Shown here: positions 1-64,000 of the stretch, piece by piece
Layout of the letters: the number at the start of each line of letters is the position of its first letter
Numbering within the stretch: position 1 is the first letter of the stretch
Assembly: GCA_965205075.1 (NCBI GenBank)
Contig: OZ242036.1
Location: 6,285,354 to 6,349,353 of the forward strand
Direction of reading: 5' to 3'
Length of the DNA: 64,000 nucleotides
DNA from: Candidatus Poribacteria bacterium
GTDB lineage: Bacteria; Poribacteria; WGA-4E; PCPOR2b
Notes under the pieces: model-generated
Seen by the model: the letters and a program-made list of their open reading frames with translations, nothing else
Told to the model about the DNA's origin: nothing
Databases searched by the model: none
Translations under genes and position numbers: made by a program

Positions 1-1047
1 ATCCCAATTTTAGCTTCAAATATTGAGACCTCGGCTGATGCACAGCAGCAATCCCAAGCCGTTGGGCCAGAGTTGGTTTTTGCGTATTCCCAGCGGGATC
101 AACTTGCATTGCAACAGCGGCTTATGTCTATACTACTTATCATTGGAGGGGTCGGCCTGATTTCGGTATACATTGTTAGTTATATCGTTGGACTTCAAAT
201 GACAAAGCCGATTAATCAGTTAGCGGCGGGAGCGACTGAAATTGCGTCGGGCAATCTTGAACATCAGGTCACTATCCAGAGTCGAGATGAGATCGGCAGA
301 TTGGCGGACGCTTTCAACCAAATGGCGGCAGCGCTAAAGACAAGTCTGGAGCGGCGGCTTGCTGCCGAACGACTTGCGGCATGGGGAGATGTTGCCCGTT
401 ACGTCACCCACGAAATCAAGAACCCGTTATTTCCGATTCGGCTTTCAATCGAAAACCTGCAGCGAGCCTATCGAAGTAGGGACACCCGACCAACGGCGTT
501 TGATGAGATTTTTGTGCAGTGCACCGACATAGTTATTGAGGAGGTTGAACGGCTACAGCGACTGGTGGATGAGTTCCAGCAGTTTGCGCGAATGCCCCAG
601 GCTGAACGGGAGTTGTCCGATCTCAATTCAATTGTCCAGAATGTGGTGAACCTGTACGCGGAATCCGCCGAGAACATTCAGATTAAGACAAATCTCGCGT
701 CCGATCTCCCTCGCCTTTCGCTTGATTCGGAGCAGATTACGCAGGCGTTGGGGAATCTGATTAAAAATGCAATTGAAGCAATGCCCGATGGAGGAATACT
801 GAACCTTTTGACTCAATTGGTAGGTGAGGGGAAGATTCAGATTAAGATCCAGGACACGGGCATCGGTATGTCACCAGAGACGGTAGCACAGATTTTTGAA
901 CCCTATTATACAACGAAAGATACGGGGACAGGACTCGGTATGGCGATTGTTCAGCGTATCATCACTGATCACGATGGAGAAATCTTTGTCGAAAGCGATG
1001 AAGGGACTGGCACAACCGTTTCTATTGAATTGTTTCGTGAAACGTAA
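1..1047 (+). CDS. HAMP-domain sensor histidine kinase (NtrY-like), 5'-truncated by window edge
   Basis: Frame is open from base 1. TM helix, HAMP (SRDEIGRLADAFNQM), H-box (THEIKNPL), N-box (NLIKNAIEAM), G1/F/G2 boxes (DTGIG, FEPYYTTK, GTGLG). Confidence 0.9.
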   Translation: MPILASNIETSADAQQQSQAVGPELVFAYSQRDQLALQQRLMSILLIIGGVGLISVYIVSYIVGLQMTKPINQLAAGATEIASGNLEHQVTIQSRDEIGRLADAFNQMAAALKTSLERRLAAERLAAWGDVARYVTHEIKNPLFPIRLSIENLQRAYRSRDTRPTAFDEIFVQCTDIVIEEVERLQRLVDEFQQFARMPQAERELSDLNSIVQNVVNLYAESAENIQIKTNLASDLPRLSLDSEQITQALGNLIKNAIEAMPDGGILNLLTQLVGEGKIQIKIQDTGIGMSPETVAQIFEPYYTTKDTGTGLGMAIVQRIITDHDGEIFVESDEGTGTTVSIELFRET

Positions 1048-1077
1048 AACGTAAAACGTGATGCGTGATGCGTAAAA
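1036..1077. repeat. Heptamer tandem repeat (CGTRAAA/CGTGATG x6)
   Basis: cgtgaaa cgtaaaa cgtaaaa cgtgatg cgtgatg cgtaaaa. Contains the kinase stop codon. Confidence 0.8.
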
Positions 1078-1140
1078 AATTGATTCATTGGTGTCTAATC
1101 TACAGAGTTCATATCAGAAGAATGTGCAACACGCTCGGTT

Positions 1141-1812
1141 TTATTCCTGTCGCTTTAAGGTCTGGACACCTGACGCAGTGCCGATAATGACCTGATCGGT
1201 GCGGTTAATGAAAAGTCCGTTGTCAACAACGCCGGGGAGATTATTGATCTCACTTTCAGTAGCAGCTGGATCGAGCATACCATCGAAGGTGCAGTCTAAG
1301 ATATAGTTGCCGTTGTCGCTGACAAAACCGGGACGCAAGGTTGCGCCTTGGCAGATCCGGTTAAGCGCGAGTTGGGTTGAACCCCAGCCAAATGGGACAA
1401 CCTCCACCGGTACGGGGAAATTGGAGCCGAGTTGTTCTACCCGCTTTCCTTCGTCAATGATGATGACCAATCGTTCGGAGGCGTGGGCGATGATTTTCTC
1501 TCGGACTAGCGCACCACCTGCACCTTTGATGAGATCGAGGGTGGGGTTGACTTCGTCTGCGCCATCAATGGTTAGATCAATCACAGGGTGTTGCCCAAGG
1601 GTTGAGAGCGATATACCTTGTTGCGTTGCAATTTCTTCCGTCTGTTTGGAGGTTGGAATACCAATAATATCAAGACCGCTCCGAACTTTTTCGCCGAGTT
1701 TTAGTAGCGCGTAGTAAATTGTTGAGCCTGTGCCGAGCCCGACAATCATGCCGGGTTCCACCGCCTCGACAGCCTGTTCTGCTGCGAGTTGTTTCAGTTT
1801 TTCTGTTTCCAT
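1141..1812 (-). CDS. rpiA: Ribose-5-phosphate isomerase A
   Basis: Motifs GLGTGST, DGADE, KGAGGALVREKI, SDNGNYILD. Confidence 0.97.
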   Translation of the reverse strand: METEKLKQLAAEQAVEAVEPGMIVGLGTGSTIYYALLKLGEKVRSGLDIIGIPTSKQTEEIATQQGISLSTLGQHPVIDLTIDGADEVNPTLDLIKGAGGALVREKIIAHASERLVIIIDEGKRVEQLGSNFPVPVEVVPFGWGSTQLALNRICQGATLRPGFVSDNGNYILDCTFDGMLDPAATESEINNLPGVVDNGLFINRTDQVIIGTASGVQTLKRQE

Positions 1813-1987
1813 ATTTTCTCCTGATAGGGATTCGTCCCGATAAATCGAGATTGACAGCCGTTCTCCTTGGATTGCTTACCCGTGCTAGGTTTCTAATTTT
1901 AACACCTCACGGAATGGTTTTCTACCTAAATTGTTGCGTCTCACGTATGACACAATACACATCACGACTATGCAAGGATAACCGCCA

Positions 1988-3721
1988 ATGAATCTATACC
2001 TCCGCCTACTGAGCTACGTTAAGCCGTATTGGAAAAGCACCGTTGTCTCACTCATAGCAATGTTGGTTGTGTCTGTTGGTAATCTTGTCCCAACATGGAT
2101 TGGAGGGAGGATTGTTATTGACGAGATAATCGTACAGCGGGATATCAGTCGCTTGCACTGGATTGCGCTCCTGCTGCTGGGCATCTATCTCGTGAAGAGC
2201 ATCGGGGTGATGTTGGCAGAATGGCTGTCCCACGAAATCGCTGAAAAGATTATCTACGACATGCGGACGCAGATTTATAGCCATTTGCAGAAACTGTCGT
2301 TCCGCTTTCACAAGGACAGCACTACCGGCGACCTGATGTCACGCGTGGTGAATGACATTGATGCGATGCGAGATATGCTTGCTCACACCATACACATCTT
2401 CACCGTGCAGGCATTGACCTTTATTGGGATTGCTATCATACTGTGCGGCATGAACCTGAAAATGGCGATCTTGACCCTTGTCCCAATCCTGATTTTGGGA
2501 CCGCTGATTGTCCACTTTGGTATAAAGCTGCGCCTCATTTCCCGCGATGTACGTGCGGAGCTTGCAGAGGTCAATGCCCGTTTGCAAGATAATCTTTCGG
2601 GAATCTTCGAGATTCAAGCCTTTGCCCGCGAACCTTATGAGGAGAAGCGGTTCATTGCCCGATGTGCCGCTTACCGCAACTCAATCATCCGAGGGGTACG
2701 CCTGTGGGCGCGACTCAATCCCGCCGTGCAGTTTTTGCTTGGCGCGAGTTACACAGCGATTCTGTGGTACGGCGGTTCGCAGATTATCACCGGCTCAAGC
2801 GATATGACCGTTGGGCAGCTGTTTGTTTTTCTCGGATTTCTGTGGCAGCTGTTTGTGCCGATTCAGATGGCAAGCCACGAAAATGAACGGTTGCAGAAAG
2901 CGCTCGCCGCCGGCGAACGGATGATGGAGCTTTTAGACACCGCACCTGAAATTAAAGACCTCCCGAATGCTTGGACAGGAAAGGTTAAAGGTGAACTTTT
3001 GTTTGAAGATGTTTCGTTCAGGTACACGGACGAGGATGTTCTGACAGATGTGAACCTCAAAATCCGACAGGGGGAGACCATCGCTTTTGTCGGTCCGAGC
3101 GGTGTTGGCAAAACCACGTTAGTCGGTCTTGTGCCGAGATTCTACGATGTAACCGGCGGACAGGTGAAGGTTGATGGTGTCAGTGTGCGGGATTGGCAAA
3201 TGCAGGCGTTGCGGCGTCAGATTGGGCTTGTGCCACAAGAGACGTTCCTGTTTAACGGAACAGTCGGAGAGAATATCGCCTACGGCAAACTAAACGTGAC
3301 ACAATCCGAAATTGAAATGGCAGCGAAATCCGCCAATATCTACGACTTCATCGCTGGGCTACCAGAGCGTTTCGATACCATTGTTGGGGAACGTGGCATG
3401 CGCCTCTCCGGTGGGCAGAAGCAACGGATCTCGATTGCACGTGCTATCCTGAAAGATCCGCCCGTCCTCATCCTTGATGAAGCGACCTCCTCTGTCGATA
3501 CGGAATCAGAACAACTCATCCAGCAGAGTTTGGTAAATCTACTGCACGGACGTACCACGCTGATTATCGCTCACCGACTTGCGACCATCAGATTTGCAGA
3601 TCGAATTGCTGTGTTGGATGACAATCGAATTGTCGAACTTGGCACACACGTCGAGCTGCTTTCGCAAGATGGACTATACGCACGGCTTTACAACGCGCAG
3701 TTTGGGGACAAGGGCTCGTAG
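1988..3721 (+). CDS. ABC exporter, fused TMD-NBD (MsbA/MdlB-like)
   Basis: N-terminal TM domain; Walker A GPSGVGKT; signature LSGGQKQR; Walker B ILDEATS; IAHRL. Confidence 0.93.
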   Translation: MNLYLRLLSYVKPYWKSTVVSLIAMLVVSVGNLVPTWIGGRIVIDEIIVQRDISRLHWIALLLLGIYLVKSIGVMLAEWLSHEIAEKIIYDMRTQIYSHLQKLSFRFHKDSTTGDLMSRVVNDIDAMRDMLAHTIHIFTVQALTFIGIAIILCGMNLKMAILTLVPILILGPLIVHFGIKLRLISRDVRAELAEVNARLQDNLSGIFEIQAFAREPYEEKRFIARCAAYRNSIIRGVRLWARLNPAVQFLLGASYTAILWYGGSQIITGSSDMTVGQLFVFLGFLWQLFVPIQMASHENERLQKALAAGERMMELLDTAPEIKDLPNAWTGKVKGELLFEDVSFRYTDEDVLTDVNLKIRQGETIAFVGPSGVGKTTLVGLVPRFYDVTGGQVKVDGVSVRDWQMQALRRQIGLVPQETFLFNGTVGENIAYGKLNVTQSEIEMAAKSANIYDFIAGLPERFDTIVGERGMRLSGGQKQRISIARAILKDPPVLILDEATSSVDTESEQLIQQSLVNLLHGRTTLIIAHRLATIRFADRIAVLDDNRIVELGTHVELLSQDGLYARLYNAQFGDKGS

Positions 3722-3766
3722 CTTTGAAATCCTCATATCGAATCTTGTGAGGAATTTCTACATAGT

Positions 3767-3915
3767 CAGGACGTACGCAAATTCAGCGCGAAGTGTGAGA
3801 TTTTTTTAACCCCTTAACTCCGCCAACCCCCTAACTCCGCTAACCCCCTAAATCCCCCTTATCAGGGGGACTTTGGAAGATCAGGGGGACTTATGAACCA
3901 ACTGCGTAAGTCCTA
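3767..3915. mobile_element. MITE family A, copy 1
   Basis: TIRs CAGGACGTACGCA...TGCGTAAGTCCTA, flanked by direct repeat ATAGT. Interior has a CCCCCTTATCAGGGGG hairpin and a 17-bp tandem expansion. Confidence 0.8.
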
Positions 3916-3922
3916 ATAGTGC

Positions 3923-4112
3923 TATGGTAGATTTTAGAATTAATGAGACACTGCAAATCGGCGAGGTTAGGAAACATCGACTACCAGGGGAAAAAGCCGG
4001 GCTATGACACCGGTAGGTGCGGTTTCTACCCGCACCGCATCGGCGCAGTTGGAAACAGCGCCTACCAAACGCCGGGAGTGAAAATGTCTATTTATTTGTA
4101 TAATTCACCATA
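3923..4112. mobile_element. TA-ended MITE-like element containing three GTAG-type REP palindromes
   Basis: Imperfect 28-bp TIRs (21/28) TATGGT...ACCATA. Internal REPs at 3959-3985(-), 4012-4037(+), 4041-4066(-), each GGTAG plus a hairpin. Confidence 0.6.
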
Positions 4113-4115
4113 AAT

Positions 4116-4844
4116 TCAGTCGGTGTAGCGTTGTGTGCCGTCAAAAGAGGTTCGGGGCCAGCTTGTGTGGGGCCAATCCGTGAAACTATACGGGATATAG
4201 TGGTTTGCCATGACATGGCGCAAGGCACCAGGCTGCTTGATTGGACCCCCGCGATGGATCAAGCGACCGTGAAATAATACTGCATCGCCCTGATTGGCTA
4301 TAATGGAAATTTCAGGGCGGTTGTTCTCCGCGAAGATCCTTTCGGTTTTCGCGTGGCGATATTCGTAATCCATCTTCCCGTTCTCATCTAAAGTCTCCCA
4401 ATACGTCACAAGTTCCCCTTTATGCGAGCCGGGCTGTATATAGATAGTGCCATTTTCTTCGTTGACATCTACCAAAGGCAGCCAAGCGGACATACAGCCG
4501 GGAAGGGGACACTGGTCTTGGTGACGCCTTCCTTCGGAACCTTTGTAGAAATACATGGTTTGTATGCCCTCAACGTCATCTTCAAAGCAGTCTTCCAGCG
4601 GTTGACGTAGGCGTGAGTCAATCAGCAGTGCGAATGCTTTCGGATCGTACCAATGTTGATTATTGGTGCGACCCCAATTGTCTGGTTCGCGGGGGGCGAA
4701 ACCCTCCATTGTCTTCTGTCCCGAGTGAAGTGCCATCATGTGCTCGACGAGCTCCTCGCACTCTGCTTTGGAAAAGACCGATTTCAGGATGGTATAGCCA
4801 TCCCGATCGTACTGTGCTTTTTGTTCTGGGGTTAGACCTTTCAT
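4116..4844 (-). CDS. Phytanoyl-CoA dioxygenase (PhyH) family protein
   Basis: HQD motif, ENGT..IQPGSH, GDAVLFHGRLIHRG. Confidence 0.9.
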   Translation of the reverse strand: MKGLTPEQKAQYDRDGYTILKSVFSKAECEELVEHMMALHSGQKTMEGFAPREPDNWGRTNNQHWYDPKAFALLIDSRLRQPLEDCFEDDVEGIQTMYFYKGSEGRRHQDQCPLPGCMSAWLPLVDVNEENGTIYIQPGSHKGELVTYWETLDENGKMDYEYRHAKTERIFAENNRPEISIIANQGDAVLFHGRLIHRGGPIKQPGALRHVMANHYIPYSFTDWPHTSWPRTSFDGTQRYTD

Positions 4845-4878
4845 AAAAAAACTCCTTTCATACTGATGGTAACCCTAT

Positions 4879-4960
4879 CAGGACTTACGCAAAATTCTTT
4901 CCTTTGCCGGTGCAATTGGAAAGAAAGTGTGCCGATTAAGAGATGAATGCGTGAGTCCTA
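4879..4960. mobile_element. MITE family A, copy 2 (different interior)
   Basis: CAGGACTTACGCA...TGCGTGAGTCCTA; flanks cCTAT / tCTAT. Confidence 0.7.
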
Positions 4961-4961
4961 T

Positions 4962-6158
4962 CTATTTTTCCTCGTATAGCCACTCGATTGGACGGATAAC
5001 AATTTTGCGGTGGCGGGGCCAAGAGGGTAGATCTGTAGAGGCATCTAACTGCGGACCGAAATCGTAGAGCAGTACAACTTCATTCCCAAAAAAATGTGCG
5101 TTCGGATACGACACATATATCATATCAGCGGGCAGTTCTCCGAGCTCTTTTTCGCCGCGAACCATACCGATTTCGTCGTCGGGGTCAATGCGGTCGGATC
5201 TGTCCGTGGGTCCACCAACTTCGAGCGTCTTGAAGTGTCCCCAACTATCCCCGTCATCCGTTGAGATAGCCAGTGACAGACGAGATCGACGGAAACCACG
5301 GCGAATTTCATCACCGCTCACCTGATTCCATACGCAGAGCAGATCTCCAGTGGTTGGGATGACACGGAGTCGGCATGGGGAATATGAGCTAGCCAGTGCC
5401 GTCGGTTGAGGCAACGACCAAGTGATGCCTTCATCATTGCTGAAACTCTGGTAAAGGCGGCCTAGCGTTGTTCGGAACATCATCAGGAGTCTGCCATCGC
5501 GGAGTTGCACTGCGCCGGGTTCGTCGCAGGGCCACATTCCGCCGTAACCGTCTTGGTGCCAGATCACGATGTCTTGAGGGCACCGTTTCCAGGTAGCACC
5601 GTCGTCGTCCGAAAAATATACTTGGCTTGTGTCAATCTCCGGGCTGTGAGCGTGACCCTCTGTTTTGAAACGCTTCCCTTGGAAGGTGCCGTAAGCGCCG
5701 GCATCGTTGAGTTCGGGAAACGTGCAGGGTGGACAGAACCGTGTCGGTAAAACTAAGCGTCCGGATCGCAGTTGGAAGAGTACGTCGTGATAGTTGCTAG
5801 CAGTTTCGCCGGGTAGGTTGATGGCTGTCTCTTCTGACCATGACTCACCTTCGTCGTCGGAGGTGCGAAAGCAGAGCGCGTAGCCAGCCAAGGTTCCACC
5901 GGCTGTACCGCTAAGGTGACCGTAGAGGAGACCGAGCTTGCCTGACTGCAAACGGACCAAGCAGGTCGGGGCACCTGTTCCGATAATGGGTTCGTCGTCG
6001 GTCCGAAGAGGTTCACTCGCTGACCAAGTTCGTCCCCGGTCATCAGAATAGCTGGCATTTAGTCCCGACCAAACCATCAGCCATCGCCCATCCTTCAGTT
6101 CGATCATGCCTCCGGATCCGCCCGGGGCACGACCTTCAAAAACTGTGGAGTCTGCCAT
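4962..6158 (-). CDS. BNR/Asp-box sialidase-like protein
   Basis: Five Asp boxes (SDDRGRTW, SDDEGESW, SDDDGATW, SNDEGITW, STDDGDSW). Start placed at MADSTV after an AAGGA RBS. Confidence 0.85.
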   Translation of the reverse strand: MADSTVFEGRAPGGSGGMIELKDGRWLMVWSGLNASYSDDRGRTWSASEPLRTDDEPIIGTGAPTCLVRLQSGKLGLLYGHLSGTAGGTLAGYALCFRTSDDEGESWSEETAINLPGETASNYHDVLFQLRSGRLVLPTRFCPPCTFPELNDAGAYGTFQGKRFKTEGHAHSPEIDTSQVYFSDDDGATWKRCPQDIVIWHQDGYGGMWPCDEPGAVQLRDGRLLMMFRTTLGRLYQSFSNDEGITWSLPQPTALASSYSPCRLRVIPTTGDLLCVWNQVSGDEIRRGFRRSRLSLAISTDDGDSWGHFKTLEVGGPTDRSDRIDPDDEIGMVRGEKELGELPADMIYVSYPNAHFFGNEVVLLYDFGPQLDASTDLPSWPRHRKIVIRPIEWLYEEK

Positions 6159-6300
6159 TGTCCGTGTCCTTTTCAAATGTTAAAAATATGCCATGTCTTT
6201 TTTGGAATTTTGTGACATAATGTAATGCAAACCATTGTATAATGTTTTAGTTTTCCATTCAACAAAATTATCTGAAAAACAGGGGATAAACGGTGCCAAC

Positions 6301-7089
6301 ATGATTACCGAGCAAGAAACTCAGCAGTTTTCAGAGATGGGCGCGGTGACAATTGATACGCCGCTGACGCAGCAGCAGCTCGCAGCGGCATCAGTTGTGT
6401 TTGATCAACTACTCCCATTCCACGAGCCGGAGGGGGAGGAAAAACCGAGCTATCGGGTGAGCACAACGTGCACCTTCTATGATCCAGAATTGTTGGACAT
6501 CATCCAGCATCCATTTTTTGAGGAAGTAGCCAAGCGTGTGCTGCGAGCTGATGAGATAAGTTTCTTTCAAACTGCCATTGTGACAACTTATCCGTCACCA
6601 AATACTCCCTTCAGTTTCTACCAACATGTGGATGTCCAGTACTGCCTCTCGGATCTTGACGCTACTCCTAGGTATATGGTTTGCACCTTTTTTGTCTGGA
6701 TAGATGATGTAACGGCACAACGTGCGCCCTTGATGTATCGTCCCGGCAGCCATCGGCTGATAGCTAAACATAGAGAAAACCAGGCAGAACTGAAAAGCAG
6801 CACTCCGCTCGTCGGAGGTGTTATGTTGGATGGACTGCCTGCGCTTGGTTATGCAGAGGCAATCCCCGTGGTGGCGCGAGCCGGACAGGCCACCGTCTTG
6901 ACCACTGCGATGGTGCACGGAGCATCTATCAATGTGGACACCGTTCCTCGTAAGGCGATGGTTATAACCTTCACAGCGGCGGACGTAGAGATTGGTCTGC
7001 CCCAGAATCAGGCGGAGACTAAGCGAGTCTATGACCGTGAGTTGAAAAAGCGTCTTCGCCCTGAACGGGCACACATTGTTCCCGCTTGA
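6301..7089 (+). CDS. PhyH-family 2OG-Fe(II) dioxygenase
   Basis: HVD, PLMYRPGSH, AGQ..LTTAMVHGA. Likely start MITEQE. Confidence 0.85.
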   Translation: MITEQETQQFSEMGAVTIDTPLTQQQLAAASVVFDQLLPFHEPEGEEKPSYRVSTTCTFYDPELLDIIQHPFFEEVAKRVLRADEISFFQTAIVTTYPSPNTPFSFYQHVDVQYCLSDLDATPRYMVCTFFVWIDDVTAQRAPLMYRPGSHRLIAKHRENQAELKSSTPLVGGVMLDGLPALGYAEAIPVVARAGQATVLTTAMVHGASINVDTVPRKAMVITFTAADVEIGLPQNQAETKRVYDRELKKRLRPERAHIVPA

Positions 7090-7148
7090 CGATTCGGTGG
7101 AGAACAGGCAAACCTGAAGCGATACAAGCGCACAACTAGGCTTTATTA

Positions 7149-7177
7149 TTGACAGCACCTACAATCTATGATTAAAT
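7149..7177 (+). promoter_or_regulatory. Putative sigma70 promoter for zwf
   Basis: TTGACA-17 nt-TTAAAT with extended TG. Confidence 0.45.
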
Positions 7178-7276
7178 GCGAGTGAGTATAAGCAAGTTGA
7201 TGAACAACGACAAATTAGATATTGGGATATACAGAAGAGCCTGCGACACTTCATCGATCGCCATATTGTAATTGCT

Positions 7277-8812
7277 ATGAGTGAAAACATAAAAGCTGAT
7301 CAGGGGCGGATTTCGGATCCGTGTGTGATGGTCATATTCGGTGCTTCAGGGGATTTGACGAAGCGTAAACTAGTGCCGGCGCTGTACAACCTTGCACAGA
7401 ACGGACTGTTGAACGAAAACGCCGTAGTTGTCGGGTTTGCACGCAGAGAGAATAGCCACAATAATTTTCGTGACCAGATGACGGAAGCAATTAAAACGTA
7501 TGGCACGACTGCGTTTGACCCATCACTCTGGGCACGGATGGAGCAACGACTTTATTATCATCAAGGGAATTACGATAGTCTGGACGATTATAACCGTCTT
7601 GCAGAATTGCTGAAGCAGTTGGATGGGGAATGGGGAACAAACGGTAACTATCTCTACTATTTCTCAACTCCCCCAAGTTCGTTCAGAGCAATTTCCGACA
7701 ATTTGGGAAAGGCTGGACTCGCAAAATCCGAAAACAACACGGCATGGCGGCGTACTATTGTTGAGAAACCGTTTGGGCATGACTTGGATTCTGCCAAACT
7801 TCTAAACCGTTGTTTGCTTGAGACTTTTGACGAGGAGCAGATCTACCGGATTGACCATTACTTGGGGAAGGAGACTGTACAGAATATCATAGTCTTTCGG
7901 TTCGCCAACGGTATTTTTGAACCGACATGGGACCGCCGATATATCGACCATGTACAGATCATGGTCGCTGAGGGTATCGGCATTGAAGGACGTGGCGCGT
8001 ATTACGAGGAATCCGGAGTCCTGCGCGATATGATCCAAAACCACATGTTTCAGTTGTTGTCATTGGTGGCGATGGAACCCCCAATTTCGTTCGAGGCAGA
8101 TGCAGTAAGAGACGAAAAGGTGAAGGTGTTGAATGCGATTCGTCCCATGCGTCCTGAAGAGATTATCTCCAATACGGTGCGTGGGCAGTATAGTGGAGGG
8201 ATAGTAGATGGTGAACAGGTAATTGGATACCGCGAAGAACCCGGAGTTTCTCCGACTTCAGCGCGAGAGACTTATGCGGCGCTGCAGCTTTTTATAGAGA
8301 ATTGGCGGTGGGCGGGTGTGCCATTTTTCTTGCGGTCTGGAAAGAGATTAGCCAAGCGCGATACACAGATAGTAATCCAATTTCGGAGTGTCCCGCACCT
8401 CTTGTTTCGTGGTAGTGCCGAAGAGCAGTTAGAGGCGAATCGGCTTGTCCTCCACATCCAGCCCGATGAGCGTATCACTATCCGATTCCAAGCAAAGATT
8501 CCGGGACCAACGGTCCGTCTAACGCCGGTTGATATGGACTTTCGTTACGAGGACTTGGCGGGCAGTAGTCCTGCCACTGGGTATGAGACGCTACTTTACG
8601 ACTGCATGAACGGTGATTCCACACAATTCCATCGTGCGGACATGGTCGAAACAGCATGGGAGATTGCGACCCCTATCTTGGATGTCTGGGCAGCTTTACC
8701 TCCTCGCGATTTTCCAAACTATGGGGCTGGAACGTGGGGACCCGATCCCGCTAATGATCTGATTGAAAGAGATGACCCCGGACGCCGGTGGCTGAATCCT
8801 GATTCCGGGTAG
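7277..8812 (+). CDS. zwf: Glucose-6-phosphate 1-dehydrogenase
   Basis: GASGDLTKRKL, EKPFG, RIDHYLGKE, RDMIQNH. Confidence 0.97.
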   Translation: MSENIKADQGRISDPCVMVIFGASGDLTKRKLVPALYNLAQNGLLNENAVVVGFARRENSHNNFRDQMTEAIKTYGTTAFDPSLWARMEQRLYYHQGNYDSLDDYNRLAELLKQLDGEWGTNGNYLYYFSTPPSSFRAISDNLGKAGLAKSENNTAWRRTIVEKPFGHDLDSAKLLNRCLLETFDEEQIYRIDHYLGKETVQNIIVFRFANGIFEPTWDRRYIDHVQIMVAEGIGIEGRGAYYEESGVLRDMIQNHMFQLLSLVAMEPPISFEADAVRDEKVKVLNAIRPMRPEEIISNTVRGQYSGGIVDGEQVIGYREEPGVSPTSARETYAALQLFIENWRWAGVPFFLRSGKRLAKRDTQIVIQFRSVPHLLFRGSAEEQLEANRLVLHIQPDERITIRFQAKIPGPTVRLTPVDMDFRYEDLAGSSPATGYETLLYDCMNGDSTQFHRADMVETAWEIATPILDVWAALPPRDFPNYGAGTWGPDPANDLIERDDPGRRWLNPDSG

Positions 8813-8842
8813 CGTCTGACAGAATCTATTCTTTTACCGATT

Positions 8843-8944
8843 CAGGACTTACGCAAATTCAGTACGCAGCGCGATATTTTTTTATTTTTAACCCCCTAAA
8901 TCCCCCTTGTCAGGGGGACTTATGAGCCAACTGCGTAGGTCCTA
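8843..8944. mobile_element. MITE family A, copy 3
   Basis: CAGGACTTACGCA...TGCGTAGGTCCTA; flanks cGATT / aGATT; internal CCCCCTTGTCAGGGGG hairpin. Confidence 0.8.
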
Positions 8945-8980
8945 AGATTCTTAGTAAACTCAGAAGGAGACCTGAGAATA

Positions 8981-9676
8981 ATGACTGATCAGAAAACCTT
9001 GACAGTTGATATAGGTGGCAGCGGCATCAAAACGATGGTTCTTGATGCAGATGGAAATCCGATAGGGAAGCGGACGCGCGTCCCAACGCCGCGACCTGCT
9101 AAACCGGATCCCGTCCTTGTGGGAATTGTCAAGTTAGCCAAGGGACAGTCAGACTTTGACCGTGTGTCGGTCGGCTTTCCCGGTGTGATACGTAAAGGTG
9201 TGACTGAAACAGCGGTAAACCTCCATAAGGATTGGGTTGGGTTCGATTTGGAAGGAGCCTTATCCGAAAAACTGAAGAAACCCGTGCGCGTCTTGAACGA
9301 TGCTGACGTTCAGGGGTTCGGTGCAATTTCCGGCAAGGGTGTGGAATTGGTTGTCACACTAGGGACTGGCTTTGGATCTGCCCTGTTTCTTGATGGAAAA
9401 CTAGTGCCTAATCTTGAGGTGGCGCACCACCCATTTCATCGTGGTAGGACCTACGAGGAGCATTTAGGCAGTGCTGCGCTAAAAAAAACGGGCAGAAAAA
9501 AATGGCAACGGCGTGTGATGGAAGCAATTGCCTCTCTCGAACACCTGTTTAACTACGATACCCTTTACATCGGGGGTGGCAATGCGCGGCGGCTTACGGT
9601 TAACCTTCCTCCGAATGTTAAAATCATTCCCAACGTCGCCGGTTTATTGGGCGGTATTGCTTTGTGGAGAGACTAG
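8981..9676 (+). CDS. ppgK: ROK-family kinase, polyphosphate glucokinase-like
   Basis: VDIGGSGIK, VGFPGV, NDAD, TLGTGFGSALF..GKLVPNLE..H. Confidence 0.75.
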   Translation: MTDQKTLTVDIGGSGIKTMVLDADGNPIGKRTRVPTPRPAKPDPVLVGIVKLAKGQSDFDRVSVGFPGVIRKGVTETAVNLHKDWVGFDLEGALSEKLKKPVRVLNDADVQGFGAISGKGVELVVTLGTGFGSALFLDGKLVPNLEVAHHPFHRGRTYEEHLGSAALKKTGRKKWQRRVMEAIASLEHLFNYDTLYIGGGNARRLTVNLPPNVKIIPNVAGLLGGIALWRD

Positions 9677-9714
9677 ATATTGTTCTGATTCACCGTAGAA
9701 AGAAAGACTACTGC

Positions 9715-11022
9715 ATGAGATCCCCAAACATTCTGTACATCCATTCCCACGACACGGGGCGCTACGTCCAACCCTATGGTCACGCCGTGCCGACACCGAA
9801 TATCCAACGTCTTGCTGAGGGGGGCGTCCTTTTTCGACAGGCATTTTGTGCGAATCCCACATGTTCACCTTCTCGTGCTAGCCTCCTGACCGGCAAGTGG
9901 GCACACAGCTGTGGGATGCTTGGTTTAGTCAATCGTGGCTTTTCGATGACTGACTATAGTCAGCATATTGTTCACACCCTTCGAGATGGTGCCGGATATC
10001 ATTCGGTTTTAGGGGGACTTCAGCATGTCGCTAAAGACCCCACCCGGATTGGCTACGATCGGATCCTAGAGGGTGAGCGTAGTCCCGAAAAGGTTGTCTC
10101 ACGCACGGTTGATTTCCTAAAGGATGCTCCATCACAACCTTTCTTCCTTGACGTTGGTTTTTTTGTGACGCATCGTGAGTTTCCAGAACCCGGACCGGCC
10201 GAGGATCCACGCTACTGTTTGCCACCCGCCCCCATGCCCGATACGCCTGAAAATCGCTATGATATGGCGGCTTACAAAGCGAGTGCCCGTATTCTGGATA
10301 ATAGTATTGGAATGGTCTTGGATGCACTTGATGAAAATGGGTTAGCCGAGGATACGCTGGTTATTTGCACCACGGATCACGGACTCGCTTTTCCTAGCAT
10401 GAAATGTAATCTGACCGATCACGGCATCGGTGTGATGCTGATAATGCGGGGACCCAGCGGTTTTACTGGCGGACGGGTCTGTGACGCAATGGTTTCCCAT
10501 ATTGACGTTCTTCCTACGATCTGCGACCTATTGGATATTGCTGTGCCGGAAGGGGTACAGGGGAGCTCAATGATGCCATTAATCCGAGGTGAGACGGAAT
10601 CTATTCATGACGAGATCTTTGCAGAGGTCAATTATCATGCTGCCTATGAGCCTCAACGCGCTGTCCGGACACAGCGATGGAAATATATCCGACGGTACAG
10701 CGACCGGCAGAAACCGGTGCTTCCCAACTGCGATGGAAGTCCAACCAAAGATGTGTGGATGCAACACGGTTGGCAAGATCGATATGTTGCACCAGAGCAA
10801 CTGTACGACCTGATCTTCGATCCAAACGAAACGCACAATTTGATCAACGATTCGGCTGTGACACCTGTGCTTGAGGATATGCGTCATCGGCTCGACCGTT
10901 GGATGCTTGAGACGGAGGACCCGCTGCTGCACGGACCCGTTCCCCCGGATCCCGGTGCTCAGTTGAATGATCCAGCGAGTATATCGCCGCCCTATTCATT
11001 ATACACCGTACCTTTCAACTAG
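9715..11022 (+). CDS. Sulfatase (formylglycine-dependent, heparan N-sulfatase-like)
   Basis: PNILYIHSHD, CSPSRASLLTG, TTDHG, EQLYDL..DPNE. Confidence 0.92.
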   Translation: MRSPNILYIHSHDTGRYVQPYGHAVPTPNIQRLAEGGVLFRQAFCANPTCSPSRASLLTGKWAHSCGMLGLVNRGFSMTDYSQHIVHTLRDGAGYHSVLGGLQHVAKDPTRIGYDRILEGERSPEKVVSRTVDFLKDAPSQPFFLDVGFFVTHREFPEPGPAEDPRYCLPPAPMPDTPENRYDMAAYKASARILDNSIGMVLDALDENGLAEDTLVICTTDHGLAFPSMKCNLTDHGIGVMLIMRGPSGFTGGRVCDAMVSHIDVLPTICDLLDIAVPEGVQGSSMMPLIRGETESIHDEIFAEVNYHAAYEPQRAVRTQRWKYIRRYSDRQKPVLPNCDGSPTKDVWMQHGWQDRYVAPEQLYDLIFDPNETHNLINDSAVTPVLEDMRHRLDRWMLETEDPLLHGPVPPDPGAQLNDPASISPPYSLYTVPFN

Positions 11023-11165
11023 CTCCTCTTAAGACACCAATGGAGTGCTCGGTGTATACAAAAAAGTTCAACCGATCCCGCGCCAGAGGAACGGTATATT
11101 CATCAAAATCTTCGCAGTGGACACCCCGTTCTTTAGAGCGGGGAGGAAACTGCGCTCCTTTTTCG

Positions 11166-11193
11166 TTGTAAACTGTCGTAAAAATGGTATAAT
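11166..11193 (+). promoter_or_regulatory. sigma70-like promoter inside IS left end
   Basis: TTGTAA-16 nt-TATAAT with extended TG. Confidence 0.55.
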
Positions 11194-11263
11194 TTTGGTG
11201 GCTTTCGTGGGAGAATGCACCCCTACCGCCTGGTAGGGTCTCCCACCTCCTAGTGCATAGGAA

Positions 11264-12511
11264 ATGAAAGATAGAAAGCTAACCTCAATGAAAACTACAT
11301 TTGAATATCGGGCATATCCGACTGCTAAACAACGAAAGACCTTTACCGCTTGGTTTGCGTTGCTCCGGATGCTTTACAACCAAGCCCTTGCATGGCGTAA
11401 AGATGTCTACCAATCCACCGGTGAATCGGTCAAGTGGGCGACCCAAGGGAACGCTTTACCTGACCTCAAACAAGAGTCCCCCGCGTTTGCCGGTCTCCAC
11501 GCTGATGTGCTGCAAGACTGCTTACGGCGTTTGGATAAAGCATACCGAGCATTCTTTCGTCGTATCAAAATGGGCGATGAACCGGGCTTCCCGCGCTTCA
11601 AAAGCGAAGGGCGGTATCGGTCGATGACCTTTAGCCACTTGTCTGTGAATCTAATACGGCATATCCGTCGCAAGTTTGCCCGCGTGGTTGTCCCCAAAGT
11701 TGGACACCTCAAGATTCGGTATCACCGACCGCTGCCCGATGGTAAAATTAAGAATCTGACCATCAGCCGTAAAGCGTCGGGCTGGTATGTAACTATCTGC
11801 GTTGAAGTCCCCGCCCCCGTGAAAGTCCCTGTTGAAACGACCATCGGCGTGGATGTTGGGCTTAATGCCTTTGTCGTCGATTCCGATGGTCAACGGATTC
11901 CAAATCCACGCTACTATCGCAAATCTGAAAAGATGCTTGGCAAACATCAACGGATACTCTCTCGATGCAAGAAAGGCAGTAACCGCAGAAAGAAACAGCG
12001 TCAAGTTGTCGCCCGATGCCATGAACACATAGCGAATCAGCGCAAGGATTTTCAGTTTAAGACGGTGCATCGCATTCTTCTTCGTTGCGATGAGGTTGCC
12101 GTTGAGAATCTGACCATCACGAATATGTTGAAAAACCATTACCTTGCCAAGAGTATATCTGATGCGGGTTGGGGCAGTTTTCGCTTGAAACTGCAAAGCA
12201 AGGCTGAAAGTGCCGGTAAGCAGTTCACGAAGGTTAAGCCCCACTACACAAGCCAGAAATGTTCAAGTTGCGAGGCGATAGTTCCCAAACTCTTGTCTGT
12301 CCGTGTCCATGACTGCCCGCATTGCGGGTTGGTACTGGACAGAGACCATAACGCTGCAATCAATATCAAAAAGGCTGCTGTAGCCTTGCGTGGAGGTGCG
12401 GTGGTAACCAACACCCCCGAAACTCTTGAAAGAGAAAGAAGCGCAGAACCTTGTAAGACCCGTGGGGGAGGCAATTATAACAAGCCGCCTCCTTTAGGGC
12501 GGGGTAACTGA
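11264..12511 (+). CDS. tnpB: RNA-guided endonuclease TnpB
   Basis: HTH (FEYRAYPT), GFPRFKS, RuvC I VDVGL, RuvC II VENL, Zn finger CSSC/CPHC, RuvC III DRDHNAAINI. Confidence 0.95.
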   Translation: MKDRKLTSMKTTFEYRAYPTAKQRKTFTAWFALLRMLYNQALAWRKDVYQSTGESVKWATQGNALPDLKQESPAFAGLHADVLQDCLRRLDKAYRAFFRRIKMGDEPGFPRFKSEGRYRSMTFSHLSVNLIRHIRRKFARVVVPKVGHLKIRYHRPLPDGKIKNLTISRKASGWYVTICVEVPAPVKVPVETTIGVDVGLNAFVVDSDGQRIPNPRYYRKSEKMLGKHQRILSRCKKGSNRRKKQRQVVARCHEHIANQRKDFQFKTVHRILLRCDEVAVENLTITNMLKNHYLAKSISDAGWGSFRLKLQSKAESAGKQFTKVKPHYTSQKCSSCEAIVPKLLSVRVHDCPHCGLVLDRDHNAAINIKKAAVALRGGAVVTNTPETLERERSAEPCKTRGGGNYNKPPPLGRGN

Positions 12512-12561
12512 CAGAATGTTGAGGGGATATTTTGGGGGATTGATAATCCTGTGAGATCTAT

Positions 12562-12590
12562 TTGACAAAGTTTGATAGATATGATATGAT
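12562..12590 (+). promoter_or_regulatory. sigma70 promoter upstream of ferredoxins
   Basis: TTGACA-17 nt-TATGAT with extended TG. Confidence 0.65.
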
Positions 12591-12745
12591 TAACTCGCCT
12601 TATTGAACTGAAAACGCCGGCGCTTTGATTATTCCCAACGCTATGAAGGACCTGAATGATATCAGGCTAAGAGGATTCAATCGTCAATTTTCAATATATA
12701 ATTGTCAATAACTGTATTTCCGAATGAAATAGGAGGATAAAGCCG

Positions 12746-13003
12746 ATGACCTACGTCATCACTGAACCTTGCATCGATGTTAAGGATACTGCCTGTGTTG
12801 ATGTTTGCCCTGTTGACTGCATTCATCCAACCTCAGACTCAGACGAATTTGAGAATCACAACCAGCTTTATATTGACCCTATAGAGTGCATTGACTGCGG
12901 TGTATGCGAGCCGGAATGTCCGGTCGAAGCGATTTTCATAGATGAAGATGTCCCCGAAGAATGGGAGCACTTCACCCAGTTAAACGCTGACTATTTCCAA
13001 TAA
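12746..13003 (+). CDS. fdxA: 7Fe ([3Fe-4S][4Fe-4S]) ferredoxin, copy 1
   Basis: [17 protein letters not shown] and [16 protein letters not shown]; AGGAGG RBS. Confidence 0.93.
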   Translation: MTYVITEPCIDVKDTACVDVCPVDCIHPTSDSDEFENHNQLYIDPIECIDCGVCEPECPVEAIFIDEDVPEEWEHFTQLNADYFQ

Positions 13004-13021
13004 TAACGCGCTATAAAACCT

Positions 13022-13080
13022 AAAACGGGCAGCGACTTGGGAGGGATCCAAATGCCAAACCCTAATCGCTGCCCGTTTTT
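13022..13080 (+). terminator. Long hairpin / probable intrinsic terminator
   Basis: 14-bp stem AAAACGGGCAGCGA / TCGCTGCCCGTTTT ending in a T-tract. Confidence 0.6.
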
Positions 13081-13236
13081 GCGATACCATAAATAGTGTA
13101 ATAGTCCGGGGGCTGGTTGACGCTATAGATTCATAGGTGAAATAGGCACTTATGCTATTTCAATAACAATTATTGATTGGTTCTCCACAGTCATCTTAAT
13201 ATCGTAATTTTTTAATGAAACAGGAGGATAAAACCG

Positions 13237-13494
13237 ATGACCTACGTCATCACTGAACCCTGTATTGATGTTAAGGATACTGCTTGTGTTGATGTTTGCC
13301 CCGTTGACTGTATTCACCCAACCTCAGACTCAGATGACTTTGAAAATCAGAATCAGCTTTTTATTGATCCTGCGGAGTGTATTGACTGCAATGTGTGTGA
13401 ACCGGAATGTCCGGTCGAGGCAATTTTCATAGATGATGAAGTTCCGGAAGAATGGGAACATTTCATCCAGCTAAACGCTGACTATTTCCAATAA
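13237..13494 (+). CDS. fdxA: 7Fe ferredoxin, copy 2
   Basis: Near-identical paralogue (CIDCNVC); same RBS context. Confidence 0.93.
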
Positions 13495-13562
13495 TGATGG
13501 TTTAATCTATGCTGAACCGAGTCATATGACTTTTCAAACAGGTTCTTAAAGAAAGAAATGTT

Positions 13563-14015
13563 TTGAAGGAAGATTATCTTTTACAGGTCAGAATAACAGG
13601 TATACTCATTGAAGATGATAAAATATTAATCGTCAAACAAACAATATCTCCTGAGCGGACTTGGAGTCTTCCCGGGGGAAGAGTACAACAGGGTGAAATG
13701 CTAGAGGAAGCGATAATCAGAGAAATGAGAGAGGAAACAGGATTGGAGACAAGCGTTACAAAACTCCTCTATGTCTGTGATTATCCTGAAGTGGAACCCC
13801 CTGTACTCCACATCTCCTTTTTGCTGAATAGAATTGGTGGTGAGGTGCGTCTGCCTTCAAATGAGTTCGATGAAAACCCCATTTTTGATGTAAAGATGGT
13901 GCCGATAGATGACCTGCCATCTTATGATTTTTCAGATAAATTCAAAGACTTTGTTCAAAAAGGATTTCCAGACGCTGGTAGTTATAAAGGTCATAAAAGG
14001 TGCATTGGCTTGTAA
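13563..14015 (+). CDS. NUDIX hydrolase
   Basis: Nudix box GGRVQQGEMLEEAIIREMREETGL. Confidence 0.9.
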   Translation: MKEDYLLQVRITGILIEDDKILIVKQTISPERTWSLPGGRVQQGEMLEEAIIREMREETGLETSVTKLLYVCDYPEVEPPVLHISFLLNRIGGEVRLPSNEFDENPIFDVKMVPIDDLPSYDFSDKFKDFVQKGFPDAGSYKGHKRCIGL

Positions 14016-14129
14016 AAGGTGCCGAGTTGAGTTTGCGAGAATGCAAGTTAAGTCGTAAGCCGAAAAGTCTCAACCTTTAGGTGTCTACCACCACGCGAAC
14101 CACGACAGATATCGCAGAATAGCCTGTAA

Positions 14130-14453
14130 ATGATGCCTCAGCCAACTCAGATTCAACGCCTTCCGGACGCAATTAGTGTTCAATGGAGCGATGGACACCA
14201 AAGCGAGTATTCCCATCAACTGCTGCGTCAAAAGTGCCCATGTGCACGGTGCCAATCAGAAAAGTCAGATAAAAACCCGCTACGCCTGTTACCCACCGAT
14301 CCGTTATCCAAAAACCTTACACTTGTTGATATACAGCGTGTTGGTCGTTACGCGATTCGATTGATCTGGGCTGACGGACACAAGACAGGCATCTATACAT
14401 TTGAGTTTCTTCACTCTATTCAACCGGATTCGACGGAAACTACGCCCGATTAA
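14130..14453 (+). CDS. DUF971 / GBBH N-terminal-like protein
   Basis: WSDGH, LRQKCPCARC, VGRYA...WADGH.TGIY. Confidence 0.85.
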   Translation: MMPQPTQIQRLPDAISVQWSDGHQSEYSHQLLRQKCPCARCQSEKSDKNPLRLLPTDPLSKNLTLVDIQRVGRYAIRLIWADGHKTGIYTFEFLHSIQPDSTETTPD

Positions 14454-14531
14454 CAAACTACTTCGACCAACTGCCTCTCTCGCCCCTTTTCCTGGTGGAT
14501 GGTTTGTTGACCCTTTCCAATAGCACTTTGA

Positions 14532-15569
14532 TTATTCAACCTGCCCTTCCGGTGAAAACACCTTAAAATCGCAGATGGCGTGCCGAAAAACGACGATTTT
14601 TGATTCGTTTTCTAAAATCATCTTAATCTCGTAGCTACTCACCCAATCCACCAATCCACGAAAAGCTTCTCCTTCTAGCATTGTGACTTGGATCATGTGC
14701 CGAGCCCGTCGCGCTTGAACAATAGCTCGCGTATTGATGCTATAGCGTTTTTTTCGTTGTATTATGGGCTTTAGGTTCTGTTCCTTAATTTCCCCGTTAT
14801 AGCGGAGAATCGACTGTATATCCGCAGCATCCTCCGCTTTGTAACAGTATTTGACATCGGTTTTCGGTAGTTCTTGTCTTTCTGTTTCGCCCCCGATAGA
14901 ATCGATTCCGTTCCGATCCCGTTCCGAGGACCCCGATGAATCGGAGGAATCCCGATTTATCGGGAGATTCGGAGCAACTTGTAAAACGAAGTCGTATTTG
15001 GTGAACCCAGTAACCGTCGCAGATAGCAGTGTATGATTATACAATCCAAAAAACATGGGCGTTTGAAGACGTATCTGCTTCTGTATGTAGAGATCGCCAA
15101 AGGTTGGCTGTTCATCAGGTGAGGAGGCTGGTTCTGGTTTGGGAGTGTGCAGATGAGAAGATTTCCGATCTGGGGAACTATCAATCAATTCAGACGTTGC
15201 TGTTTTAACTCTTGGAGTGGAGAAAGCAGCGGGCGTGGGGCGGATAGGACTTTCAGATGAAGCAAACGCCCCCTCCTCAGAATTATCTCTTGACTGCTGA
15301 GGTGGGGCATAGTCGCGAGGTATCACTGCCTTACCTTGTCTCAATCGCTTCTGTTCAAGCGGGGTAAGCAGGACCTTCACATTCTGGGCGACGGGACCTC
15401 TATCGCCTACAGCTACCTCGTATCTAACATACTGCCCTACCTGGATTTCGTCGTATCCATCCTGAATCGCAGAGATATGCAGAAAAACATCTCCTTCACC
15501 GGTGTCTTGAGCGATGAATCCATACCCTTTGTCTGAGTTATAATATTTGACTCGTCCCGTTGGCATCAT
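14532..15569 (-). CDS. Cold-shock domain protein fused to two Hfq/Sm-like domains
   Basis: CSD with RNP1 KGYGFI and RNP2 VFLHIS; S/P-rich linker; C-terminal VTMLEGEAFRG...KIVVFRHAI resembles Hfq; a second, degenerate Sm-like copy precedes it. Confidence 0.75.
   Translation of the reverse strand: MMPTGRVKYYNSDKGYGFIAQDTGEGDVFLHISAIQDGYDEIQVGQYVRYEVAVGDRGPVAQNVKVLLTPLEQKRLRQGKAVIPRDYAPPQQSRDNSEEGAFASSESPIRPTPAAFSTPRVKTATSELIDSSPDRKSSHLHTPKPEPASSPDEQPTFGDLYIQKQIRLQTPMFFGLYNHTLLSATVTGFTKYDFVLQVAPNLPINRDSSDSSGSSERDRNGIDSIGGETERQELPKTDVKYCYKAEDAADIQSILRYNGEIKEQNLKPIIQRKKRYSINTRAIVQARRARHMIQVTMLEGEAFRGLVDWVSSYEIKMILENESKIVVFRHAICDFKVFSPEGQVE
14890..14981 (-). repeat. In-frame palindromic micro-element (expanded copy) inside CSD-Hfq gene
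   Basis: Shares ends CARGTTGCTCCGAAT...ATCGGGGG with copies in mfd and lptD; contains nested CCGATnnATCGG palindromes. Confidence 0.6.
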
Positions 15570-15614
15570 TTTCTCTCCATTGGGTTAAAGATTTCCGACT
15601 GGAATGCGGACGAT

Positions 15615-16436
15615 TTAGTAATAGCACGGAAGATCTCGACCTTGAATTGGGTCAACATATTTTGCCAAGTCACGCAGGGAGATAACAGTGCAGTCGTTGT
15701 GGTAAAGATAATCCATGTAGGTTTCAAATGTTTCGGGGTCTGTATTGACCCAAGGGTGCTCCAAGGCAGGCACACCGTGGAACGTCAAGACAGCAATCTG
15801 TCCATCTCTCGCCCCCTCAACTGCCCACACCAAGTCGTCAAACCCCCAGTGTGGTCCCGAAGCCCCGGTCGTTGGGATGAGCAGCGGATGATGTTTCGCC
15901 GGGTTGTATGCGGGACCTCGTCCTCCTTCTGAATCGTAGGTAAACTCCGGTGCAATGCCGCGTCGTGCAAAGAGGAATCCTTTCTCAATTAGGACTTTCA
16001 CTGCCTCAGGTCCGTTAGAATACCCCGGATAGCAGAATGTCTCAGGTACGGGGATACCGTGTTCCTTGCAACGTAGATCAATGTGTTGTAGATCGGCAAG
16101 TAACTCTTCGCTCGATTGGTTGTTCACGTTTTTGTGATGGCGCGTGTGGTTGCCAATTTCAAAACCGGCTTCGTGCAGTTGCTTAACCTCTTTCCATGTT
16201 ACATAGTGCGCTTTGTTTTTGAGAAAATTGAGCCCCTCAGTGATGAAAAAGGTGCCACCGAAGCCGTAACGCTTGAGTAAGGGTGCTACATAGGTGGCAT
16301 CCGACTTGTTGCCGTCATCGAAGGTCAAGACAACCAACCGATCGGGGATGGGTTGGAGATTTTGAGAGGTAAATATATTCCTGTTATTATCATAAACACC
16401 TGATTCGCTCATCGGTTCCCTTTCCTGTTGACTCAT
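15615..16436 (-). CDS. Polysaccharide deacetylase (CE4/NodB) family
   Basis: LTFDDG, EIGNHTRHH, FCYPG, LTFHG. Confidence 0.9.
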   Translation of the reverse strand: MSQQEREPMSESGVYDNNRNIFTSQNLQPIPDRLVVLTFDDGNKSDATYVAPLLKRYGFGGTFFITEGLNFLKNKAHYVTWKEVKQLHEAGFEIGNHTRHHKNVNNQSSEELLADLQHIDLRCKEHGIPVPETFCYPGYSNGPEAVKVLIEKGFLFARRGIAPEFTYDSEGGRGPAYNPAKHHPLLIPTTGASGPHWGFDDLVWAVEGARDGQIAVLTFHGVPALEHPWVNTDPETFETYMDYLYHNDCTVISLRDLAKYVDPIQGRDLPCYY

Positions 16437-17500
16437 TAGCTAGTTTCCAAGAACTCCCAGAGTTTATCAAATTGCGACCCTGTAATAGGTTGATGGCGCA
16501 AGATGGTATTGGTATCCTTTCGCTCCATGTAGCTCGGCGCAAACTCCAATCCTACACGAAGTTCCTCGCGGCTTATTCCTACCTCCCTTGGTCGGCGGCG
16601 CACTTTGCATCGATCTAGCCGATTCGTCAGAATTTCGGGCTGCTCGTCACATTGCCAAGCGATGATGATTGCGCTGAATGCAACCATCTCTCCATGGATG
16701 TAGCTTGTGTTATGCTTTTCTTCTAGGGCGAGCCAGAAATCGTGATCTCCGCTTGCAGCCTCCGGTCGTTGAATCCAACGAGAATCGCGCTCCTGCACAC
16801 TTTTCATGATGTGTCGTGCGCTTTTTCCTGTCAGGTTTCCCTGTGCATCAAGGCTTGCTTCAAAGCCGTGCGTAATCTCTTCATGGTGACTGAGGACATC
16901 AGCAATTACTGCTTCGTCGCAAGGCGGACCTATACCGTTTTTGGCACGCCAACGCCATTCCGCGGGTGCTGCATACCCACATAGTATATCGCCGAGACCA
17001 GCGGTATTCAGGTAATAGGGTGCTTCGAGAATCAGGTCGTCGTCCGCTAGAATATGATCGCAGTCCACCCAGGGCCAATCGTCGAGTGCTCCAACGATTT
17101 TTCTTCCTTCCCATTTCGCCACAACCCCATGGATGATCGCTCCCGTTGATACGATCGTTGGCACCATGACGAGTGGTAGATCTTTGTCTAACGCTACGAA
17201 CTTTGAGACATCTAGTGCCCGTCCGCCGCCCAGTCCAACTACCAACTCCGCATCATCAGGCAAACTCTCGCTTATCTCTTTTTGATGTCTGGAATCCAAC
17301 CACATTGCATGGGCTACCCCTGCGGGCGGTTTGGATAGATGGGATTGCGCTGTTTTGTATGCAGTCGGTGTGGACACCATTAAGTAGCGTGGCCACCCGG
17401 CACTCTCCTTTTTCAGCAGACCTGAACCGTAGCGAATGTCATATTCCGCTGCCGGTTTCATCTGACTTGCATGGGACCAACCGCGTCCTGCTTTATTCAT
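16436..17500 (-). CDS. Glycerol-1-phosphate dehydrogenase / GldA-like dehydrogenase (divergent)
   Basis: GLGGGRALDVSK, VPTIVS, AGLGD, SGDH, HGEMVA. Confidence 0.7.
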   Translation of the reverse strand: MNKAGRGWSHASQMKPAAEYDIRYGSGLLKKESAGWPRYLMVSTPTAYKTAQSHLSKPPAGVAHAMWLDSRHQKEISESLPDDAELVVGLGGGRALDVSKFVALDKDLPLVMVPTIVSTGAIIHGVVAKWEGRKIVGALDDWPWVDCDHILADDDLILEAPYYLNTAGLGDILCGYAAPAEWRWRAKNGIGPPCDEAVIADVLSHHEEITHGFEASLDAQGNLTGKSARHIMKSVQERDSRWIQRPEAASGDHDFWLALEEKHNTSYIHGEMVAFSAIIIAWQCDEQPEILTNRLDRCKVRRRPREVGISREELRVGLEFAPSYMERKDTNTILRHQPITGSQFDKLWEFLETS

Positions 17501-17836
17501 GTGTCCTACCTTTCATTTTCGATCATTTTTTGAAAACATTTCCCGAATTTTAGCCGATTCCGTCTAAGTTTTCAATCCTTTTCTAATCTTACGTCTGTGT
17601 AGGTTTTTCCACCGCCATAACCGGCGTCATTGGTGAAAAACCGATTCCGGACTGTAGCTTCTTGTAAGTTTCCCCGAATGATGCGACATAATTATTCAGA
17701 AACGGTATTACAATTGGATCGATGTTTTAATGTGACAGAATCGTGATAAATTTCAGATGTAATTTGTAACCGTTTGCAGTATAATTAGACGAATTTTGCT
17801 TCCAATTATTCATAAGTTCCGAGGAGGAGGAACGGT

Positions 17837-18931
17837 ATGCAGCCGACACAAGTTGCTGTCATTGGCTGTGGGAGGATTGCCAACGAGGGACACCTGCCCG
17901 CATACCGCACAGCGGCAGAGGCAGGTCTTTGCACACTAGTAGGCGTGTGCGATGTCATTCCAGAGCGGGCACGGCAGACCGCACGACAGTATGACACGAA
18001 GGCTTTTGAATCAGCCGAAGATATGATTGCCGAAACGCAGCCGGAGGTGGTGAGTGTTACCACCATGCCATCGAGTCACCATCACCTAACGTTACACGCA
18101 CTTAACGCCGGGTGCCATGTGTTGTGTGAGAAGCCGGTTGCGATGAATCTCAGCGAAGCGGAGGAGATGGTCCAAGCGGCTGAACGTGCCGGGCGCCTCT
18201 TGAGCGTCTGTTTCGAGTATCGCTATTGGGATGAATCGATCTATCTGTATAACCGCATTGCCGCCGGTGACCTCGGTCCAGTACATGCAGTGCGCACTTG
18301 GGGCGGGAGTGTATACGGTTTCCCGACGATTACGAGTTTCCACCGACAAGCGAGCGCAGGTCGTGGTGTTCTAGACCATTGGACGATTCACAATCTAGAT
18401 TTGGCGCTCTGGTTGTTGGGCAACCCTGAACCGCTCACTGCCAGCGCATTCTGTCATCAACGTCTAGCTCGCTATCCGGCGGGGTTGGGCCCATCGCTCA
18501 ATACGATTAAGCCAGAGGCAGTGGATCCAGAGATTGAAGACTTCGCCATGGGTTTCGTGCGGGTGGAAGGTGGCACAGTGATCGCCGTTGAAGCAAACTG
18601 GCTACAACCCCCGTCCGAACGTCATGAGGGGTGGGAGTTGCTTGCAGAGCGCGGGACGGCATCGATCTCACCCATCCGCGTGTGGCACGACCACGGTGAT
18701 AAATGGGTTGATGCTACACCCCCGCCGGGGACCCTAGTACCATGTGACTACCGTATGGAACGGTTAATCACGGGCTTTCTGCAAGTTGTTCGCGCCGGCA
18801 AACCAGCGCCGGTGTCAGGTGCAGAGATTTTGCGTATCCAGCGCCTCATGGATGCTCTGTATGAATCTGCGGCGCGGGGGCATGAGGTCGCCGTTGCGAC
18901 AATGCTATCGAATCCGGCGGAGCAGGAATGA
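17837..18931 (+). CDS. Gfo/Idh/MocA oxidoreductase
   Basis: VIGCGRI, HVLCEKP, DHWTIHNLD. Confidence 0.9.
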   Translation: MQPTQVAVIGCGRIANEGHLPAYRTAAEAGLCTLVGVCDVIPERARQTARQYDTKAFESAEDMIAETQPEVVSVTTMPSSHHHLTLHALNAGCHVLCEKPVAMNLSEAEEMVQAAERAGRLLSVCFEYRYWDESIYLYNRIAAGDLGPVHAVRTWGGSVYGFPTITSFHRQASAGRGVLDHWTIHNLDLALWLLGNPEPLTASAFCHQRLARYPAGLGPSLNTIKPEAVDPEIEDFAMGFVRVEGGTVIAVEANWLQPPSERHEGWELLAERGTASISPIRVWHDHGDKWVDATPPPGTLVPCDYRMERLITGFLQVVRAGKPAPVSGAEILRIQRLMDALYESAARGHEVAVATMLSNPAEQE

Positions 18932-19051
18932 ACCAGCCGGACAAACGAAGTATACCAGACGGATACAACATGGCGGTCATGCTTATCTCAGAGGATGTGC
19001 GAAGGGGACAGGTGCTTCATCAGGATTCTCACGGACGAAGGGGGTTAGCTC

Positions 19052-19663
19052 ATGGGATTAATCTATATCGAGTATATCAGTCGTCGCCCAGGCGTAGATA
19101 TGGCAGACTTCCGAGCCGGGGTGACCCACGGACAGGAGGGTTGGGACACCGGCTATGGGGAAGACCAGCTGGTGTTGAACATTGGTCGGACGTGGCGACT
19201 GGGACCAGAACCGGAATATCTGGCGGCCTGGTATTCACCACAAGCAAGTTTTGATCGGATTGATGCTTGGGATCGCATCTTCCGCAGTGATGAGGTGGAT
19301 CCGCTGGAACGCTCTTTTTTTCAGGTTGCGCGGATTGATGTCGCCGGTTGTTATACGCCATTGGTCGAACCGGTTTACGCCCGCAATGGACCCTATTATG
19401 CCGAATTCTTTCGCGTCCAAGCAGATTTGGATACCATCCGCAGTTTCTACACCGCACGGACTCAAAGGCATCCTCACTTTGCCCTCACTTTGCTGGTGAG
19501 CCGTATTGGGAAACTCGGTCCGGAGCCGGGTGGACTCGCCATCTGGCAGATACCGAACTTCGTAGCGTTGGGGGCGATTGCTCAGGAATTGGATGGGGTA
19601 CGCTTGCCCATCGAGTTGGTAACTGCTGGAACCTACATGGATTTCGGACACGAGATTTTGTGA
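19052..19663 (+). CDS. Hypothetical protein with internal two-fold repeat
   Basis: Halves share YxE, LGPEP..LAxW and AGxY motifs. Confidence 0.65.
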   Translation: MGLIYIEYISRRPGVDMADFRAGVTHGQEGWDTGYGEDQLVLNIGRTWRLGPEPEYLAAWYSPQASFDRIDAWDRIFRSDEVDPLERSFFQVARIDVAGCYTPLVEPVYARNGPYYAEFFRVQADLDTIRSFYTARTQRHPHFALTLLVSRIGKLGPEPGGLAIWQIPNFVALGAIAQELDGVRLPIELVTAGTYMDFGHEIL

Positions 19664-19781
19664 ATGCCTGTGAATCAATTTGTAGGCCCTGTTCCAAATC
19701 TATCGGGGTTTATAATCACCGCGCCTATACCTGTATGGGAGGAAGCGTGAACTACTCGGAAAAGTGGAAAGGATCGCTATA

Positions 19782-21593
19782 ATGAAAGATGAGATCATTT
19801 CAGATTTGAGTCAGTGTCAACCAGCCCACCGTCTTGACCGGGACTATCGGCATGGCACATGGCGGTTGATTGACTACGAAACCGAAGAATTTGCTGGCAC
19901 CATGATCTACTCCGGCCCAGGCATGAATTCAGGGGCGTTGACATTGCCCTTAAACTGTGAGGGCTACCATGCAATATACGTGGGTGTCCATTACCCCGGT
20001 CAATTTGGGGACGCTCATGTGCGTCTCCGTTTGACCGATGATCCGGCATACACCCTCGTGAGGGCAGAAACGCAATCTGGAAAGGATCTCAACGGCATTC
20101 CACCGGAACTGAGATGGAGCCACACAACGAAAGCATTCTCAGATTACCAAGTTTCTGAGGCTTTCTGGAAGGTCGCGGATCTCACCGGGGTTGACCTCAT
20201 CATCAGTCGCTTCAACGAGGGTGGTCGGGGTGGTAGCTATACCGAAATGTACAGCAACTTGGTCTATGTACGGCTTGTCCCTCTTTCCGAAGCAGAAATG
20301 GAGGAATATCAGCAGGAACTGCCGCGGACGGATACCAAGCGTCTCGTGGCTATGAACGATGCCGGTATTTTCTCCGAACTACGCACGAAGGAAGATATCT
20401 GGGCGCAATTTGAGCCGTATCGGGACAGCGATGTGGAGATTATGCTGTGGGCGACCTTCAAAGGCGAAAACTGTACCTATCGCAGCCGTATTGGTCGCAC
20501 ACTGACTGACAGTGACAATCCCTTTGACCGCTTCGCCGCTCACGAGCGTTGGGACGTGACGCTTGAGAAGTTAGAGGAACAAGGGATTGACTTCATGGCG
20601 GAGATCGTGCAAGCTGCCCACACGCTTGGCATACGTATCTTCCCAAGTCTCCGCCTACAAGGTCCGAAAGCGGTGCCGCTGGAGATGGAAAAGGGGAGTT
20701 TCTATGAACGGCATCCCGAATTTCGTTGTAAGGACAAGCACGGTAGGGGGATAGCGCATCTCAGTTTGGCTTTTCCTGAAGTCCGGCATCTGTGGATTTC
20801 TCTCCTCTGTGAAGCGTTGGAATATGGATTTGATGGGGTGCATGTGATTTTTTGTCGTTCCCAACCTTTCGTGTTATATGAGGCGCCGGTGATTCAACGG
20901 TTTCGTCAGGAATATGGAGAGGACCCGCGTGAATGTCCAGACGACGACCCACGTTTTTGGAGGGTGCTGTCCACTTTTGTTACCCAATTTGCTCGTGAAC
21001 TCAGGACGGCTGTTGATGCCATGAGCCAAAAAATGGGGCGGAAACTTGAGATCGCCTACAATATCACTTCGACGATGGAAAGCCGACTTCGGGCACCGGG
21101 GATTGCCCCGGCTTCCAGACCAGAAGTCGCTGGGGGTGCTGGTAAATATAACCTCAGTGAGGTCATGCAGAGTAATATGGTATGGGGAGTTGATGTTGAG
21201 GCTTTGGTGAGAGAGGGCTTGGTAGATTACTTGATGCCCCATCCAACTTTTGCGATGAACGCGGCAGAATGGATTCAACCGATGGTGGAATTGGTAAAGG
21301 ATACGCCGGTAAAATTGTATCCAGATCTCTATCCCCGCCGTCAACCTCCAGCCGCCTCCCTCTACTCCGCGCAAACCTTATATGAGCTAGGCTGTGATGG
21401 TCTTACCTTGTGGGATACCTATTCTCGAGTGTTCCGGATCTCCGAATGGGCGATGATGAAACGCCTTGGACATCGAGAAGCGTTGAAGGATTGGCGAGAA
21501 GATGGCAAGGGCGACGACTACTTTCGTGTCTTGAATTTCAAATGGGTTGGCGATCGGAGTGGTGATCCACGTTACTACCAAACTAATGGATAA
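19782..21593 (+). CDS. Glycoside hydrolase-like (GHL10/DUF187-type TIM barrel) protein
   Basis: FYERHPEF...LSLAFPEVR...YGFDGVHVIFCR; N-terminal beta-rich domain. Confidence 0.6.
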   Translation: MKDEIISDLSQCQPAHRLDRDYRHGTWRLIDYETEEFAGTMIYSGPGMNSGALTLPLNCEGYHAIYVGVHYPGQFGDAHVRLRLTDDPAYTLVRAETQSGKDLNGIPPELRWSHTTKAFSDYQVSEAFWKVADLTGVDLIISRFNEGGRGGSYTEMYSNLVYVRLVPLSEAEMEEYQQELPRTDTKRLVAMNDAGIFSELRTKEDIWAQFEPYRDSDVEIMLWATFKGENCTYRSRIGRTLTDSDNPFDRFAAHERWDVTLEKLEEQGIDFMAEIVQAAHTLGIRIFPSLRLQGPKAVPLEMEKGSFYERHPEFRCKDKHGRGIAHLSLAFPEVRHLWISLLCEALEYGFDGVHVIFCRSQPFVLYEAPVIQRFRQEYGEDPRECPDDDPRFWRVLSTFVTQFARELRTAVDAMSQKMGRKLEIAYNITSTMESRLRAPGIAPASRPEVAGGAGKYNLSEVMQSNMVWGVDVEALVREGLVDYLMPHPTFAMNAAEWIQPMVELVKDTPVKLYPDLYPRRQPPAASLYSAQTLYELGCDGLTLWDTYSRVFRISEWAMMKRLGHREALKDWREDGKGDDYFRVLNFKWVGDRSGDPRYYQTNG

Positions 21594-21762
21594 ATAGTCC
21601 TTTCTTTCGCTCGGAGTAGGTTCTTGACTTTTTCAGATTGTCCATGCTACGATAGCTTCCGTGATTTACCTCTTTTCGATTCGGTTATGGTTGACTTAGC
21701 GGATACTCATACAATGAGAAATCCAGACACAATCTATTGAGCAGATTGGTAGTTTTTAGCCC

Positions 21763-23151
21763 ATGACAGACCACCACCAGCAAAACACCAATATACTCCA
21801 GCGTTGGGGGGCGGTGTTAACTACTTGGACCGAAAGATGGATTCCAGATGCCCTCGTAATTGTTTGGATACTGACAGCGATTTGCTTTATTTTCGCTCTC
21901 ATCTGGGGAGATGCTTCGCCGGTGTCAGCGGTAAAGGCGTGGGGCAATGGGTTTTGGGTGTTGCTTGAGTTTGGGATGCAGGTGTGTCTGACGATGATCA
22001 CAGGGTATATCCTCGCCAGTGCACCGATCGTCAGACGTACCCTTCAAAAGCTAGCGTCGTTACCAAATCCGGATAAGCCTACACAATCAATTATCCTGAT
22101 GAGTCTGTTTTCCATGGTTACCGCTTGGCTCAGTTGGGCTTTCAGCCTGATCGCGAGTGCGCTGTTTGCTGTGTTCTTGGTGCATCGAAATCAGAAGGTT
22201 GATTATCGGCTGCTTGTGGCGGCGGCTTATCTTGGGTTGGGGTGTACATGGCACGCTGGATTGTCCGCTTCCGCACCCCTTTTGGTGAATACGCCCGACA
22301 ACTTTCTGATTCAGGGCGAGATTCTCCAAACGACCATTCCAGCGACTGAAACCATTTTTAGCCCTTTTAACCTCCTCCTACTTGTGTTGGTCATCGTTAT
22401 AGTGACTGCAATGATGGCGATGATGCACCCTTCAGCAGAGAACACTTACCGGATCAAACCTGAACTTTTAGAACAGTTACAGCTATTCGAGGCACCTGAA
22501 AAACCACATTCGATGTCGCCATCAATATGGCTGAATTGGTGGCCCGGTTTTAACTTGATTGTTGGAGTAACTGGTTTTGCTTGGCTGTTTGGTCACATTG
22601 TCCGCTTAGGCTTCGCCAATGCTATTACCCTTAATACCATCAATTTCTTTTTTTTAATGCTCAGTATTCTTTTGCATTGGTACCCGTGGCGGTTTCTTAA
22701 AGCCGCCGAAAATGCAGGCAAGGTTGTGTGGGGAGTTATTATTCAGTTCCCATTCTATGCCGGTATCTTTGGTCTGTTCAAATTTACCGATCTTGCGACC
22801 GCATTTACCCAAGCCTTCATCGCCATCGGGAGCAAAAACACGTTCTTGCTGATTGCTTATTGGTATGCCGGTATTTTGAATTACTTTATTCCCTCCGGTG
22901 GCTCAGAATGGGCGGTTACAGCACCATACCTTATACCCGCGGGAAACGCGCTCGGTGTTGAAGCGTCAAAGATAGTTGTTGCATACGCTTGGGGCGACAT
23001 GATGACTGACATGATTCAGCCCTTCTGGGCGATTGCAATGCTCGCCATCGTTAAATTAGAATTTAGAGAGATTATGGGCCGTCTATTACTGGTTTTCTTT
23101 GTATATGTTGGAGTGACCTCGGCGGCGTTCCTCATATGGCCCTTGTTGTAG
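21763..23151 (+). CDS. atoE: Short-chain fatty acid transporter (AtoE family)
   Basis: WGNGFW.LL.F.MQ, DYRLLVAAAY, WHAGLSASAPL, IIQFPFYAGI, PSGGSEW, QPFWA. Confidence 0.88.
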   Translation: MTDHHQQNTNILQRWGAVLTTWTERWIPDALVIVWILTAICFIFALIWGDASPVSAVKAWGNGFWVLLEFGMQVCLTMITGYILASAPIVRRTLQKLASLPNPDKPTQSIILMSLFSMVTAWLSWAFSLIASALFAVFLVHRNQKVDYRLLVAAAYLGLGCTWHAGLSASAPLLVNTPDNFLIQGEILQTTIPATETIFSPFNLLLLVLVIVIVTAMMAMMHPSAENTYRIKPELLEQLQLFEAPEKPHSMSPSIWLNWWPGFNLIVGVTGFAWLFGHIVRLGFANAITLNTINFFFLMLSILLHWYPWRFLKAAENAGKVVWGVIIQFPFYAGIFGLFKFTDLATAFTQAFIAIGSKNTFLLIAYWYAGILNYFIPSGGSEWAVTAPYLIPAGNALGVEASKIVVAYAWGDMMTDMIQPFWAIAMLAIVKLEFREIMGRLLLVFFVYVGVTSAAFLIWPLL

Positions 23152-23275
23152 ACGGATAGAGCAGTCCTGGACTTGAAGAAAAGAGCCCTTAGAAACAACA
23201 GAATCGGATATATTCATGCAACTGTGAACAATCTTTTTGGAACCCTATTTTCCACAACCCATGGAGAATTCAACA

Positions 23276-24325
23276 ATGACAAGGCACTTTGATTTTCTTT
23301 GGCTGTTTGTGCTGCTTCTACTCCTTCCAACTGACGGATACGCCCCCTGTGTTATGTTTACGCCTCCGGACCAAGAATTAAATGGCACCGGGCAACGTGC
23401 GTTCATTGCTTATAATCCGCAAACACAACAGGTCAATCTCGTTCCTAGCATCAACATCAGCGGTGAAGCGACAGAATTTGCTGTCGTCATCCCAACGCCA
23501 TCCATCCCTAAACTTGACACAGTAGATCGGCGGATCTTTAGGGAGTTGAATGACCTTACGATGCCAGTGACCCGATGGCGTGGGGGTGGCGGAAGTTCGG
23601 GGTGTAACGTTTTCACAACAGAGGACAGTGACGGCATCGCTGTATTTGATAGTCCTCACGAAGAGGAGGGGGTTACTGTCATCTCTGAGCAAGAGGTGGG
23701 GGCTTTTGATACCGTTATTCTCACGGCTAATAATCCAATGGCACTAACCGATTGGCTTGACGAACACGGCTATCACCATTCCATTGACGACAATGCAATA
23801 CTACAGGGCTACATCGATCAGAAATGGGTATTCACCGCTATGCGATTGCGCGTGGAGTTTACAGATGGTGGGCGTCGGTCCGCCCGCTTTTTCGACCAAC
23901 CCATTGATCCAATTTTATTGACATATAGGGCAGAGCGGTTAATCTATCCATTGCGTCTAACCTCGATTAGTGCCCGGGAGGGTACAGATGTTACCGTATA
24001 CATTCTTACCCCGAATAAAATGCACTTTCCAAGCGCGAAAGTTGAGTACGCCAACTGGATTACTGATAGTGAGCGCGATGCAATTCGTCTACGTTATCCA
24101 ACTCTCGGTAGCTTTATCGGAGAATCACATTACCTAACTCGTTTGCGTCGTAGTTTTGCCCGAACCGAAATGGATACAGATTTTGAGTTAGTTCGTCACC
24201 AAGACAACCAAGAATTTCGGCGCGTCCGGTATATGGGATTTACTTCTCTGCCTGATATTCTACTGCTCGGTTTAATGACAGTTGGCTACTTTGTATGGAG
24301 ACGAATACGACCATTCAGACGGTAG
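23276..24325 (+). CDS. DUF2330-domain exported protein
   Basis: Signal peptide, FAVVIPTPS.P, WL..HGY, YPLRLT, YLTRL, C-terminal TM. Confidence 0.75.
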   Translation: MTRHFDFLWLFVLLLLLPTDGYAPCVMFTPPDQELNGTGQRAFIAYNPQTQQVNLVPSINISGEATEFAVVIPTPSIPKLDTVDRRIFRELNDLTMPVTRWRGGGGSSGCNVFTTEDSDGIAVFDSPHEEEGVTVISEQEVGAFDTVILTANNPMALTDWLDEHGYHHSIDDNAILQGYIDQKWVFTAMRLRVEFTDGGRRSARFFDQPIDPILLTYRAERLIYPLRLTSISAREGTDVTVYILTPNKMHFPSAKVEYANWITDSERDAIRLRYPTLGSFIGESHYLTRLRRSFARTEMDTDFELVRHQDNQEFRRVRYMGFTSLPDILLLGLMTVGYFVWRRIRPFRR

Positions 24326-24364
24326 TTGCAAACTGAAATGACCGAATCAAAGGAGATCGATTGA

Positions 24365-24997
24365 ATGAATTCCCAACGTCATAGATTGATTATACTTTTT
24401 AGTCTTATATGTGTAGCTCTCATTTTTCCACGTATTTCGTCTGCTAGGTTCCAAGAGGGCTTCGGACTGTACGGAGGGTTCCATAGCCCATCAGAGGCTA
24501 GCACCGATGGCATTTACGGAAGCGGGCCTATGTTCGGGGTGCAGTATAAACTCGCGGTTTCGACTCACACGGGGTTAGCATCATCGATCGGTGTTCTACA
24601 GAAGCAGGGCGATCCCTACAACGATAACACCTTCATCGGTACAGATCCATCATCTAGTGTAACGTTTGTGCCTGCTGAAATCAGTTACATCATCAATCTC
24701 ATATCAAATCTACCCGAAACAGAACGGCGGATTCACAGTTTGTACATCGGTGTCGGTGTTAATCATATTTGGACCCGTGAACGGGCACCCGGATCCTCCC
24801 TTTCCAAAGGCAACGCCTTTGGAAATCAGCTTTTGGCTGGCACAACTTTCTCAATATCGAAGAGCTTTGTTTTGGGTTTAGAGTTCAAATATCTGAGAAA
24901 TCGACCGCTCATGAAATTGGATTCGGGGCGCACCTATCGTGTACAACTCGATGGTACACAGGCTCAAATGACATTTATGTGGCATTTCGGGGATTAA
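24365..24997 (+). CDS. Outer-membrane beta-barrel protein (OmpW/OmpA-like)
   Basis: Signal peptide, amphipathic strands (LYIGVGV, LGLEFKY), aromatic C-terminus WHF. Confidence 0.65.
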   Translation: MNSQRHRLIILFSLICVALIFPRISSARFQEGFGLYGGFHSPSEASTDGIYGSGPMFGVQYKLAVSTHTGLASSIGVLQKQGDPYNDNTFIGTDPSSSVTFVPAEISYIINLISNLPETERRIHSLYIGVGVNHIWTRERAPGSSLSKGNAFGNQLLAGTTFSISKSFVLGLEFKYLRNRPLMKLDSGRTYRVQLDGTQAQMTFMWHFGD

Positions 24998-25126
24998 TGA
25001 CTTGTGTGGGTGGTTACAGATTCTGATCAGAAAGCGTCCAACCGTAACTATGCCCGAATCATTCGATAGACCTTGTTGATTGTGCTTTGGAGAAATAAAG
25101 TCGCTGTATAATAAAAAGGGAGTGTT

Positions 25127-26566
25127 ATGCCTAAAATCATCGTTGCTAATTACTTTCAAGAAACCAATTCGTTCCACCCCAATCCCACTACGTATGAGGA
25201 TTTTAGTGTTCACTTGGGTCAGGATTTATTCGATGCCGGTCGTGAGGATATCAACGGTGCGATGAACATCTTTTTTCAGCGGTCCGACTTGGAGGTTGTG
25301 CCCACTTACGGAGCTAGTATGGGTGCGGGTGGTACAATCACCCACGAATGTTTTGAGCGAATCACCGGAGAATGCTTGGAAGCAATTGAGAAAAACAGTG
25401 CTGGGGCAGACGCCCTGTTTTTCGCCATGCATGGAGCGATGGCTGCCGAGATAGAGAAGGACCCCGAAGGTTACATCCTCGAAGAAACCCGTAAGATCTT
25501 GGGACCGGATGTCCCCATTGTTATTTCTCTCGACATGCACGGCACTGTTACCCGGCGTATGTTAGAGCTTATCGATGGTGCTGCTATCTTGCACACGTAT
25601 CCGCACATTGACTGGTATCAGTTGGGTGAGCGGAGTGCTACAATGCTGCTAAGTATCCTCGATGGTGCGAAACCTATTATCGGTAGTGTGTATACACCCA
25701 CCATGGTGCGTGGGGACGAACTCAAGACCGCGACCGGTGTGCACGGCACGTTCATTCGACACCTTGAGCGGCTTGAGGAACGGGAGGATGTCTTGGCTGC
25801 GGGCATTATGTTAGGTCACCCGCCCACTGACTGCCCGGAGCAGGGATCTCGAATCATCATCGTTACTGATAATAACAGGGAATTGGCTGAAGTAGAAGCG
25901 ATGCGAATCGGTCAGAATTTCTGGGACATGCGTGAGCGGATGCAGTGCGTGCTATACAGTGTGGAGGAGGCGATCGAAAACGCGAAGAAAGCGGATGGTG
26001 CGGTTGTCTTTTCCGATGCTGCGGACGCTACAAGCTCTGGGGCACCGGGAACTAGTAACGCAATCCTAAAAGGGTTTTTAGCGAGCGGCTACACAGGACG
26101 GGTGCTTTTGCCTATCCGAGATGAACCGGCGATTGAGAAAGCGATGGAGGCGGGTTTAGGCAGCACCATCACCGTACCACTCGGTGGCACGAAAGACCCC
26201 CGTTTTACCCCGATAGATGTGGAGGTCACGGTAGAAGCCCTCGCTATAAGAGACAATGTGTCGATAGCTGTTCTCAGGACTGGTAACATCACTATCGTCG
26301 CTGCTACCCAAGGCGGTATACTATGCGATCGATGGATGTATCCCGCTGTTGGTCAGGATCCGAAGACGTTTGACGTCATTATCCAGAAGTTGCCGCATAC
26401 CCCCTATGAATTTTATGACGAGTGGGCTGTCCGAAACATGACTATCGACGTTCCGGGCGCAGCGAGCCCTAATATCAAGACGCTAGGCCACAAAATTGTA
26501 CGGCGACCGATTTACCCACTTGATGAAAACATGTCTTACACTCCGCAGGTCGAGATATTCGACTAG
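25127..26566 (+). CDS. M81 family metallopeptidase (MlrC-like)
   Basis: QETNSF, MHGAM, DPEG, SLDMH, TYPHID. Confidence 0.88.
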   Translation: MPKIIVANYFQETNSFHPNPTTYEDFSVHLGQDLFDAGREDINGAMNIFFQRSDLEVVPTYGASMGAGGTITHECFERITGECLEAIEKNSAGADALFFAMHGAMAAEIEKDPEGYILEETRKILGPDVPIVISLDMHGTVTRRMLELIDGAAILHTYPHIDWYQLGERSATMLLSILDGAKPIIGSVYTPTMVRGDELKTATGVHGTFIRHLERLEEREDVLAAGIMLGHPPTDCPEQGSRIIIVTDNNRELAEVEAMRIGQNFWDMRERMQCVLYSVEEAIENAKKADGAVVFSDAADATSSGAPGTSNAILKGFLASGYTGRVLLPIRDEPAIEKAMEAGLGSTITVPLGGTKDPRFTPIDVEVTVEALAIRDNVSIAVLRTGNITIVAATQGGILCDRWMYPAVGQDPKTFDVIIQKLPHTPYEFYDEWAVRNMTIDVPGAASPNIKTLGHKIVRRPIYPLDENMSYTPQVEIFD

Positions 26567-26685
26567 TAGATTGCGGCAAAGATCGGTTTGAATTAAATTT
26601 CTTGTCATCCTGTCACTAGCTCATGATATAATGGTGCTCAGTTTTAGTATACCTCGGATTGCTTCAAGAGGGGAGGATACCATAA

Positions 26686-28347
26686 ATGGTAGACGATAGT
26701 AGAGAAGAACACCGAATGATCATTTTTGGCAATGACAGCGACCCCGTCCAAGAACACTTAATTCGAGAAGGAAGTGTAGACAAAGATCTGTCTACACAAA
26801 ACGGGATTTTAGAGCGAAAAATACATGCCGAATCCTACACAGTTACCCTATACGCGTTATTAAAAGATTACGGTCTAATCCCTGTTTTTCGGATTAAGCC
26901 AAGGATACGATTCCGCCGATTTAACTACGATAACCAAGCTTCGAGTGCACCGCTCCGTTACAACTTAAATGACATCGTTGATTTTGCCGAAGTCAAACGT
27001 GGTATTGAATCGGGTGAACCTGTAGATAGTGCGCTTCAGGAACAGGTCTTCGGAGACGCTCCCAGCCTCAAAGACTTGTCTGATGATCCTGCACTACAAC
27101 TGGTATCTCAACGCGACCTGTTTTTACGCAATCCCCCTTTTAAGACCAAGACTAAGGTCTTCGGCGGCGAGGAAGGTGATACGCACGGGATTCCAATCGG
27201 AAAATTCCTCGATGCGCTTAACCATCCCGCACAAACTCAAGCTATTTTCAAACCCTTTCCTCAAGGTTCGTCGTTTGCCACAGATCTTTTGGAAGCCTTG
27301 GAACCTTTCCATCACCTAGAATTTCAGTTCGGTGTCTATTCACGCTATGAAAGACGAGATTGTGTGCTAGCAGGTGACATCTCTAAAGCGGCGGGGGGAT
27401 ACCGCACCACTTTTGATCCGTGGACGGTATTGGGGTATATCCACTCTGATGGTCAGATGCAACAGCTCCAAATTCTTGCCCATGAAAGAGGCACACGGTG
27501 GGAACATAAAATTATGATTGAGGAGATAGACGCGCCCACACTTGAACTGATTTCTCAAGAGATACGCACGCTAAGACAGGATAATCTTATTGGTCGGATT
27601 TTGTCCAAAAGCCAGACCGGCTTATCGCTCCTAGCAAGCACACAAGAAACGCGGGTCAATGCAACAAATGATCTATTTGCAGATTATGAGTTGAAAGTGG
27701 AAACGTCCATTCCGAACGACCGGTATGCAGACATTGAATGCCGAAGAAGATTACGCCGTGTCTTTAACTCAAATGGTCAATATCAGCTGCATCCTCTCAA
27801 TAAGGATATTGTTGAGAGACATCTTAACCTTGCAAAAGGCATCAACAGTGGTGTGGTATATACTCTGGATAACGTTTATCTGATGCAGGGGCCCACTCCA
27901 CAAAGGGTCAAAGAGGCGGATTTGGTCATCACAAGAACCCCGATTCGTGAAAGAGTCGTTATGCGGTCGGCACGGGACTTGAGAGAACGGATGCCAACAA
28001 ATGGATTTGAGAAATGCTGGAATGAGTCCATTGATGAGGCAGGGTATACGATTGTCAACAAGGCAAGCGGCAGATGCTATACCGTCAGTTACGGTAGAAG
28101 GAAAGCTGGAAATATCCTTGATGGTACGGTCACAACCCAACCTTCGGAACATTACCTCTCAATCAAATATCTGGGAATCGTTCCTGACCGTTACGGAGAT
28201 TTTATCTCTAAGACTTCCGCAGGCACCACGAGGAAGCGGAATATTCCACCGCGGGTGTTGTTTGGAATGATGTCCACAAGGGAAGATAAAGTCATTCAAG
28301 AGATGAAAAGTCTGGTAATGCATCTAAAAAATAAAGAATCGGTCTGA
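26686..28347 (+). CDS. Hypothetical protein, probable tandem CYTH/VTC (triphosphate tunnel) domains
   Basis: LERK, RFNYD, YERR...RTTFD, WEHK, SK..GL in N-half; YELK...YLSIKYLG in C-half; GGAGG RBS. Confidence 0.55.
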   Translation: MVDDSREEHRMIIFGNDSDPVQEHLIREGSVDKDLSTQNGILERKIHAESYTVTLYALLKDYGLIPVFRIKPRIRFRRFNYDNQASSAPLRYNLNDIVDFAEVKRGIESGEPVDSALQEQVFGDAPSLKDLSDDPALQLVSQRDLFLRNPPFKTKTKVFGGEEGDTHGIPIGKFLDALNHPAQTQAIFKPFPQGSSFATDLLEALEPFHHLEFQFGVYSRYERRDCVLAGDISKAAGGYRTTFDPWTVLGYIHSDGQMQQLQILAHERGTRWEHKIMIEEIDAPTLELISQEIRTLRQDNLIGRILSKSQTGLSLLASTQETRVNATNDLFADYELKVETSIPNDRYADIECRRRLRRVFNSNGQYQLHPLNKDIVERHLNLAKGINSGVVYTLDNVYLMQGPTPQRVKEADLVITRTPIRERVVMRSARDLRERMPTNGFEKCWNESIDEAGYTIVNKASGRCYTVSYGRRKAGNILDGTVTTQPSEHYLSIKYLGIVPDRYGDFISKTSAGTTRKRNIPPRVLFGMMSTREDKVIQEMKSLVMHLKNKESV

Positions 28348-28407
28348 GATGATTCTAATCCTCCCTTGAGGGTTTGAGTCGTTGCACACATAGGAGTGGG
28401 CAAGTCG

Positions 28408-29526
28408 ATGATTGAGATTCGTGGGACCGGTCACATCTACCGTAACCCCAAGCCCCATCTGCGCGCTCGACATGCGTGGCATCCAACTTTGGTGGTCATT
28501 GATCAGAACGAACTCATCGCCGCGTTTGACATTGGTGAGGCGGTTGAGAGTTTGGATTATCGGACTTATATCAGCCGCAGCCATGACGGCGGGCAGACTT
28601 GGGATGCACCTGTGGCAATGTTTCCTGATAATCTTATCCAGCATCCGACGCGGCGCACCACGCATATTGGGCGACCGAGACGGATGTCGAACGGTGAACT
28701 GGTCGCATTCATCGCTCGCTTTTACCGCGACGATCCCGAACAGGGTATCTGGAACCCAGATACAACAGGGGTGGCGGAGATGGATTTGATGGTAGCGCGG
28801 AGCACGGATGGCGGTTCGACTTGGGGACAACCCCATGCCATCTCACCACCTCTGACGGGACAACCTTTTGAAGTTTGTCATACGATTGTTGAGTTAGCGG
28901 ATGGCAGATGGCTGGCTCCGGTGTCATGCCTGCGGTGTTGGGACGGCGCAGCTCCCAACGGTCTGAAGGTTATCGGGATAGTTTCCGCCGATCAGGGGGT
29001 GACTTGGTCCTCGTACATTGATATTCTCGATGACTTTGCTAATGGCATCGTCCATTTTGAGCAATCGGTTGTGCAGCTGGCAGATGAACGGTTGCTCGCT
29101 GTTGGTTGGGCATTTGATGAATGCAGCGGCAAGACCAAGGCTGTCAACTACGCAGTCAGTCAGGATGGTGAGACGTTTTCAACGCCACCGCGTCCCACGG
29201 GCTTGAATGGAGAGACCAGTAAACTCTTGGCACTGCCAGATGGGCGTGTCGTTTGTGTTTACCGTGGTATTGACCCGCCGGGGCTGTGCGGTACTATCGC
29301 ACAGCTTGACGGGGAAGAATGGAGACACGACGAACCGCAGGTTCTATGGCAGGGTGACAGGCTCACAAAAATGTTCGGGGAGGCAACCGCTACGGAGGAA
29401 CTACGCTCACTGAAACTTGGTTGTCCTAACCTTGCCCTACTGCCTGATGGCGATGTGCTGGTTGCGTTTTGGTGCCACGAGGATGAGGTCTATAACATCC
29501 GTTGGGTACGTCTTTCAGTCAGTTGA
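28408..29526 (+). CDS. BNR/Asp-box sialidase-like protein
   Basis: SHDGGQTW, STDGGSTW, SADQGVTW, SQDGETF. Confidence 0.85.
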   Translation: MIEIRGTGHIYRNPKPHLRARHAWHPTLVVIDQNELIAAFDIGEAVESLDYRTYISRSHDGGQTWDAPVAMFPDNLIQHPTRRTTHIGRPRRMSNGELVAFIARFYRDDPEQGIWNPDTTGVAEMDLMVARSTDGGSTWGQPHAISPPLTGQPFEVCHTIVELADGRWLAPVSCLRCWDGAAPNGLKVIGIVSADQGVTWSSYIDILDDFANGIVHFEQSVVQLADERLLAVGWAFDECSGKTKAVNYAVSQDGETFSTPPRPTGLNGETSKLLALPDGRVVCVYRGIDPPGLCGTIAQLDGEEWRHDEPQVLWQGDRLTKMFGEATATEELRSLKLGCPNLALLPDGDVLVAFWCHEDEVYNIRWVRLSVS

Positions 29527-29561
29527 TGTGAAGAATCTGGACTAGTTCCCAACGGTATGGG

Positions 29562-30641
29562 TCATGAATATGATCGCCCACCGGCATATATGCCATCAAC
29601 AATAGCCTGATCTGTCCACATTTCCTTCGGGGTGATGAGCGGTGAGGTTTTGCCGAGTGCACAATCGATGAAATGAAGTGCTTCGGTGCGGGTTCGTACT
29701 CTAGGGTTGTCTTGGAATGTTTCAGCGATGCCGGGTGCCACGTCCTCCGTCACATCTACATAATCGCCGTCCCGCCACGTCAATAACCGAAACGGCGACA
29801 ATGAAGCGAAACCCTCTGTTCCCCACACATCAACACCGTTGTCCCTCGCTGTCGGGGGTGCCAACCACATACTCTCAACCGACAATGTAACATCATCAGC
29901 AAAGGTGACGTAACCGCTCACCAAATCCTCGACATCGTAGGTGTCTCGGACCGCTTCCAGATCGGGGGGCAGCGTAGAGAGATCGGCAAAACGCGCACTT
30001 GCCCGACCTTCTACGGAGAGGAGAGCGGGGCAACCTAGGAACCAAACCCCTAGATCCAGTGTATGCACGCCGGTGCTGGCGAGTGAACCGCCCCCGGAAC
30101 GGGACTTGATGTAGTGTGGTCCCCAGACAGGAACGCTGGCAGCGTGTATCCAGGTGCGGGCAAAGCGGGGTGTTCCCAATCCGCCGCTGCGGATGAAATT
30201 GTGCGCCGCTTGTGCGTCCTTACGGAATCGAAAATTATAACCGACCATCAGCATTCGGTCTGCCTGCTCCGCTGCTTGAAGCATCGCCTCTGCGTCGGCA
30301 AGTGAGGGTGCCATCGGCTTGGCTGCTAGCACATGGGCACCACTTTTAAGCGCGGCAATTGTCACAGTCGGACGGACATCTGCCATTGTGCCAACCATGA
30401 CGACATCAAGAGATTCTTGATCAAACATCTCTTGATAATCCGTGTGAGTTGCTGCACGTGGTCGCTGTGGGTGTGCATCAGACAGTTCGCGGGCGACTGT
30501 TTCGGCGCGTTCTTGATCGACATCGCACACCGCAATCAGATTGGCGTCTGGGTGATTGACCACATTGTCTGAGTATGCGTGGCGTCCAAAGGAGCCGCAG
30601 CCGACGACACCGACGCGCAATGGACGAGAGACGTTGTTCAT
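29562..30641 (-). CDS. Gfo/Idh/MocA oxidoreductase
   Basis: VVGCGSFG, HVLAAKP, GGGSLASTGVHTLD. Confidence 0.9.
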   Translation of the reverse strand: MNNVSRPLRVGVVGCGSFGRHAYSDNVVNHPDANLIAVCDVDQERAETVARELSDAHPQRPRAATHTDYQEMFDQESLDVVMVGTMADVRPTVTIAALKSGAHVLAAKPMAPSLADAEAMLQAAEQADRMLMVGYNFRFRKDAQAAHNFIRSGGLGTPRFARTWIHAASVPVWGPHYIKSRSGGGSLASTGVHTLDLGVWFLGCPALLSVEGRASARFADLSTLPPDLEAVRDTYDVEDLVSGYVTFADDVTLSVESMWLAPPTARDNGVDVWGTEGFASLSPFRLLTWRDGDYVDVTEDVAPGIAETFQDNPRVRTRTEALHFIDCALGKTSPLITPKEMWTDQAIVDGIYAGGRSYS

Positions 30642-30724
30642 GTTGCCTCCTTAAAATTTAGGAGCTAGCATTAAAATTGAGACTAGTAATATGATGTTGT
30701 CATGCTTTACGAAATGGGTGCTCG

Positions 30725-31546
30725 TCAGACTTCCACCGAACCCGGCGCATCAAAATAGCCGACTTCTGTCAAACGGTCAATCCAAAATTGACGGGTTACG
30801 CTGCCCTGCGGATTCGACATCCATCGTTTTGAGTATAAATACTGCCGTTTGGGGTTGAATGCCTTGACCCCGGCTTGGGCGTTACCTTCGCCTTGTTTAC
30901 GGAGCGCTTCAATTTCATCGGGGTTCTTGGGATTTGCATAATAGACGACTGTGCACATACGGCGGTCATTGCTTCCACCATACGAGGCGTGCCACATGCG
31001 AAGGTCAAACGCGACCACGTCTCCCGGCTCAGAAGCGAGTGCGGTACACGGTACTTGCTCCAGCGGCAGCAACCGGACACCATTGGCGAACTCGTCATCG
31101 TTAGGGAGTCGATGGGCGCTAGGAATTACACGCAATGCCCCTGTATTCCCGTCTACCGGTTCTAAATAAAACGCAAACTTCACGCCGTACTGATGAACCG
31201 TACCGGTGTCGCGGTGCCAGCGTGTGTTACCGGTATAACGGTTGGCGTCTGTGCCGATACCGAGGACATCGTCACCGTACAACTGTTTAGCGACAGTCAA
31301 AAAACGAGGGTCTTCCATCAGGCTTGCAAAGAACGGCGTATCTTCGTCCGTCATCGGTGTCCAGTGGCGTTCCGAGCCGTCATACGGTCTGTGCGCGTAT
31401 TGCTCTGCCATGGTAGTATGGAACTCTTTGTGGATGGTCGCGAGTTCATCGGCTGAGAATAACTGTTTTAGTACTGTATAGCCAAACGTCTTGTGGAAGT
31501 CGATTTGGTCCTCTGTAAGCCCTATTGTGTGGGTGGTTTGATTCAT
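30725..31546 (-). CDS. PhyH-family dioxygenase
   Basis: WHRD, GALRVIPSAH, PGDVVAFDLRMWHAS. Start MNQTTH after a GGAG RBS. Confidence 0.9.
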   Translation of the reverse strand: MNQTTHTIGLTEDQIDFHKTFGYTVLKQLFSADELATIHKEFHTTMAEQYAHRPYDGSERHWTPMTDEDTPFFASLMEDPRFLTVAKQLYGDDVLGIGTDANRYTGNTRWHRDTGTVHQYGVKFAFYLEPVDGNTGALRVIPSAHRLPNDDEFANGVRLLPLEQVPCTALASEPGDVVAFDLRMWHASYGGSNDRRMCTVVYYANPKNPDEIEALRKQGEGNAQAGVKAFNPKRQYLYSKRWMSNPQGSVTRQFWIDRLTEVGYFDAPGSVEV

Positions 31547-31588
31547 GTTTTTATCTCCCTCCCTATGTTCCTTTCTATAGGTGAGTAC

Positions 31589-31612
31589 GGAACGCAGATC
31601 TGCGTTCCCTAC
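31589..31612 (-). repeat. GTAG-type REP palindrome
   Basis: GTAG + GGAACGCAGATCTGCGTTCC (perfect palindrome); second copy at 57750-57772. Confidence 0.7.
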
Positions 31613-31626
31613 AATCTGAAGTTTGC

Positions 31627-32673
31627 CTAGGGAACCTCCACGCCTAGCGATGTTGCTATCTCGGTGACGGACTGCCAAACGTCCTCAGCAATAGGAATAC
31701 CATCCCGTTGGCGGATAGCGCGTGTCCGAGCCTCCGGATCGCCGGGCATTAGGACTTCATCGAAGCCGGGTGCCGGTGGGATTGCCCGGACTCGATCTCC
31801 CATCTCATCGGCACGATCCGCATAATCTGAGAAGGGCTGGAACAGATCCGCTTTGAAGGCAATAAATGTTACGCCTTGGTGCCGCATGATCGGACCGCCG
31901 TGCTTGGGATCAACGAAGGCATCCGCGCCTGTGAAGATTCGCCCAAGGAACTCTGTCGCCATCATCAAGGCATAACCCTTGTGCTCGCCGAACGGGACAT
32001 GTCCGCCCCCGTTGACGAAATCGTTCGCATCCGTGCTGGGATTTCCGTCTTTGTCGACAATGCAGTTGGGCGGTAACGGCTCCCCTCTGCGCTGGGCATT
32101 AAGAACTTTGACGCCGGAGACTGCGGCTGTTGCAAAGTCGAACATCATTTGTGGTGCGTCGCCGGACGGAAAACCCATCGCTAATGGATTGGTATGGAGA
32201 ACCGTTTCTCTGCCACCGTAGGGAACGGTCGCCGGCTCTTCTTCAGAGTATCCGCCCGCCCACACCATAGCGATCAGCCTGTCAGATGCCGCCATCTCCA
32301 CATAGTGACCTAGCCGCCCGATATGATCCGCTTGAACGAGTCCTACTACGGCGATGTCATTCTCTTTTGCCTTTGTTATGGCGACTTCTATCGCATATTT
32401 GGCAGCGACTTGCCCAAAAGTCCAATTCCCTGTGACTTGGGCACTTGTGGCGGTTTCGTTTAGAATCTCCGGATGAGCCGTTGCCACGATCTCACCGGAT
32501 TTGGAGGATTCTACGTAACGCGGCAAATGCCAGATGCCGTGCGTGTCAACGCCGCTGAGATTTGCCAAGACCAGATGCTCTGCCACATCCTCCGCGTTCG
32601 GCTCATCGGCACCTGCAGCCAATAGAGCGTTCTTGACCAGTTGATGAAGTTCGTCCCCTGTCTTGATTATCAT
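31627..32673 (-). CDS. Ldh_2 family (type 2 malate/L-lactate dehydrogenase-like) oxidoreductase
   Basis: GVDTHG, HIGRLG, TNPLA, DFAT, HKGYAL, PGDPE. Confidence 0.9.
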   Translation of the reverse strand: MIIKTGDELHQLVKNALLAAGADEPNAEDVAEHLVLANLSGVDTHGIWHLPRYVESSKSGEIVATAHPEILNETATSAQVTGNWTFGQVAAKYAIEVAITKAKENDIAVVGLVQADHIGRLGHYVEMAASDRLIAMVWAGGYSEEEPATVPYGGRETVLHTNPLAMGFPSGDAPQMMFDFATAAVSGVKVLNAQRRGEPLPPNCIVDKDGNPSTDANDFVNGGGHVPFGEHKGYALMMATEFLGRIFTGADAFVDPKHGGPIMRHQGVTFIAFKADLFQPFSDYADRADEMGDRVRAIPPAPGFDEVLMPGDPEARTRAIRQRDGIPIAEDVWQSVTEIATSLGVEVP

Positions 32674-32786
32674 TGTGTTCTCCTAGATCTGTGTGTGGAA
32701 GCGAGGGAGCGGGTGTGTGAGGCAGCGAGGGAGTAGATCGTAAGGTAGGGTAGTACTCCCAACTCTCTTCCAATACACTTAGGTTA

Positions 32787-34292
32787 TTATAAGCTGTACA
32801 ACGTCCCATACTTTGAGCGCAGATAGTGGATATACGGTTCGATGCGTAACGGTCCTCCGGTAACGCGCTCAATGAGCTCAGGTGTGGTGTATTTGCTACC
32901 GTGCTGATAGATATTCTCTTTGAGCCAGTTGTGTAAAGTGTCAAATTCCCCCGTTTCAATCTCGTTCGTAATCTCAGGGTGTGCCTCCAAAGCGGCCGCA
33001 AAGAACTGTGCTCCCAAGATATTGCCCAACGTATAGCCCTGAAAACCGCCGCCAATCCCGCCGGCATACCAGTGGACATCTTGCAGCACTCCATCGCGGT
33101 CATCCGGCGGAACGATTCCAAAATCCGCTTGAAATCGCTCACGCCACGCTTCGGGGAGATCTTTCACGGCGAGTTTCCCCTCAAGCAGATCGAGTTCAAA
33201 ATCGAACCGAAGCATAACATGGAGGTTGTAAGTTACCTCGTCGGCATCTGTGCGGATCAGTGAGCGTTCTACTTTGTTAATCGCACGGTAAAAGGTATCT
33301 ATCGGCACACTTCCAAGTTGGTCTGGAAAGGTTGATTGGAGTCTCGGATAGAAAAAGTTCCAGAACCCCCGGCTTCGTCCGACGACGTTTTCCCAAAGAC
33401 GTGATTGGCTTTCATGAATCCCTGACGACGGTCCACCGTCGAGAGGAAGCCCTTCATAGTTCGTGCAGGTTCCCTGCTCGTACAGGGCGTGTCCAGCCTC
33501 ATGCGTCATGCTGAACAGTCCTTCGCTCAAGTCATCTTCCTTTGTGCGGATGGTGATACGGACATCGCCAATCGAGAATTTGGTCATGAACGGATGGTGG
33601 GTCATATCGCGCCGACCACGCTCAAAGTCGTAGCCGAAACGTTTTATGACATCGTCGGCGAATTCTAGTTGCTGCGCCTCCGGGAAGATTTGGCGCAGGC
33701 AACTGTCGTCAGCGGTCGGTTGGGCGGTGATGGTTTGCATAATCGGCACGAGTTGTTCGCGGAGTTCGGTAAAAAGTGGACGAATGGTCGAGGCTTTCAT
33801 GCCTTCGTCGGAGAAGTCGATTAGGGGATCGGCGATGTGTTCGTAACTGGGAAAGAAATCGGCGAGTTGGCGGCTTAGGTCCAGCGTCTTTTCGAGATAA
33901 GGCTGCACAGCAGCGAAGTCGTTTTCCGGTCGCGCTGTTGTCCAAACCTGATACGATTCGGCTGCGTGGTTCTGAAGCTCTGCCATGAACGATGAGGGCA
34001 CTTTGGTAGCTTTCTCGTATCCGCGTTGTGTGACACGAATCAGGCTGGCATCGTCGGAGTCGTAGGGCAGACTTTCCTCGTAAGGTCGCAATTCATCAAG
34101 CATCTTCCCAATTTTTGAGTCGGTAAACTTCTCATGTGCGAGACGACTCAATGTGGCGAGCTGACGTCCCCGCGCAGCCGCACCGCCCGGCGGCATATAG
34201 GTGGTTTGATCCCAATGCAGGATCGAAGCTGCTGATCCCAAGTCGTTGATCTCCATCAGATGTGTTTTGAGTTCTTGCAATTTGGATTCCAA
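32787..34292 (-). CDS. Carboxypeptidase M32 (Taq-type)
   Basis: HPF, HEAGHALYEQG, HESQSRLWEN, IRTDADE, LQDVHW. Confidence 0.95.
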   Translation of the reverse strand: MESKLQELKTHLMEINDLGSAASILHWDQTTYMPPGGAAARGRQLATLSRLAHEKFTDSKIGKMLDELRPYEESLPYDSDDASLIRVTQRGYEKATKVPSSFMAELQNHAAESYQVWTTARPENDFAAVQPYLEKTLDLSRQLADFFPSYEHIADPLIDFSDEGMKASTIRPLFTELREQLVPIMQTITAQPTADDSCLRQIFPEAQQLEFADDVIKRFGYDFERGRRDMTHHPFMTKFSIGDVRITIRTKEDDLSEGLFSMTHEAGHALYEQGTCTNYEGLPLDGGPSSGIHESQSRLWENVVGRSRGFWNFFYPRLQSTFPDQLGSVPIDTFYRAINKVERSLIRTDADEVTYNLHVMLRFDFELDLLEGKLAVKDLPEAWRERFQADFGIVPPDDRDGVLQDVHWYAGGIGGGFQGYTLGNILGAQFFAAALEAHPEITNEIETGEFDTLHNWLKENIYQHGSKYTTPELIERVTGGPLRIEPYIHYLRSKYGTLYSL

Positions 34293-34340
34293 GTGTGCTT
34301 CCTCCTATAAACAGAAAACGGGAGGGCGGGAAAAAGAAAT

Positions 34341-34408
34341 TAACGCCATGGCGCAAAGGCGCAAGGTTTTTTCCTGTTTTTTTTTTGCGTCCTTGCGTCC
34401 TTGCGTTA
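34341..34408. repeat. Inverted octamer tandem repeats (GCGCAAAG / CCTTGCGT) forming a hairpin
   Basis: taacgccatggcgcaaaggcgcaagg ... ttgcgtccttgcgtccttgcgtta. Confidence 0.6.
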
Positions 34409-34453
34409 GATGTTCTGTCTTGTTTTCTCGTCTACTCGTTTTCCCGTTTTCAC

Positions 34454-37400
34454 TCATGCGGGTGTTGTGAGTGCTTTTCGCAGAAATCGTCCTGTGTGCG
34501 ATTCCTCTGTAGCCATGACCTCTTCTGGTGTTCCCATAGTGATGACCTTTCCACCTTCAGCCCCACCTTCGGGACCTAGGTCAATGATCCAATCGGCGGA
34601 TTTGATTACGTCCATGTTATGTTCAATGATGACGATTGTGTTGCCTTTGTCCACTAAGCGGTTGAGCACCGTCAGCAGCTTCTGTACATCATCGAAATGC
34701 AGGCCTGTCGTCGGCTCATCCATGATATAGATGGTTTTACCGGTACTTCGCTTTGAGAGTTCACGCGCCAGCTTGACACGTTGGGACTCACCGCCAGAGA
34801 GCGTTGTTGCCGCCTGACCGAGTTCGATGTAATCCAGACCAACGTCGTACAACATCTGTAGCGGTCTTTGGATAGTCGGTACGCTTTGGAAATGCTCTAA
34901 CGCTTCCTGCACAGTCATCGCTAGAATATCAGCGATGTTTTTGCCCTTGTAGTAGATTTGCAACGTTTCGTGGTTGTAGCCGGTGCCGCCGCATGTTTCA
35001 CATTTTACCCATACATCCGCTAGAAAGTGCATCTCGACTTTATTGAAGCCGTGCCCACGACATGTCTCGCACTGCCCTGTCTTTTGATTAAAGCTGAATC
35101 GACGGGAATCGAAACCGTGGACCTTGGCGTCCGGCAGGTCAGCGAAGAGATAGCGGATCTTGGTGAAGAGGTCGGTGTAGGTGGCAGGATTCGATCGTGG
35201 GGTGTCCCCAATTGGCTGCTGATCGATGTTAATCACTTTGTCAAGGCAGTCCAACCCATACATCGATCGATACTCTCCCGCCCGCATCCGGGTTCGGTTC
35301 AGATTAGAAACGAGAACAGGATACAAGGTTTCCTCAATCAACGAGCTCTTTCCTGAACCGGACACCCCGGTTACGCATGTCAGGGTGCCCAACGGGATCT
35401 CGACATCAATATTTTGCAAGTTATTGGTTCGGACACCTATCATCTCAAGCAACTCCCCTTTGCCTTGGCGTCTTTGCGGCGGGACGTCGATCTTGAGTTT
35501 TCCTGTGAGGTATCCACCCGTCAGCGACTGTTCACTTTGCTGGATTTCAGTCGGCGAACCGGCGGCGACAATCTCACCGCCAAACTTCCCTGCGCGAGGA
35601 CCAAAATCGAGTATATGATCCGATGCCAACATGGTTTCCAAGTCATGTTCAACGACTAGGACGCTGTTGCCAAGATCTCGAAGTCCTTTCAATGCGTTCA
35701 AGAGTCGTTCCTGATCTCGCTGATGCAATCCGATACTCGGTTCATCAAGGATATACGTCACCCCAGTGAGACCGCTGCCGAGTTGGCTTGCCAGACGGAT
35801 GCGCTGCATCTCTCCACCTGAGAGACTGGGTGCGGGTCGATCTAGCGTCAGATAATGCAGTCCAATATCGACGAGGAATCGGAGTCGTTGTTGGATTTCT
35901 TTGAGCAGTGTTCCACCGATCTCCATCTGATGTTTCAGGAGATCAAGGTGTTCAAAGAAGTCGGCGGTCCTTCCAATCGGCATCGCTGTTAGCGCGGCGA
36001 TGGTTTCCCCGCCCAACGTTACACCTCTCGCTAGGGGTTGGATTCGTGTGCCTTCACACTCCTGACAAGTATACAACCGATGCCCGATTGTCCCAATACC
36101 TTCGCAGGCTGGGCATTGACCGATAGAACTGTTGAATGAGAAGTGACGCGGTGTCAGTTCAGGGAAACTCAAACCGCACGGGACGCAAGCGAAGTGCTCG
36201 CTGAAAACGTGATGTGTAATTTCCGATCTTCTGCCCGTTCGCTTCCCTTCATTTATCACTCCCACCGCTACGGTGCCACCGCTCTGCTGCGTTGCCGTTT
36301 CAACAGCTTCTGTCAGGCGTCCCCGTTCGTCGGGTTCGAGAGCGAGGCGATCAACGACAATTTTGACATCGTGTCGGATACTCTTTCCAATCTTCGGTGC
36401 CCGATCAATCGGGTGAATCTCCCCGTCAATTTCGACGCGAGCGTAGCCATCACGCTGTAAACGCTGGAAAGCATCGGGATAATCCTCATTAGGTCGCAGC
36501 ACTAAAGGGGACAAGACGTAAAGCCGAGCTCCATCTGCCAATGCCACAATTTTATCAACGATTTGCTGTACGGATTGAACGCTGATTTCCGACCCGCATT
36601 GCGGGCAGTGAGCAGTTCCGACTCGTGCATAAAGTACACGCAGATAGTCGTAAATTTCTGTGACTGTCCCGACCGTAGACCGTGGGTTCTTACTCGGTGC
36701 CTTCTGCTCAATCGCGATTGCCGGCGAGAGTCCTTCAATCTTTTCCACCTTAGGTTTTTCTAACTGTCCTAAAAACTGCCGTGCATATGCTGAAAGGGAT
36801 TCGACGTAGCGGCGTTGTCCTTCTGCATAGATTGTGTCCAATGCCAGCGACGATTTTCCAGAACCGCTCACACCGGTGAATGTTGTGAACTTCCGATGGG
36901 GAATATCTACATTGATGTGCTTCAGATTGTGCTCATGCGCGCCATGCACAGAGATATATTCCCCCTCATTATTGTTGGTCAATTCATAAGAGGCTGTTGA
37001 TTCCTGTAGAATGTGCGGGGTACTGTGTGTTGCGTACTGCGTATTATCAATTGAAGAACCTTCCAATCCTCTCGGTGCTAGTGCTGATTGCAAAGCTATC
37101 CCCGTATACGATTCCTCAACGGCTGCTACCTCCTCCGGTGTTCCTGTTGCAACGACATAGCCACCTTCTTCACCACCCTCGGGACCGAGATCAATAAGAT
37201 AGTCCGCTGTTTTTACTACCTCCAAGTTGTGCTCAATGACGATAACGGTATTGCCCATGTTGACAAGTTGGTGCAACACCTCTAGGAGTTTTTTCACATC
37301 GTCGAAGTGCAACCCGGTTGTAGGCTCGTCGAGGATATAAAGAGTTTTGCCTGTGCTACGTTTAGCAAGCTCCCGCGCCAGTTTAATCCGTTGCGCCTCG

Positions 37401-39964
37401 CCTCCAGAGAGCGTCGGTGCTGGTTGCCCCAGCTTTATGTAATCCAAACCGACATCGTGTAGGGTTTGCAAAATCTTTGCAATTTTCGGAACGTTTGCAA
37501 AGTGTTCTAACGCTTCTTGCACGTCCATGTTGAGCACATCGGAAATATTCGCTCCTCGGTATTCGACCTGTAGCGTTTCGTCGTTGTACCGTTTTCCCTG
37601 ACAAACATTGCATTTTACCCAGACATCAGCGATAAAGTGCATTTCAATCCGCTTTGAGCCGTTGCCTTCACAGGCTTCGCATCTACCACCCTTGACATTG
37701 AAACTGAACCGTCCCGGCTTATAACCGCGCAGTTTAGCCTCAGTCATCTCAGCGTAAAGCGCGCGAATCTGATCAAACACTTTGGTGTATGTGGCAGGAT
37801 TCGATCTGGGAGTGCGACCAATTGGTGACTGATCGATATCAATCACTTTATCGATGACTTCGTCAATTGGAGATGAGGATGTACCTTGTGTCTGATCGTT
37901 TGTGGATTTTTCCTCTGTAGTGAACCCCCGTATGAGATCATATTCTCCCGGCTGCGCATGTGCCTTCATCAGATCGCGGGCAAGTGCTTCGTATAGAATA
38001 TCGTTGATGAGTGAACTTTTGCCGGACCCACTTACACCTGTTACGCAGGTAAAAACTCCGAGCGGGATTTGTACATCGATATCTTTGAGGTTGTTGTGAC
38101 GTGCGCCACAGACCTCGATCCATTGATTGCCGGTTGGGCGGCGTTCGGTAGGAATTTCGATCTGTTGTTCCCCACGGAGATATTGTGCCGTTAGGGAGGT
38201 TGAATCCTTGGCAATCTCTTGCGGTGTGCCGATTGCCGCGATCTCACCGCCTTTGATTCCCGGTCCCGGTCCGAAGTCAACGATCATATCTCCCGCCCAC
38301 ATTGTATCTTCATCATGTTCGACCACGATTACGGTGTTGCCTTGGTCTCGGAGATGCTTGAGCGTCGTGAGGAGATGTTGATTATCGCGCGGGTGCAAGC
38401 CAATACTCGGCTCGTCGAGAACGTAAACTACCCCTCGCAAGCCTGCTCCGATTTGGCTGGCTAACCGAATCCGTTGGGACTCTCCACCGGAAAGTGTGGG
38501 TGCGGTTCGATCTAAAGTGATGTAGTGCAACCCAACATTCATCAAGAACCAAAGGCGTCCCTGAATCTCTTTCAGCAAATCAGTCGCAATGAACGCCTCA
38601 CGCTCCGGTAGTTGAAGTTTTTCAAAGAACCTAAAACAATCACCGACTGCCATTGTAACGACATCAAGGATGGATTTTTCGTCGATTGTCACAGCTTTCA
38701 CTTCTGGCTTGAGTCGTGTCCCGTTGCAATCTGGGCATGTACCGGAAACCATGTATTTTCCGTAGTAACGTTTCACAAGTTCTGAGGTTGCTTGGAAATA
38801 CTTCCTTTCTTCAGGCGGAATCACACCCTCAAATGCGGCTTCGTACTTGTAGCGGCGATTGCGGCGGGAGCGATAGACGAAAGGAATCTGCTCTTTTCCA
38901 GTACCATAAAGGATAGCGTGTTGATGCTCCTCACCCAACTGCTCCCACGGTGTATCGAGACTAAAGCCGAAGTGCGCGGCTAAGCTCTCGGCGTGATGTC
39001 GCGTCTGCAACGTACCTAGCTGCCCCCAAAAGACAATCGCCCCTTCTCGAATCGATTGCGTTGGATCAGGAACAACCATATCGGGGTCCATCTTTGTTAG
39101 TGTTCCAATCCCTTTACAGGTCGAGCACATCCCCGCGGGACTGTTGAAGGAGAAATTTCGCGGGGCAGGGGGTTCATAGCTGATGTTGCAGTGCACACAG
39201 GTGTAATCTACCCCGAATAGGAGATCGCCCGCTTCCGGCTCTCCTTTGACGATGCTCACAATCAGACGACCTTCTCCCATGCGCAGCGCGGTTTCAACCG
39301 TTTCGGCAACACGGCTGCGAATATCGGGTTTGATAACGATACGGTCAACGACGATTTCAATGTTATGTCGCTGATTGCGGTCAAGTTGAATTTCGGCGGG
39401 CAGGTCGTAGATCTGTCCATCAATTCGTGCCCGGACAAACCCCGCCTTGAGCGCGTCCTCAAGGTGCTCACGATACTCTCCACGGCGCCCACTGACAATT
39501 GGGGCAAGGATTACGATGCGGGTCTGCGATGGTAGGTTGACGATTTGGTCAATAATTGCTTCTGTGGTTTGGGCACCCACCGGTGCGCCACACTCTAGGC
39601 AGTGCGGCGTCCCCACACGCGCAAATAGGACGCGCAGATAGTCGTAGATCTCTGTAATCGTTGCGACCGTTGAACGTGGGTTATTCCCGCCTGACTTCTG
39701 GTCAATCGAGATGGATGGGGAAAGTCCACCGATGAAATCAACGTCGGGTTTTTCCAGTTGTCCGAGGAATTGGCGGGCGTAGGCGGAAAGGGATTCGATG
39801 TAGCGGCGTTGACCTTCAGCGTAGACTGTATCGAATGCCAGCGATGATTTCCCGGAGCCGCTGACACCGGTGAAAACGATGAGGTTATCTTTGGGGAGTT
39901 TGAGATCGATGTTTCTGAGATTATGTTCGCGTGCGCCGCGGATATCAATGAATTCTTCCGGCAT
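34454..39964 (-). CDS. uvrA: Excinuclease ABC subunit A, tandem-duplicated (double-length) form
   Basis: Two UvrA modules, four GVSGSGKS Walker A and four LSGGE motifs, Zn fingers. Start MPEEF has an AAGGA RBS (alternative ATG at 40012). Confidence 0.95.
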   Translation of the reverse strand: MPEEFIDIRGAREHNLRNIDLKLPKDNLIVFTGVSGSGKSSLAFDTVYAEGQRRYIESLSAYARQFLGQLEKPDVDFIGGLSPSISIDQKSGGNNPRSTVATITEIYDYLRVLFARVGTPHCLECGAPVGAQTTEAIIDQIVNLPSQTRIVILAPIVSGRRGEYREHLEDALKAGFVRARIDGQIYDLPAEIQLDRNQRHNIEIVVDRIVIKPDIRSRVAETVETALRMGEGRLIVSIVKGEPEAGDLLFGVDYTCVHCNISYEPPAPRNFSFNSPAGMCSTCKGIGTLTKMDPDMVVPDPTQSIREGAIVFWGQLGTLQTRHHAESLAAHFGFSLDTPWEQLGEEHQHAILYGTGKEQIPFVYRSRRNRRYKYEAAFEGVIPPEERKYFQATSELVKRYYGKYMVSGTCPDCNGTRLKPEVKAVTIDEKSILDVVTMAVGDCFRFFEKLQLPEREAFIATDLLKEIQGRLWFLMNVGLHYITLDRTAPTLSGGESQRIRLASQIGAGLRGVVYVLDEPSIGLHPRDNQHLLTTLKHLRDQGNTVIVVEHDEDTMWAGDMIVDFGPGPGIKGGEIAAIGTPQEIAKDSTSLTAQYLRGEQQIEIPTERRPTGNQWIEVCGARHNNLKDIDVQIPLGVFTCVTGVSGSGKSSLINDILYEALARDLMKAHAQPGEYDLIRGFTTEEKSTNDQTQGTSSSPIDEVIDKVIDIDQSPIGRTPRSNPATYTKVFDQIRALYAEMTEAKLRGYKPGRFSFNVKGGRCEACEGNGSKRIEMHFIADVWVKCNVCQGKRYNDETLQVEYRGANISDVLNMDVQEALEHFANVPKIAKILQTLHDVGLDYIKLGQPAPTLSGGEAQRIKLARELAKRSTGKTLYILDEPTTGLHFDDVKKLLEVLHQLVNMGNTVIVIEHNLEVVKTADYLIDLGPEGGEEGGYVVATGTPEEVAAVEESYTGIALQSALAPRGLEGSSIDNTQYATHSTPHILQESTASYELTNNNEGEYISVHGAHEHNLKHINVDIPHRKFTTFTGVSGSGKSSLALDTIYAEGQRRYVESLSAYARQFLGQLEKPKVEKIEGLSPAIAIEQKAPSKNPRSTVGTVTEIYDYLRVLYARVGTAHCPQCGSEISVQSVQQIVDKIVALADGARLYVLSPLVLRPNEDYPDAFQRLQRDGYARVEIDGEIHPIDRAPKIGKSIRHDVKIVVDRLALEPDERGRLTEAVETATQQSGGTVAVGVINEGKRTGRRSEITHHVFSEHFACVPCGLSFPELTPRHFSFNSSIGQCPACEGIGTIGHRLYTCQECEGTRIQPLARGVTLGGETIAALTAMPIGRTADFFEHLDLLKHQMEIGGTLLKEIQQRLRFLVDIGLHYLTLDRPAPSLSGGEMQRIRLASQLGSGLTGVTYILDEPSIGLHQRDQERLLNALKGLRDLGNSVLVVEHDLETMLASDHILDFGPRAGKFGGEIVAAGSPTEIQQSEQSLTGGYLTGKLKIDVPPQRRQGKGELLEMIGVRTNNLQNIDVEIPLGTLTCVTGVSGSGKSSLIEETLYPVLVSNLNRTRMRAGEYRSMYGLDCLDKVINIDQQPIGDTPRSNPATYTDLFTKIRYLFADLPDAKVHGFDSRRFSFNQKTGQCETCRGHGFNKVEMHFLADVWVKCETCGGTGYNHETLQIYYKGKNIADILAMTVQEALEHFQSVPTIQRPLQMLYDVGLDYIELGQAATTLSGGESQRVKLARELSKRSTGKTIYIMDEPTTGLHFDDVQKLLTVLNRLVDKGNTIVIIEHNMDVIKSADWIIDLGPEGGAEGGKVITMGTPEEVMATEESHTGRFLRKALTTPA

Positions 39965-39996
39965 AGATTTTCCTTTGGCTGGCGATCTTTCCGTAA

Positions 39997-40230
39997 TTAC
40001 AGACGATTCCATTCATCTAACGAGATTCTATATCCTAATATATTCTCAACTTGTCTCAACAATAAGCGCAGTTGCGACACCGAATATTCTCGGTTATTTG
40101 GGATTGTCAAGTGATGATTTTCATAAGGCATAAAATCGTGTCGTGTACCATGCTGTAGGTTGCCAAATCCGAGTCTCTTTAATTTACGAATAAACAGCCG
40201 CCGCTTACAAGGTCGCCATCTTTGAGCCAT
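39997..40230 (-). CDS. hicA: HicA-family toxin
   Basis: Basic 77-aa protein with KLKRLGF...GTRH..M......TIP pattern. Confidence 0.8.
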   Translation of the reverse strand: MAQRWRPCKRRLFIRKLKRLGFGNLQHGTRHDFMPYENHHLTIPNNREYSVSQLRLLLRQVENILGYRISLDEWNRL

Positions 40231-40594
40231 CCTTCGCCTCATTTAAGTCGATTCCATTAATCACCGGGATAGGGATGTTGCGCTGATGCTTAACAAGAAT
40301 CCAATCATACAATACAGACACCAATTCACGCTGACATTCAGCAAGAGTCTGTCCAAATGCTACAACCCCGGTGCAATCAGGTACTGTTCCGGCGTAGCTT
40401 TTATCTCTTAGCTTTTGATAATCAGCCTTTTCAGTTGCAGCCGCGATGTAGCGGCGACAGGAGGTTTCAAAATCATCAGCAGGTTCACTTGGTAAAAAAG
40501 TGATAATGACTTGAGATTGGGAAATATCCGGAAGTGGTTCCAAAGGGTGTACCACGCCGTTTTCGTAAACTCCTCTGACTGCGAATAAGCTCAT
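40205..40594 (-). CDS. hicB: HicB-family antitoxin with N-terminal DUF104/AF2212-like domain
   Basis: N-term RGVYENGVVHPLEP; C-term Y.GTVPDCTGVVAFGQTLAEC...IPIP; AAGGAG RBS. Confidence 0.75.
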   Translation of the reverse strand: MSLFAVRGVYENGVVHPLEPLPDISQSQVIITFLPSEPADDFETSCRRYIAAATEKADYQKLRDKSYAGTVPDCTGVVAFGQTLAECQRELVSVLYDWILVKHQRNIPIPVINGIDLNEAKDGSKMATL

Positions 40595-40640
40595 GGTATA
40601 GAATCTCCTTTCGATTCGGATTAAGCAATCTATGAGTTCC

Positions 40641-40669
40641 ATTTTACCATAGATTTCAGGCGTCGGCAA
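40641..40669 (-). promoter_or_regulatory. sigma70 promoter proximal to hicB
   Basis: TTGCCG-17 nt-TAAAAT with extended TG on the minus strand. Confidence 0.5.
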
Positions 40670-40767
40670 CTCCCTTTTTCACGGCAATCGGTAGGGCTAG
40701 TTGCGGTAGGTCGGGGTAGCCAATGAAATATATCGGAGGAGATATCTCCATAATTTCATAGACCTTT

Positions 40768-40796
40768 AATATAGCACATATATGTTAAGTGGTCAA
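40768..40796 (-). promoter_or_regulatory. Distal sigma70 promoter with palindromic spacer
   Basis: TTGACC-17 nt-TATATT; spacer contains palindrome ACATATATGT. Confidence 0.55.
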
Positions 40797-40812
40797 TAGA
40801 AAATTAACAAAT

Positions 40813-40846
40813 AAAAAAGCCTTGTCCCGATTATACGAGACAAGGC
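40813..40846 (-). terminator. Intrinsic terminator downstream of lptD
   Basis: Minus strand GCCTTGTCTCG-loop-CGGGACAAGGC-TTTTTT. Confidence 0.75.
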
Positions 40847-40984
40847 GTTATATTATCGCGGATCTCAGTAATCGTTGTATCCAAATTGTTGATTGCTGTG
40901 GGAGAAGAGAGGGCATATCCCAATCAGCGCGAAGAGGTGCGACTAAGAAGAGGATTAGTCGCTTTTCGCGCTGTGGGTTTGGCG

Positions 40985-43900
40985 TTAGAAGTAAGATCGT
41001 CCAAGTGAGTTTCCGACACCGAAGGCGTCGTAAGGTACTCCAGCTGGCAAGGTACGGAAGCCCCATGTATCCGTTGTGGCGTCATAGCCAACCCCGACTG
41101 AAGCAGCGGGTTCTGCAATCAGATTAATCTGAAAGGTGAAGTCTTGTCGCACATTATCGTAGGGGGGTTCCCGCTTAATCCCGATGCGATGCCATCTAAT
41201 CGTCATGTTCCAATTATGCAAGTTGCGTCGTAGCGTTACACTCTGCGAGTAGAACTGTTTTTCGATCCAGTCGTAATTAACACTAAGATTCAATTCAAAC
41301 AATCGATTTGGACGAAATCGAAAACTGCCCGTGAGACTTCGAGAGGCGCGTTGCGTTCTTTTTGTAAAGGCGTTTCCCAACGTTATATTCCATAAGTCGC
41401 GGCGATAACTGACGTTGGACCGGAAGCCAACCTGTTTGAATCGCTTTCCATCGAGGCTCGATTCATTGGGGTCAACTGTAGATCTAAACGTGATATTCAG
41501 GTTTCGGCTCGCTAGCGGAACTATTGTCATTCTACTTTCAATCGGTACATATCGACGTTCACCCAACGCCTCAAATTTGGTAAAATCCGCCGCTATTCGT
41601 GTATAAAACTGAAGCACGCGGAGCGCGGATCTGCTGCCTCGTGTTTTAACTTCAATACTGGTATCGAAGTTATAGGCGAGGTTCTTTCTTTCAAAGAAGT
41701 AGACACTGGGACCAAAAGGGTAAAGTTGGGGAGCATCTTCTCTTTCGACGGGCGGTGCGTAATCAAATGTGACTCTTGAGTTGATTTGGTGGCGCATCCG
41801 ACGGGCTCCCGGAATGTAACTGATGTCATAAATCCGAAATAGCAGATTGCTGGCAGACAACCGTGTGCTGTATATCCCGCGGAAAATGTTTGGGTTTCCT
41901 TCTCGGTCTTTGTCATGCCAGATGAGGTTTGTGTCGAGATCCGCGTCGAATCGCAATTCTCGATTCGGAATTATTTGCAGCACCGTCTGTTTACGGAGAT
42001 CAAAACCGAGATCCATAGTTTGCAAGTAGACATTGTCTTCGTCTCGAAACCGTTCGCGGAAAAAGTTACCGAGATTTACGTCTAAATCAAAACTGGTGCT
42101 CTCAAGCGTTGGAAAAGCAAACATCGAAAGAATAGGGAGATCGGTGTTCAGCGCATCAGCAACTTTGGTGAGTCTAGAATTGATAGTTTCGAAAACAGGC
42201 AGCCTGTCTAAACGCATGCGTGAGAGCGAGAGTTCGAGTGCTGGTAACTTTTGCAAGTTTGTTGTTCCTTCACCGGTGAGGCTTAATGTATGATTAACTT
42301 GTAGTCGTCCCAAGAACTCTCCGATTGTCTTGCTCGAATATCTTAAGTTTCCCTCCTCGTCCCTATCTTCAGCATCCAGTGCAGAATAGGAGGTTCCCCA
42401 TGTAAGCACACCAAAGGAGTTAACCGTAGATTCCTCGATTCCAAACCCCTCTTCTTCAAAATGCTTTGCTCGCCACGCCACGCGTCCCACAAAACCCACA
42501 GGCCGTCGTTGCCTCGCTCGGTTGTCCCATGGGGTGTAGAAAGTGTGCCGGTGCCCCCACCGCATATTCCATCGCCTTCCAGTTTTGAACGGCCTTCGGC
42601 GATCGAAAGAAAACTCATCGTTGGTATAGAAGTAAAGGTCTCCCCTATAAGTACGCCTTTTATCGATTTTAATCAGACGATATCCTTTACCGGTCCTGAT
42701 TACCCCGGTATGCTCACCGCTATAGAGTCGTTGGGCTTGTGTGTAGAGTACGGTCGGCATCTCCCATCGCCCGCGGTAATCGTATTTTTGGTAGACCTGC
42801 CCCTTCTCTGCGTCTGCTTCTTCCGATGGATTTGCTGTCCCATCGTCCTCAACGATATCGGGATTCGGAGGAACTTGTGTATCATTCTCTTCTGCTCCTA
42901 TATTGCTATTCCCGTCCCCCGTTTCCTCGTGCCCGTTTATCTCTTTTAGTTGTTCAATTTCACTCTCTTCTGTCGTTGCAGCTTTCCCAAATTCGGCTTC
43001 CATTACCGCCCACTCCGCTTCAAATTGACGTGCAATTTCTTCAAAGGTTGGGGTCAGTTCCTTTTCGATTAATTCAAGGACATAGGCACCTTGGTCAGTA
43101 TATATGGGCCGAGTTACTGCTCCGGGGGCTTCTAGTCGGGTTACAGGGTGTTTCCAACGTCGATCCATTTCATTTAACAGAAATCCTGTGCCTTCATTAG
43201 CTTCAGAAAGGTCCACTCCCTCATATTGCTCTGCTAATTCTTCGAGAACCTCTCCTGCCTCTGCACGTTCGTGAATTTCCTGAGCAGTCGTCCGGATTGC
43301 GCTCTTGGTCTCCTCGCTTGGTTCTATCGCTACGTCTATTCGACGAATCTGGAGTTCTTGCTGACCATATACATCGAGTACACGGTCAACCTTTAGAATA
43401 TGAAAACCGGATTCCGTTCTCAGAATCGGCGTAACTTCGCCCGGTTGCAGTTGAAAAACCGCCTCTTCGAGGATTGGATCTAGCCGAAGTTCATCTTCCT
43501 CATCGCGCTCTCCACGTACCAGAAAACCTATATCGCCGCCCTGATAGCGCGTGTCCTGATCGGTCGAGTCAGCTTGTGCAATCGCTGCAAAGTCTGCGTC
43601 CGGTTCCTGCAGTCGGGCATGGATATCTTCCACCTTTTCACGAGCAGCGGTGATATCTTCTTCAGAGATCTGATATTCTAGGAAGAGTTGCCGCAGCTTA
43701 TACCGGTCATACTCGCCCTCCAACCGATCCGCTAACTCCTGTGCTTTTTCCTCTAGTTTCGTCCGCTCACTTGGCGTTACATCAGGAGGTATGGGCACAA
43801 TAATTTCTTGGAACTTCACATCGTTTACCCGGTATTTTCCGTCGGCACCGAGCCCACCGCCTCGACGGGCAGAGTGGTCAAACAGCAGTGCACCGTCATA

Positions 43901-44953
43901 TCGAAATCGGCGTGCAAGCGGCAAAATTACGCTGAGGAATACCCCCTGATGGCTACTTGTTCCGACTTTGACGATTACCTTGGCGACTTTGTCTTCTTGG
44001 CGCAGATCGCGACGGTAGGCGGGAAAATAGAAGAGGGGAACACCGCCAACTCTCAGCACAATATTCGTGGCAATCAACTCTTTATTTATCCTGACGATAA
44101 TCTTCGATGCGCTGAAGTAATAATGGGGATGCTTGAGAGAGCATGTTGTCAAAGCCCCACCACGGATGTAGGATTCATCATCTTCGGTCTTAAAGATTTC
44201 AGTGCCGCGGTAGTACCATGGATCACTAAAACTGAATCCTTCACGAATGATCCCTTTTTTTGTTTCAATGTTATAAAGGAGTTCGTTCGCATAGGTTTCT
44301 TCCTTTCCGACGAGCAGATGCACGTTTCCCGCTGCCCGCATTATATTTTCATCGAAATCCGCCCAGATATGGTCTGCATAGAGCACAACCTCGTCATATT
44401 TGATCAATCCGTTACCGTGAATCTGAATCGTGTTTCCGTGAAAGGTGAGATTGTCGCCTTTAGCAAGAAGGTCCCCTGGTTCAGGTAACATATTCTCTGG
44501 ATCGAGTTTTCGACTGACTTGAGTGGGTTCTTCAGGTGTAGGTTCTTCAGATGTGGGTGAATCTGTCGCTGGTGGGGTTTCTGACGTTTCTTCAGGAGGT
44601 TCTGTGGAGGACTCTCCATCGTTGGGGACTTCGGGAGCAGGCGAATCTTCAACTGGCGAAGTTTCTGATGACGCCTCAGCCTGTTCGTCCGAAGCCTGTT
44701 CCTCGGTCGTAGACACAGGGTCGGTTTGCGCGGCTAATTCGCCCATAGGCAAAATTAAGTTAAGCGTGAGAATCGTAAGGGATAGGACGTAAAATGTAAA
44801 ACGGGCTGCACAGGGAGCAAGACGTAAAACGTAAAGTCGGTCCCCCATAGAGCAATTAAGGAATCGGAAACAAGGAGGTTTGGACAACCGGGTAGTTGAT
44901 TTCTTCCCGTTGCCTGCTATTTTCTGCCATTTCTGTGTTTCCCTCCTTGCCAT
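40985..44953 (-). CDS. lptD: LPS-assembly protein LptD with inserted parvulin (PPIase) domains
   Basis: OstA/LptA jellyroll, TTC..PHY, VPLFYFP, barrel strands, C-terminal LRRNLHNW..FTFQINL. Insert carries DFAAIAQADSTD..GGDIG and RTESGFHILKV. Confidence 0.8.
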   Translation of the reverse strand: MARRETQKWQKIAGNGKKSTTRLSKPPCFRFLNCSMGDRLYVLRLAPCAARFTFYVLSLTILTLNLILPMGELAAQTDPVSTTEEQASDEQAEASSETSPVEDSPAPEVPNDGESSTEPPEETSETPPATDSPTSEEPTPEEPTQVSRKLDPENMLPEPGDLLAKGDNLTFHGNTIQIHGNGLIKYDEVVLYADHIWADFDENIMRAAGNVHLLVGKEETYANELLYNIETKKGIIREGFSFSDPWYYRGTEIFKTEDDESYIRGGALTTCSLKHPHYYFSASKIIVRINKELIATNIVLRVGGVPLFYFPAYRRDLRQEDKVAKVIVKVGTSSHQGVFLSVILPLARRFRYDGALLFDHSARRGGGLGADGKYRVNDVKFQEIIVPIPPDVTPSERTKLEEKAQELADRLEGEYDRYKLRQLFLEYQISEEDITAAREKVEDIHARLQEPDADFAAIAQADSTDQDTRYQGGDIGFLVRGERDEEDELRLDPILEEAVFQLQPGEVTPILRTESGFHILKVDRVLDVYGQQELQIRRIDVAIEPSEETKSAIRTTAQEIHERAEAGEVLEELAEQYEGVDLSEANEGTGFLLNEMDRRWKHPVTRLEAPGAVTRPIYTDQGAYVLELIEKELTPTFEEIARQFEAEWAVMEAEFGKAATTEESEIEQLKEINGHEETGDGNSNIGAEENDTQVPPNPDIVEDDGTANPSEEADAEKGQVYQKYDYRGRWEMPTVLYTQAQRLYSGEHTGVIRTGKGYRLIKIDKRRTYRGDLYFYTNDEFSFDRRRPFKTGRRWNMRWGHRHTFYTPWDNRARQRRPVGFVGRVAWRAKHFEEEGFGIEESTVNSFGVLTWGTSYSALDAEDRDEEGNLRYSSKTIGEFLGRLQVNHTLSLTGEGTTNLQKLPALELSLSRMRLDRLPVFETINSRLTKVADALNTDLPILSMFAFPTLESTSFDLDVNLGNFFRERFRDEDNVYLQTMDLGFDLRKQTVLQIIPNRELRFDADLDTNLIWHDKDREGNPNIFRGIYSTRLSASNLLFRIYDISYIPGARRMRHQINSRVTFDYAPPVEREDAPQLYPFGPSVYFFERKNLAYNFDTSIEVKTRGSRSALRVLQFYTRIAADFTKFEALGERRYVPIESRMTIVPLASRNLNITFRSTVDPNESSLDGKRFKQVGFRSNVSYRRDLWNITLGNAFTKRTQRASRSLTGSFRFRPNRLFELNLSVNYDWIEKQFYSQSVTLRRNLHNWNMTIRWHRIGIKREPPYDNVRQDFTFQINLIAEPAASVGVGYDATTDTWGFRTLPAGVPYDAFGVGNSLGRSYF

Positions 44954-45082
44954 ACTACCTTTCCTCTGCTACACTGCAAAATTGCCTAATCGAGAGCAGT
45001 AGAACTTGTTTGAGAATCGAATCCCTCTGCTTCAGTCTCCGCTGTCAGTCAAGCGACTCTGATAGGAAGGAACAACTTACTC

Positions 45083-46381
45083 TTATTTAAGTTCTTCTTT
45101 GATTTTTATAAAGGAATTTTCCTTGAGCAGATCCGTGTAAAGTTGCCATTCTTCTTGGAATTTTTGCTGACGCAGCATCATTCGGATCTGGTCTTTTTCA
45201 GCGTCACTCAATTCAGGGGCAGCACGACTATCGATCTTGAAAATGTGTACGCCGTACGTCGTTTTGAGGGGCGTGCTATACGCTCCGATGGAAAGTCCTT
45301 CGATAATTTTTCGGGTATCAGGATTTAACTCGCTGAGTGAACGAATCCCGAGATCGCCACTGTTAGCTTTCGTCTGTGCGTCGTCGGAGTATTGTTGTGC
45401 AAGCGCGTTGAAATCTTCACCTTGATCTAACCGCTGCAAGAGACTATCTGCGCGTTCATAGGCAGCGTCAATCGCCTGTTCACTCGGCTTCAAACTGACA
45501 ACGAGATGGCGAAACGCTATGGTCTGATCATCTTTACCCTCAACTTTGAAAAGATAAAATCCATCATTGCCTTCAACCGGTTCACTGATCTCGCCGGTAT
45601 TGAGCCCTGAAAGTGTATTGCGAAAGGTAGCCGAGAGGTTCTCCATCTCTGCAATTGGCAGTTCGTTTAATACTCCAATCCCTGCTTGTCTATGCTCATC
45701 ATCAGCATAGCGTTGCGCGAGTGTCTCAAAATCTTTTCCAGTCTCTAATTCCTGAAAAATTGTATCGATCTTCTCAAGGGCTAGTTTGCGATCTGCCTCG
45801 CTTGGCTTGAAAGCAACGAAGATGTGTCGAAGGTGAACCCTATCTGTTTTAGTTGGCAATTGTGAGCGGTTTTCTTCAAAAAACTTCTGTATATCTGAGC
45901 CTCGAATTTGGAGTCTAGGGAGGATACGCTGCATTACAAGTCGTTCCGCCATCAGGTTACGTTTAGCTTGTTCACGGAAAGACATCAGGGTGTAACCTTC
46001 CTTTTTTAACGCTTGAGCAAGCTCCTCTTCGGTCTCAATCTTGTACTGATCTTTGAAGTTTTGCAGATACTGCTCTACTTCAGCCTCTGTGATTTCGATT
46101 TTTAGCGTTAATGCTGTTTCGACGAGAAGCATTTGGCGGATCAACTGATCGAGAAGATCCGCCCGTTCCTGCTCCGCTTTTTGCATCGCTTCGCTCTCAC
46201 TGAACCGGTAGATTTGCTGCAATTCCAATGCTTTTTGCTTCACAACGCTGTCGAGTTCCCATTTGGTGATCACGTCTTCGTTGACATAAGCGATGATTTG
46301 ATCAAACCTTCGCGCAGCAACGGGATTGATTCCAAAATGAATGATCAATAGAATCAGGGCGCAGAAACGCAATATCTTCAT
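45083..46381 (-). CDS. surA: SurA-like chaperone/PPIase
   Basis: Signal peptide, IIAYVNEDVIT SurA N-domain, two parvulin domains (FNALAQQYSDD..SGDLG, TTYGVHIFK). Confidence 0.85.
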   Translation of the reverse strand: MKILRFCALILLIIHFGINPVAARRFDQIIAYVNEDVITKWELDSVVKQKALELQQIYRFSESEAMQKAEQERADLLDQLIRQMLLVETALTLKIEITEAEVEQYLQNFKDQYKIETEEELAQALKKEGYTLMSFREQAKRNLMAERLVMQRILPRLQIRGSDIQKFFEENRSQLPTKTDRVHLRHIFVAFKPSEADRKLALEKIDTIFQELETGKDFETLAQRYADDEHRQAGIGVLNELPIAEMENLSATFRNTLSGLNTGEISEPVEGNDGFYLFKVEGKDDQTIAFRHLVVSLKPSEQAIDAAYERADSLLQRLDQGEDFNALAQQYSDDAQTKANSGDLGIRSLSELNPDTRKIIEGLSIGAYSTPLKTTYGVHIFKIDSRAAPELSDAEKDQIRMMLRQQKFQEEWQLYTDLLKENSFIKIKEELK

Positions 46382-46417
46382 TTGGAAACGGACCTCCTTA
46401 ATCCAAGATTCAACGTT

Positions 46418-47413
46418 TTACGGTTCTGTTTCAGGTTCGGCGGGAGCGTCACTATCATCAGACGATTCGCTTTCTGCTTCCTCTTCGACCTCCACCGGTG
46501 TATCGGGGATTCGATCTGAAAAAGTCTTGACCTCCGCCTGTTCGTGGAGTCGGATTAGCCAATCGGTCATAAGTTCTTCACGCTTCTGATTTTCTACGTG
46601 TCTTTCCACATTGCGTCGTACACTGTTTTCGTCAAGTGTCTGTTGGCGTTCCGGCTGGACTTCCTCCTTACGAAAGATTAGGTAATAGTTTTCTTCATCA
46701 AGTTCGATATGGAGAATCTCCTCGTTCATTTGACCGACTTCCAACTCAAACGCCGCGTCGCTAAAAGGTTTTGCGCGCCGTGCATACATGGTGTTATCGA
46801 AAAAATCGGTGTCACCGGGGATTTCGTTATTTGATCCCGGACCGACTAATTCCCCATTTGCGGATAGCTCTGCAGCTAGGTCAGCGATGGCTTCCCCATC
46901 TTTGATTCGTTGAAAGACTTCCTTTGCTCGCTCCTCATCTTGGATGGTTATGCAGGTCAGTCGTACCTTTTCCGGCACGACATAATCCGCTTTATTTTCT
47001 TCATAATAGAGCTGGTAATCTTCCTCGGTCAGTTTAAGTTTCTGATCTACTTCGACTTCTGTGATCTTGTCGACGAGCAGTTCGTGGTAATAGTCCTGCA
47101 CTTTTTTCAGAACCCCAGGATCCTCATCAAGTTTCCGATCCTTGGCAAGGCAAAGTATAAGACGACTCTCCGCCATTAGGTTCATATATTCTTTATATCC
47201 ATCCTCTGCTTCTTGATACTGTGCCTGTTTATAGGTAGGAAGTTCACTTATCTCCTGTAGCATCTCTTCGAGCGTGATATAGTGTTTTCCATTCCATTCA
47301 AATTCAGCAATCACAGTGCCTTCGGCTCCGGCTTTTCCGCCACAACCATTCAACGAAACGCTAACGGCAACGGCACCGATTAAGATAAAACTAATAATTC
47401 CCAATAATTTCAC
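46418..47413 (-). CDS. PpiC/PrsA-type parvulin foldase, probable lipoprotein
   Basis: Lipobox-like LNGC, YYEENK..Y..PEKVR, PGDTDFF, FSDAAFEL. Confidence 0.8.
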   Translation of the reverse strand: MKLLGIISFILIGAVAVSVSLNGCGGKAGAEGTVIAEFEWNGKHYITLEEMLQEISELPTYKQAQYQEAEDGYKEYMNLMAESRLILCLAKDRKLDEDPGVLKKVQDYYHELLVDKITEVEVDQKLKLTEEDYQLYYEENKADYVVPEKVRLTCITIQDEERAKEVFQRIKDGEAIADLAAELSANGELVGPGSNNEIPGDTDFFDNTMYARRAKPFSDAAFELEVGQMNEEILHIELDEENYYLIFRKEEVQPERQQTLDENSVRRNVERHVENQKREELMTDWLIRLHEQAEVKTFSDRIPDTPVEVEEEAESESSDDSDAPAEPETEP

Positions 47414-47517
47414 AGTTATACCTCCTTAAATTTTGCGTGATATATAGTTGTTCGATTGTTGCAATTATCTGTCAGCCAATTTCTGAACGCGATAGTTCCA
47501 TCCAATGTTGCGTTCCA

Positions 47518-48480
47518 CTACTGCTCCGATTTTTCATTTTCCGGATCTTCTTCCTCTTCGGGCATCACGGGTGGTGGGAGCAGTTCTGGATACGTTTTGA
47601 GTTTGCCCTCGACAGTAAGCACTTCCAACCATTCTAGGATACGCTTCCGCTTCATTTCACGTTTTAGGGGATACTCAAGTCGAGGTTTAACCTCTTCAAA
47701 GGTCTGTTGGCGTTCTGGCTGATGCTCTTCCTTTCGGAAAATCATGTAATAGATATCCTCTTCGACCTCCTGCTCAAAAACTTCTTCGGTCATTTCGCCA
47801 ACTTCCATTGCAAAAACCGTGTCTACAAATGCTTGGGCTCGTGCAGAAACGTCTCGAGCAAAGTAGCCGGTGTCACCGGGATCCCCCGGATTTGAACCAG
47901 GTCCTGTCAATAGGTCTTTTTCCGCAAGTTCTTTCACTGCATCAAAGATATCCTTGCCGGCTTGAATTTCCTCCAATGTTGTTTGTGCGAGTTCCTTATC
48001 CAACAGCGTGATGGAGGTTGCTCGCACTTTTTCCTCCTCCACATAGGTATCTTTATTTTCTTCGTAATACTGCCGAAGTGTTTCCTCGTTGATGATGATT
48101 TTTTCGTCAACCTCAACTTCGGTTAAGCGTTCAACCATCAGTTGATGCTTATAATCGTCCCCTTTTTTAAGGAACTCCTCATTTTTATCGAATCCTGCTT
48201 CAGCAGCTGCGAGGAGTATTAGTTTTTGGTTGATCAAATCTTCCAGAAATATGAGTTTACCCGCTTTGGACTGATAGCCTTTCTGTTTATGTGCCGATAA
48301 CTCTGCTATTTCCGCATTAAGTGTTGCGAGCGAAATTTCGTGTATGCCGTTCCATTCGTACCGAGCCACAATAATTTGGCTGTCATCCATTGGTCCGGCA
48401 ACATCTTGCGATTCCGATGAATCGGGACTACTCAAACCGATCGCCACAGTCACGACGAAAATTATCAATATTTTTTTCAT
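47518..48480 (-). CDS. PpiC/PrsA-type parvulin foldase (paralogue of neighbour)
   Basis: Signal peptide MKKILII, YYEENKD.Y.EEEKVRA, PGDTGYF, TFEEVK. Confidence 0.8.
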   Translation of the reverse strand: MKKILIIFVVTVAIGLSSPDSSESQDVAGPMDDSQIIVARYEWNGIHEISLATLNAEIAELSAHKQKGYQSKAGKLIFLEDLINQKLILLAAAEAGFDKNEEFLKKGDDYKHQLMVERLTEVEVDEKIIINEETLRQYYEENKDTYVEEEKVRATSITLLDKELAQTTLEEIQAGKDIFDAVKELAEKDLLTGPGSNPGDPGDTGYFARDVSARAQAFVDTVFAMEVGEMTEEVFEQEVEEDIYYMIFRKEEHQPERQQTFEEVKPRLEYPLKREMKRKRILEWLEVLTVEGKLKTYPELLPPPVMPEEEEDPENEKSEQ

Positions 48481-48609
48481 TGTGTATATCGTTCCTTTCT
48501 GTAAGTGGATTGCAAAGACACCGTCTTCGCAGTTAAGGGTGGATTCATATTGAAAAGGTACGTATGCAAATACGTATGCTTCACAAGCACCGTTAATAGA
48601 CATCACATT

Positions 48610-51600
48610 TTACATTAATTTCCCCAAGATATGCTTGAGCTCAAGCAAGAGTGCTTTTCCTTCCAATCCTTTCAAGCGGATCGTCATGCGTGCAGGGGGC
48701 GTAATCGAGATTCGCCGGTCCTGTTCAATCAGTCGAATCAGTTTATGGGGATCAAGGCTTGTTTTCGCTTCATCAAATGTGATTTTGATGCTTTCCTCGC
48801 CTGCGGCGATTCCATCAACCCCAAGCTGTTGGCTGAGTTGTTTTAAGTCGGCGATTTCGAGGAGCATCTCAACCGGTTCGGGGATTTTTCCATACCGGTC
48901 GACCATCTCCTCTTCAAGTTCTTTCCGATCTACTACCGTTTCTAGGGCAGCGATCTTTTTATAAAGTGTAACCTTCTGACGGCTGTCGGGGACATACTCA
49001 TCAGGCAGATAGGCTTCAATGGGAAGGTTAATCCGGGTTTTGACCGTTTCTACGATCTCCTCACCTTTGAGTTTTTGTACCGCTTCCTCAAGGAGTTCGC
49101 AGTACATGTCGTAACCCACGGCGATGATATGACCGTGCTGTTCTGAACCGAGGATATTGCCTGTTCCCCGAATTTCAAGATCGCGGAGGGCAATCTTAAA
49201 CCCGGAGCCGAGGTCAGTAAATTCTTCAATGACACGCAGGCGTTTTTGGGCACCTTCTGTAATTGCCCATCCTTGTGGGTAGAACAGATAGCCGTAAGCC
49301 TGATATTGATCGCGACCGACTCGTCCGCGTAACTGGTAAAGTTGGGCTAACCCAAATGCGTCTGCACGATTGATCAGAATCGTGTTGACGGTTGGAATAT
49401 CCACGCCGGACTCAATAATCATGGTACAAACCAAAACGTCATATTTGTGGTTGATGAATTCCATCATCACTTTTTCGAGTTGACGTTCGGGCATTTGCCC
49501 GTGTGCCATACAGACTCTAGCGTGTGGTACGAGATCTTGGATTGTGGCAGCAATGCTTGCGATACTCTGGACACGGTTGTGAACAAAAAAGATCTGTCCG
49601 CCCCGTTCCATTTCTCGCAAGATCGCATCTCGAACCACGTCGGGATTATACTCCATGACATAAGTTTCAATTGGCAGGCGATTTTCCGGGGGCGTATTGA
49701 TTACGCTGAAGTCGCGGATGCCGACGAGGGACATATGAAGTGTACGCGGAATCGGTGTTGCTGTCAAGGTTAATACGTCAACCGTCTGCTTCATCTGTTT
49801 AATCTTTTCTTTGTGCTTTACGCCGAAACGATGTTCTTCGTCAACTACGAGCAAGCCGAGTTCCCGGAACTTAATATTTTTTGAGAGCAGGGCGTGGGTT
49901 CCGATAACAATATCGACTGTGCCATTTGCCAGTCCCTCCACAACTTTTTTCGCCTCTTTATCTGTTCGGAAGCGATTCAGCATTTCTACCTGAACGGGAA
50001 AGGGAGCAAAACGCTGCTGGAATGTATTAAAGTGTTGCAGCGTAAGAATTGTGGTTGGAGCAAGCAGGGCGACCTGTTTTCCTGCCATCACCGATTTGAA
50101 CGCGGCACGGAGTGCGACTTCGGTCTTTCCGTATCCGACATCTCCGCAAATTAGTCGATCCATAGGACGAAGGCGTTCCATGTCCCGTTTGACCTCTTCG
50201 ATTGCCTTTTGCTGATCCGGGGTTTCTTCATAAGGGAACAGTACCTCAAACTCTTTCTGCCAAGGAGTATCTGTTGAGAAGGCATAACCCTCTCGGGATT
50301 CACGGATCGCATACAATTCCAGCAATTCCTCCGCCATCTGCTCTATGGAGGCTTTGGCTTTGGCTTTAACCCGTTCCCATGACGTTCCACCGATTTTGTC
50401 TAGACGTATCCGGCTCTCCTCTTGTCCACCAATATACTTCTGCACAAGATCAATTTGATAGGTCGGAACATACAACCGACCTGCGTCGGCATAGTCTAGC
50501 GCGAGGAAGTCCTGCGGTTTCCCATCAATGTCGAGGCGACGAATACCTGCGTAGCGACCGATTCCGTGTGAGACATGCACCACATAATCCTTTTCCTTGA
50601 GGTCAATTAGACTTAGGATAGGAGTTCCTTCCTTAAAGGAGGTCTTGCGGTGCCGACGATGCTCGCGTCCAAACAACTCATCCTCAGACAGTGTGATGAG
50701 CTTAAGGGTTTCATTGATAAATCCCTCGCTGATGCTGCCAATGTTCACCGCTGTCTGGGTTGCAGGTAAATCTCTATCTGCCAAGATATTGTGTAGCCGA
50801 TCTGCGCTCTTCGGATTATCACAGAAGAAGTTGACGAAATAGCCCTCGTCAGTCCACCCCTTGATCTGATCCATAATCATCCGATAATTGCTGCGTGGCA
50901 GCCCGAGCGGACGCATACCGAAAGGAATCTCCTCAACCGGGTCCTCTGTATTGAGTGCTGGCGGAGTCAACGACGTGCGAACGAAGGGATACGCCTGCAA
51001 AGCGGATATTACCCCTTCAAACGGCACAAATGTCTCATCGGGTGACACCATAAACTGATCAAACGCTAGTTTTCTTTCATAAAGATCTTTCGTATTTTCG
51101 ATAAGTTGAGTCGCCTCACGTGCCATCCACGCTGGCTCAATCATGAGAACGATCGTCTGGGAGGATAGATAATCCATGAGGGTACTAGTCTCTTCATATA
51201 GCATGGGAAGTAAGGCTTCTAGTCCCTCCGGATTTCTTTCTGTTTCGAGACGGTGCGTAATCTCGTTGACTGCGTTTCGATACTTAGGCGATTCGTTGTT
51301 GTGAATCAGTGTTTCCGCGCGGGTTTTCCACAGATCGAGGGTTTTGGGGGACAGGATAATTTCTCGAACTGGACACAGTGTTATTGCTTCCGGCTCGTCA
51401 TCAATTCCATCGGTAACAGAGCGTTGTGAAGCCGGGTCAAACAACCGAATAGCGTCGATTTCGTCGCCGAAGAACTCAATCCGGATGGGTGCATCGGTGG
51501 TCAACGGGTAAACGTCCAGAATGTCACCACGACGGGCTAATTCGCCCTTGACTTCTACGAGATCTACGCGCTGATAACCGTTGTGCACCAGTTGTTCAAC

Positions 51601-52125
51601 CACTTTGTCGGGGGCAATCTCATCGCCGATGCGGAGGGTTAGAAAGGCAGATTCTACAATCGATTGGGGCAGGATCCTATGCATCAATGCTTGGATCGAT
51701 GTAACAATGAACGTGCGGTCTCCCCCGATTGCATCGGGATTTGAAGCAACCTGCAACAGTTGATACAAACAGATCAGCCGTTCTGCAACAACATTTTTTG
51801 TTGGGGGAATACCGTCATAAAGGAAATTCTGCCATTGTGGAAAGAGATGGGGTTCTTCAAAATGATAGGCGGGCAGATCTTGGACGATTTTCTCAGCTTC
51901 GTGCTGCGTGGGCACGACGACGAGGAAGGATTTGTCAGCGAAATCGGCTGCCAATGCACTGAGCAGGTAAGCAGTAGACGCGCCATGCAAGCCCCGCAAC
52001 CAAGGTTCGGGGCGATTTATTTGCTGATTTATTGAGGTTTGGGCACACTTCGACCCTGAAAACTGAGCGGTCAGGGTTTCAACAAGCGATTGATAGGTAT
52101 TTGACTGCTGCAGAAGATCTATCAC
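48610..52125 (-). CDS. mfd: Transcription-repair coupling factor
   Basis: RGDILDVYP, CarD/RID VVHVSHGIG, GDVGYGKTEVA, DEEHRFG, QLRGRVGR, RDLEIRG. Confidence 0.97.
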   Translation of the reverse strand: MIDLLQQSNTYQSLVETLTAQFSGSKCAQTSINQQINRPEPWLRGLHGASTAYLLSALAADFADKSFLVVVPTQHEAEKIVQDLPAYHFEEPHLFPQWQNFLYDGIPPTKNVVAERLICLYQLLQVASNPDAIGGDRTFIVTSIQALMHRILPQSIVESAFLTLRIGDEIAPDKVVEQLVHNGYQRVDLVEVKGELARRGDILDVYPLTTDAPIRIEFFGDEIDAIRLFDPASQRSVTDGIDDEPEAITLCPVREIILSPKTLDLWKTRAETLIHNNESPKYRNAVNEITHRLETERNPEGLEALLPMLYEETSTLMDYLSSQTIVLMIEPAWMAREATQLIENTKDLYERKLAFDQFMVSPDETFVPFEGVISALQAYPFVRTSLTPPALNTEDPVEEIPFGMRPLGLPRSNYRMIMDQIKGWTDEGYFVNFFCDNPKSADRLHNILADRDLPATQTAVNIGSISEGFINETLKLITLSEDELFGREHRRHRKTSFKEGTPILSLIDLKEKDYVVHVSHGIGRYAGIRRLDIDGKPQDFLALDYADAGRLYVPTYQIDLVQKYIGGQEESRIRLDKIGGTSWERVKAKAKASIEQMAEELLELYAIRESREGYAFSTDTPWQKEFEVLFPYEETPDQQKAIEEVKRDMERLRPMDRLICGDVGYGKTEVALRAAFKSVMAGKQVALLAPTTILTLQHFNTFQQRFAPFPVQVEMLNRFRTDKEAKKVVEGLANGTVDIVIGTHALLSKNIKFRELGLLVVDEEHRFGVKHKEKIKQMKQTVDVLTLTATPIPRTLHMSLVGIRDFSVINTPPENRLPIETYVMEYNPDVVRDAILREMERGGQIFFVHNRVQSIASIAATIQDLVPHARVCMAHGQMPERQLEKVMMEFINHKYDVLVCTMIIESGVDIPTVNTILINRADAFGLAQLYQLRGRVGRDQYQAYGYLFYPQGWAITEGAQKRLRVIEEFTDLGSGFKIALRDLEIRGTGNILGSEQHGHIIAVGYDMYCELLEEAVQKLKGEEIVETVKTRINLPIEAYLPDEYVPDSRQKVTLYKKIAALETVVDRKELEEEMVDRYGKIPEPVEMLLEIADLKQLSQQLGVDGIAAGEESIKITFDEAKTSLDPHKLIRLIEQDRRISITPPARMTIRLKGLEGKALLLELKHILGKLM
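51722..51753 (-). repeat. In-frame palindromic micro-element inside mfd (QVASNPDAIGG)
   Basis: CAGGTTGCTTCAAATCCCGATGCAATCGGGGG. Confidence 0.6.
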
Positions 52126-52134
52126 GTTCCTTCT

Positions 52135-52947
52135 CTAATCCAAGAAATCAATTTTTTCCAATGCGCCGACCAGCTTGCCGATACGCGGGGTTTCGGCTTC
52201 GATTCTGACGGGAATACGGCGCTCATCGTTCGTGAGCCACATCAGATAGCCGTGTGAGGTGCGTAGCACCAATGTTTCCACACGTCCTAATGCCTTGGTT
52301 TTTATCATTTCACGACGACGGACTTCAAGGGTAACATGTTCGCACTTATCCTTGATTAGCACCGGAAGTTTGTAGGTCTGGCCCACCTTTAACTGCTTTG
52401 AACGCAGGAAGTAAAGCATCGACAAATCGTCCTGTATACCGAGTGGGATGTTCAAAGGCTTGTTATCTGTGTTTTTAGTGTATTGCGCCGTTTCTTTGTC
52501 GTGATCAAAATCAACTTCGACGTGCGCCCGATATTTCTGATCTTCTAAATCTCTAACATATTTCAGTGGGTATAGCTGATCGGTTGTGACGTAACTTTCT
52601 GTTTGGTCATGGAAATGGTACAACTTTCCAAGAAGACTCCCGGTCTGCCTTTCCGATCTGAAACGATAGACCGGACGGTCTGCCAGCATTGTTTTTTCAA
52701 CGACCTTTGTCACCTGTGTTCCGGCAGGCAATCCTTTAATTTTGACGCTGTAGGTCAATACCTCGCCAATCTGAATAGGATCCTGATCTAGATTTTTCGT
52801 ATCAAGCAATGAATAGGTTGCTGAAATAGCTAGAGAGAAGGTCAGAAAGATGAAACAACTAACAAACAGGATTTGAATAATTCGCACAGTGCAGATTTCC
52901 TTGTCTAATGAAACCTTCGAGATGTTCATTTGAGGTCTGAGATGCAC
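52135..52947 (-). CDS. DUF3108-domain exported protein
   Basis: GEVLTYSV, QDDLSMLYFLR, MWLTNDERRIPVRI. Start uncertain. Confidence 0.75.
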   Translation of the reverse strand: MHLRPQMNISKVSLDKEICTVRIIQILFVSCFIFLTFSLAISATYSLLDTKNLDQDPIQIGEVLTYSVKIKGLPAGTQVTKVVEKTMLADRPVYRFRSERQTGSLLGKLYHFHDQTESYVTTDQLYPLKYVRDLEDQKYRAHVEVDFDHDKETAQYTKNTDNKPLNIPLGIQDDLSMLYFLRSKQLKVGQTYKLPVLIKDKCEHVTLEVRRREMIKTKALGRVETLVLRTSHGYLMWLTNDERRIPVRIEAETPRIGKLVGALEKIDFLD

Positions 52948-53036
52948 AACAAATGGCTGGTTTCACATCAAAAAATTATAAGTTATTGAGTAGATTCCTC
53001 TTCGAGGGGGATCGCCTAACTGCGTGTATACACTCG

Positions 53037-53714
53037 CTAAAAACGGTGGTTGACTGTTAAATAAGGTTCTCCATACACACTTTGTTGCGCGTGCACTGGA
53101 AATCTTCGTTTATTATACTCATCAACTGTTTTGGCTGCATCAAAAATATTCCAGATGTAGACACCAATTCCGCTTGCCAGAAAGAGCATCCCAAATTGAA
53201 CATGACCGCGCGCCTTGACACGCCCTTGATCCACTGTCAGAAAGTTGTCGCTATACGGGTCGTCAAATCCACCTTCCCCTTCCGCTCCCATGAAACGATT
53301 TGAACGGTCATGGTAGGTTACGGCACGGTCCACATGGAATCCTCCCACCGCTATCAATCCAATTCCGGCAGCCAGAAAGGCTAAGCCCCTCGCAGGACGG
53401 TCGGAATAGGCTTGTCCTAAACCGGGCAACGTTGCCGACAGAAGTGTCGCTGTTCGAGCGGTTTTCGGGGGATAGTACTTCGATGCATGTGGCCGGTAAA
53501 GGGGATAATCTAGCGAATCCGTTTGACTATTCGGGTCGCGGGGCAGGACGCTTCCCTTCATACTTGGGGCGGTTGATGAGGCTTCGGTATCCACGTTCAC
53601 TTGGGTTCCTGTTAGAACGGTAGATGTCTCATCGTCAGTTGATTCAGCCAATATAGTATTCCAACTTGTCGCGAAACTGACAAAGGCAATAAGAATAAAA
53701 AGAGACTTTTTCAT
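53037..53714 (-). CDS. Exported/membrane protein (DUF5683-like)
   Basis: Signal peptide; ATLLSATLPGLGQAY; YIWNIFDA. Confidence 0.65.
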   Translation of the reverse strand: MKKSLFILIAFVSFATSWNTILAESTDDETSTVLTGTQVNVDTEASSTAPSMKGSVLPRDPNSQTDSLDYPLYRPHASKYYPPKTARTATLLSATLPGLGQAYSDRPARGLAFLAAGIGLIAVGGFHVDRAVTYHDRSNRFMGAEGEGGFDDPYSDNFLTVDQGRVKARGHVQFGMLFLASGIGVYIWNIFDAAKTVDEYNKRRFPVHAQQSVYGEPYLTVNHRF

Positions 53715-53728
53715 TTTTGTGCGATTCC

Positions 53729-54577
53729 CTATCTACTTAATTGATTGGTTCCATGGGCGGCAGGGGCAAGTTGTGGGTTGCCGGTATCTATTTGGTACGC
53801 CCAATCAAAGGTGATCGCCGTATCGGAAACAACGACGACATGAATTTTAGCGTAGTTTCCGTCGGGTGTCAATAGCGCATACACATGCCCCCCAATAAGT
53901 TCGATAAAGTCAGTTACGAAGCCTCGAACGGGCGAAACATCTACTTCGTCAAAGTATTCATGATAACCCATGTCTTGCATTTCTGTGAGGTTATCCGAAT
54001 AGAGATACCGAATATTGGACTCTGGATCAAACCCAAAATAGATGTCGGTAACAGGTGAATCCCAATTAATAGCTCCCCTTGCGTGCTGCGAAAAGTCAAA
54101 TCCGCTTCGGTTAGGAACTAGACTAAAGTCATTCAGGGTTATGTTATTTCCTGATGGACGCGGCGTATCAAAGACCTGTTCTGGGCTCAATTCGCTTTCA
54201 TTGCCATCATAATCAAGAGCAGTGATAGCATAGGAGTAATTGCGCCCGTTGATGACCTCCTCATCTACAAAACTCAACCTATCCACATCGGCGTCAGAGG
54301 AATTTGATGAAACCTCTGCAAGCAGGTCAAATTCTTCATTGCCATCATCGTCACGCCAGATATTATACCCGGCGAGATCGGCTTCGCCATTCGGGAACCA
54401 TTCAACTGTCACTTGACCGTCACCGGTGATGCTCCTCACGCCTCTTGGTGTCGCCGGTGGCTCGGTGTCTACATGAACGGGTCTATCGTCATCATCAGAG
54501 CCACAACCTAAAATCAAACACGATGGGGTTATTGCAAAAAGAAATGCGATGATAAATCGGTGTATTTGCGTCAACAT
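53729..54577 (-). CDS. Lipoprotein with fibronectin type III domain
   Basis: Lipobox ILGC; PPATP..GDGQVTVEW..DLAGYNIWR..YSYAITALD..GNES. Confidence 0.8.
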   Translation of the reverse strand: MLTQIHRFIIAFLFAITPSCLILGCGSDDDDRPVHVDTEPPATPRGVRSITGDGQVTVEWFPNGEADLAGYNIWRDDDGNEEFDLLAEVSSNSSDADVDRLSFVDEEVINGRNYSYAITALDYDGNESELSPEQVFDTPRPSGNNITLNDFSLVPNRSGFDFSQHARGAINWDSPVTDIYFGFDPESNIRYLYSDNLTEMQDMGYHEYFDEVDVSPVRGFVTDFIELIGGHVYALLTPDGNYAKIHVVVVSDTAITFDWAYQIDTGNPQLAPAAHGTNQLSR

Positions 54578-54701
54578 GAGCTTTCTCCTTCTAATTATCA
54601 GTCATTGTCAAAGCTTCTCAATTCAACGAGAGCATTTTCGGAGCACTGATACTGATTATGAAGTTTTCTGAAATCAGAAACCATTACGTCAAGATTCTAT
54701 G

Positions 54702-54716
54702 GCAAACTTTGTGCCA
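54702..54716 (-). promoter_or_regulatory. sigma54 (-24/-12) promoter
   Basis: Minus strand TGGCAC-AAAGT-TTGC, ~125 nt upstream of the FN3 lipoprotein gene. Confidence 0.65.
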
Positions 54717-55064
54717 GCTTTAGAAGGGAGAGAGTCGGGCAATAATAAAAGGCATAAAGCATATCTACAAAATAACCGTGATATCGTGGCATTTCACTAT
54801 TATCTGGGTTTTTGTGCACTTCTGAACATCTAGGGACTTCAAAAAACTTTAGACGCTGTTACTCTGGCTTAGTTGAGTTGTTTTTGATACCCGATTGTTG
54901 TAATTTTGCAACAGCGAAATTCGATTCTTCTCGTATTTCGGAACAAAACCGCAAAATAATATCACAAATGACTGTGTTCTTCAAGGATGAATTTCGTTCT
55001 ATTTCGGGTAGGACACAATGCAATAGCAGCTGCAGTTCACATGAATTGAATTCTGTATTTGGGC

Positions 55065-55093
55065 TTGACAAACATTGCCCCCAAAGGTATTAT
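55065..55093 (+). promoter_or_regulatory. sigma70 promoter for accD
   Basis: TTGACA-17 nt-TATTAT. Confidence 0.6.
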
Positions 55094-55153
55094 GTGCATA
55101 CAAATCAGCAATTCCACAAAACCATTCCCTACACAAAGATGGAGCGTACAGAC

Positions 55154-55936
55154 ATGGCAACTTCAGCGACAATAACTTGTCAAAGTTGCAGCGCAGAGAT
55201 TTCTGAGAAAGCATTTGTAGATGCACATAAGGTTTGTCCAGAATGCGGCTATCACTACCCGATGACCGCCTATGAGCGGCTTGAACTCTTAGCTGATGGG
55301 GACAGTTTTGATGAACATGATGCCGGTCTGTATTCGACTAACCCTTTAGATTTCCCAGACTATGAAGAACAACTCGCACGAGATTACGCAAAAACGGGCC
55401 TCAAGTCGGAGATTCTTACCGGCGAAGCGCGAATCGGTGGACAGTCTGTTGCAATTACGATTAGTGATTTTGGGGTTAGAGGTGGCACGATGGGAGCGGT
55501 TGTGGGAGAAAAGGTTACTCGCAATATTGAATACGCCACGCAGAACAGATTGCCCTTAATCATTGTCTCGCGGAGCGGCGGGATGCGAATGCAAGAAGGC
55601 ACACTGTCGCTGATGCAGATGGCGAAAACTTCAGCGGTTTGTGTGAAGCACGCAGAAGCGGGACTCCCTTATATCTCTGTGATGGCGGATCCAACCTTTG
55701 GCGGATCCACCGCGAGTTACGCCTCGTTGGCGCATATCATTCTCGCAGAACCGGGAGCCCGAATTGGCTTTGCTGGTCCCCTCGCTACTGCAAGTATTAA
55801 ACAGCAGCTTCCTGACAATTTCCAAAAGGCAGAATTTTTGTTGGAACACGGGATGATTGACCGGATTGTTCAGCGGAGCGAGATGCGTTCTCTGTTGATT
55901 GAACTGCTGGATTTTTGCGTGAATTTGCCGCATTGA
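55154..55936 (+). CDS. accD: Acetyl-CoA carboxylase carboxyltransferase beta subunit
   Basis: Zn finger CQSC/CPEC, GGTMG.VVGEK, SGGMRMQEG, PTFGG, FQKAEFLLEHG. Start after a GGAG RBS. Confidence 0.93.
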   Translation: MATSATITCQSCSAEISEKAFVDAHKVCPECGYHYPMTAYERLELLADGDSFDEHDAGLYSTNPLDFPDYEEQLARDYAKTGLKSEILTGEARIGGQSVAITISDFGVRGGTMGAVVGEKVTRNIEYATQNRLPLIIVSRSGGMRMQEGTLSLMQMAKTSAVCVKHAEAGLPYISVMADPTFGGSTASYASLAHIILAEPGARIGFAGPLATASIKQQLPDNFQKAEFLLEHGMIDRIVQRSEMRSLLIELLDFCVNLPH

Positions 55937-55974
55937 TCATTATGAGCGTGGCGCGTTCACTAATTCAATACAAA

Positions 55975-56075
55975 CAGGATTTACGCAAATTTGGTACACA
56001 GGGGTAGATTTTTGATTTTTAACCCCCTAAATCCCCCTTATCAGGGGGACTTTAAGAGGAAATGCGTAAGTCCTA
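55975..56075. mobile_element. MITE family A, copy 4
   Basis: CAGGATTTACGCA...TGCGTAAGTCCTA flanked by direct repeat ACAAA; internal CCCCCTTATCAGGGGG hairpin. Confidence 0.8.
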
Positions 56076-56090
56076 ACAAAGAGACATAAT

Positions 56091-56894
56091 ATGACAACCC
56101 ACAATGCAGAACAGATTAAGACAGCTGTCCGTGAACATTACGCAGGTTTGGTAGAAAGCGACGAATCCTGTTGCGCGTCTTCTAACTGCTGCGATACAGA
56201 AATCGATATTGAAACCTCTCTCACAGGGGAATCCGCAAATCAGAACGGATATACCGACGCGCAGCTTTGCAGTATCCCTACCGATGCTGTTGAAAATTCC
56301 TTCGGTTGTGGTAATCCGCTGATGTACGCTGATATTTGTGAGGGTGACGTTGTGCTTGACCTAGGCTCAGGGGCAGGCATTGATGTGCTGCTCGCGGCAC
56401 AATGCGTTGGCGAAAGCGGGAGAGCAATTGGTATCGACATGACGCCAGAGATGATCGAAAAAGCGCGAAAGAATGCGGAGGAAGCGGGCACAAAAAATGT
56501 TGAGTTTCGGCTAGGGGAAATTGAGTCAATGCCGGTTGAAGATGAAAGTGTTGATTGGGTGATCTCTAATTGCGTGATTAACCTTGCGCCGGACAAAGAT
56601 ATAGTTTTTCGGGAGGTGCATCGCGTTCTCAAACCGGGCGGGAAGTTATTGGTATCGGATATCGTTGCCAACTATCTGCCCAAGTGGTTGAGATCAACGA
56701 TTAGCAATTGGGCGAATTGCATTTCTGGGGCGTTACCTGAAGACCAATATTTGGACTCAATCCGCCGGGCGGGGTTGGAGGAAGTTCAGGTGTTTAGCAA
56801 ATCCCCTTACGCGAAAATTGGAAAGGCGGAGGTTGCGAGTATTAAGGTAGGAGCACTTAAACCAAATGACAGCCGGAACGTGCAGAGACGCTAG
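56091..56894 (+). CDS. arsM: Arsenite S-adenosylmethionine methyltransferase
   Basis: N-terminal CC..CC, SFGCGNP, LDLGSGAG, ISNCVINL, WANCISGA. Confidence 0.88.
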   Translation: MTTHNAEQIKTAVREHYAGLVESDESCCASSNCCDTEIDIETSLTGESANQNGYTDAQLCSIPTDAVENSFGCGNPLMYADICEGDVVLDLGSGAGIDVLLAAQCVGESGRAIGIDMTPEMIEKARKNAEEAGTKNVEFRLGEIESMPVEDESVDWVISNCVINLAPDKDIVFREVHRVLKPGGKLLVSDIVANYLPKWLRSTISNWANCISGALPEDQYLDSIRRAGLEEVQVFSKSPYAKIGKAEVASIKVGALKPNDSRNVQRR

Positions 56895-56922
56895 TAGATA
56901 ACGCTAACAAGAAGGTAGAAAA

Positions 56923-57732
56923 ATGTCAGAATCTCAAAACACGCGGATTAGTATCGAAGAACGCTTTCTCTTTGACCTCAACGGCTTTCTGATTCTCCGA
57001 AACGTCCTCTCATCTGAAGAGTGTGCGGCGTACTTGGAAATCTTGAGCAAACTTGAGAGTCAGACCTACGAGGATAAATGGATGGAAACTGTCGGACCGG
57101 GGCGCCCCACTCGTGAAACGAGACGGATCCACCAGATTCGGCTCAACGGTCTGCCTCGACTGCACAGCATCTTTGATCGCCTCATTGACCATCCGCGTAT
57201 CCTACCCTATCTGCATGAATTTGTGGGCGAACCGCAGCTTATTAATACTTGGTCTATCTCCAAATTTTGTGGTGCCGAACAGGGCGGTTGGCATCGTGGT
57301 GTTCCTACCACAGACTATTCGTACAGCAACGGTATTATCCGAAGTCGTATGTTCAACGTTGTGTTCTTTCTCACAGATAACGGTGCGGAGGACGGGTGCA
57401 TCGTTGCACTACCCGGCTCCCACAAAAGCAACTTCGATCTGACTTGGCGGGATTACAAAGGCTTGGAAATGCCCGGCGCTATCGCAGTCACCGGGAAGAC
57501 GGGGGATGTCCTGATGTTTTCCGAAACCGTCATCCACGATGGTTTGCCTAAAACCACCCAGCCCGTTCGATCAAACCTCTACTACAACTACGTCCACGCA
57601 CATTACAACGTCATGACCCGCGAGCGCGGAAATTGCCATCACTTCTATTTTCCGCCGGAGATTCGAGAACGTCTCACACCGACGCAGCGCGAACTTACTG
57701 CTTGGATGGAACTCGCCCGGTGGGATTATTAA
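56923..57732 (+). CDS. PhyH-family dioxygenase
   Basis: FDLNGFLIL, WHRG, LPGSHK, GDVLMFSETVIHDG. Confidence 0.85.
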   Translation: MSESQNTRISIEERFLFDLNGFLILRNVLSSEECAAYLEILSKLESQTYEDKWMETVGPGRPTRETRRIHQIRLNGLPRLHSIFDRLIDHPRILPYLHEFVGEPQLINTWSISKFCGAEQGGWHRGVPTTDYSYSNGIIRSRMFNVVFFLTDNGAEDGCIVALPGSHKSNFDLTWRDYKGLEMPGAIAVTGKTGDVLMFSETVIHDGLPKTTQPVRSNLYYNYVHAHYNVMTRERGNCHHFYFPPEIRERLTPTQRELTAWMELARWDY

Positions 57733-57749
57733 TAACCTCAGCAGAAGCA

Positions 57750-57830
57750 GAACGCAGATCTGCGTTCCCTACGAATTAACCGCACTGCATCGTTGGGGGC
57801 GCAGTGACAGGTTAGGCAACCTGTCGCCAC
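57750..57830 (-). repeat. REP-like palindromes between convergent genes
   Basis: GAACGCAGATCTGCGTTCCCTAC (as at 31590) and GTGACAGGTT-AGGC-AACCTGTCGC hairpin. Confidence 0.6.
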
Positions 57831-57858
57831 GAGTAAAACGGGTGAGATGTGAAAATTC

Positions 57859-59445
57859 TCAGGTCGCGCTCTCCACGCTTTCGATTAGCACGAGCGGCTG
57901 TGGAAAATCGGGTATTTCCATAATCCCCATCGCGTCCTCAACATATTCTTCGCGTTTCATCCCGTTCAGGACAACGGACACCCCCGGCGATGAAGTCACG
58001 AAGTTCAAGGCTCGCTGAGAGAGACTGAGCGCGGCCTGATCATCGGAGAGGTGTTGGTTCAAAGCTTGGGAGATCGGTTCAACCTTCTCCGCCTCCACAC
58101 GGTTAAAAATTTCCGTAATGACTACGAACAGCGTGTTGAGTGCCTGTACATATTGAGCAAGTAAGCCTTCCCACTCCGTTTGATGCTGATCCATACAGGC
58201 AACCCCGGTTTGGCGCAGGTAGGCATTGATCTGTGGAATCAGGTGCTGCTGTAAGATTTGTTCCCAGTGATTGCGATCTTGGATACGCGGCATAAATCCG
58301 CCGAGTTGTTGGGCGATGTCGTAAAAGAGATGGACATTTACTTGACTTTGTACCGAATCGAAAATCCCCCAACCTTTCAGTGTACTCTCCAGCCTTGTTT
58401 CGATTTGGGTTAATGCGCCTTCTGCTAAGGACATCATTTGAGGATAATCGGCGTTTGGATGGTGTTCGTATTGTGCTAAACGGGTCATCTGATTGTTCTT
58501 AAAAGCGTTCAGGGGACGATTCACGAGAACGCCGAGTCCGAGCGATTGCGCCGCTTCAAGGACGGTAACACGTTTTCCGTTGATCTCGTTATTCGTTTCG
58601 GTCAATGCCTCGGATTCAAGCAGGTTGTAAGGCAGTTGAATGGCCTTGAAATGGCTCACGGCATGATCTCCGTACACAGTTTCTGCCGCCTTGGCAGCCG
58701 CTTCATAAACGCGATTGAGAGAGACATGCTCAGGGTCGATTTGTGAGGAAGGAAAAGTATTTGACGAAATACCGTAGTAGCGGATCTTTCCATCGGCTAC
58801 GAACTGTTCCATCTGTACAAATGCGCGGTAGACCCGGTCATAGAAGTTATCACGTATTGCCTCCCAACCAGATTGGGCAGATCTGTTCTTGGCATCGGAC
58901 AGAAAGTATTCCGGGTTGTGTAGCAGGTAGACATCTATGGTTTCCAGCCCCAATCGATCTGTGCTACGCGTCCACTGATCGATCAGAAAATCAGGGTGGA
59001 TACAGTGCCAGCAGCCCTCCATATATTTGACGACATCCTCCCACGGATTGCCTGAAGTCTCTCGTTGTTGTGCTTGTTCAAGGTTTTGCCCCTGCATGTA
59101 GCCGACTTTGGAGACAAGGATGATTTCTTCCCGTTTAATTTTAGTGGCGGAAATCATCTTTTGCAGGACATTACCAATCAGAGTTTCGCTGCCGCCGTCG
59201 GTGTAATTGCTGGACGTATCAATCAGGTTACACCCCGATTCGATTGCGGTTTCGAGCGTTTCAGTTTGTGCTTCATCTTGGTCATGTACGCGGTAAGTGC
59301 CGTAACCGATTTTGGACGCTATCAGATCTGTGCCGGTGAGGCGACGATACGCATTTGCCTCAAAGGAGGGATTTTGGGTGTTCATCCGATCTGCGAAGGC
59401 TTGTGTCGCTTGTGACGTTGCATGTCCGGTGATATTGGAATTCAT
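57859..59445 (-). CDS. Aldo/keto reductase family protein with large helical insertion
   Basis: IGYGTYR, IDTSSNY..G.SE, SKVGY, YLLHNPE, IQLPYNL. Confidence 0.85.
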   Translation of the reverse strand: MNSNITGHATSQATQAFADRMNTQNPSFEANAYRRLTGTDLIASKIGYGTYRVHDQDEAQTETLETAIESGCNLIDTSSNYTDGGSETLIGNVLQKMISATKIKREEIILVSKVGYMQGQNLEQAQQRETSGNPWEDVVKYMEGCWHCIHPDFLIDQWTRSTDRLGLETIDVYLLHNPEYFLSDAKNRSAQSGWEAIRDNFYDRVYRAFVQMEQFVADGKIRYYGISSNTFPSSQIDPEHVSLNRVYEAAAKAAETVYGDHAVSHFKAIQLPYNLLESEALTETNNEINGKRVTVLEAAQSLGLGVLVNRPLNAFKNNQMTRLAQYEHHPNADYPQMMSLAEGALTQIETRLESTLKGWGIFDSVQSQVNVHLFYDIAQQLGGFMPRIQDRNHWEQILQQHLIPQINAYLRQTGVACMDQHQTEWEGLLAQYVQALNTLFVVITEIFNRVEAEKVEPISQALNQHLSDDQAALSLSQRALNFVTSSPGVSVVLNGMKREEYVEDAMGIMEIPDFPQPLVLIESVESAT

Positions 59446-59503
59446 AGAAGTTCCTTGTTTGTTGACAGAGGATTAGTTTTAAATTTCACGTATAGGGTCC
59501 TGT

Positions 59504-60721
59504 ATGATTTTACGCGCAAAATATGTAATGCCAAATAGCCACACGATTATTGAGAATGGCGCGGTTGCCATTCAAGGCTCAAAGATCGTCGATATTGGAC
59601 GTTATCCGACAATTCGGAAGAGCGACACTTCCCCGATACACGATCTTGGCGAAGCGACCCTCACCCCCGGCTTGGTAAATGCACATACCCATCTTGATCT
59701 GACAAGCAGTGCCGATTCAGTTCAACGCACCCCCAAATTTACCGATTGGGTATTCCAAATCGTTGGGAAGCGGACCCCTTCAGCAATAGGACCATCTATT
59801 CGTCAAGGGGTGCAGCAAAGTTTAGCCGGCGGTGTGACAACCGTGGGAGATATCGACGGCAGCGGGGGAGCCGCACAAATTCTGAGGGATACTCCGATTC
59901 GGAAGGTAGTTTTCTGTGAGGCACTCGGTTTTTTCGGTGAACACGCCGCCACAGGACTCGCTCGACTTACGGCATATTTAGATTCCCCCCCTGTGCCGGA
60001 TTCGTTGTTGACACCTGCGTTGTCACCACACGCCCCCTATTCTACATCGGCTGATATTTATCGTCAATGTGCGGCATCTAGTTTGTCAGTTTGCACGCAT
60101 ATAGCGGAAACCAAGGAGGAACTTGAATTTCTCTCCAGCGGTACGGGTGCGTTTGTGGGTTACCTAGAAGCGTTTGGCATTTCAACAGCTGGGTGGCACC
60201 CTCCGCAGGCAACACCGATGCAGTATATGAAAACGTTGGGTGTTTTGCGAAAAAAATCGCTTTTAGCCCACTGCAATTACCTGACTGACGCTGATGTGAC
60301 AATTCTTGCTGAGAGTGGAGCATCTGTGGTGTTCTGTCCGCGGAGCCACCACTACTTCTATCATACCGACCACCCTGTCCTACAACTGATTGAAAGCGGA
60401 ATCAATGTTGCCATCGGGACCGACAGTCTGGCGAGCAATTGGTCTCTGAGTCTACTCGATGAGTTGAAATTCCTCGCACGGACCCAGCCGTGTATCCGCC
60501 CTGAAACGTTATTCGACATGGTGACCTGTAACGGGGCAGAGGCGGTTGGTTTAACACAGGTCGGACGTTTGGAAAAGGATTGGCAGGCGGATATTATTGC
60601 AGTGAAAATTCCAAATGACAATCGTCCGACTATTGAACAGATTCTTGATAGCTCTTCTGAGAACCTATTGACAGTTGTTGGTGGAAAAGTCTGTTACACA
60701 TCAAACCACTGGAAATCGTAG
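59504..60721 (+). CDS. Metal-dependent amidohydrolase (deaminase-type)
   Basis: PGLVNAHTHL, SPHAPYS, HIAE, AHC, GTDS. Confidence 0.88.
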   Translation: MILRAKYVMPNSHTIIENGAVAIQGSKIVDIGRYPTIRKSDTSPIHDLGEATLTPGLVNAHTHLDLTSSADSVQRTPKFTDWVFQIVGKRTPSAIGPSIRQGVQQSLAGGVTTVGDIDGSGGAAQILRDTPIRKVVFCEALGFFGEHAATGLARLTAYLDSPPVPDSLLTPALSPHAPYSTSADIYRQCAASSLSVCTHIAETKEELEFLSSGTGAFVGYLEAFGISTAGWHPPQATPMQYMKTLGVLRKKSLLAHCNYLTDADVTILAESGASVVFCPRSHHYFYHTDHPVLQLIESGINVAIGTDSLASNWSLSLLDELKFLARTQPCIRPETLFDMVTCNGAEAVGLTQVGRLEKDWQADIIAVKIPNDNRPTIEQILDSSSENLLTVVGGKVCYTSNHWKS

Positions 60722-60773
60722 AGCGTAAACCTGCCCCCTAACTCACACAAATCACAAAAAATGGAGGAAATTG

Positions 60774-61115
60774 ATGAAAGCAAATTGGATGTTTTTTAGA
60801 ACTAGCTGAACGTCTTGTCGAAAAGCGCAAGAGTTTCTTGACGCAAACAACATTCAGGTAGACAGTCGAACGGACGCGCGTAAGGAGAAATTGGATCCAA
60901 CCGAGGTTTGGGAGCGTATCAAAACCGCTGGATCCATTCACGTTGCTAAGGGTAAAAAAGTCGATGTTTTCGATCCAAATGTTGGTTCACAAGACGCCAT
61001 CCTCAAAGCGGTTATGGGACGAAGCGGAAATCTACGTGCACCTACGCTACAGCTCGGAGATACTTTTTTCGTTGGATTCAGTGCGCCGTTATACGACGCG
61101 ATTCCAACGGCATGA
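60774..61115 (+). CDS. ArsC/Spx-like thioredoxin-fold selenoprotein (UxxC)
   Basis: GGAGG RBS; MKANWMFFRTS-TGA(60807)-TSCRKAQEFL... continuous in frame with ORF 60891-61115 (GRSGNLRAPTL..VGF); SECIS-like hairpin at 60825-60844. Confidence 0.8.
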
Positions 61116-61162
61116 ATGCTGCGTGACATGGGCCCACAGGAGAAGCAGCTTTTGACAAGATG

Positions 61163-61252
61163 GCTCATTTAAAAAGAAGGTGCAAAGCACACAGAGAAAC
61201 CGAGTTTTTTCGGAAAAACTCGGTTTCTGTTGCACTATTTCTTAACATGAGC
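61163..61252. repeat. MITE-like element with AGAAACCGAGTTTTT hairpin
   Basis: Imperfect 23-bp TIRs (17/23) GCTCAT...ATGAGC around a 15-bp perfect stem; core repeated at 63069-63109. Confidence 0.6.
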
Positions 61253-61386
61253 GAGCAAAATTGAGTGTGCAGGAAACAATTGTATCATCCGTCCCACATG
61301 AATACCAGCAATTTTAATGATAAAAAATCCCGACCACATCGTCTTACGTCTTACGTTATTGAATCTTAAAACGGTGGGTATTCGCC

Positions 61387-63084
61387 ATGAAAATTGAATC
61401 TTCTAATGAAGTAGATCTTGTCCGGCAAACGCTAAATGGCGATACGTCGGCGTTTGATCGGTTGGTCAAGATACACCGAACAACGATCTATGCGCTGGTT
61501 CTGTCATATATCAAAAATCCGGCAGATGCTGAGGACCTGACACAACGGATATTTATTCGGGCATACGAGCGGTTGGCAACCTTGCGGGAGTTGGATCGCT
61601 TTCGACTGTGGCTCCTACAGATTGCACACAACACCTGCAAGGATTGGCTCCGGCGGCGAAGTGGTTCGACGACCCGCTTCGAGACAGCTAACGACACAGA
61701 TTTTGCCGAAGTCGCTCCATCTCCTGAAGATATTGCCCTGAAGGCTGAAATCGAAACCGTTGTGCGACAGGCAATCAGTACCCTACAGGAAACCGACCGC
61801 CGGCTGATAGAAGCACGTTATATGGAAGGGGCGGATTACGATCAGCTGCAGGTCGAGTCCGGCTTGTCGTATGCTGGGGTCGCCAACCGCCTCAAGCGTG
61901 CAAAGCGAGAGATTCGCTGCCGAATCGAAAAACTGTTGGGCTGTGTGGCGATATTGCCGGGTCGAACATTTATTTTGGGAGGTATAGAAGCCGTGAAATT
62001 ATCCGTGAAAGCGAAACTCGCAACGGTCGGGGTTGCCGCAGTCATCGGAATCGGTGGGGGCGGTGTGGTGTATCACCACGCATTTGAATCGAATCCTGTT
62101 GGAGTAAACGAACGAGCAATTTCGGAAATGAACGCTGTTACAGAGGATTTATCAACGAAGGTGGTAAATCAGACAGATACAACGTCGGGTAATAGGATAC
62201 CTGTGCCTAAGAAAGGTGAAGCGCATCGCTTTGAGATGTCAGCAGATGACTCTAGTGTGAAGCCTTTGAAGACCGTTGAGGTCAAAGATATACGGGAGGC
62301 TGTACGGAAAATCTTGGAAAGGGCACTATCGGAAGAAACACTTGAGAAGCTGCCAGTAGAAGAGGTTACTCAAGCGATAATAGAAATACTGAAAAACAGT
62401 GATGACAGTGGTAGTAATACAATTACTCAAGTGTTCAAGGATGAAGAGGGCCGAAGCATAATGTGGTACCCAGTAACAGAAGAAACAGAAGAAGAGTTAA
62501 AGCAGAACATCGTACTAACAGAAGAGGAATTAAAGCAGAAAGTCGCAAGTGGAGAATTTATCCCTATCCGGGTCAAAAGTGAGGCTGAGGGCACGCTCGG
62601 AGAAAATATTAAGTATATGTTCGCGGGCCCACCCCTATCAGAGGGATTGCAGGAAATCTTAAATGAAAAGTTTACGCATATCCCCACAGAACCCATGCTG
62701 TTGACGTCAACGGAATCGCAGCCAAGTTCCGCTCATTCTGTATTAACCCCCTCCGACCCGTCGGCTGATTCCACTGTTACCTCCTCCGAAACGTCTGAAA
62801 GCACCGCTCAATTTTCAGATGAAGATTGGGCAGAAGTTGAAAAACTGTTGAGCGAATTTTCAGATGAAGATTGGGCGGAACTGGCGAGACTACTGAGAGA
62901 TTCCGCTGTAGAGGAAACGCCTCAACGGGATGAGGGGGCACCGCTCCACCCTAAACAGCAACAACAAATTGAAAAAATCGTTGAGGAAACGCCTGTTGAT
63001 CCATCCGTGCGACAAGAGATACAGCACCAACGGCGTCTCCCCCTTGAAGGCAATGCCGACGTACGGAAAGAAACCGAGTTTTGA
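61387..63084 (+). CDS. ECF sigma factor with transmembrane C-terminal extension
   Basis: sigma2 (AFDRLV, DAEDLTQ, WLLQIAHN), sigma4 (RLKRAK), TM helix at about aa 210-230, acidic C-terminal region with internal repeats. Confidence 0.85.
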   Translation: MKIESSNEVDLVRQTLNGDTSAFDRLVKIHRTTIYALVLSYIKNPADAEDLTQRIFIRAYERLATLRELDRFRLWLLQIAHNTCKDWLRRRSGSTTRFETANDTDFAEVAPSPEDIALKAEIETVVRQAISTLQETDRRLIEARYMEGADYDQLQVESGLSYAGVANRLKRAKREIRCRIEKLLGCVAILPGRTFILGGIEAVKLSVKAKLATVGVAAVIGIGGGGVVYHHAFESNPVGVNERAISEMNAVTEDLSTKVVNQTDTTSGNRIPVPKKGEAHRFEMSADDSSVKPLKTVEVKDIREAVRKILERALSEETLEKLPVEEVTQAIIEILKNSDDSGSNTITQVFKDEEGRSIMWYPVTEETEEELKQNIVLTEEELKQKVASGEFIPIRVKSEAEGTLGENIKYMFAGPPLSEGLQEILNEKFTHIPTEPMLLTSTESQPSSAHSVLTPSDPSADSTVTSSETSESTAQFSDEDWAEVEKLLSEFSDEDWAELARLLRDSAVEETPQRDEGAPLHPKQQQQIEKIVEETPVDPSVRQEIQHQRRLPLEGNADVRKETEF

Positions 63085-63109
63085 AGAAAAAACTCGGTTT
63101 CTGTTGCAC
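63069..63109. repeat. Second copy of AGAAACCGAG hairpin, overlapping sigma stop codon
   Basis: AGAAACCGAGTTTT-gaagaa-AAAACTCGGTTTCT-GTTGCAC. Confidence 0.7.
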
Positions 63110-63151
63110 GATAATATATTGGCTTGCAGTGGAGAAGGAAGGTGATATCTC

Positions 63152-63931
63152 ATGAAGCAGATGATGGTTATGTTGATACTTACATTATTTGTGTCATCAG
63201 TAAGGGCAGGGATATTTCGTGATGATTTTAACGATGGCGACTTAAAGGGATGGACGTTTGTGCTCGGGGCCGAAAATGGGGGGATTCAAAATGGTGAATT
63301 GGTTCTCAGTTCTCCTAAAGCGGAGGCTGTAGCAGAGGTTATGATTGCTGTTGATGGTATAATCGCAAGCGACTACGAAGTGTCGGTCTCTGTGAAAATA
63401 AGCAGGCTAGCTAGGGATATCAACAGTGGTGCATTCATTGGGATGCGCGCTCATACGAATCCGCTCCTTGAGCCGCACCTTAAGGAGGGGAAGAGGGAAT
63501 GGAAGAAGATAGAGTGGATTCAAACACTTTGGTACAGGCAATCCTATCAGTTCCTCCTAGGTAATCAAGATATAAATGTTCAAGATATAAGAAGAGGTCT
63601 TGCAGCGAATATTGAACATGTGGAGTTTGACGAACGGGGTATCTTCCACAAGCGCAATCTGCGCGCGTTTCAACTATTTGATTTCAGGCTGCACAAGTGG
63701 TATCGTTTGAAGATCCTTGCCAAGGGAAATCGGTTCCAATGCTTTATTGATGACACAGAAATGCTAGATTTTCTTGACGACACCTATACGGCGGGTAAAA
63801 TTTATCTGTCGTCAGGATTGGGGAACCGAGTCCACTTCGACGACTTTGAGGTTCAATACGAGGCTCTTTCAGTGCAGCCCCGGGGGAAACTCACGACCAC
63901 TTGGGGAGAGATAAAGAGTGACTTCCATTAA
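63152..63931 (+). CDS. Secreted beta-sandwich (LamG/DUF1080-like) protein with C-terminal KLTTTWGEIK motif
   Basis: Signal peptide, FRDDFNDG, KWYRLKI..KGNRFQCFID, GKIYL..VHFDDF, SVQPRGKLTTTWGEIK. Confidence 0.75.
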   Translation: MKQMMVMLILTLFVSSVRAGIFRDDFNDGDLKGWTFVLGAENGGIQNGELVLSSPKAEAVAEVMIAVDGIIASDYEVSVSVKISRLARDINSGAFIGMRAHTNPLLEPHLKEGKREWKKIEWIQTLWYRQSYQFLLGNQDINVQDIRRGLAANIEHVEFDERGIFHKRNLRAFQLFDFRLHKWYRLKILAKGNRFQCFIDDTEMLDFLDDTYTAGKIYLSSGLGNRVHFDDFEVQYEALSVQPRGKLTTTWGEIKSDFH

Positions 63932-64000
63932 AGTGCTGTCACGTATATTTGCATGGAACCTATGTACTGAATATATTTCCGCTAAATATTCGACTTTGAT

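Follow-up and report, generated by a model that had tools for sequence, protein, structure and literature searches.

The small dispersed repeats SDR1-8 of the Nostocaceae are reportedly 21-27 nt long and hairpin-forming. They are said to occur inside other repeats and to be self-nested, their presence or absence between relatives is reported to have been taken as evidence of mobility, and an RNA intermediate has reportedly been proposed for them. Insertion sequences of the IS200/IS605 family have a subterminal hairpin, insert 3' of a short word without target duplication, excise seamlessly and act on single-stranded substrates, and their orientation is tied to the lagging-strand template. Rickettsia palindromic elements measure about 100-150 bp. 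In the part of PMC5861425 drawn on here, SDR-like repeats occurred in none of the cyanobacteria examined outside the Nostocaceae. The SDRs of Elhai et al. (2008; Genome Res 18:1484) are also mentioned in a passage of PMC3116915, and the IS200/IS605 family, with IS608, ISDra2 and hairpin-ended derivatives, is treated in excerpts of PMC6006769.

Translated palindromes have been described as well. According to the sections of Di Nocera et al. (2013; PMC3733652) considered here, GTAG/CGTC REPs are mostly extragenic and some lie in ORFs as extra residues. Many of the intragenic REPs are found in replication and repair genes (uvrA, uvrB, UvrD/REP helicase, recBCD), some sit inside other palindromes, and more than half the insertions consist of dimers or groups encoding 20-30 residues. 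The same sections quote Ogata et al. (2000) for Rickettsia palindromic elements that lie in frame in probably functional proteins. In the parts of Bertels and Rainey (2011; PMC3116915) used here, REPINs are considered to be mobilised in trans by a single-copy Y1 transposase (RAYT), REPIN excisions are seen in population reads, and REPINs insert into or beside other REPINs; it is the inverted doublet that moves, and singlets count as immobile. Because translated REP-like repeats are already known, the bare phenomenon described below is not new. Among the matches listed for palindromic repeats in Poribacteria, none of the titles and abstracts contains an element of the kind reported here.

The element is a dispersed, non-coding micro-element of a Poribacteria genome that belongs to a sponge symbiont. 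It is one repeat of 26 or 27 nt, (G)TTGCTYTGAAT-CCCGAT-N2-3-ATCGGG(G), also written (G)TTGCTYTGAATCCCGAT-N2-3-ATCGGGG, in which an 11-12-nt single-stranded tail, (G)TTGCTYTGAAT, leads into a 6-bp hairpin, CCCGAT/ATCGGG, with a loop of 2 or 3 nt and a closing G. The hairpin folds with -5.2 kcal/mol (z -3.1). By eye, stem pairing is kept despite changes on both arms in a few copies, for instance CCTGAT..ATCAGG at 389819; a stem-covariation table was discarded because the tail anchor, allowed 2 mismatches, had hit 2443 places, most of them random. The pattern proposed in the first-pass annotation gave 38 matches genome-wide at up to 3 mismatches against 0 for its reversed control, and CCCGAT-N2/3-ATCGGG occurred 249 + 51 times against 0-3 for three control palindromes. 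The expected over-representation is thus strong, and it is mostly intergenic: 55 of the 80 near-full copies detected with nhmmer lie outside ORFs of at least 120 aa. In the window (the whole 64-kb stretch that was analysed), CCGAT-NN-ATCGG was found 4 times against 0.12 expected, a count reached in 0 of 100 shuffles.

Both orientations are represented among the copies, which lie between unrelated genes, within other repeats and within one another. A survey of the phylum found the element in 30 of 176 genomes, including 20/20 of the genus and a few sister genera of Candidatus Poribacteria, with a control at 0 everywhere; the survey counted 25-117 copies in each genome of the genus, and the general figure for the genus and those sister genera is about 45-120 per genome. 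Family f2 (0/112 genomes) and the viral contigs searched (0 matches) were free of it. An Rfam scan of eight copies with flanks returned no family, its only three matches being at chance level (E 0.11-0.9) and far below the gathering scores.

The first-pass annotation had described a repeated in-frame motif in three unrelated proteins, and this observation is confirmed: all three instances were found on the coding (minus) strand of the window, at or near the places where it had put them. The clearest is in mfd.

48610..52125, minus strand: host gene mfd, transcription-repair coupling factor, 1171 aa, with DEAD, TRCF, UvrB_inter and CarD_TRCF_RID matches and PDB Mfd matches
51724..51750, minus strand: 27-nt element in mfd, GTTGCTTCAAATCCCGATGCAATCGGG, encoding VASNPDAIG, residues 126-134

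Three of the 29 mfd orthologues are filled; the remaining 26, with a TTGAAG/GGAGAC junction, are shorter by exactly 27 nt. The insert is modelled in a coil between a helix (residues 110-128) and a strand (139-143), with pLDDT below 50 at residues 130-135. Exact indels of 27 nt, or nine codons, were also found among same-genus orthologues of hemA (12 filled and 6 empty alleles among 18) and of a CSD/Hfq-like gene, where the insert has grown further.

14532..15569, minus strand: host gene, CSD/Hfq-like, 345 aa; CSD E 5.9e-19
14892..14978, minus strand: nested composite in this gene, 87 nt, reading VAPNLPINRDSSDSSGSSERDRNGIDSIG
14966-14978 + 14892-14905, minus strand: outer 27-nt element of the composite, split
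14906-14965, minus strand: inner 60-nt block, made up of an inverted hairpin element of a second family and a further small hairpin

Orthologues of this gene carry empty (TTACAA/GGG junction), single (27 nt) or nested (57-87 nt) alleles; among 16 there were 6 empty, 7 single and 3 nested, bearing out the nesting proposed earlier from the window alone, and 11/11 alignable orthologues outside the genus are empty. All loops of the alleles are TCT or CCT. The protein has an N-terminal cold-shock domain, a conserved middle domain with the insert and a C-terminal Hfq-like domain, the profile of which matches Hfq-like 2qtx (E 6e-4); the Pfam Hfq match at residues 284-333 is below cut-off. The suggestion that the insert occupies the loop between Sm1 and Sm2 was dropped, because the middle domain gives no Hfq match either in profile comparison with the PDB (best E 0.53, unrelated) or in hhalign against the C-terminal Hfq-like domain (probability 0.1%), and the Hfq match itself is downstream of the insert. 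AlphaFold gave no usable model of the full-length protein (mean pLDDT 31.6). Assembled RNA-library contigs from two studies cover the entire nested insert; other copies inflate the contig depth over bins 14910-14971, which is uninformative on this locus.

The third gene had been labelled lptD; it encodes a 1322-aa protein with PPIC rotamase domains.

40985..44953, minus strand: host gene, PPIC-type peptidyl-prolyl isomerase (PPIase) protein, 1322 aa, PPIC rotamase domains
42853..42874, minus strand: decayed copy in this gene, GTTCCTCCGAATCCCGATATCG, reading VPPNPDI, in an acidic linker

The degenerate copy claimed for this gene is present, and better-preserved copies stand at the same site in relatives, the best being GCTGCTTTGAATCCCGATAAAATCGGGG (L099). 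A copy was found in 16/16 genus orthologues; six orthologues from outside the genus were unalignable in the insert stretch, hence no empty site was obtained. Older, fixed copies are those of the PPIase gene and of an AddA-like helicase; fixed genic copies show decay, as in the PPIase gene.

All verified genic copies are sense-oriented, share one reading frame and have the 27-nt form with a 3-nt loop. They are part of the transcript of their host gene and encode the nine residues V-A-L-N-P-D-x-I-G. The 3-nt loop was present in 8/10 genic copies vs 22/53 intergenic ones, and the VALNPDxIG-type motif occurs at 9 ORF sites against 0 for the reversed control. In Mfd the insert lies in a helix-to-strand loop and in the PPIase protein in a linker; in other genes it lies near the ends. 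With this over-representation and the exact indels in mfd and the CSD gene, the earlier idea of a very small mobile repeat that writes peptide loops into proteins is supported. A palindrome in uvrA (36400-36413) was rejected as an insertion; the sequence there is native and coding (HPIDRA), with no length difference among 19/19 orthologues.

The junctions are precise. In mfd and the CSD gene, filled and empty sites differ by exactly one element, with a 1-nt (G) ambiguity; the indels in these two genes and hemA are single 27-nt units, and no target duplication was found at the junctions of the three. Over 27 independent sites the 5' flank reads C at position -4 (21 sites), A at -3 (23 sites), R at -2 (20 sites) and G at -1 (20 sites), and conservation of the 3' flank is weak, placing the insertion point directly 3' of a short CA-R-(G) word. 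Thirty-one of 63 copies lie within other hairpin repeat families, each with 3-128 empty paralogues; often the position is exactly within the loop of another hairpin repeat, or within a copy of a related element. Comparison of closely related species shows an entire copy in some and none in others at the very same position. By eye, no two of the 63 listed copies lie within 200 nt of each other in opposite orientation.

Compared by description only, the element resembles the SDRs in size class (21-27 vs 26-27 nt), hairpin and dispersal, in nesting and insertion into other repeats (here the three-level nest of the CSD gene and the 31/63 copies just mentioned) and in presence or absence between relatives. 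It differs in phylum, since its Poribacteria host, which is without PsbA, falls outside the described host range of SDRs. Moreover, an RNA intermediate was proposed for SDRs, whereas no RVT_1 (PF00078) match, the sign of a reverse transcriptase, was found in the 99.95%-complete single-contig genome; control genomes did match. What sets the element described here apart is its genic copies, in frame and with a fixed peptide. As an imperfect palindrome of 20-40 bp, in high copy number and mostly extragenic, it also resembles REPs, and like them it resides in repair-type hosts (mfd and an AddA/UvrD-like helicase). In contrast to REPs, it has neither GTAG nor CGTC on either strand, and it is a singlet, its conserved tail is long and its unit encodes 9 residues instead of 20-30. 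Repeated precise gain and loss on a tree is absent from the sections of PMC3733652 considered here.

A classic GTAG REPIN family, GTAGTTG-CCCGAT.., exists separately in this genome (105 copies) together with a RAYT. This RAYT (G000 5010254-5010688) has as its neighbours GTAG REPs that share the CCCGAT hairpin, and not the element, whereas a cognate RAYT is expected beside its own repeat. Its distribution does not follow that of the element either: a RAYT orthologue is present in 9/20 genus genomes and missing from 11/20 that carry the element. Unlike the inverted doublet of a REPIN, the element is a 26-27-nt singlet with clean presence or absence. With IS200/IS605 it shares a subterminal hairpin and insertion 3' of a fixed word without target duplication (C-A-R-G, 20-23 of 27 sites); it differs in having no internal transposase gene, one hairpin in place of distinct left and right ends, and about 1/50 of IS length. 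Of the analogy to Rickettsia palindromic elements drawn in the first-pass annotation, the outcome, a translated repeat, stands; size and family do not fit, since those elements are several-fold longer than 27 nt, come from an unrelated lineage and have no sequence in common with the element. Nor does it resemble a classical MITE (terminal inverted repeats and target-site duplication, 70-300 bp), being 27 nt long and without duplication.

That we are dealing with a mobile micro-element whose in-frame copies are tolerated passengers is highly probable. More specifically, it is likely to be a non-autonomous single-strand DNA (hairpin) transposon, perhaps mobilised in trans by a tyrosine transposase of the Y1 (HUH) class, IS200/IS605-RAYT type, with selection leaving the frame-preserving copies. 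Such an enzyme would recognise the hairpin, cleave 3' of the flanking word, cut the element out and paste it elsewhere, and purifying selection would retain only frame-preserving copies in tolerant loops. A mechanism of the Y1 type would permit seamless insertion and seamless excision alike. As the mover, the Y1 class is put forward as a candidate, somewhat tentatively. The genome has seven Y1_Tnp genes, and one of the IS605-like tnpA type is preceded, about 110 nt upstream, by the same hairpin; nhmmer placed no full element copy beside any of the seven. Co-distribution with IS200-type TnpA fails, this gene being present in 8/20 genus genomes, yet in 56/112 of the element-free family f2. With respect to replichores, cumulative GC skew and ORF strand counts gave no signal and no usable origin or terminus.

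The filled alleles bear on how often the element has moved. Their grouping as a clade was rejected on the whole mfd gene (AU p 1.6e-127) and on its 250-nt flanks (AU p 7.7e-11), and at informative sites 2-12 nt away from the junction the sequence agrees with that of the empty sister species. All three nevertheless have the loop GCA, found in 0/53 intergenic copies of G000. As filled alleles are not clades, yet have rare loop letters in common, the element appears to have been gained or lost precisely and repeatedly. Ancient single insertions, by now patchy through homologous recombination or incomplete lineage sorting among co-resident Poribacteria and perhaps long dead, would hardly leave such flanks; nor would they readily give CSD-gene codons that track the species clade immediately after the insert, with the nest common across clades, or copy numbers of 25-117 within one genus. 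This history is unlikely, if still worth serious consideration. Interspecies recombination has left traces: mfd and CSD gene trees disagree, with G000 grouped with different partners, the six empty hemA alleles have one linked downstream haplotype (AQYV..EMF) common to two non-sister groups, and the uvrA linker has two alternative alleles, patchy across genomes. Thus, part of the patchiness may be allele shuffling, not excision. It is less probable again that gains alone were at work, a site-specific inserter having re-hit the same CARG sites to give three separate mfd insertions that were never excised. Three state changes are indeed the minimum on the mfd tree, so gains suffice there, and at a foldase-gene palindrome (48413-48426) a hairpin with three loops (TC, TT, CC) in different clades resembles repeated hits on one place. 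However, three independent arrivals would each have had to bring the GCA loop absent from the 53 intergenic copies. Furthermore, the 87-nt three-level nest is common to G000 and G011, the sisters of which carry the single form; because such a nest cannot be built twice, the single alleles of the sisters were derived by loss or came by transfer. On the sequence comparisons, losses would be favoured for mfd by the common rare loops, and the CSD-gene alleles would need loss or transfer.

The foldase site also has a bearing on whether a transposase was needed at all. The first-pass annotation had grouped its palindrome with the insertions, whereas it is an equal-length replacement adjoining a native GTAG word: 14 nt, TGGCAGATTGTCCA, in 11 genomes are swapped for a CCCGATnnATCGGG-like hairpin in 6 genomes. 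Patch repair templated on ectopic copies, or template switching from them, a gene-conversion-like copy-over, would account for this swap. As a general explanation it is nonetheless quite improbable, since the inserts of mfd, the CSD gene and hemA are clean 27-nt additions with unchanged flanks and a 1-nt (G) ambiguity, and conservation of CARG on the 5' side, paired with a weak 3' flank, is characteristic of a nuclease reading one side. Mobility through transcription, reverse transcription and integration would agree with the sense orientation of the verified genic copies and with the insert in RNA-library contigs, but we regard it as very improbable: the genome is without an RVT_1 match, and retro-copies do not excise, yet the CSD-gene alleles appear to need losses. 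To the same slight degree we credit an immobile functional site maintained by selection, be it a protein-binding operator, an RNA signal or a selected peptide. High conservation of hairpin and tail across the genus and the age of the fixed copies in the AddA-like helicase and PPIase genes would fit such a site, whereas copies in both orientations, between unrelated genes, in other repeats and in each other, the lack of an Rfam family, presence that differs between sister species and the decay of fixed genic copies speak against it.

Returning to the hairpin transposon moved by a Y1 enzyme, a bolder version can be offered with greater reserve than the candidate mover itself. A single 26-27-nt hairpin with a short tail may be a complete transposition substrate, among the smallest DNA transposons, that is put in 3' of CARG and removed scar-free by a host Y1/HUH enzyme. 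Nine-residue VALNPDxIG loops would then come and go in essential proteins, Mfd among them, over evolutionary, perhaps population, time, and nests would grow and peel layer by layer. What the case adds to known translated repeats is a natural experiment: a 27-nt unit with exact junctions and a conserved target word, variable loop letters that serve as a barcode of descent, and twenty related genomes with empty, single and nested alleles at the same sites. This allows a direct test of whether single hairpins, beyond REPIN doublets or full insertion sequences, are inserted and seamlessly excised, and of which HUH enzyme acts, and it bears on how REP-type repeats spread. Essential proteins (Mfd, HemA, AddA-like helicase) tolerate a stereotyped 9-residue insertion, providing a cheap map of permissive loops. 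For annotation, element copies account for many small in-frame length differences between Poribacteria orthologues.

Two smaller observations concern the remaining palindromes of the window. The arrival of the foldase hairpin by equal-length replacement counts against Y1 cut-and-paste. The intergenic palindrome reported at about 1826-1852 turned out to be a degenerate minus-strand copy.

1835..1859, minus strand: degenerate intergenic copy, GGCTGTCAAT-CTCGAT-TT-ATCGGG-A, assigned by eye against the consensus

This copy falls below the nhmmer full-length filter and lies between the ORFs 1141-1812 (minus strand) and 1988-3721 (plus strand).

The three coding-strand instances of a hairpin motif named by the first-pass annotation (in mfd, in a gene with cold-shock and Hfq-like domains, hereafter the CSD gene, and in a third gene) were all located on the minus strand of the window. 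The third gene had been taken for lptD; Pfam assigns a PPIC-rotamase protein instead.

Element-bearing features of the window
51724-51750, minus strand: element in mfd, GTTGCTTCAAATCCCGATGCAATCGGG; host ORF 48610-52125
14892-14978, minus strand: 87-nt composite in the CSD gene, beginning GTTGCTCCGAAT, last letters ATCGGG
14532-15569, minus strand: CSD gene, 345 aa, cold-shock domain N-terminal
42853-42874, minus strand: copy in the PPIC-rotamase gene, GTTCCTCCGAATCCCGATATCG; host 40985-44953, 1322 aa

The hairpin core CCGAT-NN-ATCGG occurs four times in the window compared with 0.12 expected, a number reached in 0 of 100 shuffles. A genome-wide search with the pattern first proposed found 38 places with up to three mismatches and none with the reversed control. 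The genome holding the window (G000) is a single closed contig of 6.66 Mb in which no photosystem reaction-centre gene was found. Neither its cumulative GC skew nor its gene-strand counts reveal a clear pattern of two replichores. Its matches yield the consensus (G)TTGCTYTGAAT-CCCGAT-N2-3-ATCGGG(G), predicted to fold as single-stranded DNA (−5.2 kcal/mol, z −3.1) into a 12-nt free tail and a 6-bp stem; no Rfam family matched it. The hairpin alone (CCCGAT-N2/3-ATCGGG) occurs 300 times, control palindromes 0-3 times, and as the tail accompanies only 39 of 600 oriented readings, the hairpin is common to several families. Bare hairpins avoid coding sequence, with 51 of 300 inside an ORF (stop-to-stop, at least 150 aa) versus 85% of 3000 random positions. 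An nhmmer profile search for the tailed element retrieved 80 near-full copies, 55 of them outside ORFs of at least 120 aa. Among 176 Poribacteria genomes the element is present in 30, and the control in none. Within the window's genus, every one of the 20 genomes is positive, with 25-117 copies (46 in G000 in this survey), three sister genera have 10-49, and a few further genomes contain stray single copies. Neither the 112 genomes of another Poribacteria family (f2) nor a viral contig collection contained the element.

As the first-pass annotation had anticipated, orthologues of mfd and the CSD gene differ by precise in-frame insertions of the unit. Nine added residues, VA(L/S)NPDAIG, distinguish three of the 29 site-covering Mfd orthologues (G000, G001 and G004; G numbers denote genomes of the genus) from the remaining 26, in which LL(K/Q) is directly followed by GDR. 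At the DNA level, filled and empty alleles differ by exactly the 27-nt unit, flanked by TTG(A/C)AG and GGAGAC. The inserted residues coincide with mycobacterial Mfd's own longer loop, and a moderate-confidence model (pLDDT 64.9) places them in the coil that connects helix 110-128 to strand 139-143. The 16 CSD-gene orthologues comprise six empty alleles (TTACAA joined to GGG GAA), seven with a single 27-nt unit and three nested ones (+30 nt in G005, +60 nt in G000 and G011). The empty state is ancestral, being that of all 11 alignable orthologues found in other genera and families. The 60-nt block splits the outer unit between GAATC and CCGAT and is, on the opposite strand, an element of a second family, with tail CCGTTCCGAG-AAT and the same hairpin; a further small hairpin lies within this element. 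RNA-library contigs from two studies cover the entire insert without gaps, although such libraries can contain DNA. One such contig from a close strain has 18 added bases in the nest (window about 14961), pointing to a further in-frame allele at this hot spot. The insert had been placed between the Sm1 and Sm2 motifs; the middle domain that bears it gave no Hfq signal in profile comparison, and the recognisable Hfq-like domain is C-terminal. This architecture, with a conserved middle domain between the two, is kept across Poribacteria families. In hemA, the unit lies near the C-terminus in 12 of 18 orthologues and is missing from six.

In an mfd gene tree built with the insert removed, filled alleles stand beside empty ones each time (G000 with G013, G001 with G015, G004 with G002/G007). 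A filled clade was rejected (AU p 1.6e-127), at least three state changes being needed, and likewise with the 250-nt flanks on either side (p 7.7e-11). Sites that vary at 2-12 nt from the junction agree with the sister species, not with other filled alleles. All three mfd copies have the loop GCA. In G000 this loop recurs only in a helicase copy; none of 53 intergenic copies has it. The CSD gene requires seven state changes on 16 tips; a nested-allele clade was rejected (p 1.1e-62), nested G011 is sister to single G008 and single G004 to empty G002, and all copies have the loops TCT or CCT. Two separate origins of the three-level nest that G000 shares with G011 are impossible. Thus, some single and empty alleles must reflect either exact loss from fuller ones or interspecies allele transfer. 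Recombination does occur within the genus. The mfd and CSD gene trees conflict, and the empty hemA alleles have a linked haplotype in common. Moreover, the inter-domain linker of a uvrA-like gene exists as two alternative alleles, one 12 aa longer in total (in G015, G018, G005 and G010), whose departure from the mfd tree is a sign of interspecies recombination. Because recombination operates in the genus, seamless excision of the element is favoured but not proven.

Other genic copies are older. In the PPIase protein, each of the 16 orthologues from the genus keeps a copy in an acidic linker, with unequal decay (best, GCTGCTTTGAATCCCGATAAAATCGGGG); those from outside it could not be aligned at this place. 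An AddA/UvrD-like helicase-nuclease carries one near its C-terminus in 20 of 20 genus genomes, and folD has one at its 5′ edge. The 26-nt form with a 2-nt loop is commoner intergenically (31/53), whereas eight of ten copies inside ORFs have a 3-nt loop; of the other two, one lies in a putative antisense ORF and one is a mis-scored part of a nest. Frame 2 of the unit contains a TGA stop. The peptide pattern [VIA][AGP][LSPQ][ND][PS]D.I[GE] occurs at nine ORF sites (reversed pattern, 0), three internal (mfd, helicase, hemA) and six at 5′ edges, where translation is putative. The hemC 3′ end (sub-region L119, G000:C1:4560000-4564500, about 3236-3581) holds a pair of element-like copies, set 319 nt apart and sharing the same 40 nt of flanking sequence, whose reading in the other open frame is CYESRPDRG; the pair looks like a local duplication.

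When the 12 nt on either side of each copy were joined and searched in the same genome (up to three mismatches), the joined flanks of 31 of 63 copies recurred 3-128 more times. These recurrences represent unoccupied members of other repeat families. Occupied repeats include GGCGGGGCAAG and ATGCCCCGCC, GCCCCAG and AGGGGC, and GGCACA and CTCCGTGTGCC on either side of the insertion point, as well as the central spacer of GTAG REPINs. By eye, the insertion point appears to fall within, or to border, the predicted loop of the host hairpin. Filled and empty pairs define the unit as TTGCTYTGAAT...ATCGGGG, the preceding purine being the target's. Across 27 independent sites, the bases 5′ of the unit are, in order, C (21), A (23), R (20) and G (20); on the 3′ side the signal is weak. 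No target duplication was seen beyond a 1-nt ambiguity.

The hairpin-plus-tail anatomy, fixed 5′ word, duplication-free insertion, hairpin-loop preference and likely seamless loss suggest that the element may move by single-strand cut-and-paste transposition of the IS200/IS605-RAYT kind. G000 has seven Y1_Tnp genes and no RVT_1 match. One of the Y1 genes, RAYT-like and encoding 145 aa (sub-region L122, G000:C1:5009000-5012000, 1255-1692), lies between GTAG REPs, one 81 nt downstream and the other 271 nt upstream, whose hairpin is identical to the element's. This family (GTAGTTG-CCCGAT-NN-ATCGGG) numbers 105 copies; several flanks show it and a GGCGAT..ATCGCC arm making up a REPIN-like doublet. 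An IS605-like pair (sub-region L111, G000:C1:6601030-6604383, 1492-2021) comprises an IS200-type tnpA (137 aa), with the hairpin TCCCGATTTATCGGGG about 110 nt upstream, and the start of a putative tnpB-like ORF. Against this mechanism, the distribution of neither the RAYT nor this tnpA fits that of the element, which itself adjoins none of the seven Y1 genes.

In size and nesting the element is nearest to the SDRs of 21-27 nt reportedly described by Elhai. It has no GTAG/CGTC tag, unlike REPs so marked, and is a singlet, unlike REPIN doublets; gene trees give evidence of its exact, repeated gain or loss. REPs within genes, many in DNA repair, are already described by Di Nocera et al. 2013 (PMC3733652), who also cite the Rickettsia RPEs. 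Bertels & Rainey 2011 (PMC3116915) tie REPIN doublets to RAYTs, with excision reads.

A palindrome in a foldase/Rotamase_2 gene (47518-48606, minus), initially counted with the inserted elements, proved to be a substitution. The hairpin CCCGATTCATCGG(A) at 48413-48426 replaces 14 unrelated nt with length unchanged relative to orthologues, the site reading TGGCAGATTGTCCA in 11 genus genomes and as the hairpin in six (loops TC, TT or CC), with three unalignable. The replacement lies directly 3′ of a native GTAG word, is patchy on the tree and has loops as in the GTAG REP family; cut-and-paste does not explain such a same-length swap. The uvrA-like gene (34454-40012, minus; 1852 aa, two UvrA-like halves) also contains a palindrome, CCCGATTGATCGGG (36400-36413, minus). 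It was rejected as an insertion, consisting of native codons (H-P-I-D-R-A) of equal length in 19 of 19 orthologues, and its perfect form is confined to some genomes through synonymous sites.

What the first reader, a model, noticed from the sequence alone, without database searches (positions are those of the whole stretch)
40985..44953. LptD with ~390 aa of SurA-like parvulin domains inserted inside the barrel
Seen: after the jellyroll and the first barrel strands (..DHSARRGGGLGADGKY) the chain enters an insert (about 43831 to 42650) and resumes barrel-like sequence at RGDLYFY..RWNMRWGHRHTF. The insert has two parvulin units resembling those of the adjacent SurA (LRQLFLEYQISEEDITAAREK; IRRIDVAIEPSEETKSA). 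These are apparently nested in a third, split parvulin (VKFQEIIV..; TFEEIARQF; GEHTGVIRTGKGYRLIKID). Known: LptD folding strongly depends on SurA, and by analogy to E. coli LptD this position should be a periplasmic turn. Inference: an LPS translocon carrying its own chaperone module, an architecture I do not recognise as described.
Basis: partly seen in the sequence, partly recalled or inferred. Interest (0 to 1): 0.85.

Follow-up and report, generated by a model that had tools for sequence, protein, structure and literature searches.

The report
Poribacterial LptD with built-in parvulin arm
The only lipopolysaccharide-exporting outer-membrane channel (LptD) of this sponge-associated bacterial phylum carries three chaperone-type (parvulin) domains spliced into a turn of its barrel that probably faces the periplasm, an arrangement that does not seem to have been described.

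Summary
Window 40985-44953 (-) is one 1322-aa ORF. It has an LptD-type jellyroll (res ~156-320), four barrel strands, a ~390-aa insert (res ~379-766) and then the remaining ~22 barrel strands. Both flanks align colinearly to one profile of canonical LptD_2 proteins (hhalign E 2.6e-45). That profile hits no other ORF in the closed 6.66-Mb genome, which also encodes LptE, an LptA-like protein, LptF/G and LpxC.

The insert holds two Pfam-significant parvulins, colinear with P1-P2 of the adjacent SurA. They are nested between helix 1 and helix 2 of a third, split parvulin. The edge strands of that third parvulin run on from barrel strands 4 and 5 (AlphaFold, pLDDT ~90).

It is not a chimera. The protein matched in 151 of 151 genomes sampled from the phylum (Candidatus Poribacteria), and independent contigs bridge both junctions.

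No unit keeps both parvulin histidines (0 of 53 relatives), so a binding or holdase role is more likely than catalysis. What the arm does is untested: cis-chaperone (my favourite, ~0.35-0.4), rigid brace, or tethered trans-chaperone.

Public records call these proteins 'hypothetical' or 'peptidylprolyl isomerase'. Six literature searches found no description. I rate it a new variant of a known kind.

The parts
40985..44953 (-). Whole ORF, 1322 aa plus stop: LptD with a parvulin insert
44729..44953 (-). N-terminal leader (res 1-75) with a hydrophobic stretch at res ~52-71, the probable signal peptide. The true start codon is uncertain (M1 or M36).
   Evidence: Read from the translation. The N-termini of homologues are not conserved. 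Inference.
44489..44728 (-). Low-complexity Glu/Pro/Ser/Thr-rich linker (res 76-155) ahead of the jellyroll
   Evidence: Composition E 21%, P 17%, S 16%, T 15%. Contigs of another run skip 150 and 96 bases here, so its length varies between strains.
43994..44488 (-). OstA/LptD-type beta-jellyroll (res 156-320)
   Evidence: NCBIfam LptD models. Klebsiella LptD 5iv9_A, E 0.0012. hhalign. The canonical LptD_2 profile matches here at E 1.5e-36. AlphaFold strands at pLDDT 61-83.
43820..43993 (-). Barrel strands 1-4 (res 321-378). Invariant Pro345 aligns with the strand-2 proline of enterobacterial LptD.
   Evidence: Residue alignment to 5iv9_A. P231/P246 lie on strands 1 and 2 (PMC6164715 figure legend). 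Family invariants. Low confidence in the full-length model; strand 4 is confident in the insert model.
43715..43819 (-). Outer (host) parvulin, N fragment: strand 1 running on from barrel strand 4, plus helix 1 (res 379-413)
   Evidence: AlphaFold strand 368-387 and helix 394-411, pLDDT ~89-95. HMM positions 1-37 in relatives. Not significant alone in the window protein (iE 4.3).
43367..43714 (-). Nested parvulin P1 (res 414-529)
   Evidence: Pfam Rotamase best stretch 430-523. Own HMM iE 1.8e-43. Aligns with SurA P1.
43052..43366 (-). Nested parvulin P2 (res 530-634)
   Evidence: Second Pfam Rotamase stretch. Own HMM iE 2.4e-36. Aligns with SurA P2.
42986..43051 (-). Outer parvulin helix 2 (res 635-656)
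   Evidence: AlphaFold helix 637-661. In relatives without the linker this region is part of the match to HMM positions 41-105.
42770..42985 (-). Acidic disordered linker inside the outer parvulin (res 657-728)
   Evidence: pLDDT below 50. Only 25% mean identity to homologues. Absent in P0122.
42656..42769 (-). Outer parvulin, C fragment (res 729-766). Its last strand runs on into barrel strand 5.
   Evidence: HMM positions 67-104, iE 4e-4. AlphaFold strand 757-781 continuous, pLDDT ~89-93.
41120..42655 (-). Barrel strands 5-26 (res 767-1278)
   Evidence: 22 DSSP strands. The canonical LptD_2 profile matches here at E 4.8e-37. Foldseek top hits are all LptD.
42098..42208 (-). Helix-bearing turn between barrel strands 10 and 11 (res 916-952). 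In deep-branching relatives this site holds a second, circularly permuted parvulin.
   Evidence: DSSP helix 919-934. P0129/P0172 and loci L005, L008, L009 match HMM 23/32-106 and then HMM 2/5-40 at this site.
40988..41119 (-). Family-specific C-terminal tail (res 1279-1322) ending in Phe, the most conserved segment
   Evidence: 84% mean identity. Extends beyond the end of the canonical LptD_2 consensus, by eye. Low model confidence.
40819..40846 (-). Terminator-like hairpin (11 pairs, 7 G-C, then a T run) about 140 nt after the stop codon
   Evidence: consensus match only
45083..46381 (-). Adjacent upstream gene: complete SurA (432 aa) with SurA_N, P1, P2 and C-tail
   Evidence: Pfam and NCBIfam. 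A SurA-like ORF is also upstream in L002, L005, L008, L009 and L010.
46418..48606 (-). Two further periplasmic Rotamase_2 (PpiD-like) genes upstream of surA, on the same strand

Best explanation
SHOWN. This is the genome's only LptD, the outer-membrane lipopolysaccharide translocon. It has an OstA-type jellyroll and a barrel of about 26 strands. A ~390-aa module is spliced in after barrel strand 4. The module is a host parvulin whose first and last strands run on from barrel strands 4 and 5. Its helix-1/helix-2 loop carries two further complete parvulins that are colinear with P1-P2 of SurA. The arrangement is conserved across the whole phylum, and the insert is about as conserved as the barrel.

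INFERRED (about 0.85). Four strands precede the insert and an even number follow it, so the module hangs in the periplasm. It sits a few strands from the lateral gate and the jellyroll.

INFERRED (about 0.6). The module is not a conventional prolyl isomerase. No unit keeps both active-site histidines. P1 does keep a conserved cleft-like set of residues, which fits a peptide-binding (holdase-type) role.

COMMITTED MECHANISM (about 0.35-0.4). The arm acts in cis during biogenesis. LptD is the client most dependent on SurA in E. coli. In the model I recall, barrel assembly by BAM proceeds from the C-terminus. The arm would then hold the jellyroll and strands 1-4 in a competent state, or dock the nascent protein to SurA or BAM, until the barrel closes around LptE. 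In the mature translocon it stays as a periplasmic appendage, and LPS export itself works as in other LptD/LptE complexes.
For: Identity as LptD.
- hhalign to 12 canonical LptD_2 proteins: probability 100, E 2.6e-45, colinear across both flanks.
- That profile hits only this ORF in the complete single-contig genome, in two pieces (E 1.5e-36 and 4.8e-37).
- The full-length model's top 12 Foldseek ranks are all LptD chains (best 4q35_A, E 4.4e-16).
- LptE, an LptA-like OstA protein, LptF and LptG, and LpxC are each present.

Insert anatomy.
- Pfam Rotamase at 103 bits.
- Insert-only AlphaFold model: mean pLDDT 81.5, pTM 0.63, continuous strands 368-387 and 757-781.
- Its Foldseek hits are SurA-like PPIase 8hm4 (2.8e-11), PpiD (1.9e-7) and SurA (6e-6).
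- Complementary HMM fragments 1-37 and 41-105 flank P1-P2.

Topology.
- Strands 1-3 align residue by residue to Klebsiella LptD, including the strand-2 proline.
- P231 and P246 lie on strands 1 and 2, and the barrel has 26 strands (passages of PMC6164715).
- 22 strands plus 2 short ones follow the insert.

Conservation.
- The protein matched in 151 of 151 phylum genomes.
- Mean identity is 72% for the outer N fragment and 66% for P1, against 64-67% for the barrel.

Non-catalytic reading.
- The first-histidine position is Glu in 53/53 (outer unit), Gln in 40/53 (P1) and Arg in 50/53 (P2).
- Both histidines occur in one unit in 0 of 53. The neighbouring SurA P2 keeps both.

Link to SurA.
- surA is adjacent, with no terminator-like site between the two genes and one after lptD.
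- The synteny recurs in deep-branching clades.
Against: - No experiment or computation here shows chaperone activity or any binding partner.
- The insert lacks the SurA N/C core domain: there is no SurA_N Pfam hit in the ORF. As I recall, that core carries most of SurA's chaperone activity, and the parvulins are dispensable in E. coli.
- A complete SurA and two PpiD-like proteins are still encoded next door, so no chaperone has been replaced.
- The predicted join to the barrel is rigid, made of continuous strands. That looks more like a fixed arm than a flexible tether.
- Pfam LptD (PF04453) and LptD_2 (PF19838) do not score on this protein at all.
- Barrel strands 1-3 are modelled at pLDDT below 50. 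The count of four strands therefore rests on sequence alignment.
- No model coordinates or PAE were available, so the position of the arm relative to the jellyroll is geometric inference.
Confidence: 0.4

Rival explanations
1. Structural arm. The three catalytically degenerate parvulins form a rigid periplasmic strut fixed to barrel strands 4 and 5. The strut braces or orients the jellyroll and the LptA bridge, or limits opening of the lateral gate. In enterobacterial LptD that job is done partly by the two interdomain disulfides.
For: - Continuous high-confidence strands link the barrel to the outer parvulin and link P1 to P2; the insert alone has pTM 0.63.
- The dual histidines are lost in every unit.
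- The mature window protein has a single cysteine (C271). Most canonical LptD_2 relatives examined keep the jellyroll cysteine plus a C-terminal barrel cysteine.
- In E. coli the disulfides are essential for functional assembly and for LptA binding, and they restrict the gate (passages of PMC6164715).
- The insertion point is only three strands from strand 1.
Against: - Deep-branching relatives (P0129, P0172) keep a cysteine in both the jellyroll and the barrel end and still have the insert. The insert therefore did not arise as a replacement for the disulfides.
- P1 keeps many invariant residues typical of a ligand cleft, which a pure spacer would not need.
- No contact between the arm and the jellyroll has been shown.
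Confidence: 0.25
2. Tethered trans-acting chaperone. The parvulin arm captures other unfolded outer-membrane proteins, or docks SurA or BAM, at the LPS insertion site. This would couple protein and LPS insertion into the outer membrane.
For: - The P1-P2 tandem is SurA-like.
- The gene cluster holds SurA and two PpiD-like chaperones.
- The arm is strongly conserved across the phylum.
Against: - There is no evidence of any partner.
- The SurA core domain is absent.
- As I recall, LptD is a low-abundance protein in E. coli, so it would be a poor general chaperone platform.
Confidence: 0.15
3. Active enzyme. P1, which keeps the second histidine, the Asp/His position and a conserved cleft, is a working prolyl isomerase. 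It would act on LptD's own prolines or on neighbouring proteins.
For: - The second histidine of P1 is present in 45 of 53 relatives, and many P1 cleft-region residues are invariant.
- As I recall, mutagenesis of Pin1 showed that the histidine pair is not strictly required for parvulin catalysis.
Against: - The first histidine of P1 is replaced by Gln in 40 of 53 relatives.
- The 4 relatives that have His there lack the second histidine.
- P2 and the outer unit are more degenerate still.
Confidence: 0.1
4. Artefact. The ORF is an assembly chimera, a frameshift fusion of lptD with a surA-like gene, or two separate proteins.
For: None found. The only hint is that Pfam's LptD models do not score on it.
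Against: - The genome is a single 6.66-Mb contig at 99.95% completeness.
- The architecture was found in 151 of 151 phylum genomes, many of them single-contig, with listed open frames of about 1230-1450 aa apart from genes cut at contig ends (G128, 450-665 aa).
- 120 of 120 listed protein clusters are 1081-1385 aa long with Rotamase.
- A contig from another study spans 42563-45100 across both junctions, and metatranscriptome contigs cover nearly the whole gene.
- The barrel is split by the insert, so no simple end-to-end fusion could produce it.
Confidence: 0.01

Closest known systems
LptD (OstA/Imp) of Proteobacteria, e.g. Shigella/E. coli/Klebsiella LptD in LptDE structures 4q35, 4rhb, 5iv9
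   Same: - N-terminal beta-jellyroll followed by a large barrel of about 26 strands.
- The strand-2 proline is conserved.
- An LptE partner gene and the rest of the Lpt and Lpx pathway are present.
- It is the sole copy in the genome.
   Different: - A ~390-aa triple-parvulin module sits at the turn between strands 4 and 5.
- No interdomain disulfide is possible, because the mature protein has one cysteine.
- An ~80-aa acidic/Pro-rich linker precedes the jellyroll.
- There is a conserved 44-aa C-terminal tail.
- Sequence is so diverged that PF04453 and PF19838 do not score.
Pfam LptD_2 (PF19838) proteins of other phyla (669-805 aa; P0138, P0143, P0145-P0148, P0151, P0157, P0159)
   Same: They are the closest insert-free relatives. 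Both flanks align to their profile (E 2.6e-45).
   Different: They have no Rotamase domain, and only a short turn where the poribacterial protein has its insert. Most keep the jellyroll/barrel cysteine pair.
SurA (E. coli 1m5y; the window's own SurA at 45083-46381)
   Same: - A tandem of two parvulins (P1-P2) nested inside another, split domain.
- 27% identity, colinear over 215 aa.
- Periplasmic location, and a functional link to LptD biogenesis in E. coli.
   Different: - There is no SurA N/C chaperone core. The host domain is a third parvulin, not the SurA core.
- It is covalently built into a membrane barrel.
- Neither parvulin keeps both histidines, whereas the neighbouring SurA P2 does.
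PpiD / PrsA (parvulin inserted in a chaperone domain; 8zht, 4wo7)
   Same: Domain-in-domain architecture with a parvulin. From memory, the parvulin is catalytically inactive in PpiD but active in Bacillus PrsA. Both are Foldseek hits.
   Different: In those proteins the parvulin is the guest. Here a parvulin is also the host. They are anchored by an inner-membrane helix or a lipid, not by an outer-membrane barrel.
Usher PapC/FimD plug domain (recalled from memory, not tested here)
   Same: A precedent for a folded soluble domain encoded inside the barrel sequence, between two strands of an outer-membrane barrel.
   Different: The usher plug is an unrelated fold that gates the pore lumen. Here the guest is a parvulin array that probably lies outside the lumen.

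Membership tests
LptD (LPS-assembly outer-membrane protein) | N-terminal OstA/LptA-type beta-jellyroll | tested here: met
   NCBIfam LptD equivalogs align to res 165-389 (E 7.5e-6 and 1.7e-5). Klebsiella LptD 5iv9_A, E 0.0012. The canonical LptD_2 profile matches at E 1.5e-36. AlphaFold shows all-beta strands over res 162-316.
LptD (LPS-assembly outer-membrane protein) | C-terminal barrel of about 26 strands, homologous to the LptD barrel | tested here: met
   hhalign probability 100, E 2.6e-45. Profile match E 4.8e-37. Four strands by alignment plus 22 modelled strands. Foldseek top 12 ranks are all LptD. Model quality is only moderate (pLDDT 64).
LptD (LPS-assembly outer-membrane protein) | Scores above the curated thresholds of Pfam PF04453/PF19838 or the NCBIfam LptD equivalogs | tested here: not met
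   No Pfam LptD or LptD_2 hit on the protein or anywhere in the genome. NCBIfam gives 24 bits against a cut-off of 683. Only 2 of the 120 listed homologues carry PF19838. Membership therefore rests on profile-profile and fold evidence.
LptD (LPS-assembly outer-membrane protein) | Genomic context of a working Lpt pathway (LptE partner, LptA, LptF/G, lipid A synthesis) and no alternative LptD | tested here: met
   LptE at 35.1 bits against a cut-off of 23. One OstA/LptA-like ORF. LptF and LptG. LpxC. The canonical LptD_2 profile finds only this ORF.
LptD (LPS-assembly outer-membrane protein) | Two interdomain disulfides (an enterobacterial feature needed for function there) | tested here: not met
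   The only cysteine after the leader is C271. The importance of the disulfides comes from passages of PMC6164715. I do not take this as defining for the family at large.
LptD (LPS-assembly outer-membrane protein) | LPS translocation activity in complex with LptE | not testable with these tools
   Needs reconstitution or heterologous complementation.
Parvulin (PpiC-type PPIase, Pfam PF00639) | Scores above the Pfam gathering threshold | tested here: met
   103.2 bits against a cut-off of 21.7, in 2 stretches.
Parvulin (PpiC-type PPIase, Pfam PF00639) | Parvulin fold | tested here: met
   Insert-only model at pLDDT 81.5. Foldseek hits are SurA-like PPIase, PpiD, SurA, PrsA and Pin1. For the split outer unit the evidence is the complementary HMM fragments and the order of secondary-structure elements; coordinates could not be inspected.
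Parvulin (PpiC-type PPIase, Pfam PF00639) | Dual active-site histidines (Pin1 H59/H157 equivalents; residue numbers recalled from memory) | tested here: not met
   Both histidines occur together in 0 of 53 relatives, in any of the three units.
Parvulin (PpiC-type PPIase, Pfam PF00639) | Prolyl cis/trans isomerase activity | not testable with these tools
   Needs an enzyme assay.
SurA | SurA N-terminal chaperone core completed by a C-terminal tail, with P1-P2 inserted | tested here: not met
   No SurA_N, SurA_N_2 or SurA_N_3 hit in the LptD ORF, whereas the neighbouring SurA has all three. Only the P1-P2 tandem is SurA-like.

The most novel reading that the evidence does not exclude
Poribacteria have replaced the enterobacterial disulfide-based checkpoint of LptD maturation with a built-in, non-catalytic parvulin arm. 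The arm is both a cis-chaperone or BAM/SurA docking device during assembly and a rigid brace of the jellyroll next to the lateral gate afterwards. It would be an outer-membrane barrel that carries its own assembly factor. The module was built by repeated parvulin capture, using the same permissive helix-1/helix-2 site for nesting and for circular permutation.
Probability: 0.25. Interest if true: 0.8.

Novelty: new variant of a known kind. Interest (0 to 1): 0.62.

Why it matters
LptD is essential, is an antibiotic target, and is the classic 'difficult' client of SurA and BAM. A natural LptD with SurA-type domains covalently built into a barrel turn is a ready-made experiment on two questions: what parvulin domains contribute to outer-membrane biogenesis, and how much periplasmic cargo a barrel turn can carry through BAM.

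It also matters for annotation. Every named poribacterial homologue I saw is labelled 'hypothetical protein', 'peptidylprolyl isomerase' or 'parvulin-like peptidyl-prolyl isomerase', and Pfam's LptD models miss them. Automated reconstructions would therefore score this phylum as lacking LptD.

The domain anatomy is an unusual case of domain evolution: a parvulin nested in a parvulin nested in a barrel, plus a circularly permuted parvulin at a second turn in deep-branching lineages.

Tried and rejected
- Interaction prediction. I asked whether the jellyroll (res 156-320) binds the insert (res 378-765). The result was 'no answer' (score 0.00, controls not run). I use it neither for nor against binding.
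- Parvulin tree. A tree of 24 units (LptD P1/P2 and SurA P1/P2 from 7 loci; L006 and L008 dropped as duplicates of L011 and L005) has unresolved deep nodes. LptD-P1 groups with three SurA-P1 units at 91/89, which is not a starred branch. The idea that P1-P2 was copied en bloc from the neighbouring surA stays a conjecture, supported only by the colinear BLAST match.
- Pfam LptD and LptD_2 models against the protein and the genome gave no hit. I take this as divergence, not absence.
- A profile of the family against PDB sequences returned only parvulins among 59 hits and no LptD. LptD appeared only with the N flank alone and by fold.
- The full-length AlphaFold model is mediocre (pLDDT 64.3, pTM 0.41), and barrel strands 1-3 are modelled at pLDDT below 50. 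No coordinates or PAE were returned. I could not measure where the arm sits or confirm the outer parvulin's strand pairing directly.
- A scan of species-representative genomes with P0129 returned a single locus. The ESM Atlas gave the protein's own two clusters and then ordinary LptD clusters at 0.82-0.83, which are leads only. Neither shows whether LptD-parvulin fusions exist outside this phylum.
- Chimera and frameshift readings, and an extracellular location for the insert, were considered and rejected for the reasons given in the report.
- Supplementary files of papers were not consulted.

Full report
**1. What is there**

Window 40985-44953 (minus strand) is one uninterrupted ORF of 1322 aa. 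Read from the N-terminus it has these parts.
- A leader with a hydrophobic stretch (res ~52-71).
- An ~80-residue Glu/Pro/Ser/Thr-rich linker.
- An all-beta domain (res ~156-320).
- About 60 residues of strand-like sequence.
- A ~390-residue insert.
- About 510 residues of long amphipathic strands.
- A 44-residue C-terminal tail that ends in Phe.

Pfam sees only the insert: Rotamase PF00639, 103.2 bits against a cut-off of 21.7, in two stretches, plus a sub-threshold OstA_2 hit at res 173-238.

**2. Do the flanks form one LptD?**

Yes, but this shows only at profile and fold level.

N flank:
- The NCBIfam LptD equivalogs align res 165-368 and 165-389 to model positions 62-270 and 63-289 (E 7.5e-6 and 1.7e-5). 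The scores are far below the curated cut-offs.
- phmmer of res 156-390 against PDB sequences gives Klebsiella LptD 5iv9_A as best hit (E 0.0012, res 167-368 to chain 41-246).

C flank:
- Res 765-1322, searched against 1.84 billion representatives, found only 39 proteins.
- I scanned 19 of them with Pfam. Twelve full-size proteins (609-1294 aa) and three fragments carry LptD_2 (E 6e-5 to 3e-66) and no Rotamase. Four (P0122, P0126, P0129, P0140) carry Rotamase like the window protein.

Both flanks together:
- A 36-sequence alignment of the family (A1) aligns to a 12-sequence alignment of those canonical LptD_2 proteins (A2) with probability 100, E 2.6e-45, over 658 columns. The alignment is colinear across both flanks.
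- The A2 profile, searched over the window's own genome, hits exactly two places. Both lie in this ORF: profile positions 59-227 (E 1.5e-36) and 433-702 (E 4.8e-37).
- AlphaFold on res 156-1322 gave a mediocre model (mean pLDDT 64.3, pTM 0.41). Even so, its top 12 Foldseek ranks in the PDB are all LptD chains (best 4q35_A, E 4.4e-16), with alignments of about 1200 columns that span the jellyroll and the barrel.

Against membership:
- Pfam PF04453 and PF19838 do not score on the protein or anywhere in the genome.
- A family profile against PDB sequences returns only parvulins.

**3. Is it the working LptD?**

The genome is a single 6.66-Mb contig at 99.95% completeness. It encodes the following.
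- One LptE (35.1 bits, cut-off 23).
- One OstA/LptA-like ORF.
- LptF and LptG.
- LpxC.
- No other LptD candidate.

The simplest reading is that this is the organism's sole LPS translocon.

**4. The insert**

- BLASTP of res 375-768 against the adjacent SurA (45083-46381) gives one colinear match: 27% identity over 215 aa, E 6e-14. It runs through SurA P1 and P2.
- An insert-only AlphaFold model (res 360-800, 53-row alignment) is good: mean pLDDT 81.5, pTM 0.63, with 259 of 441 residues at 90 or above.
- The order of elements in that model, in full-length numbering, is:
  - one continuous strand 368-387 (barrel strand 4 running on into the first strand of a parvulin);
  - helix 394-411;
  - a complete parvulin P1 (417-528);
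  - a complete parvulin P2 (531-632);
  - helix 637-661;
  - a disordered acidic stretch (~659-717);
  - strand 721-727, helix 734-742 and strand 752-754;
  - one continuous strand 757-781 (the last parvulin strand running on into barrel strand 5).
- Foldseek hits of this model are a SurA-like PPIase (8hm4, 2.8e-11), PpiD (8zht, 1.9e-7), SurA (1m5y, 6e-6), then PrsA, Pin1 and other parvulins.

**5. The third, split parvulin**

I built an HMM from 108 P1, P2 and SurA-P1/P2 segments only, leaving out the outer fragments. I searched family members with it and open frames of seven loci plus the window.
- Besides P1 and P2 it finds two complementary pieces.
- HMM positions 1-37 match immediately before P1. 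This is significant in P0172 (iE 1.4e-4), weak in P0129 and P0126 (0.012 and 0.019), and not significant in the window protein (4.3).
- HMM positions 41-105 match immediately after P2: P0172 1.3e-12, P0122 7.4e-12, P0129 8e-11, P0126 9e-9, and loci L005-L009 and L011 between 1e-9 and 4e-11.
- In the window protein only positions 67-104 survive (res 729-766, iE 4e-4). The helix-2-to-strand-2 region has been replaced by the acidic linker. That linker is absent in P0122 and is the least conserved part (25% identity).

This is what a parvulin split between helix 1 and helix 2, with P1-P2 as guests, should look like. It agrees with the order of elements in the model. I could not inspect coordinates, so the strand pairing of the outer unit is inferred.

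**6. Topology**

- The residue alignment to Klebsiella LptD runs through the stretch after the jellyroll. It places the family-invariant Pro345 on the second of two prolines that lie 15 residues apart.
- A review's figure legend assigns those prolines (P231, P246) to barrel strands 1 and 2 and gives 26 strands for the barrel (passages of PMC6164715).
- On that register res ~322-334, 337-349 and 351-365 are strands 1-3, and 367-378 is strand 4.
- After the insert the model has 22 strands between 767 and 1278, plus two short low-confidence strands in the tail. That makes 4 + 22 = 26.
- An even number of strands on either side puts the insert on the same side as the jellyroll, which is the periplasm. 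It lies only three strands from the strand-1/strand-26 gate.
- This is inference from strand counting. Strands 1-3 are poorly modelled (pLDDT below 50).

**7. Is it an artefact?**

No.
- The 120 protein clusters listed (of 343 hits) are 1081-1385 aa long, and all 120 carry Rotamase domains. Many sit on multi-megabase contigs.
- The protein matched in 151 of 151 genomes sampled from the phylum (131 of 131 of high quality, 22 of 22 genera, 9 families). Listed open frames are about 1230-1450 aa, apart from genes cut at contig ends such as G128 (450 and 665 aa).
- In the five most distant genomes, both halves lie in one open frame of 1120-1319 aa in four. The fifth (900 contigs) has the gene broken across two contigs.
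- Names on public records, where present, are Candidatus Poribacteria.
- Laid contigs:
  - one run holds the whole stretch with no differences, and may be the source;
  - a sponge-metagenome run from another study has contigs 42563-45100 and 40900-42592, the first of which bridges both junctions;
  - a metatranscriptomic library has contigs covering 40985-42913, 42926-43221, 43219-43751 and 43830-45100. That is presence in an RNA library, not proof of transcription.

**8. Selection on the insert**

Mean identity of 35 homologues to the window protein, by region:

| Region | Mean identity |
|---|---|
| Jellyroll | 73% |
| Barrel strands 1-4 | 71% |
| Outer N fragment | 72% |
| P1 | 66% |
| P2 | 55% |
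| Outer C fragment | 55% |
| Barrel | 64-67% |
| Acidic linker | 25% |
| C-terminal tail | 84% |

The folded parts of the insert are about as constrained as the translocon itself.

**9. Catalytic residues**

I aligned the three units with the neighbouring SurA domains and counted over 53 relatives.

| Unit | First-histidine position | Second-histidine position |
|---|---|---|
| Outer | Glu 53/53 | Arg 45/53 |
| P1 | Gln 40/53 (His 4/53) | His 45/53 |
| P2 | Arg 50/53 | Tyr 43/53 |

- No relative has both histidines in any one unit (0 of 53 for each of the three).
- The neighbouring SurA P2 has both. SurA P1 has only the first. From memory, this mirrors E. coli SurA, where P2 is active and P1 is not.
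- The identification of these positions with the Pin1 H59/H157 pair is also from memory.
- P1 keeps many invariant residues, so a conserved ligand cleft is likely.

**10. Context**

The gene order on the minus strand is:
- mfd (48610-52125);
- two Rotamase_2 (PpiD-like) genes;
- surA;
- this lptD;
- a strong terminator-like hairpin at 40846-40819;
- a HicB-like gene and a small ORF;
- a 1852-aa UvrA-like ORF.

A SurA-like ORF lies immediately upstream of lptD also in L002, L005, L008, L009 and L010.

**11. Variation within the phylum**

- Deep-branching members (P0129, P0172; loci L005, L008, L009) carry a further parvulin at a second turn. That turn corresponds to the helix-bearing turn between strands 10 and 11 of the window protein (res 916-952).
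- The extra parvulin matches the HMM as positions 23/32-106 followed by positions 2/5-40. It is therefore circularly permuted at the same helix-1/helix-2 boundary where the outer unit is split.
- These deep members keep a cysteine in the jellyroll and one near the barrel end. The window protein and its closer relatives have lost the barrel cysteine, so the mature window protein has one cysteine (C271). Most canonical LptD_2 relatives examined keep the pair.
- In E. coli the interdomain disulfides are essential for functional assembly and for LptA binding, and they restrict the gate (passages of PMC6164715).

**12. How it probably works**

Shown:
- It is the phylum's LptD.
- It carries a conserved, folded array of three parvulins at the turn between strands 4 and 5.

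Inferred:
- The array is periplasmic (about 0.85).
- It is not a conventional isomerase (about 0.6).

Beyond that I see three models.
- (a) Cis-acting holdase or docking arm during LptD's own BAM-dependent assembly. This is my preferred model, at about 0.35-0.4. The reasons are that LptD is the archetypal SurA-dependent client (passages of PMC3747590), the guests are SurA-like, surA is syntenic, and P1 keeps a conserved cleft.
- (b) Rigid brace of the jellyroll or gate (about 0.25). It is favoured by the continuous-strand connections and the loss of the disulfide pair. It is weakened because the deep clade has both the insert and the cysteines.
- (c) Tethered trans-chaperone or BAM-Lpt coupler (about 0.15).

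An active P1 isomerase (about 0.1) overlaps with (a) and (c). Nothing I could run separates these models.

**13. Novelty**

Six full-text searches found no paper describing such a fusion:
- LptD + parvulin: 23 papers. By title and abstract start of the 15 listed, all are about free SurA.
- Poribacteria + LptD: 0 papers.
- LptD + 'PPIase domain' + fusion: 6 papers, none relevant by title.
- Poribacteria + outer membrane + lipopolysaccharide: 12 papers, none relevant by title.
- LptD + rotamase: 0 papers.
- Poribacteriota + LptD: 0 papers.

Subscription-only papers and supplements were not searched. Where sources name the homologues, they call them hypothetical protein, peptidylprolyl isomerase or parvulin-like peptidyl-prolyl isomerase. 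I rate it a new variant of a known kind: a known machine (LptD) and a known domain (parvulin) in an undescribed, phylum-wide nested architecture.

Noticed in passing
window 34454-40012 (-): The 1852-aa ORF reads as two complete UvrA-like halves fused in tandem. The ATP-binding and signature-like stretches recur from about residue 930. This was seen only in the translation; I ran no family scan.
   Followed up: no
window 39997-40669 (-): A HicB-like gene (UPF0150 PF21748, E 3.7e-21; 154 aa) overlaps a following 81-aa ORF that has no Pfam hit. It may be a small toxin-antitoxin pair wedged between lptD and the UvrA-like gene.
   Followed up: partly
window 40988-41119 (-), res 1279-1322: A C-terminal tail ending in Phe is the most conserved segment of the protein (84% mean identity). 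By eye, it extends beyond the end of the canonical LptD_2 consensus. It is modelled at low confidence, and its role is unknown (lumen plug, LptE contact or beta-signal).
   Followed up: partly
P0129, P0172; loci L005, L008, L009; equivalent to window 42098-42208: Deep-branching Poribacteria carry a second parvulin at another barrel turn, between strands 10 and 11. It is circularly permuted at the helix-1/helix-2 boundary (HMM 23/32-106 followed by HMM 2/5-40). The window protein has only a helix at that site.
   Followed up: yes
window protein C271; relatives: The main poribacterial clade has lost the barrel-end cysteine. In canonical LptD_2 proteins, and in P0129 and P0172, that cysteine accompanies the jellyroll cysteine. 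The interdomain disulfide that E. coli LptD needs therefore cannot form here.
   Followed up: partly
window 44429-44718 (-), res ~79-175: Contigs of run X4 skip 150 and 96 bases here, and run X15 lacks 3 bases at 44594. The low-complexity acidic/Pro-rich N-terminal linker therefore varies in length between strains.
   Followed up: no
P0155 (1294 aa) and P0154 (1024 aa), other lineages: These canonical LptD_2 proteins have roughly 500 and 260 residues without any Pfam assignment between the LptD_N jellyroll and the barrel. Large inserts in LptD may not be unique to Poribacteria.
   Followed up: no
window 46418-48606 (-) and 48610-52125 (-): Two paralogous Rotamase_2 (PpiD-like) genes and mfd lie directly upstream of surA-lptD on the same strand. 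Together they form a periplasmic-chaperone gene cluster.
   Followed up: partly
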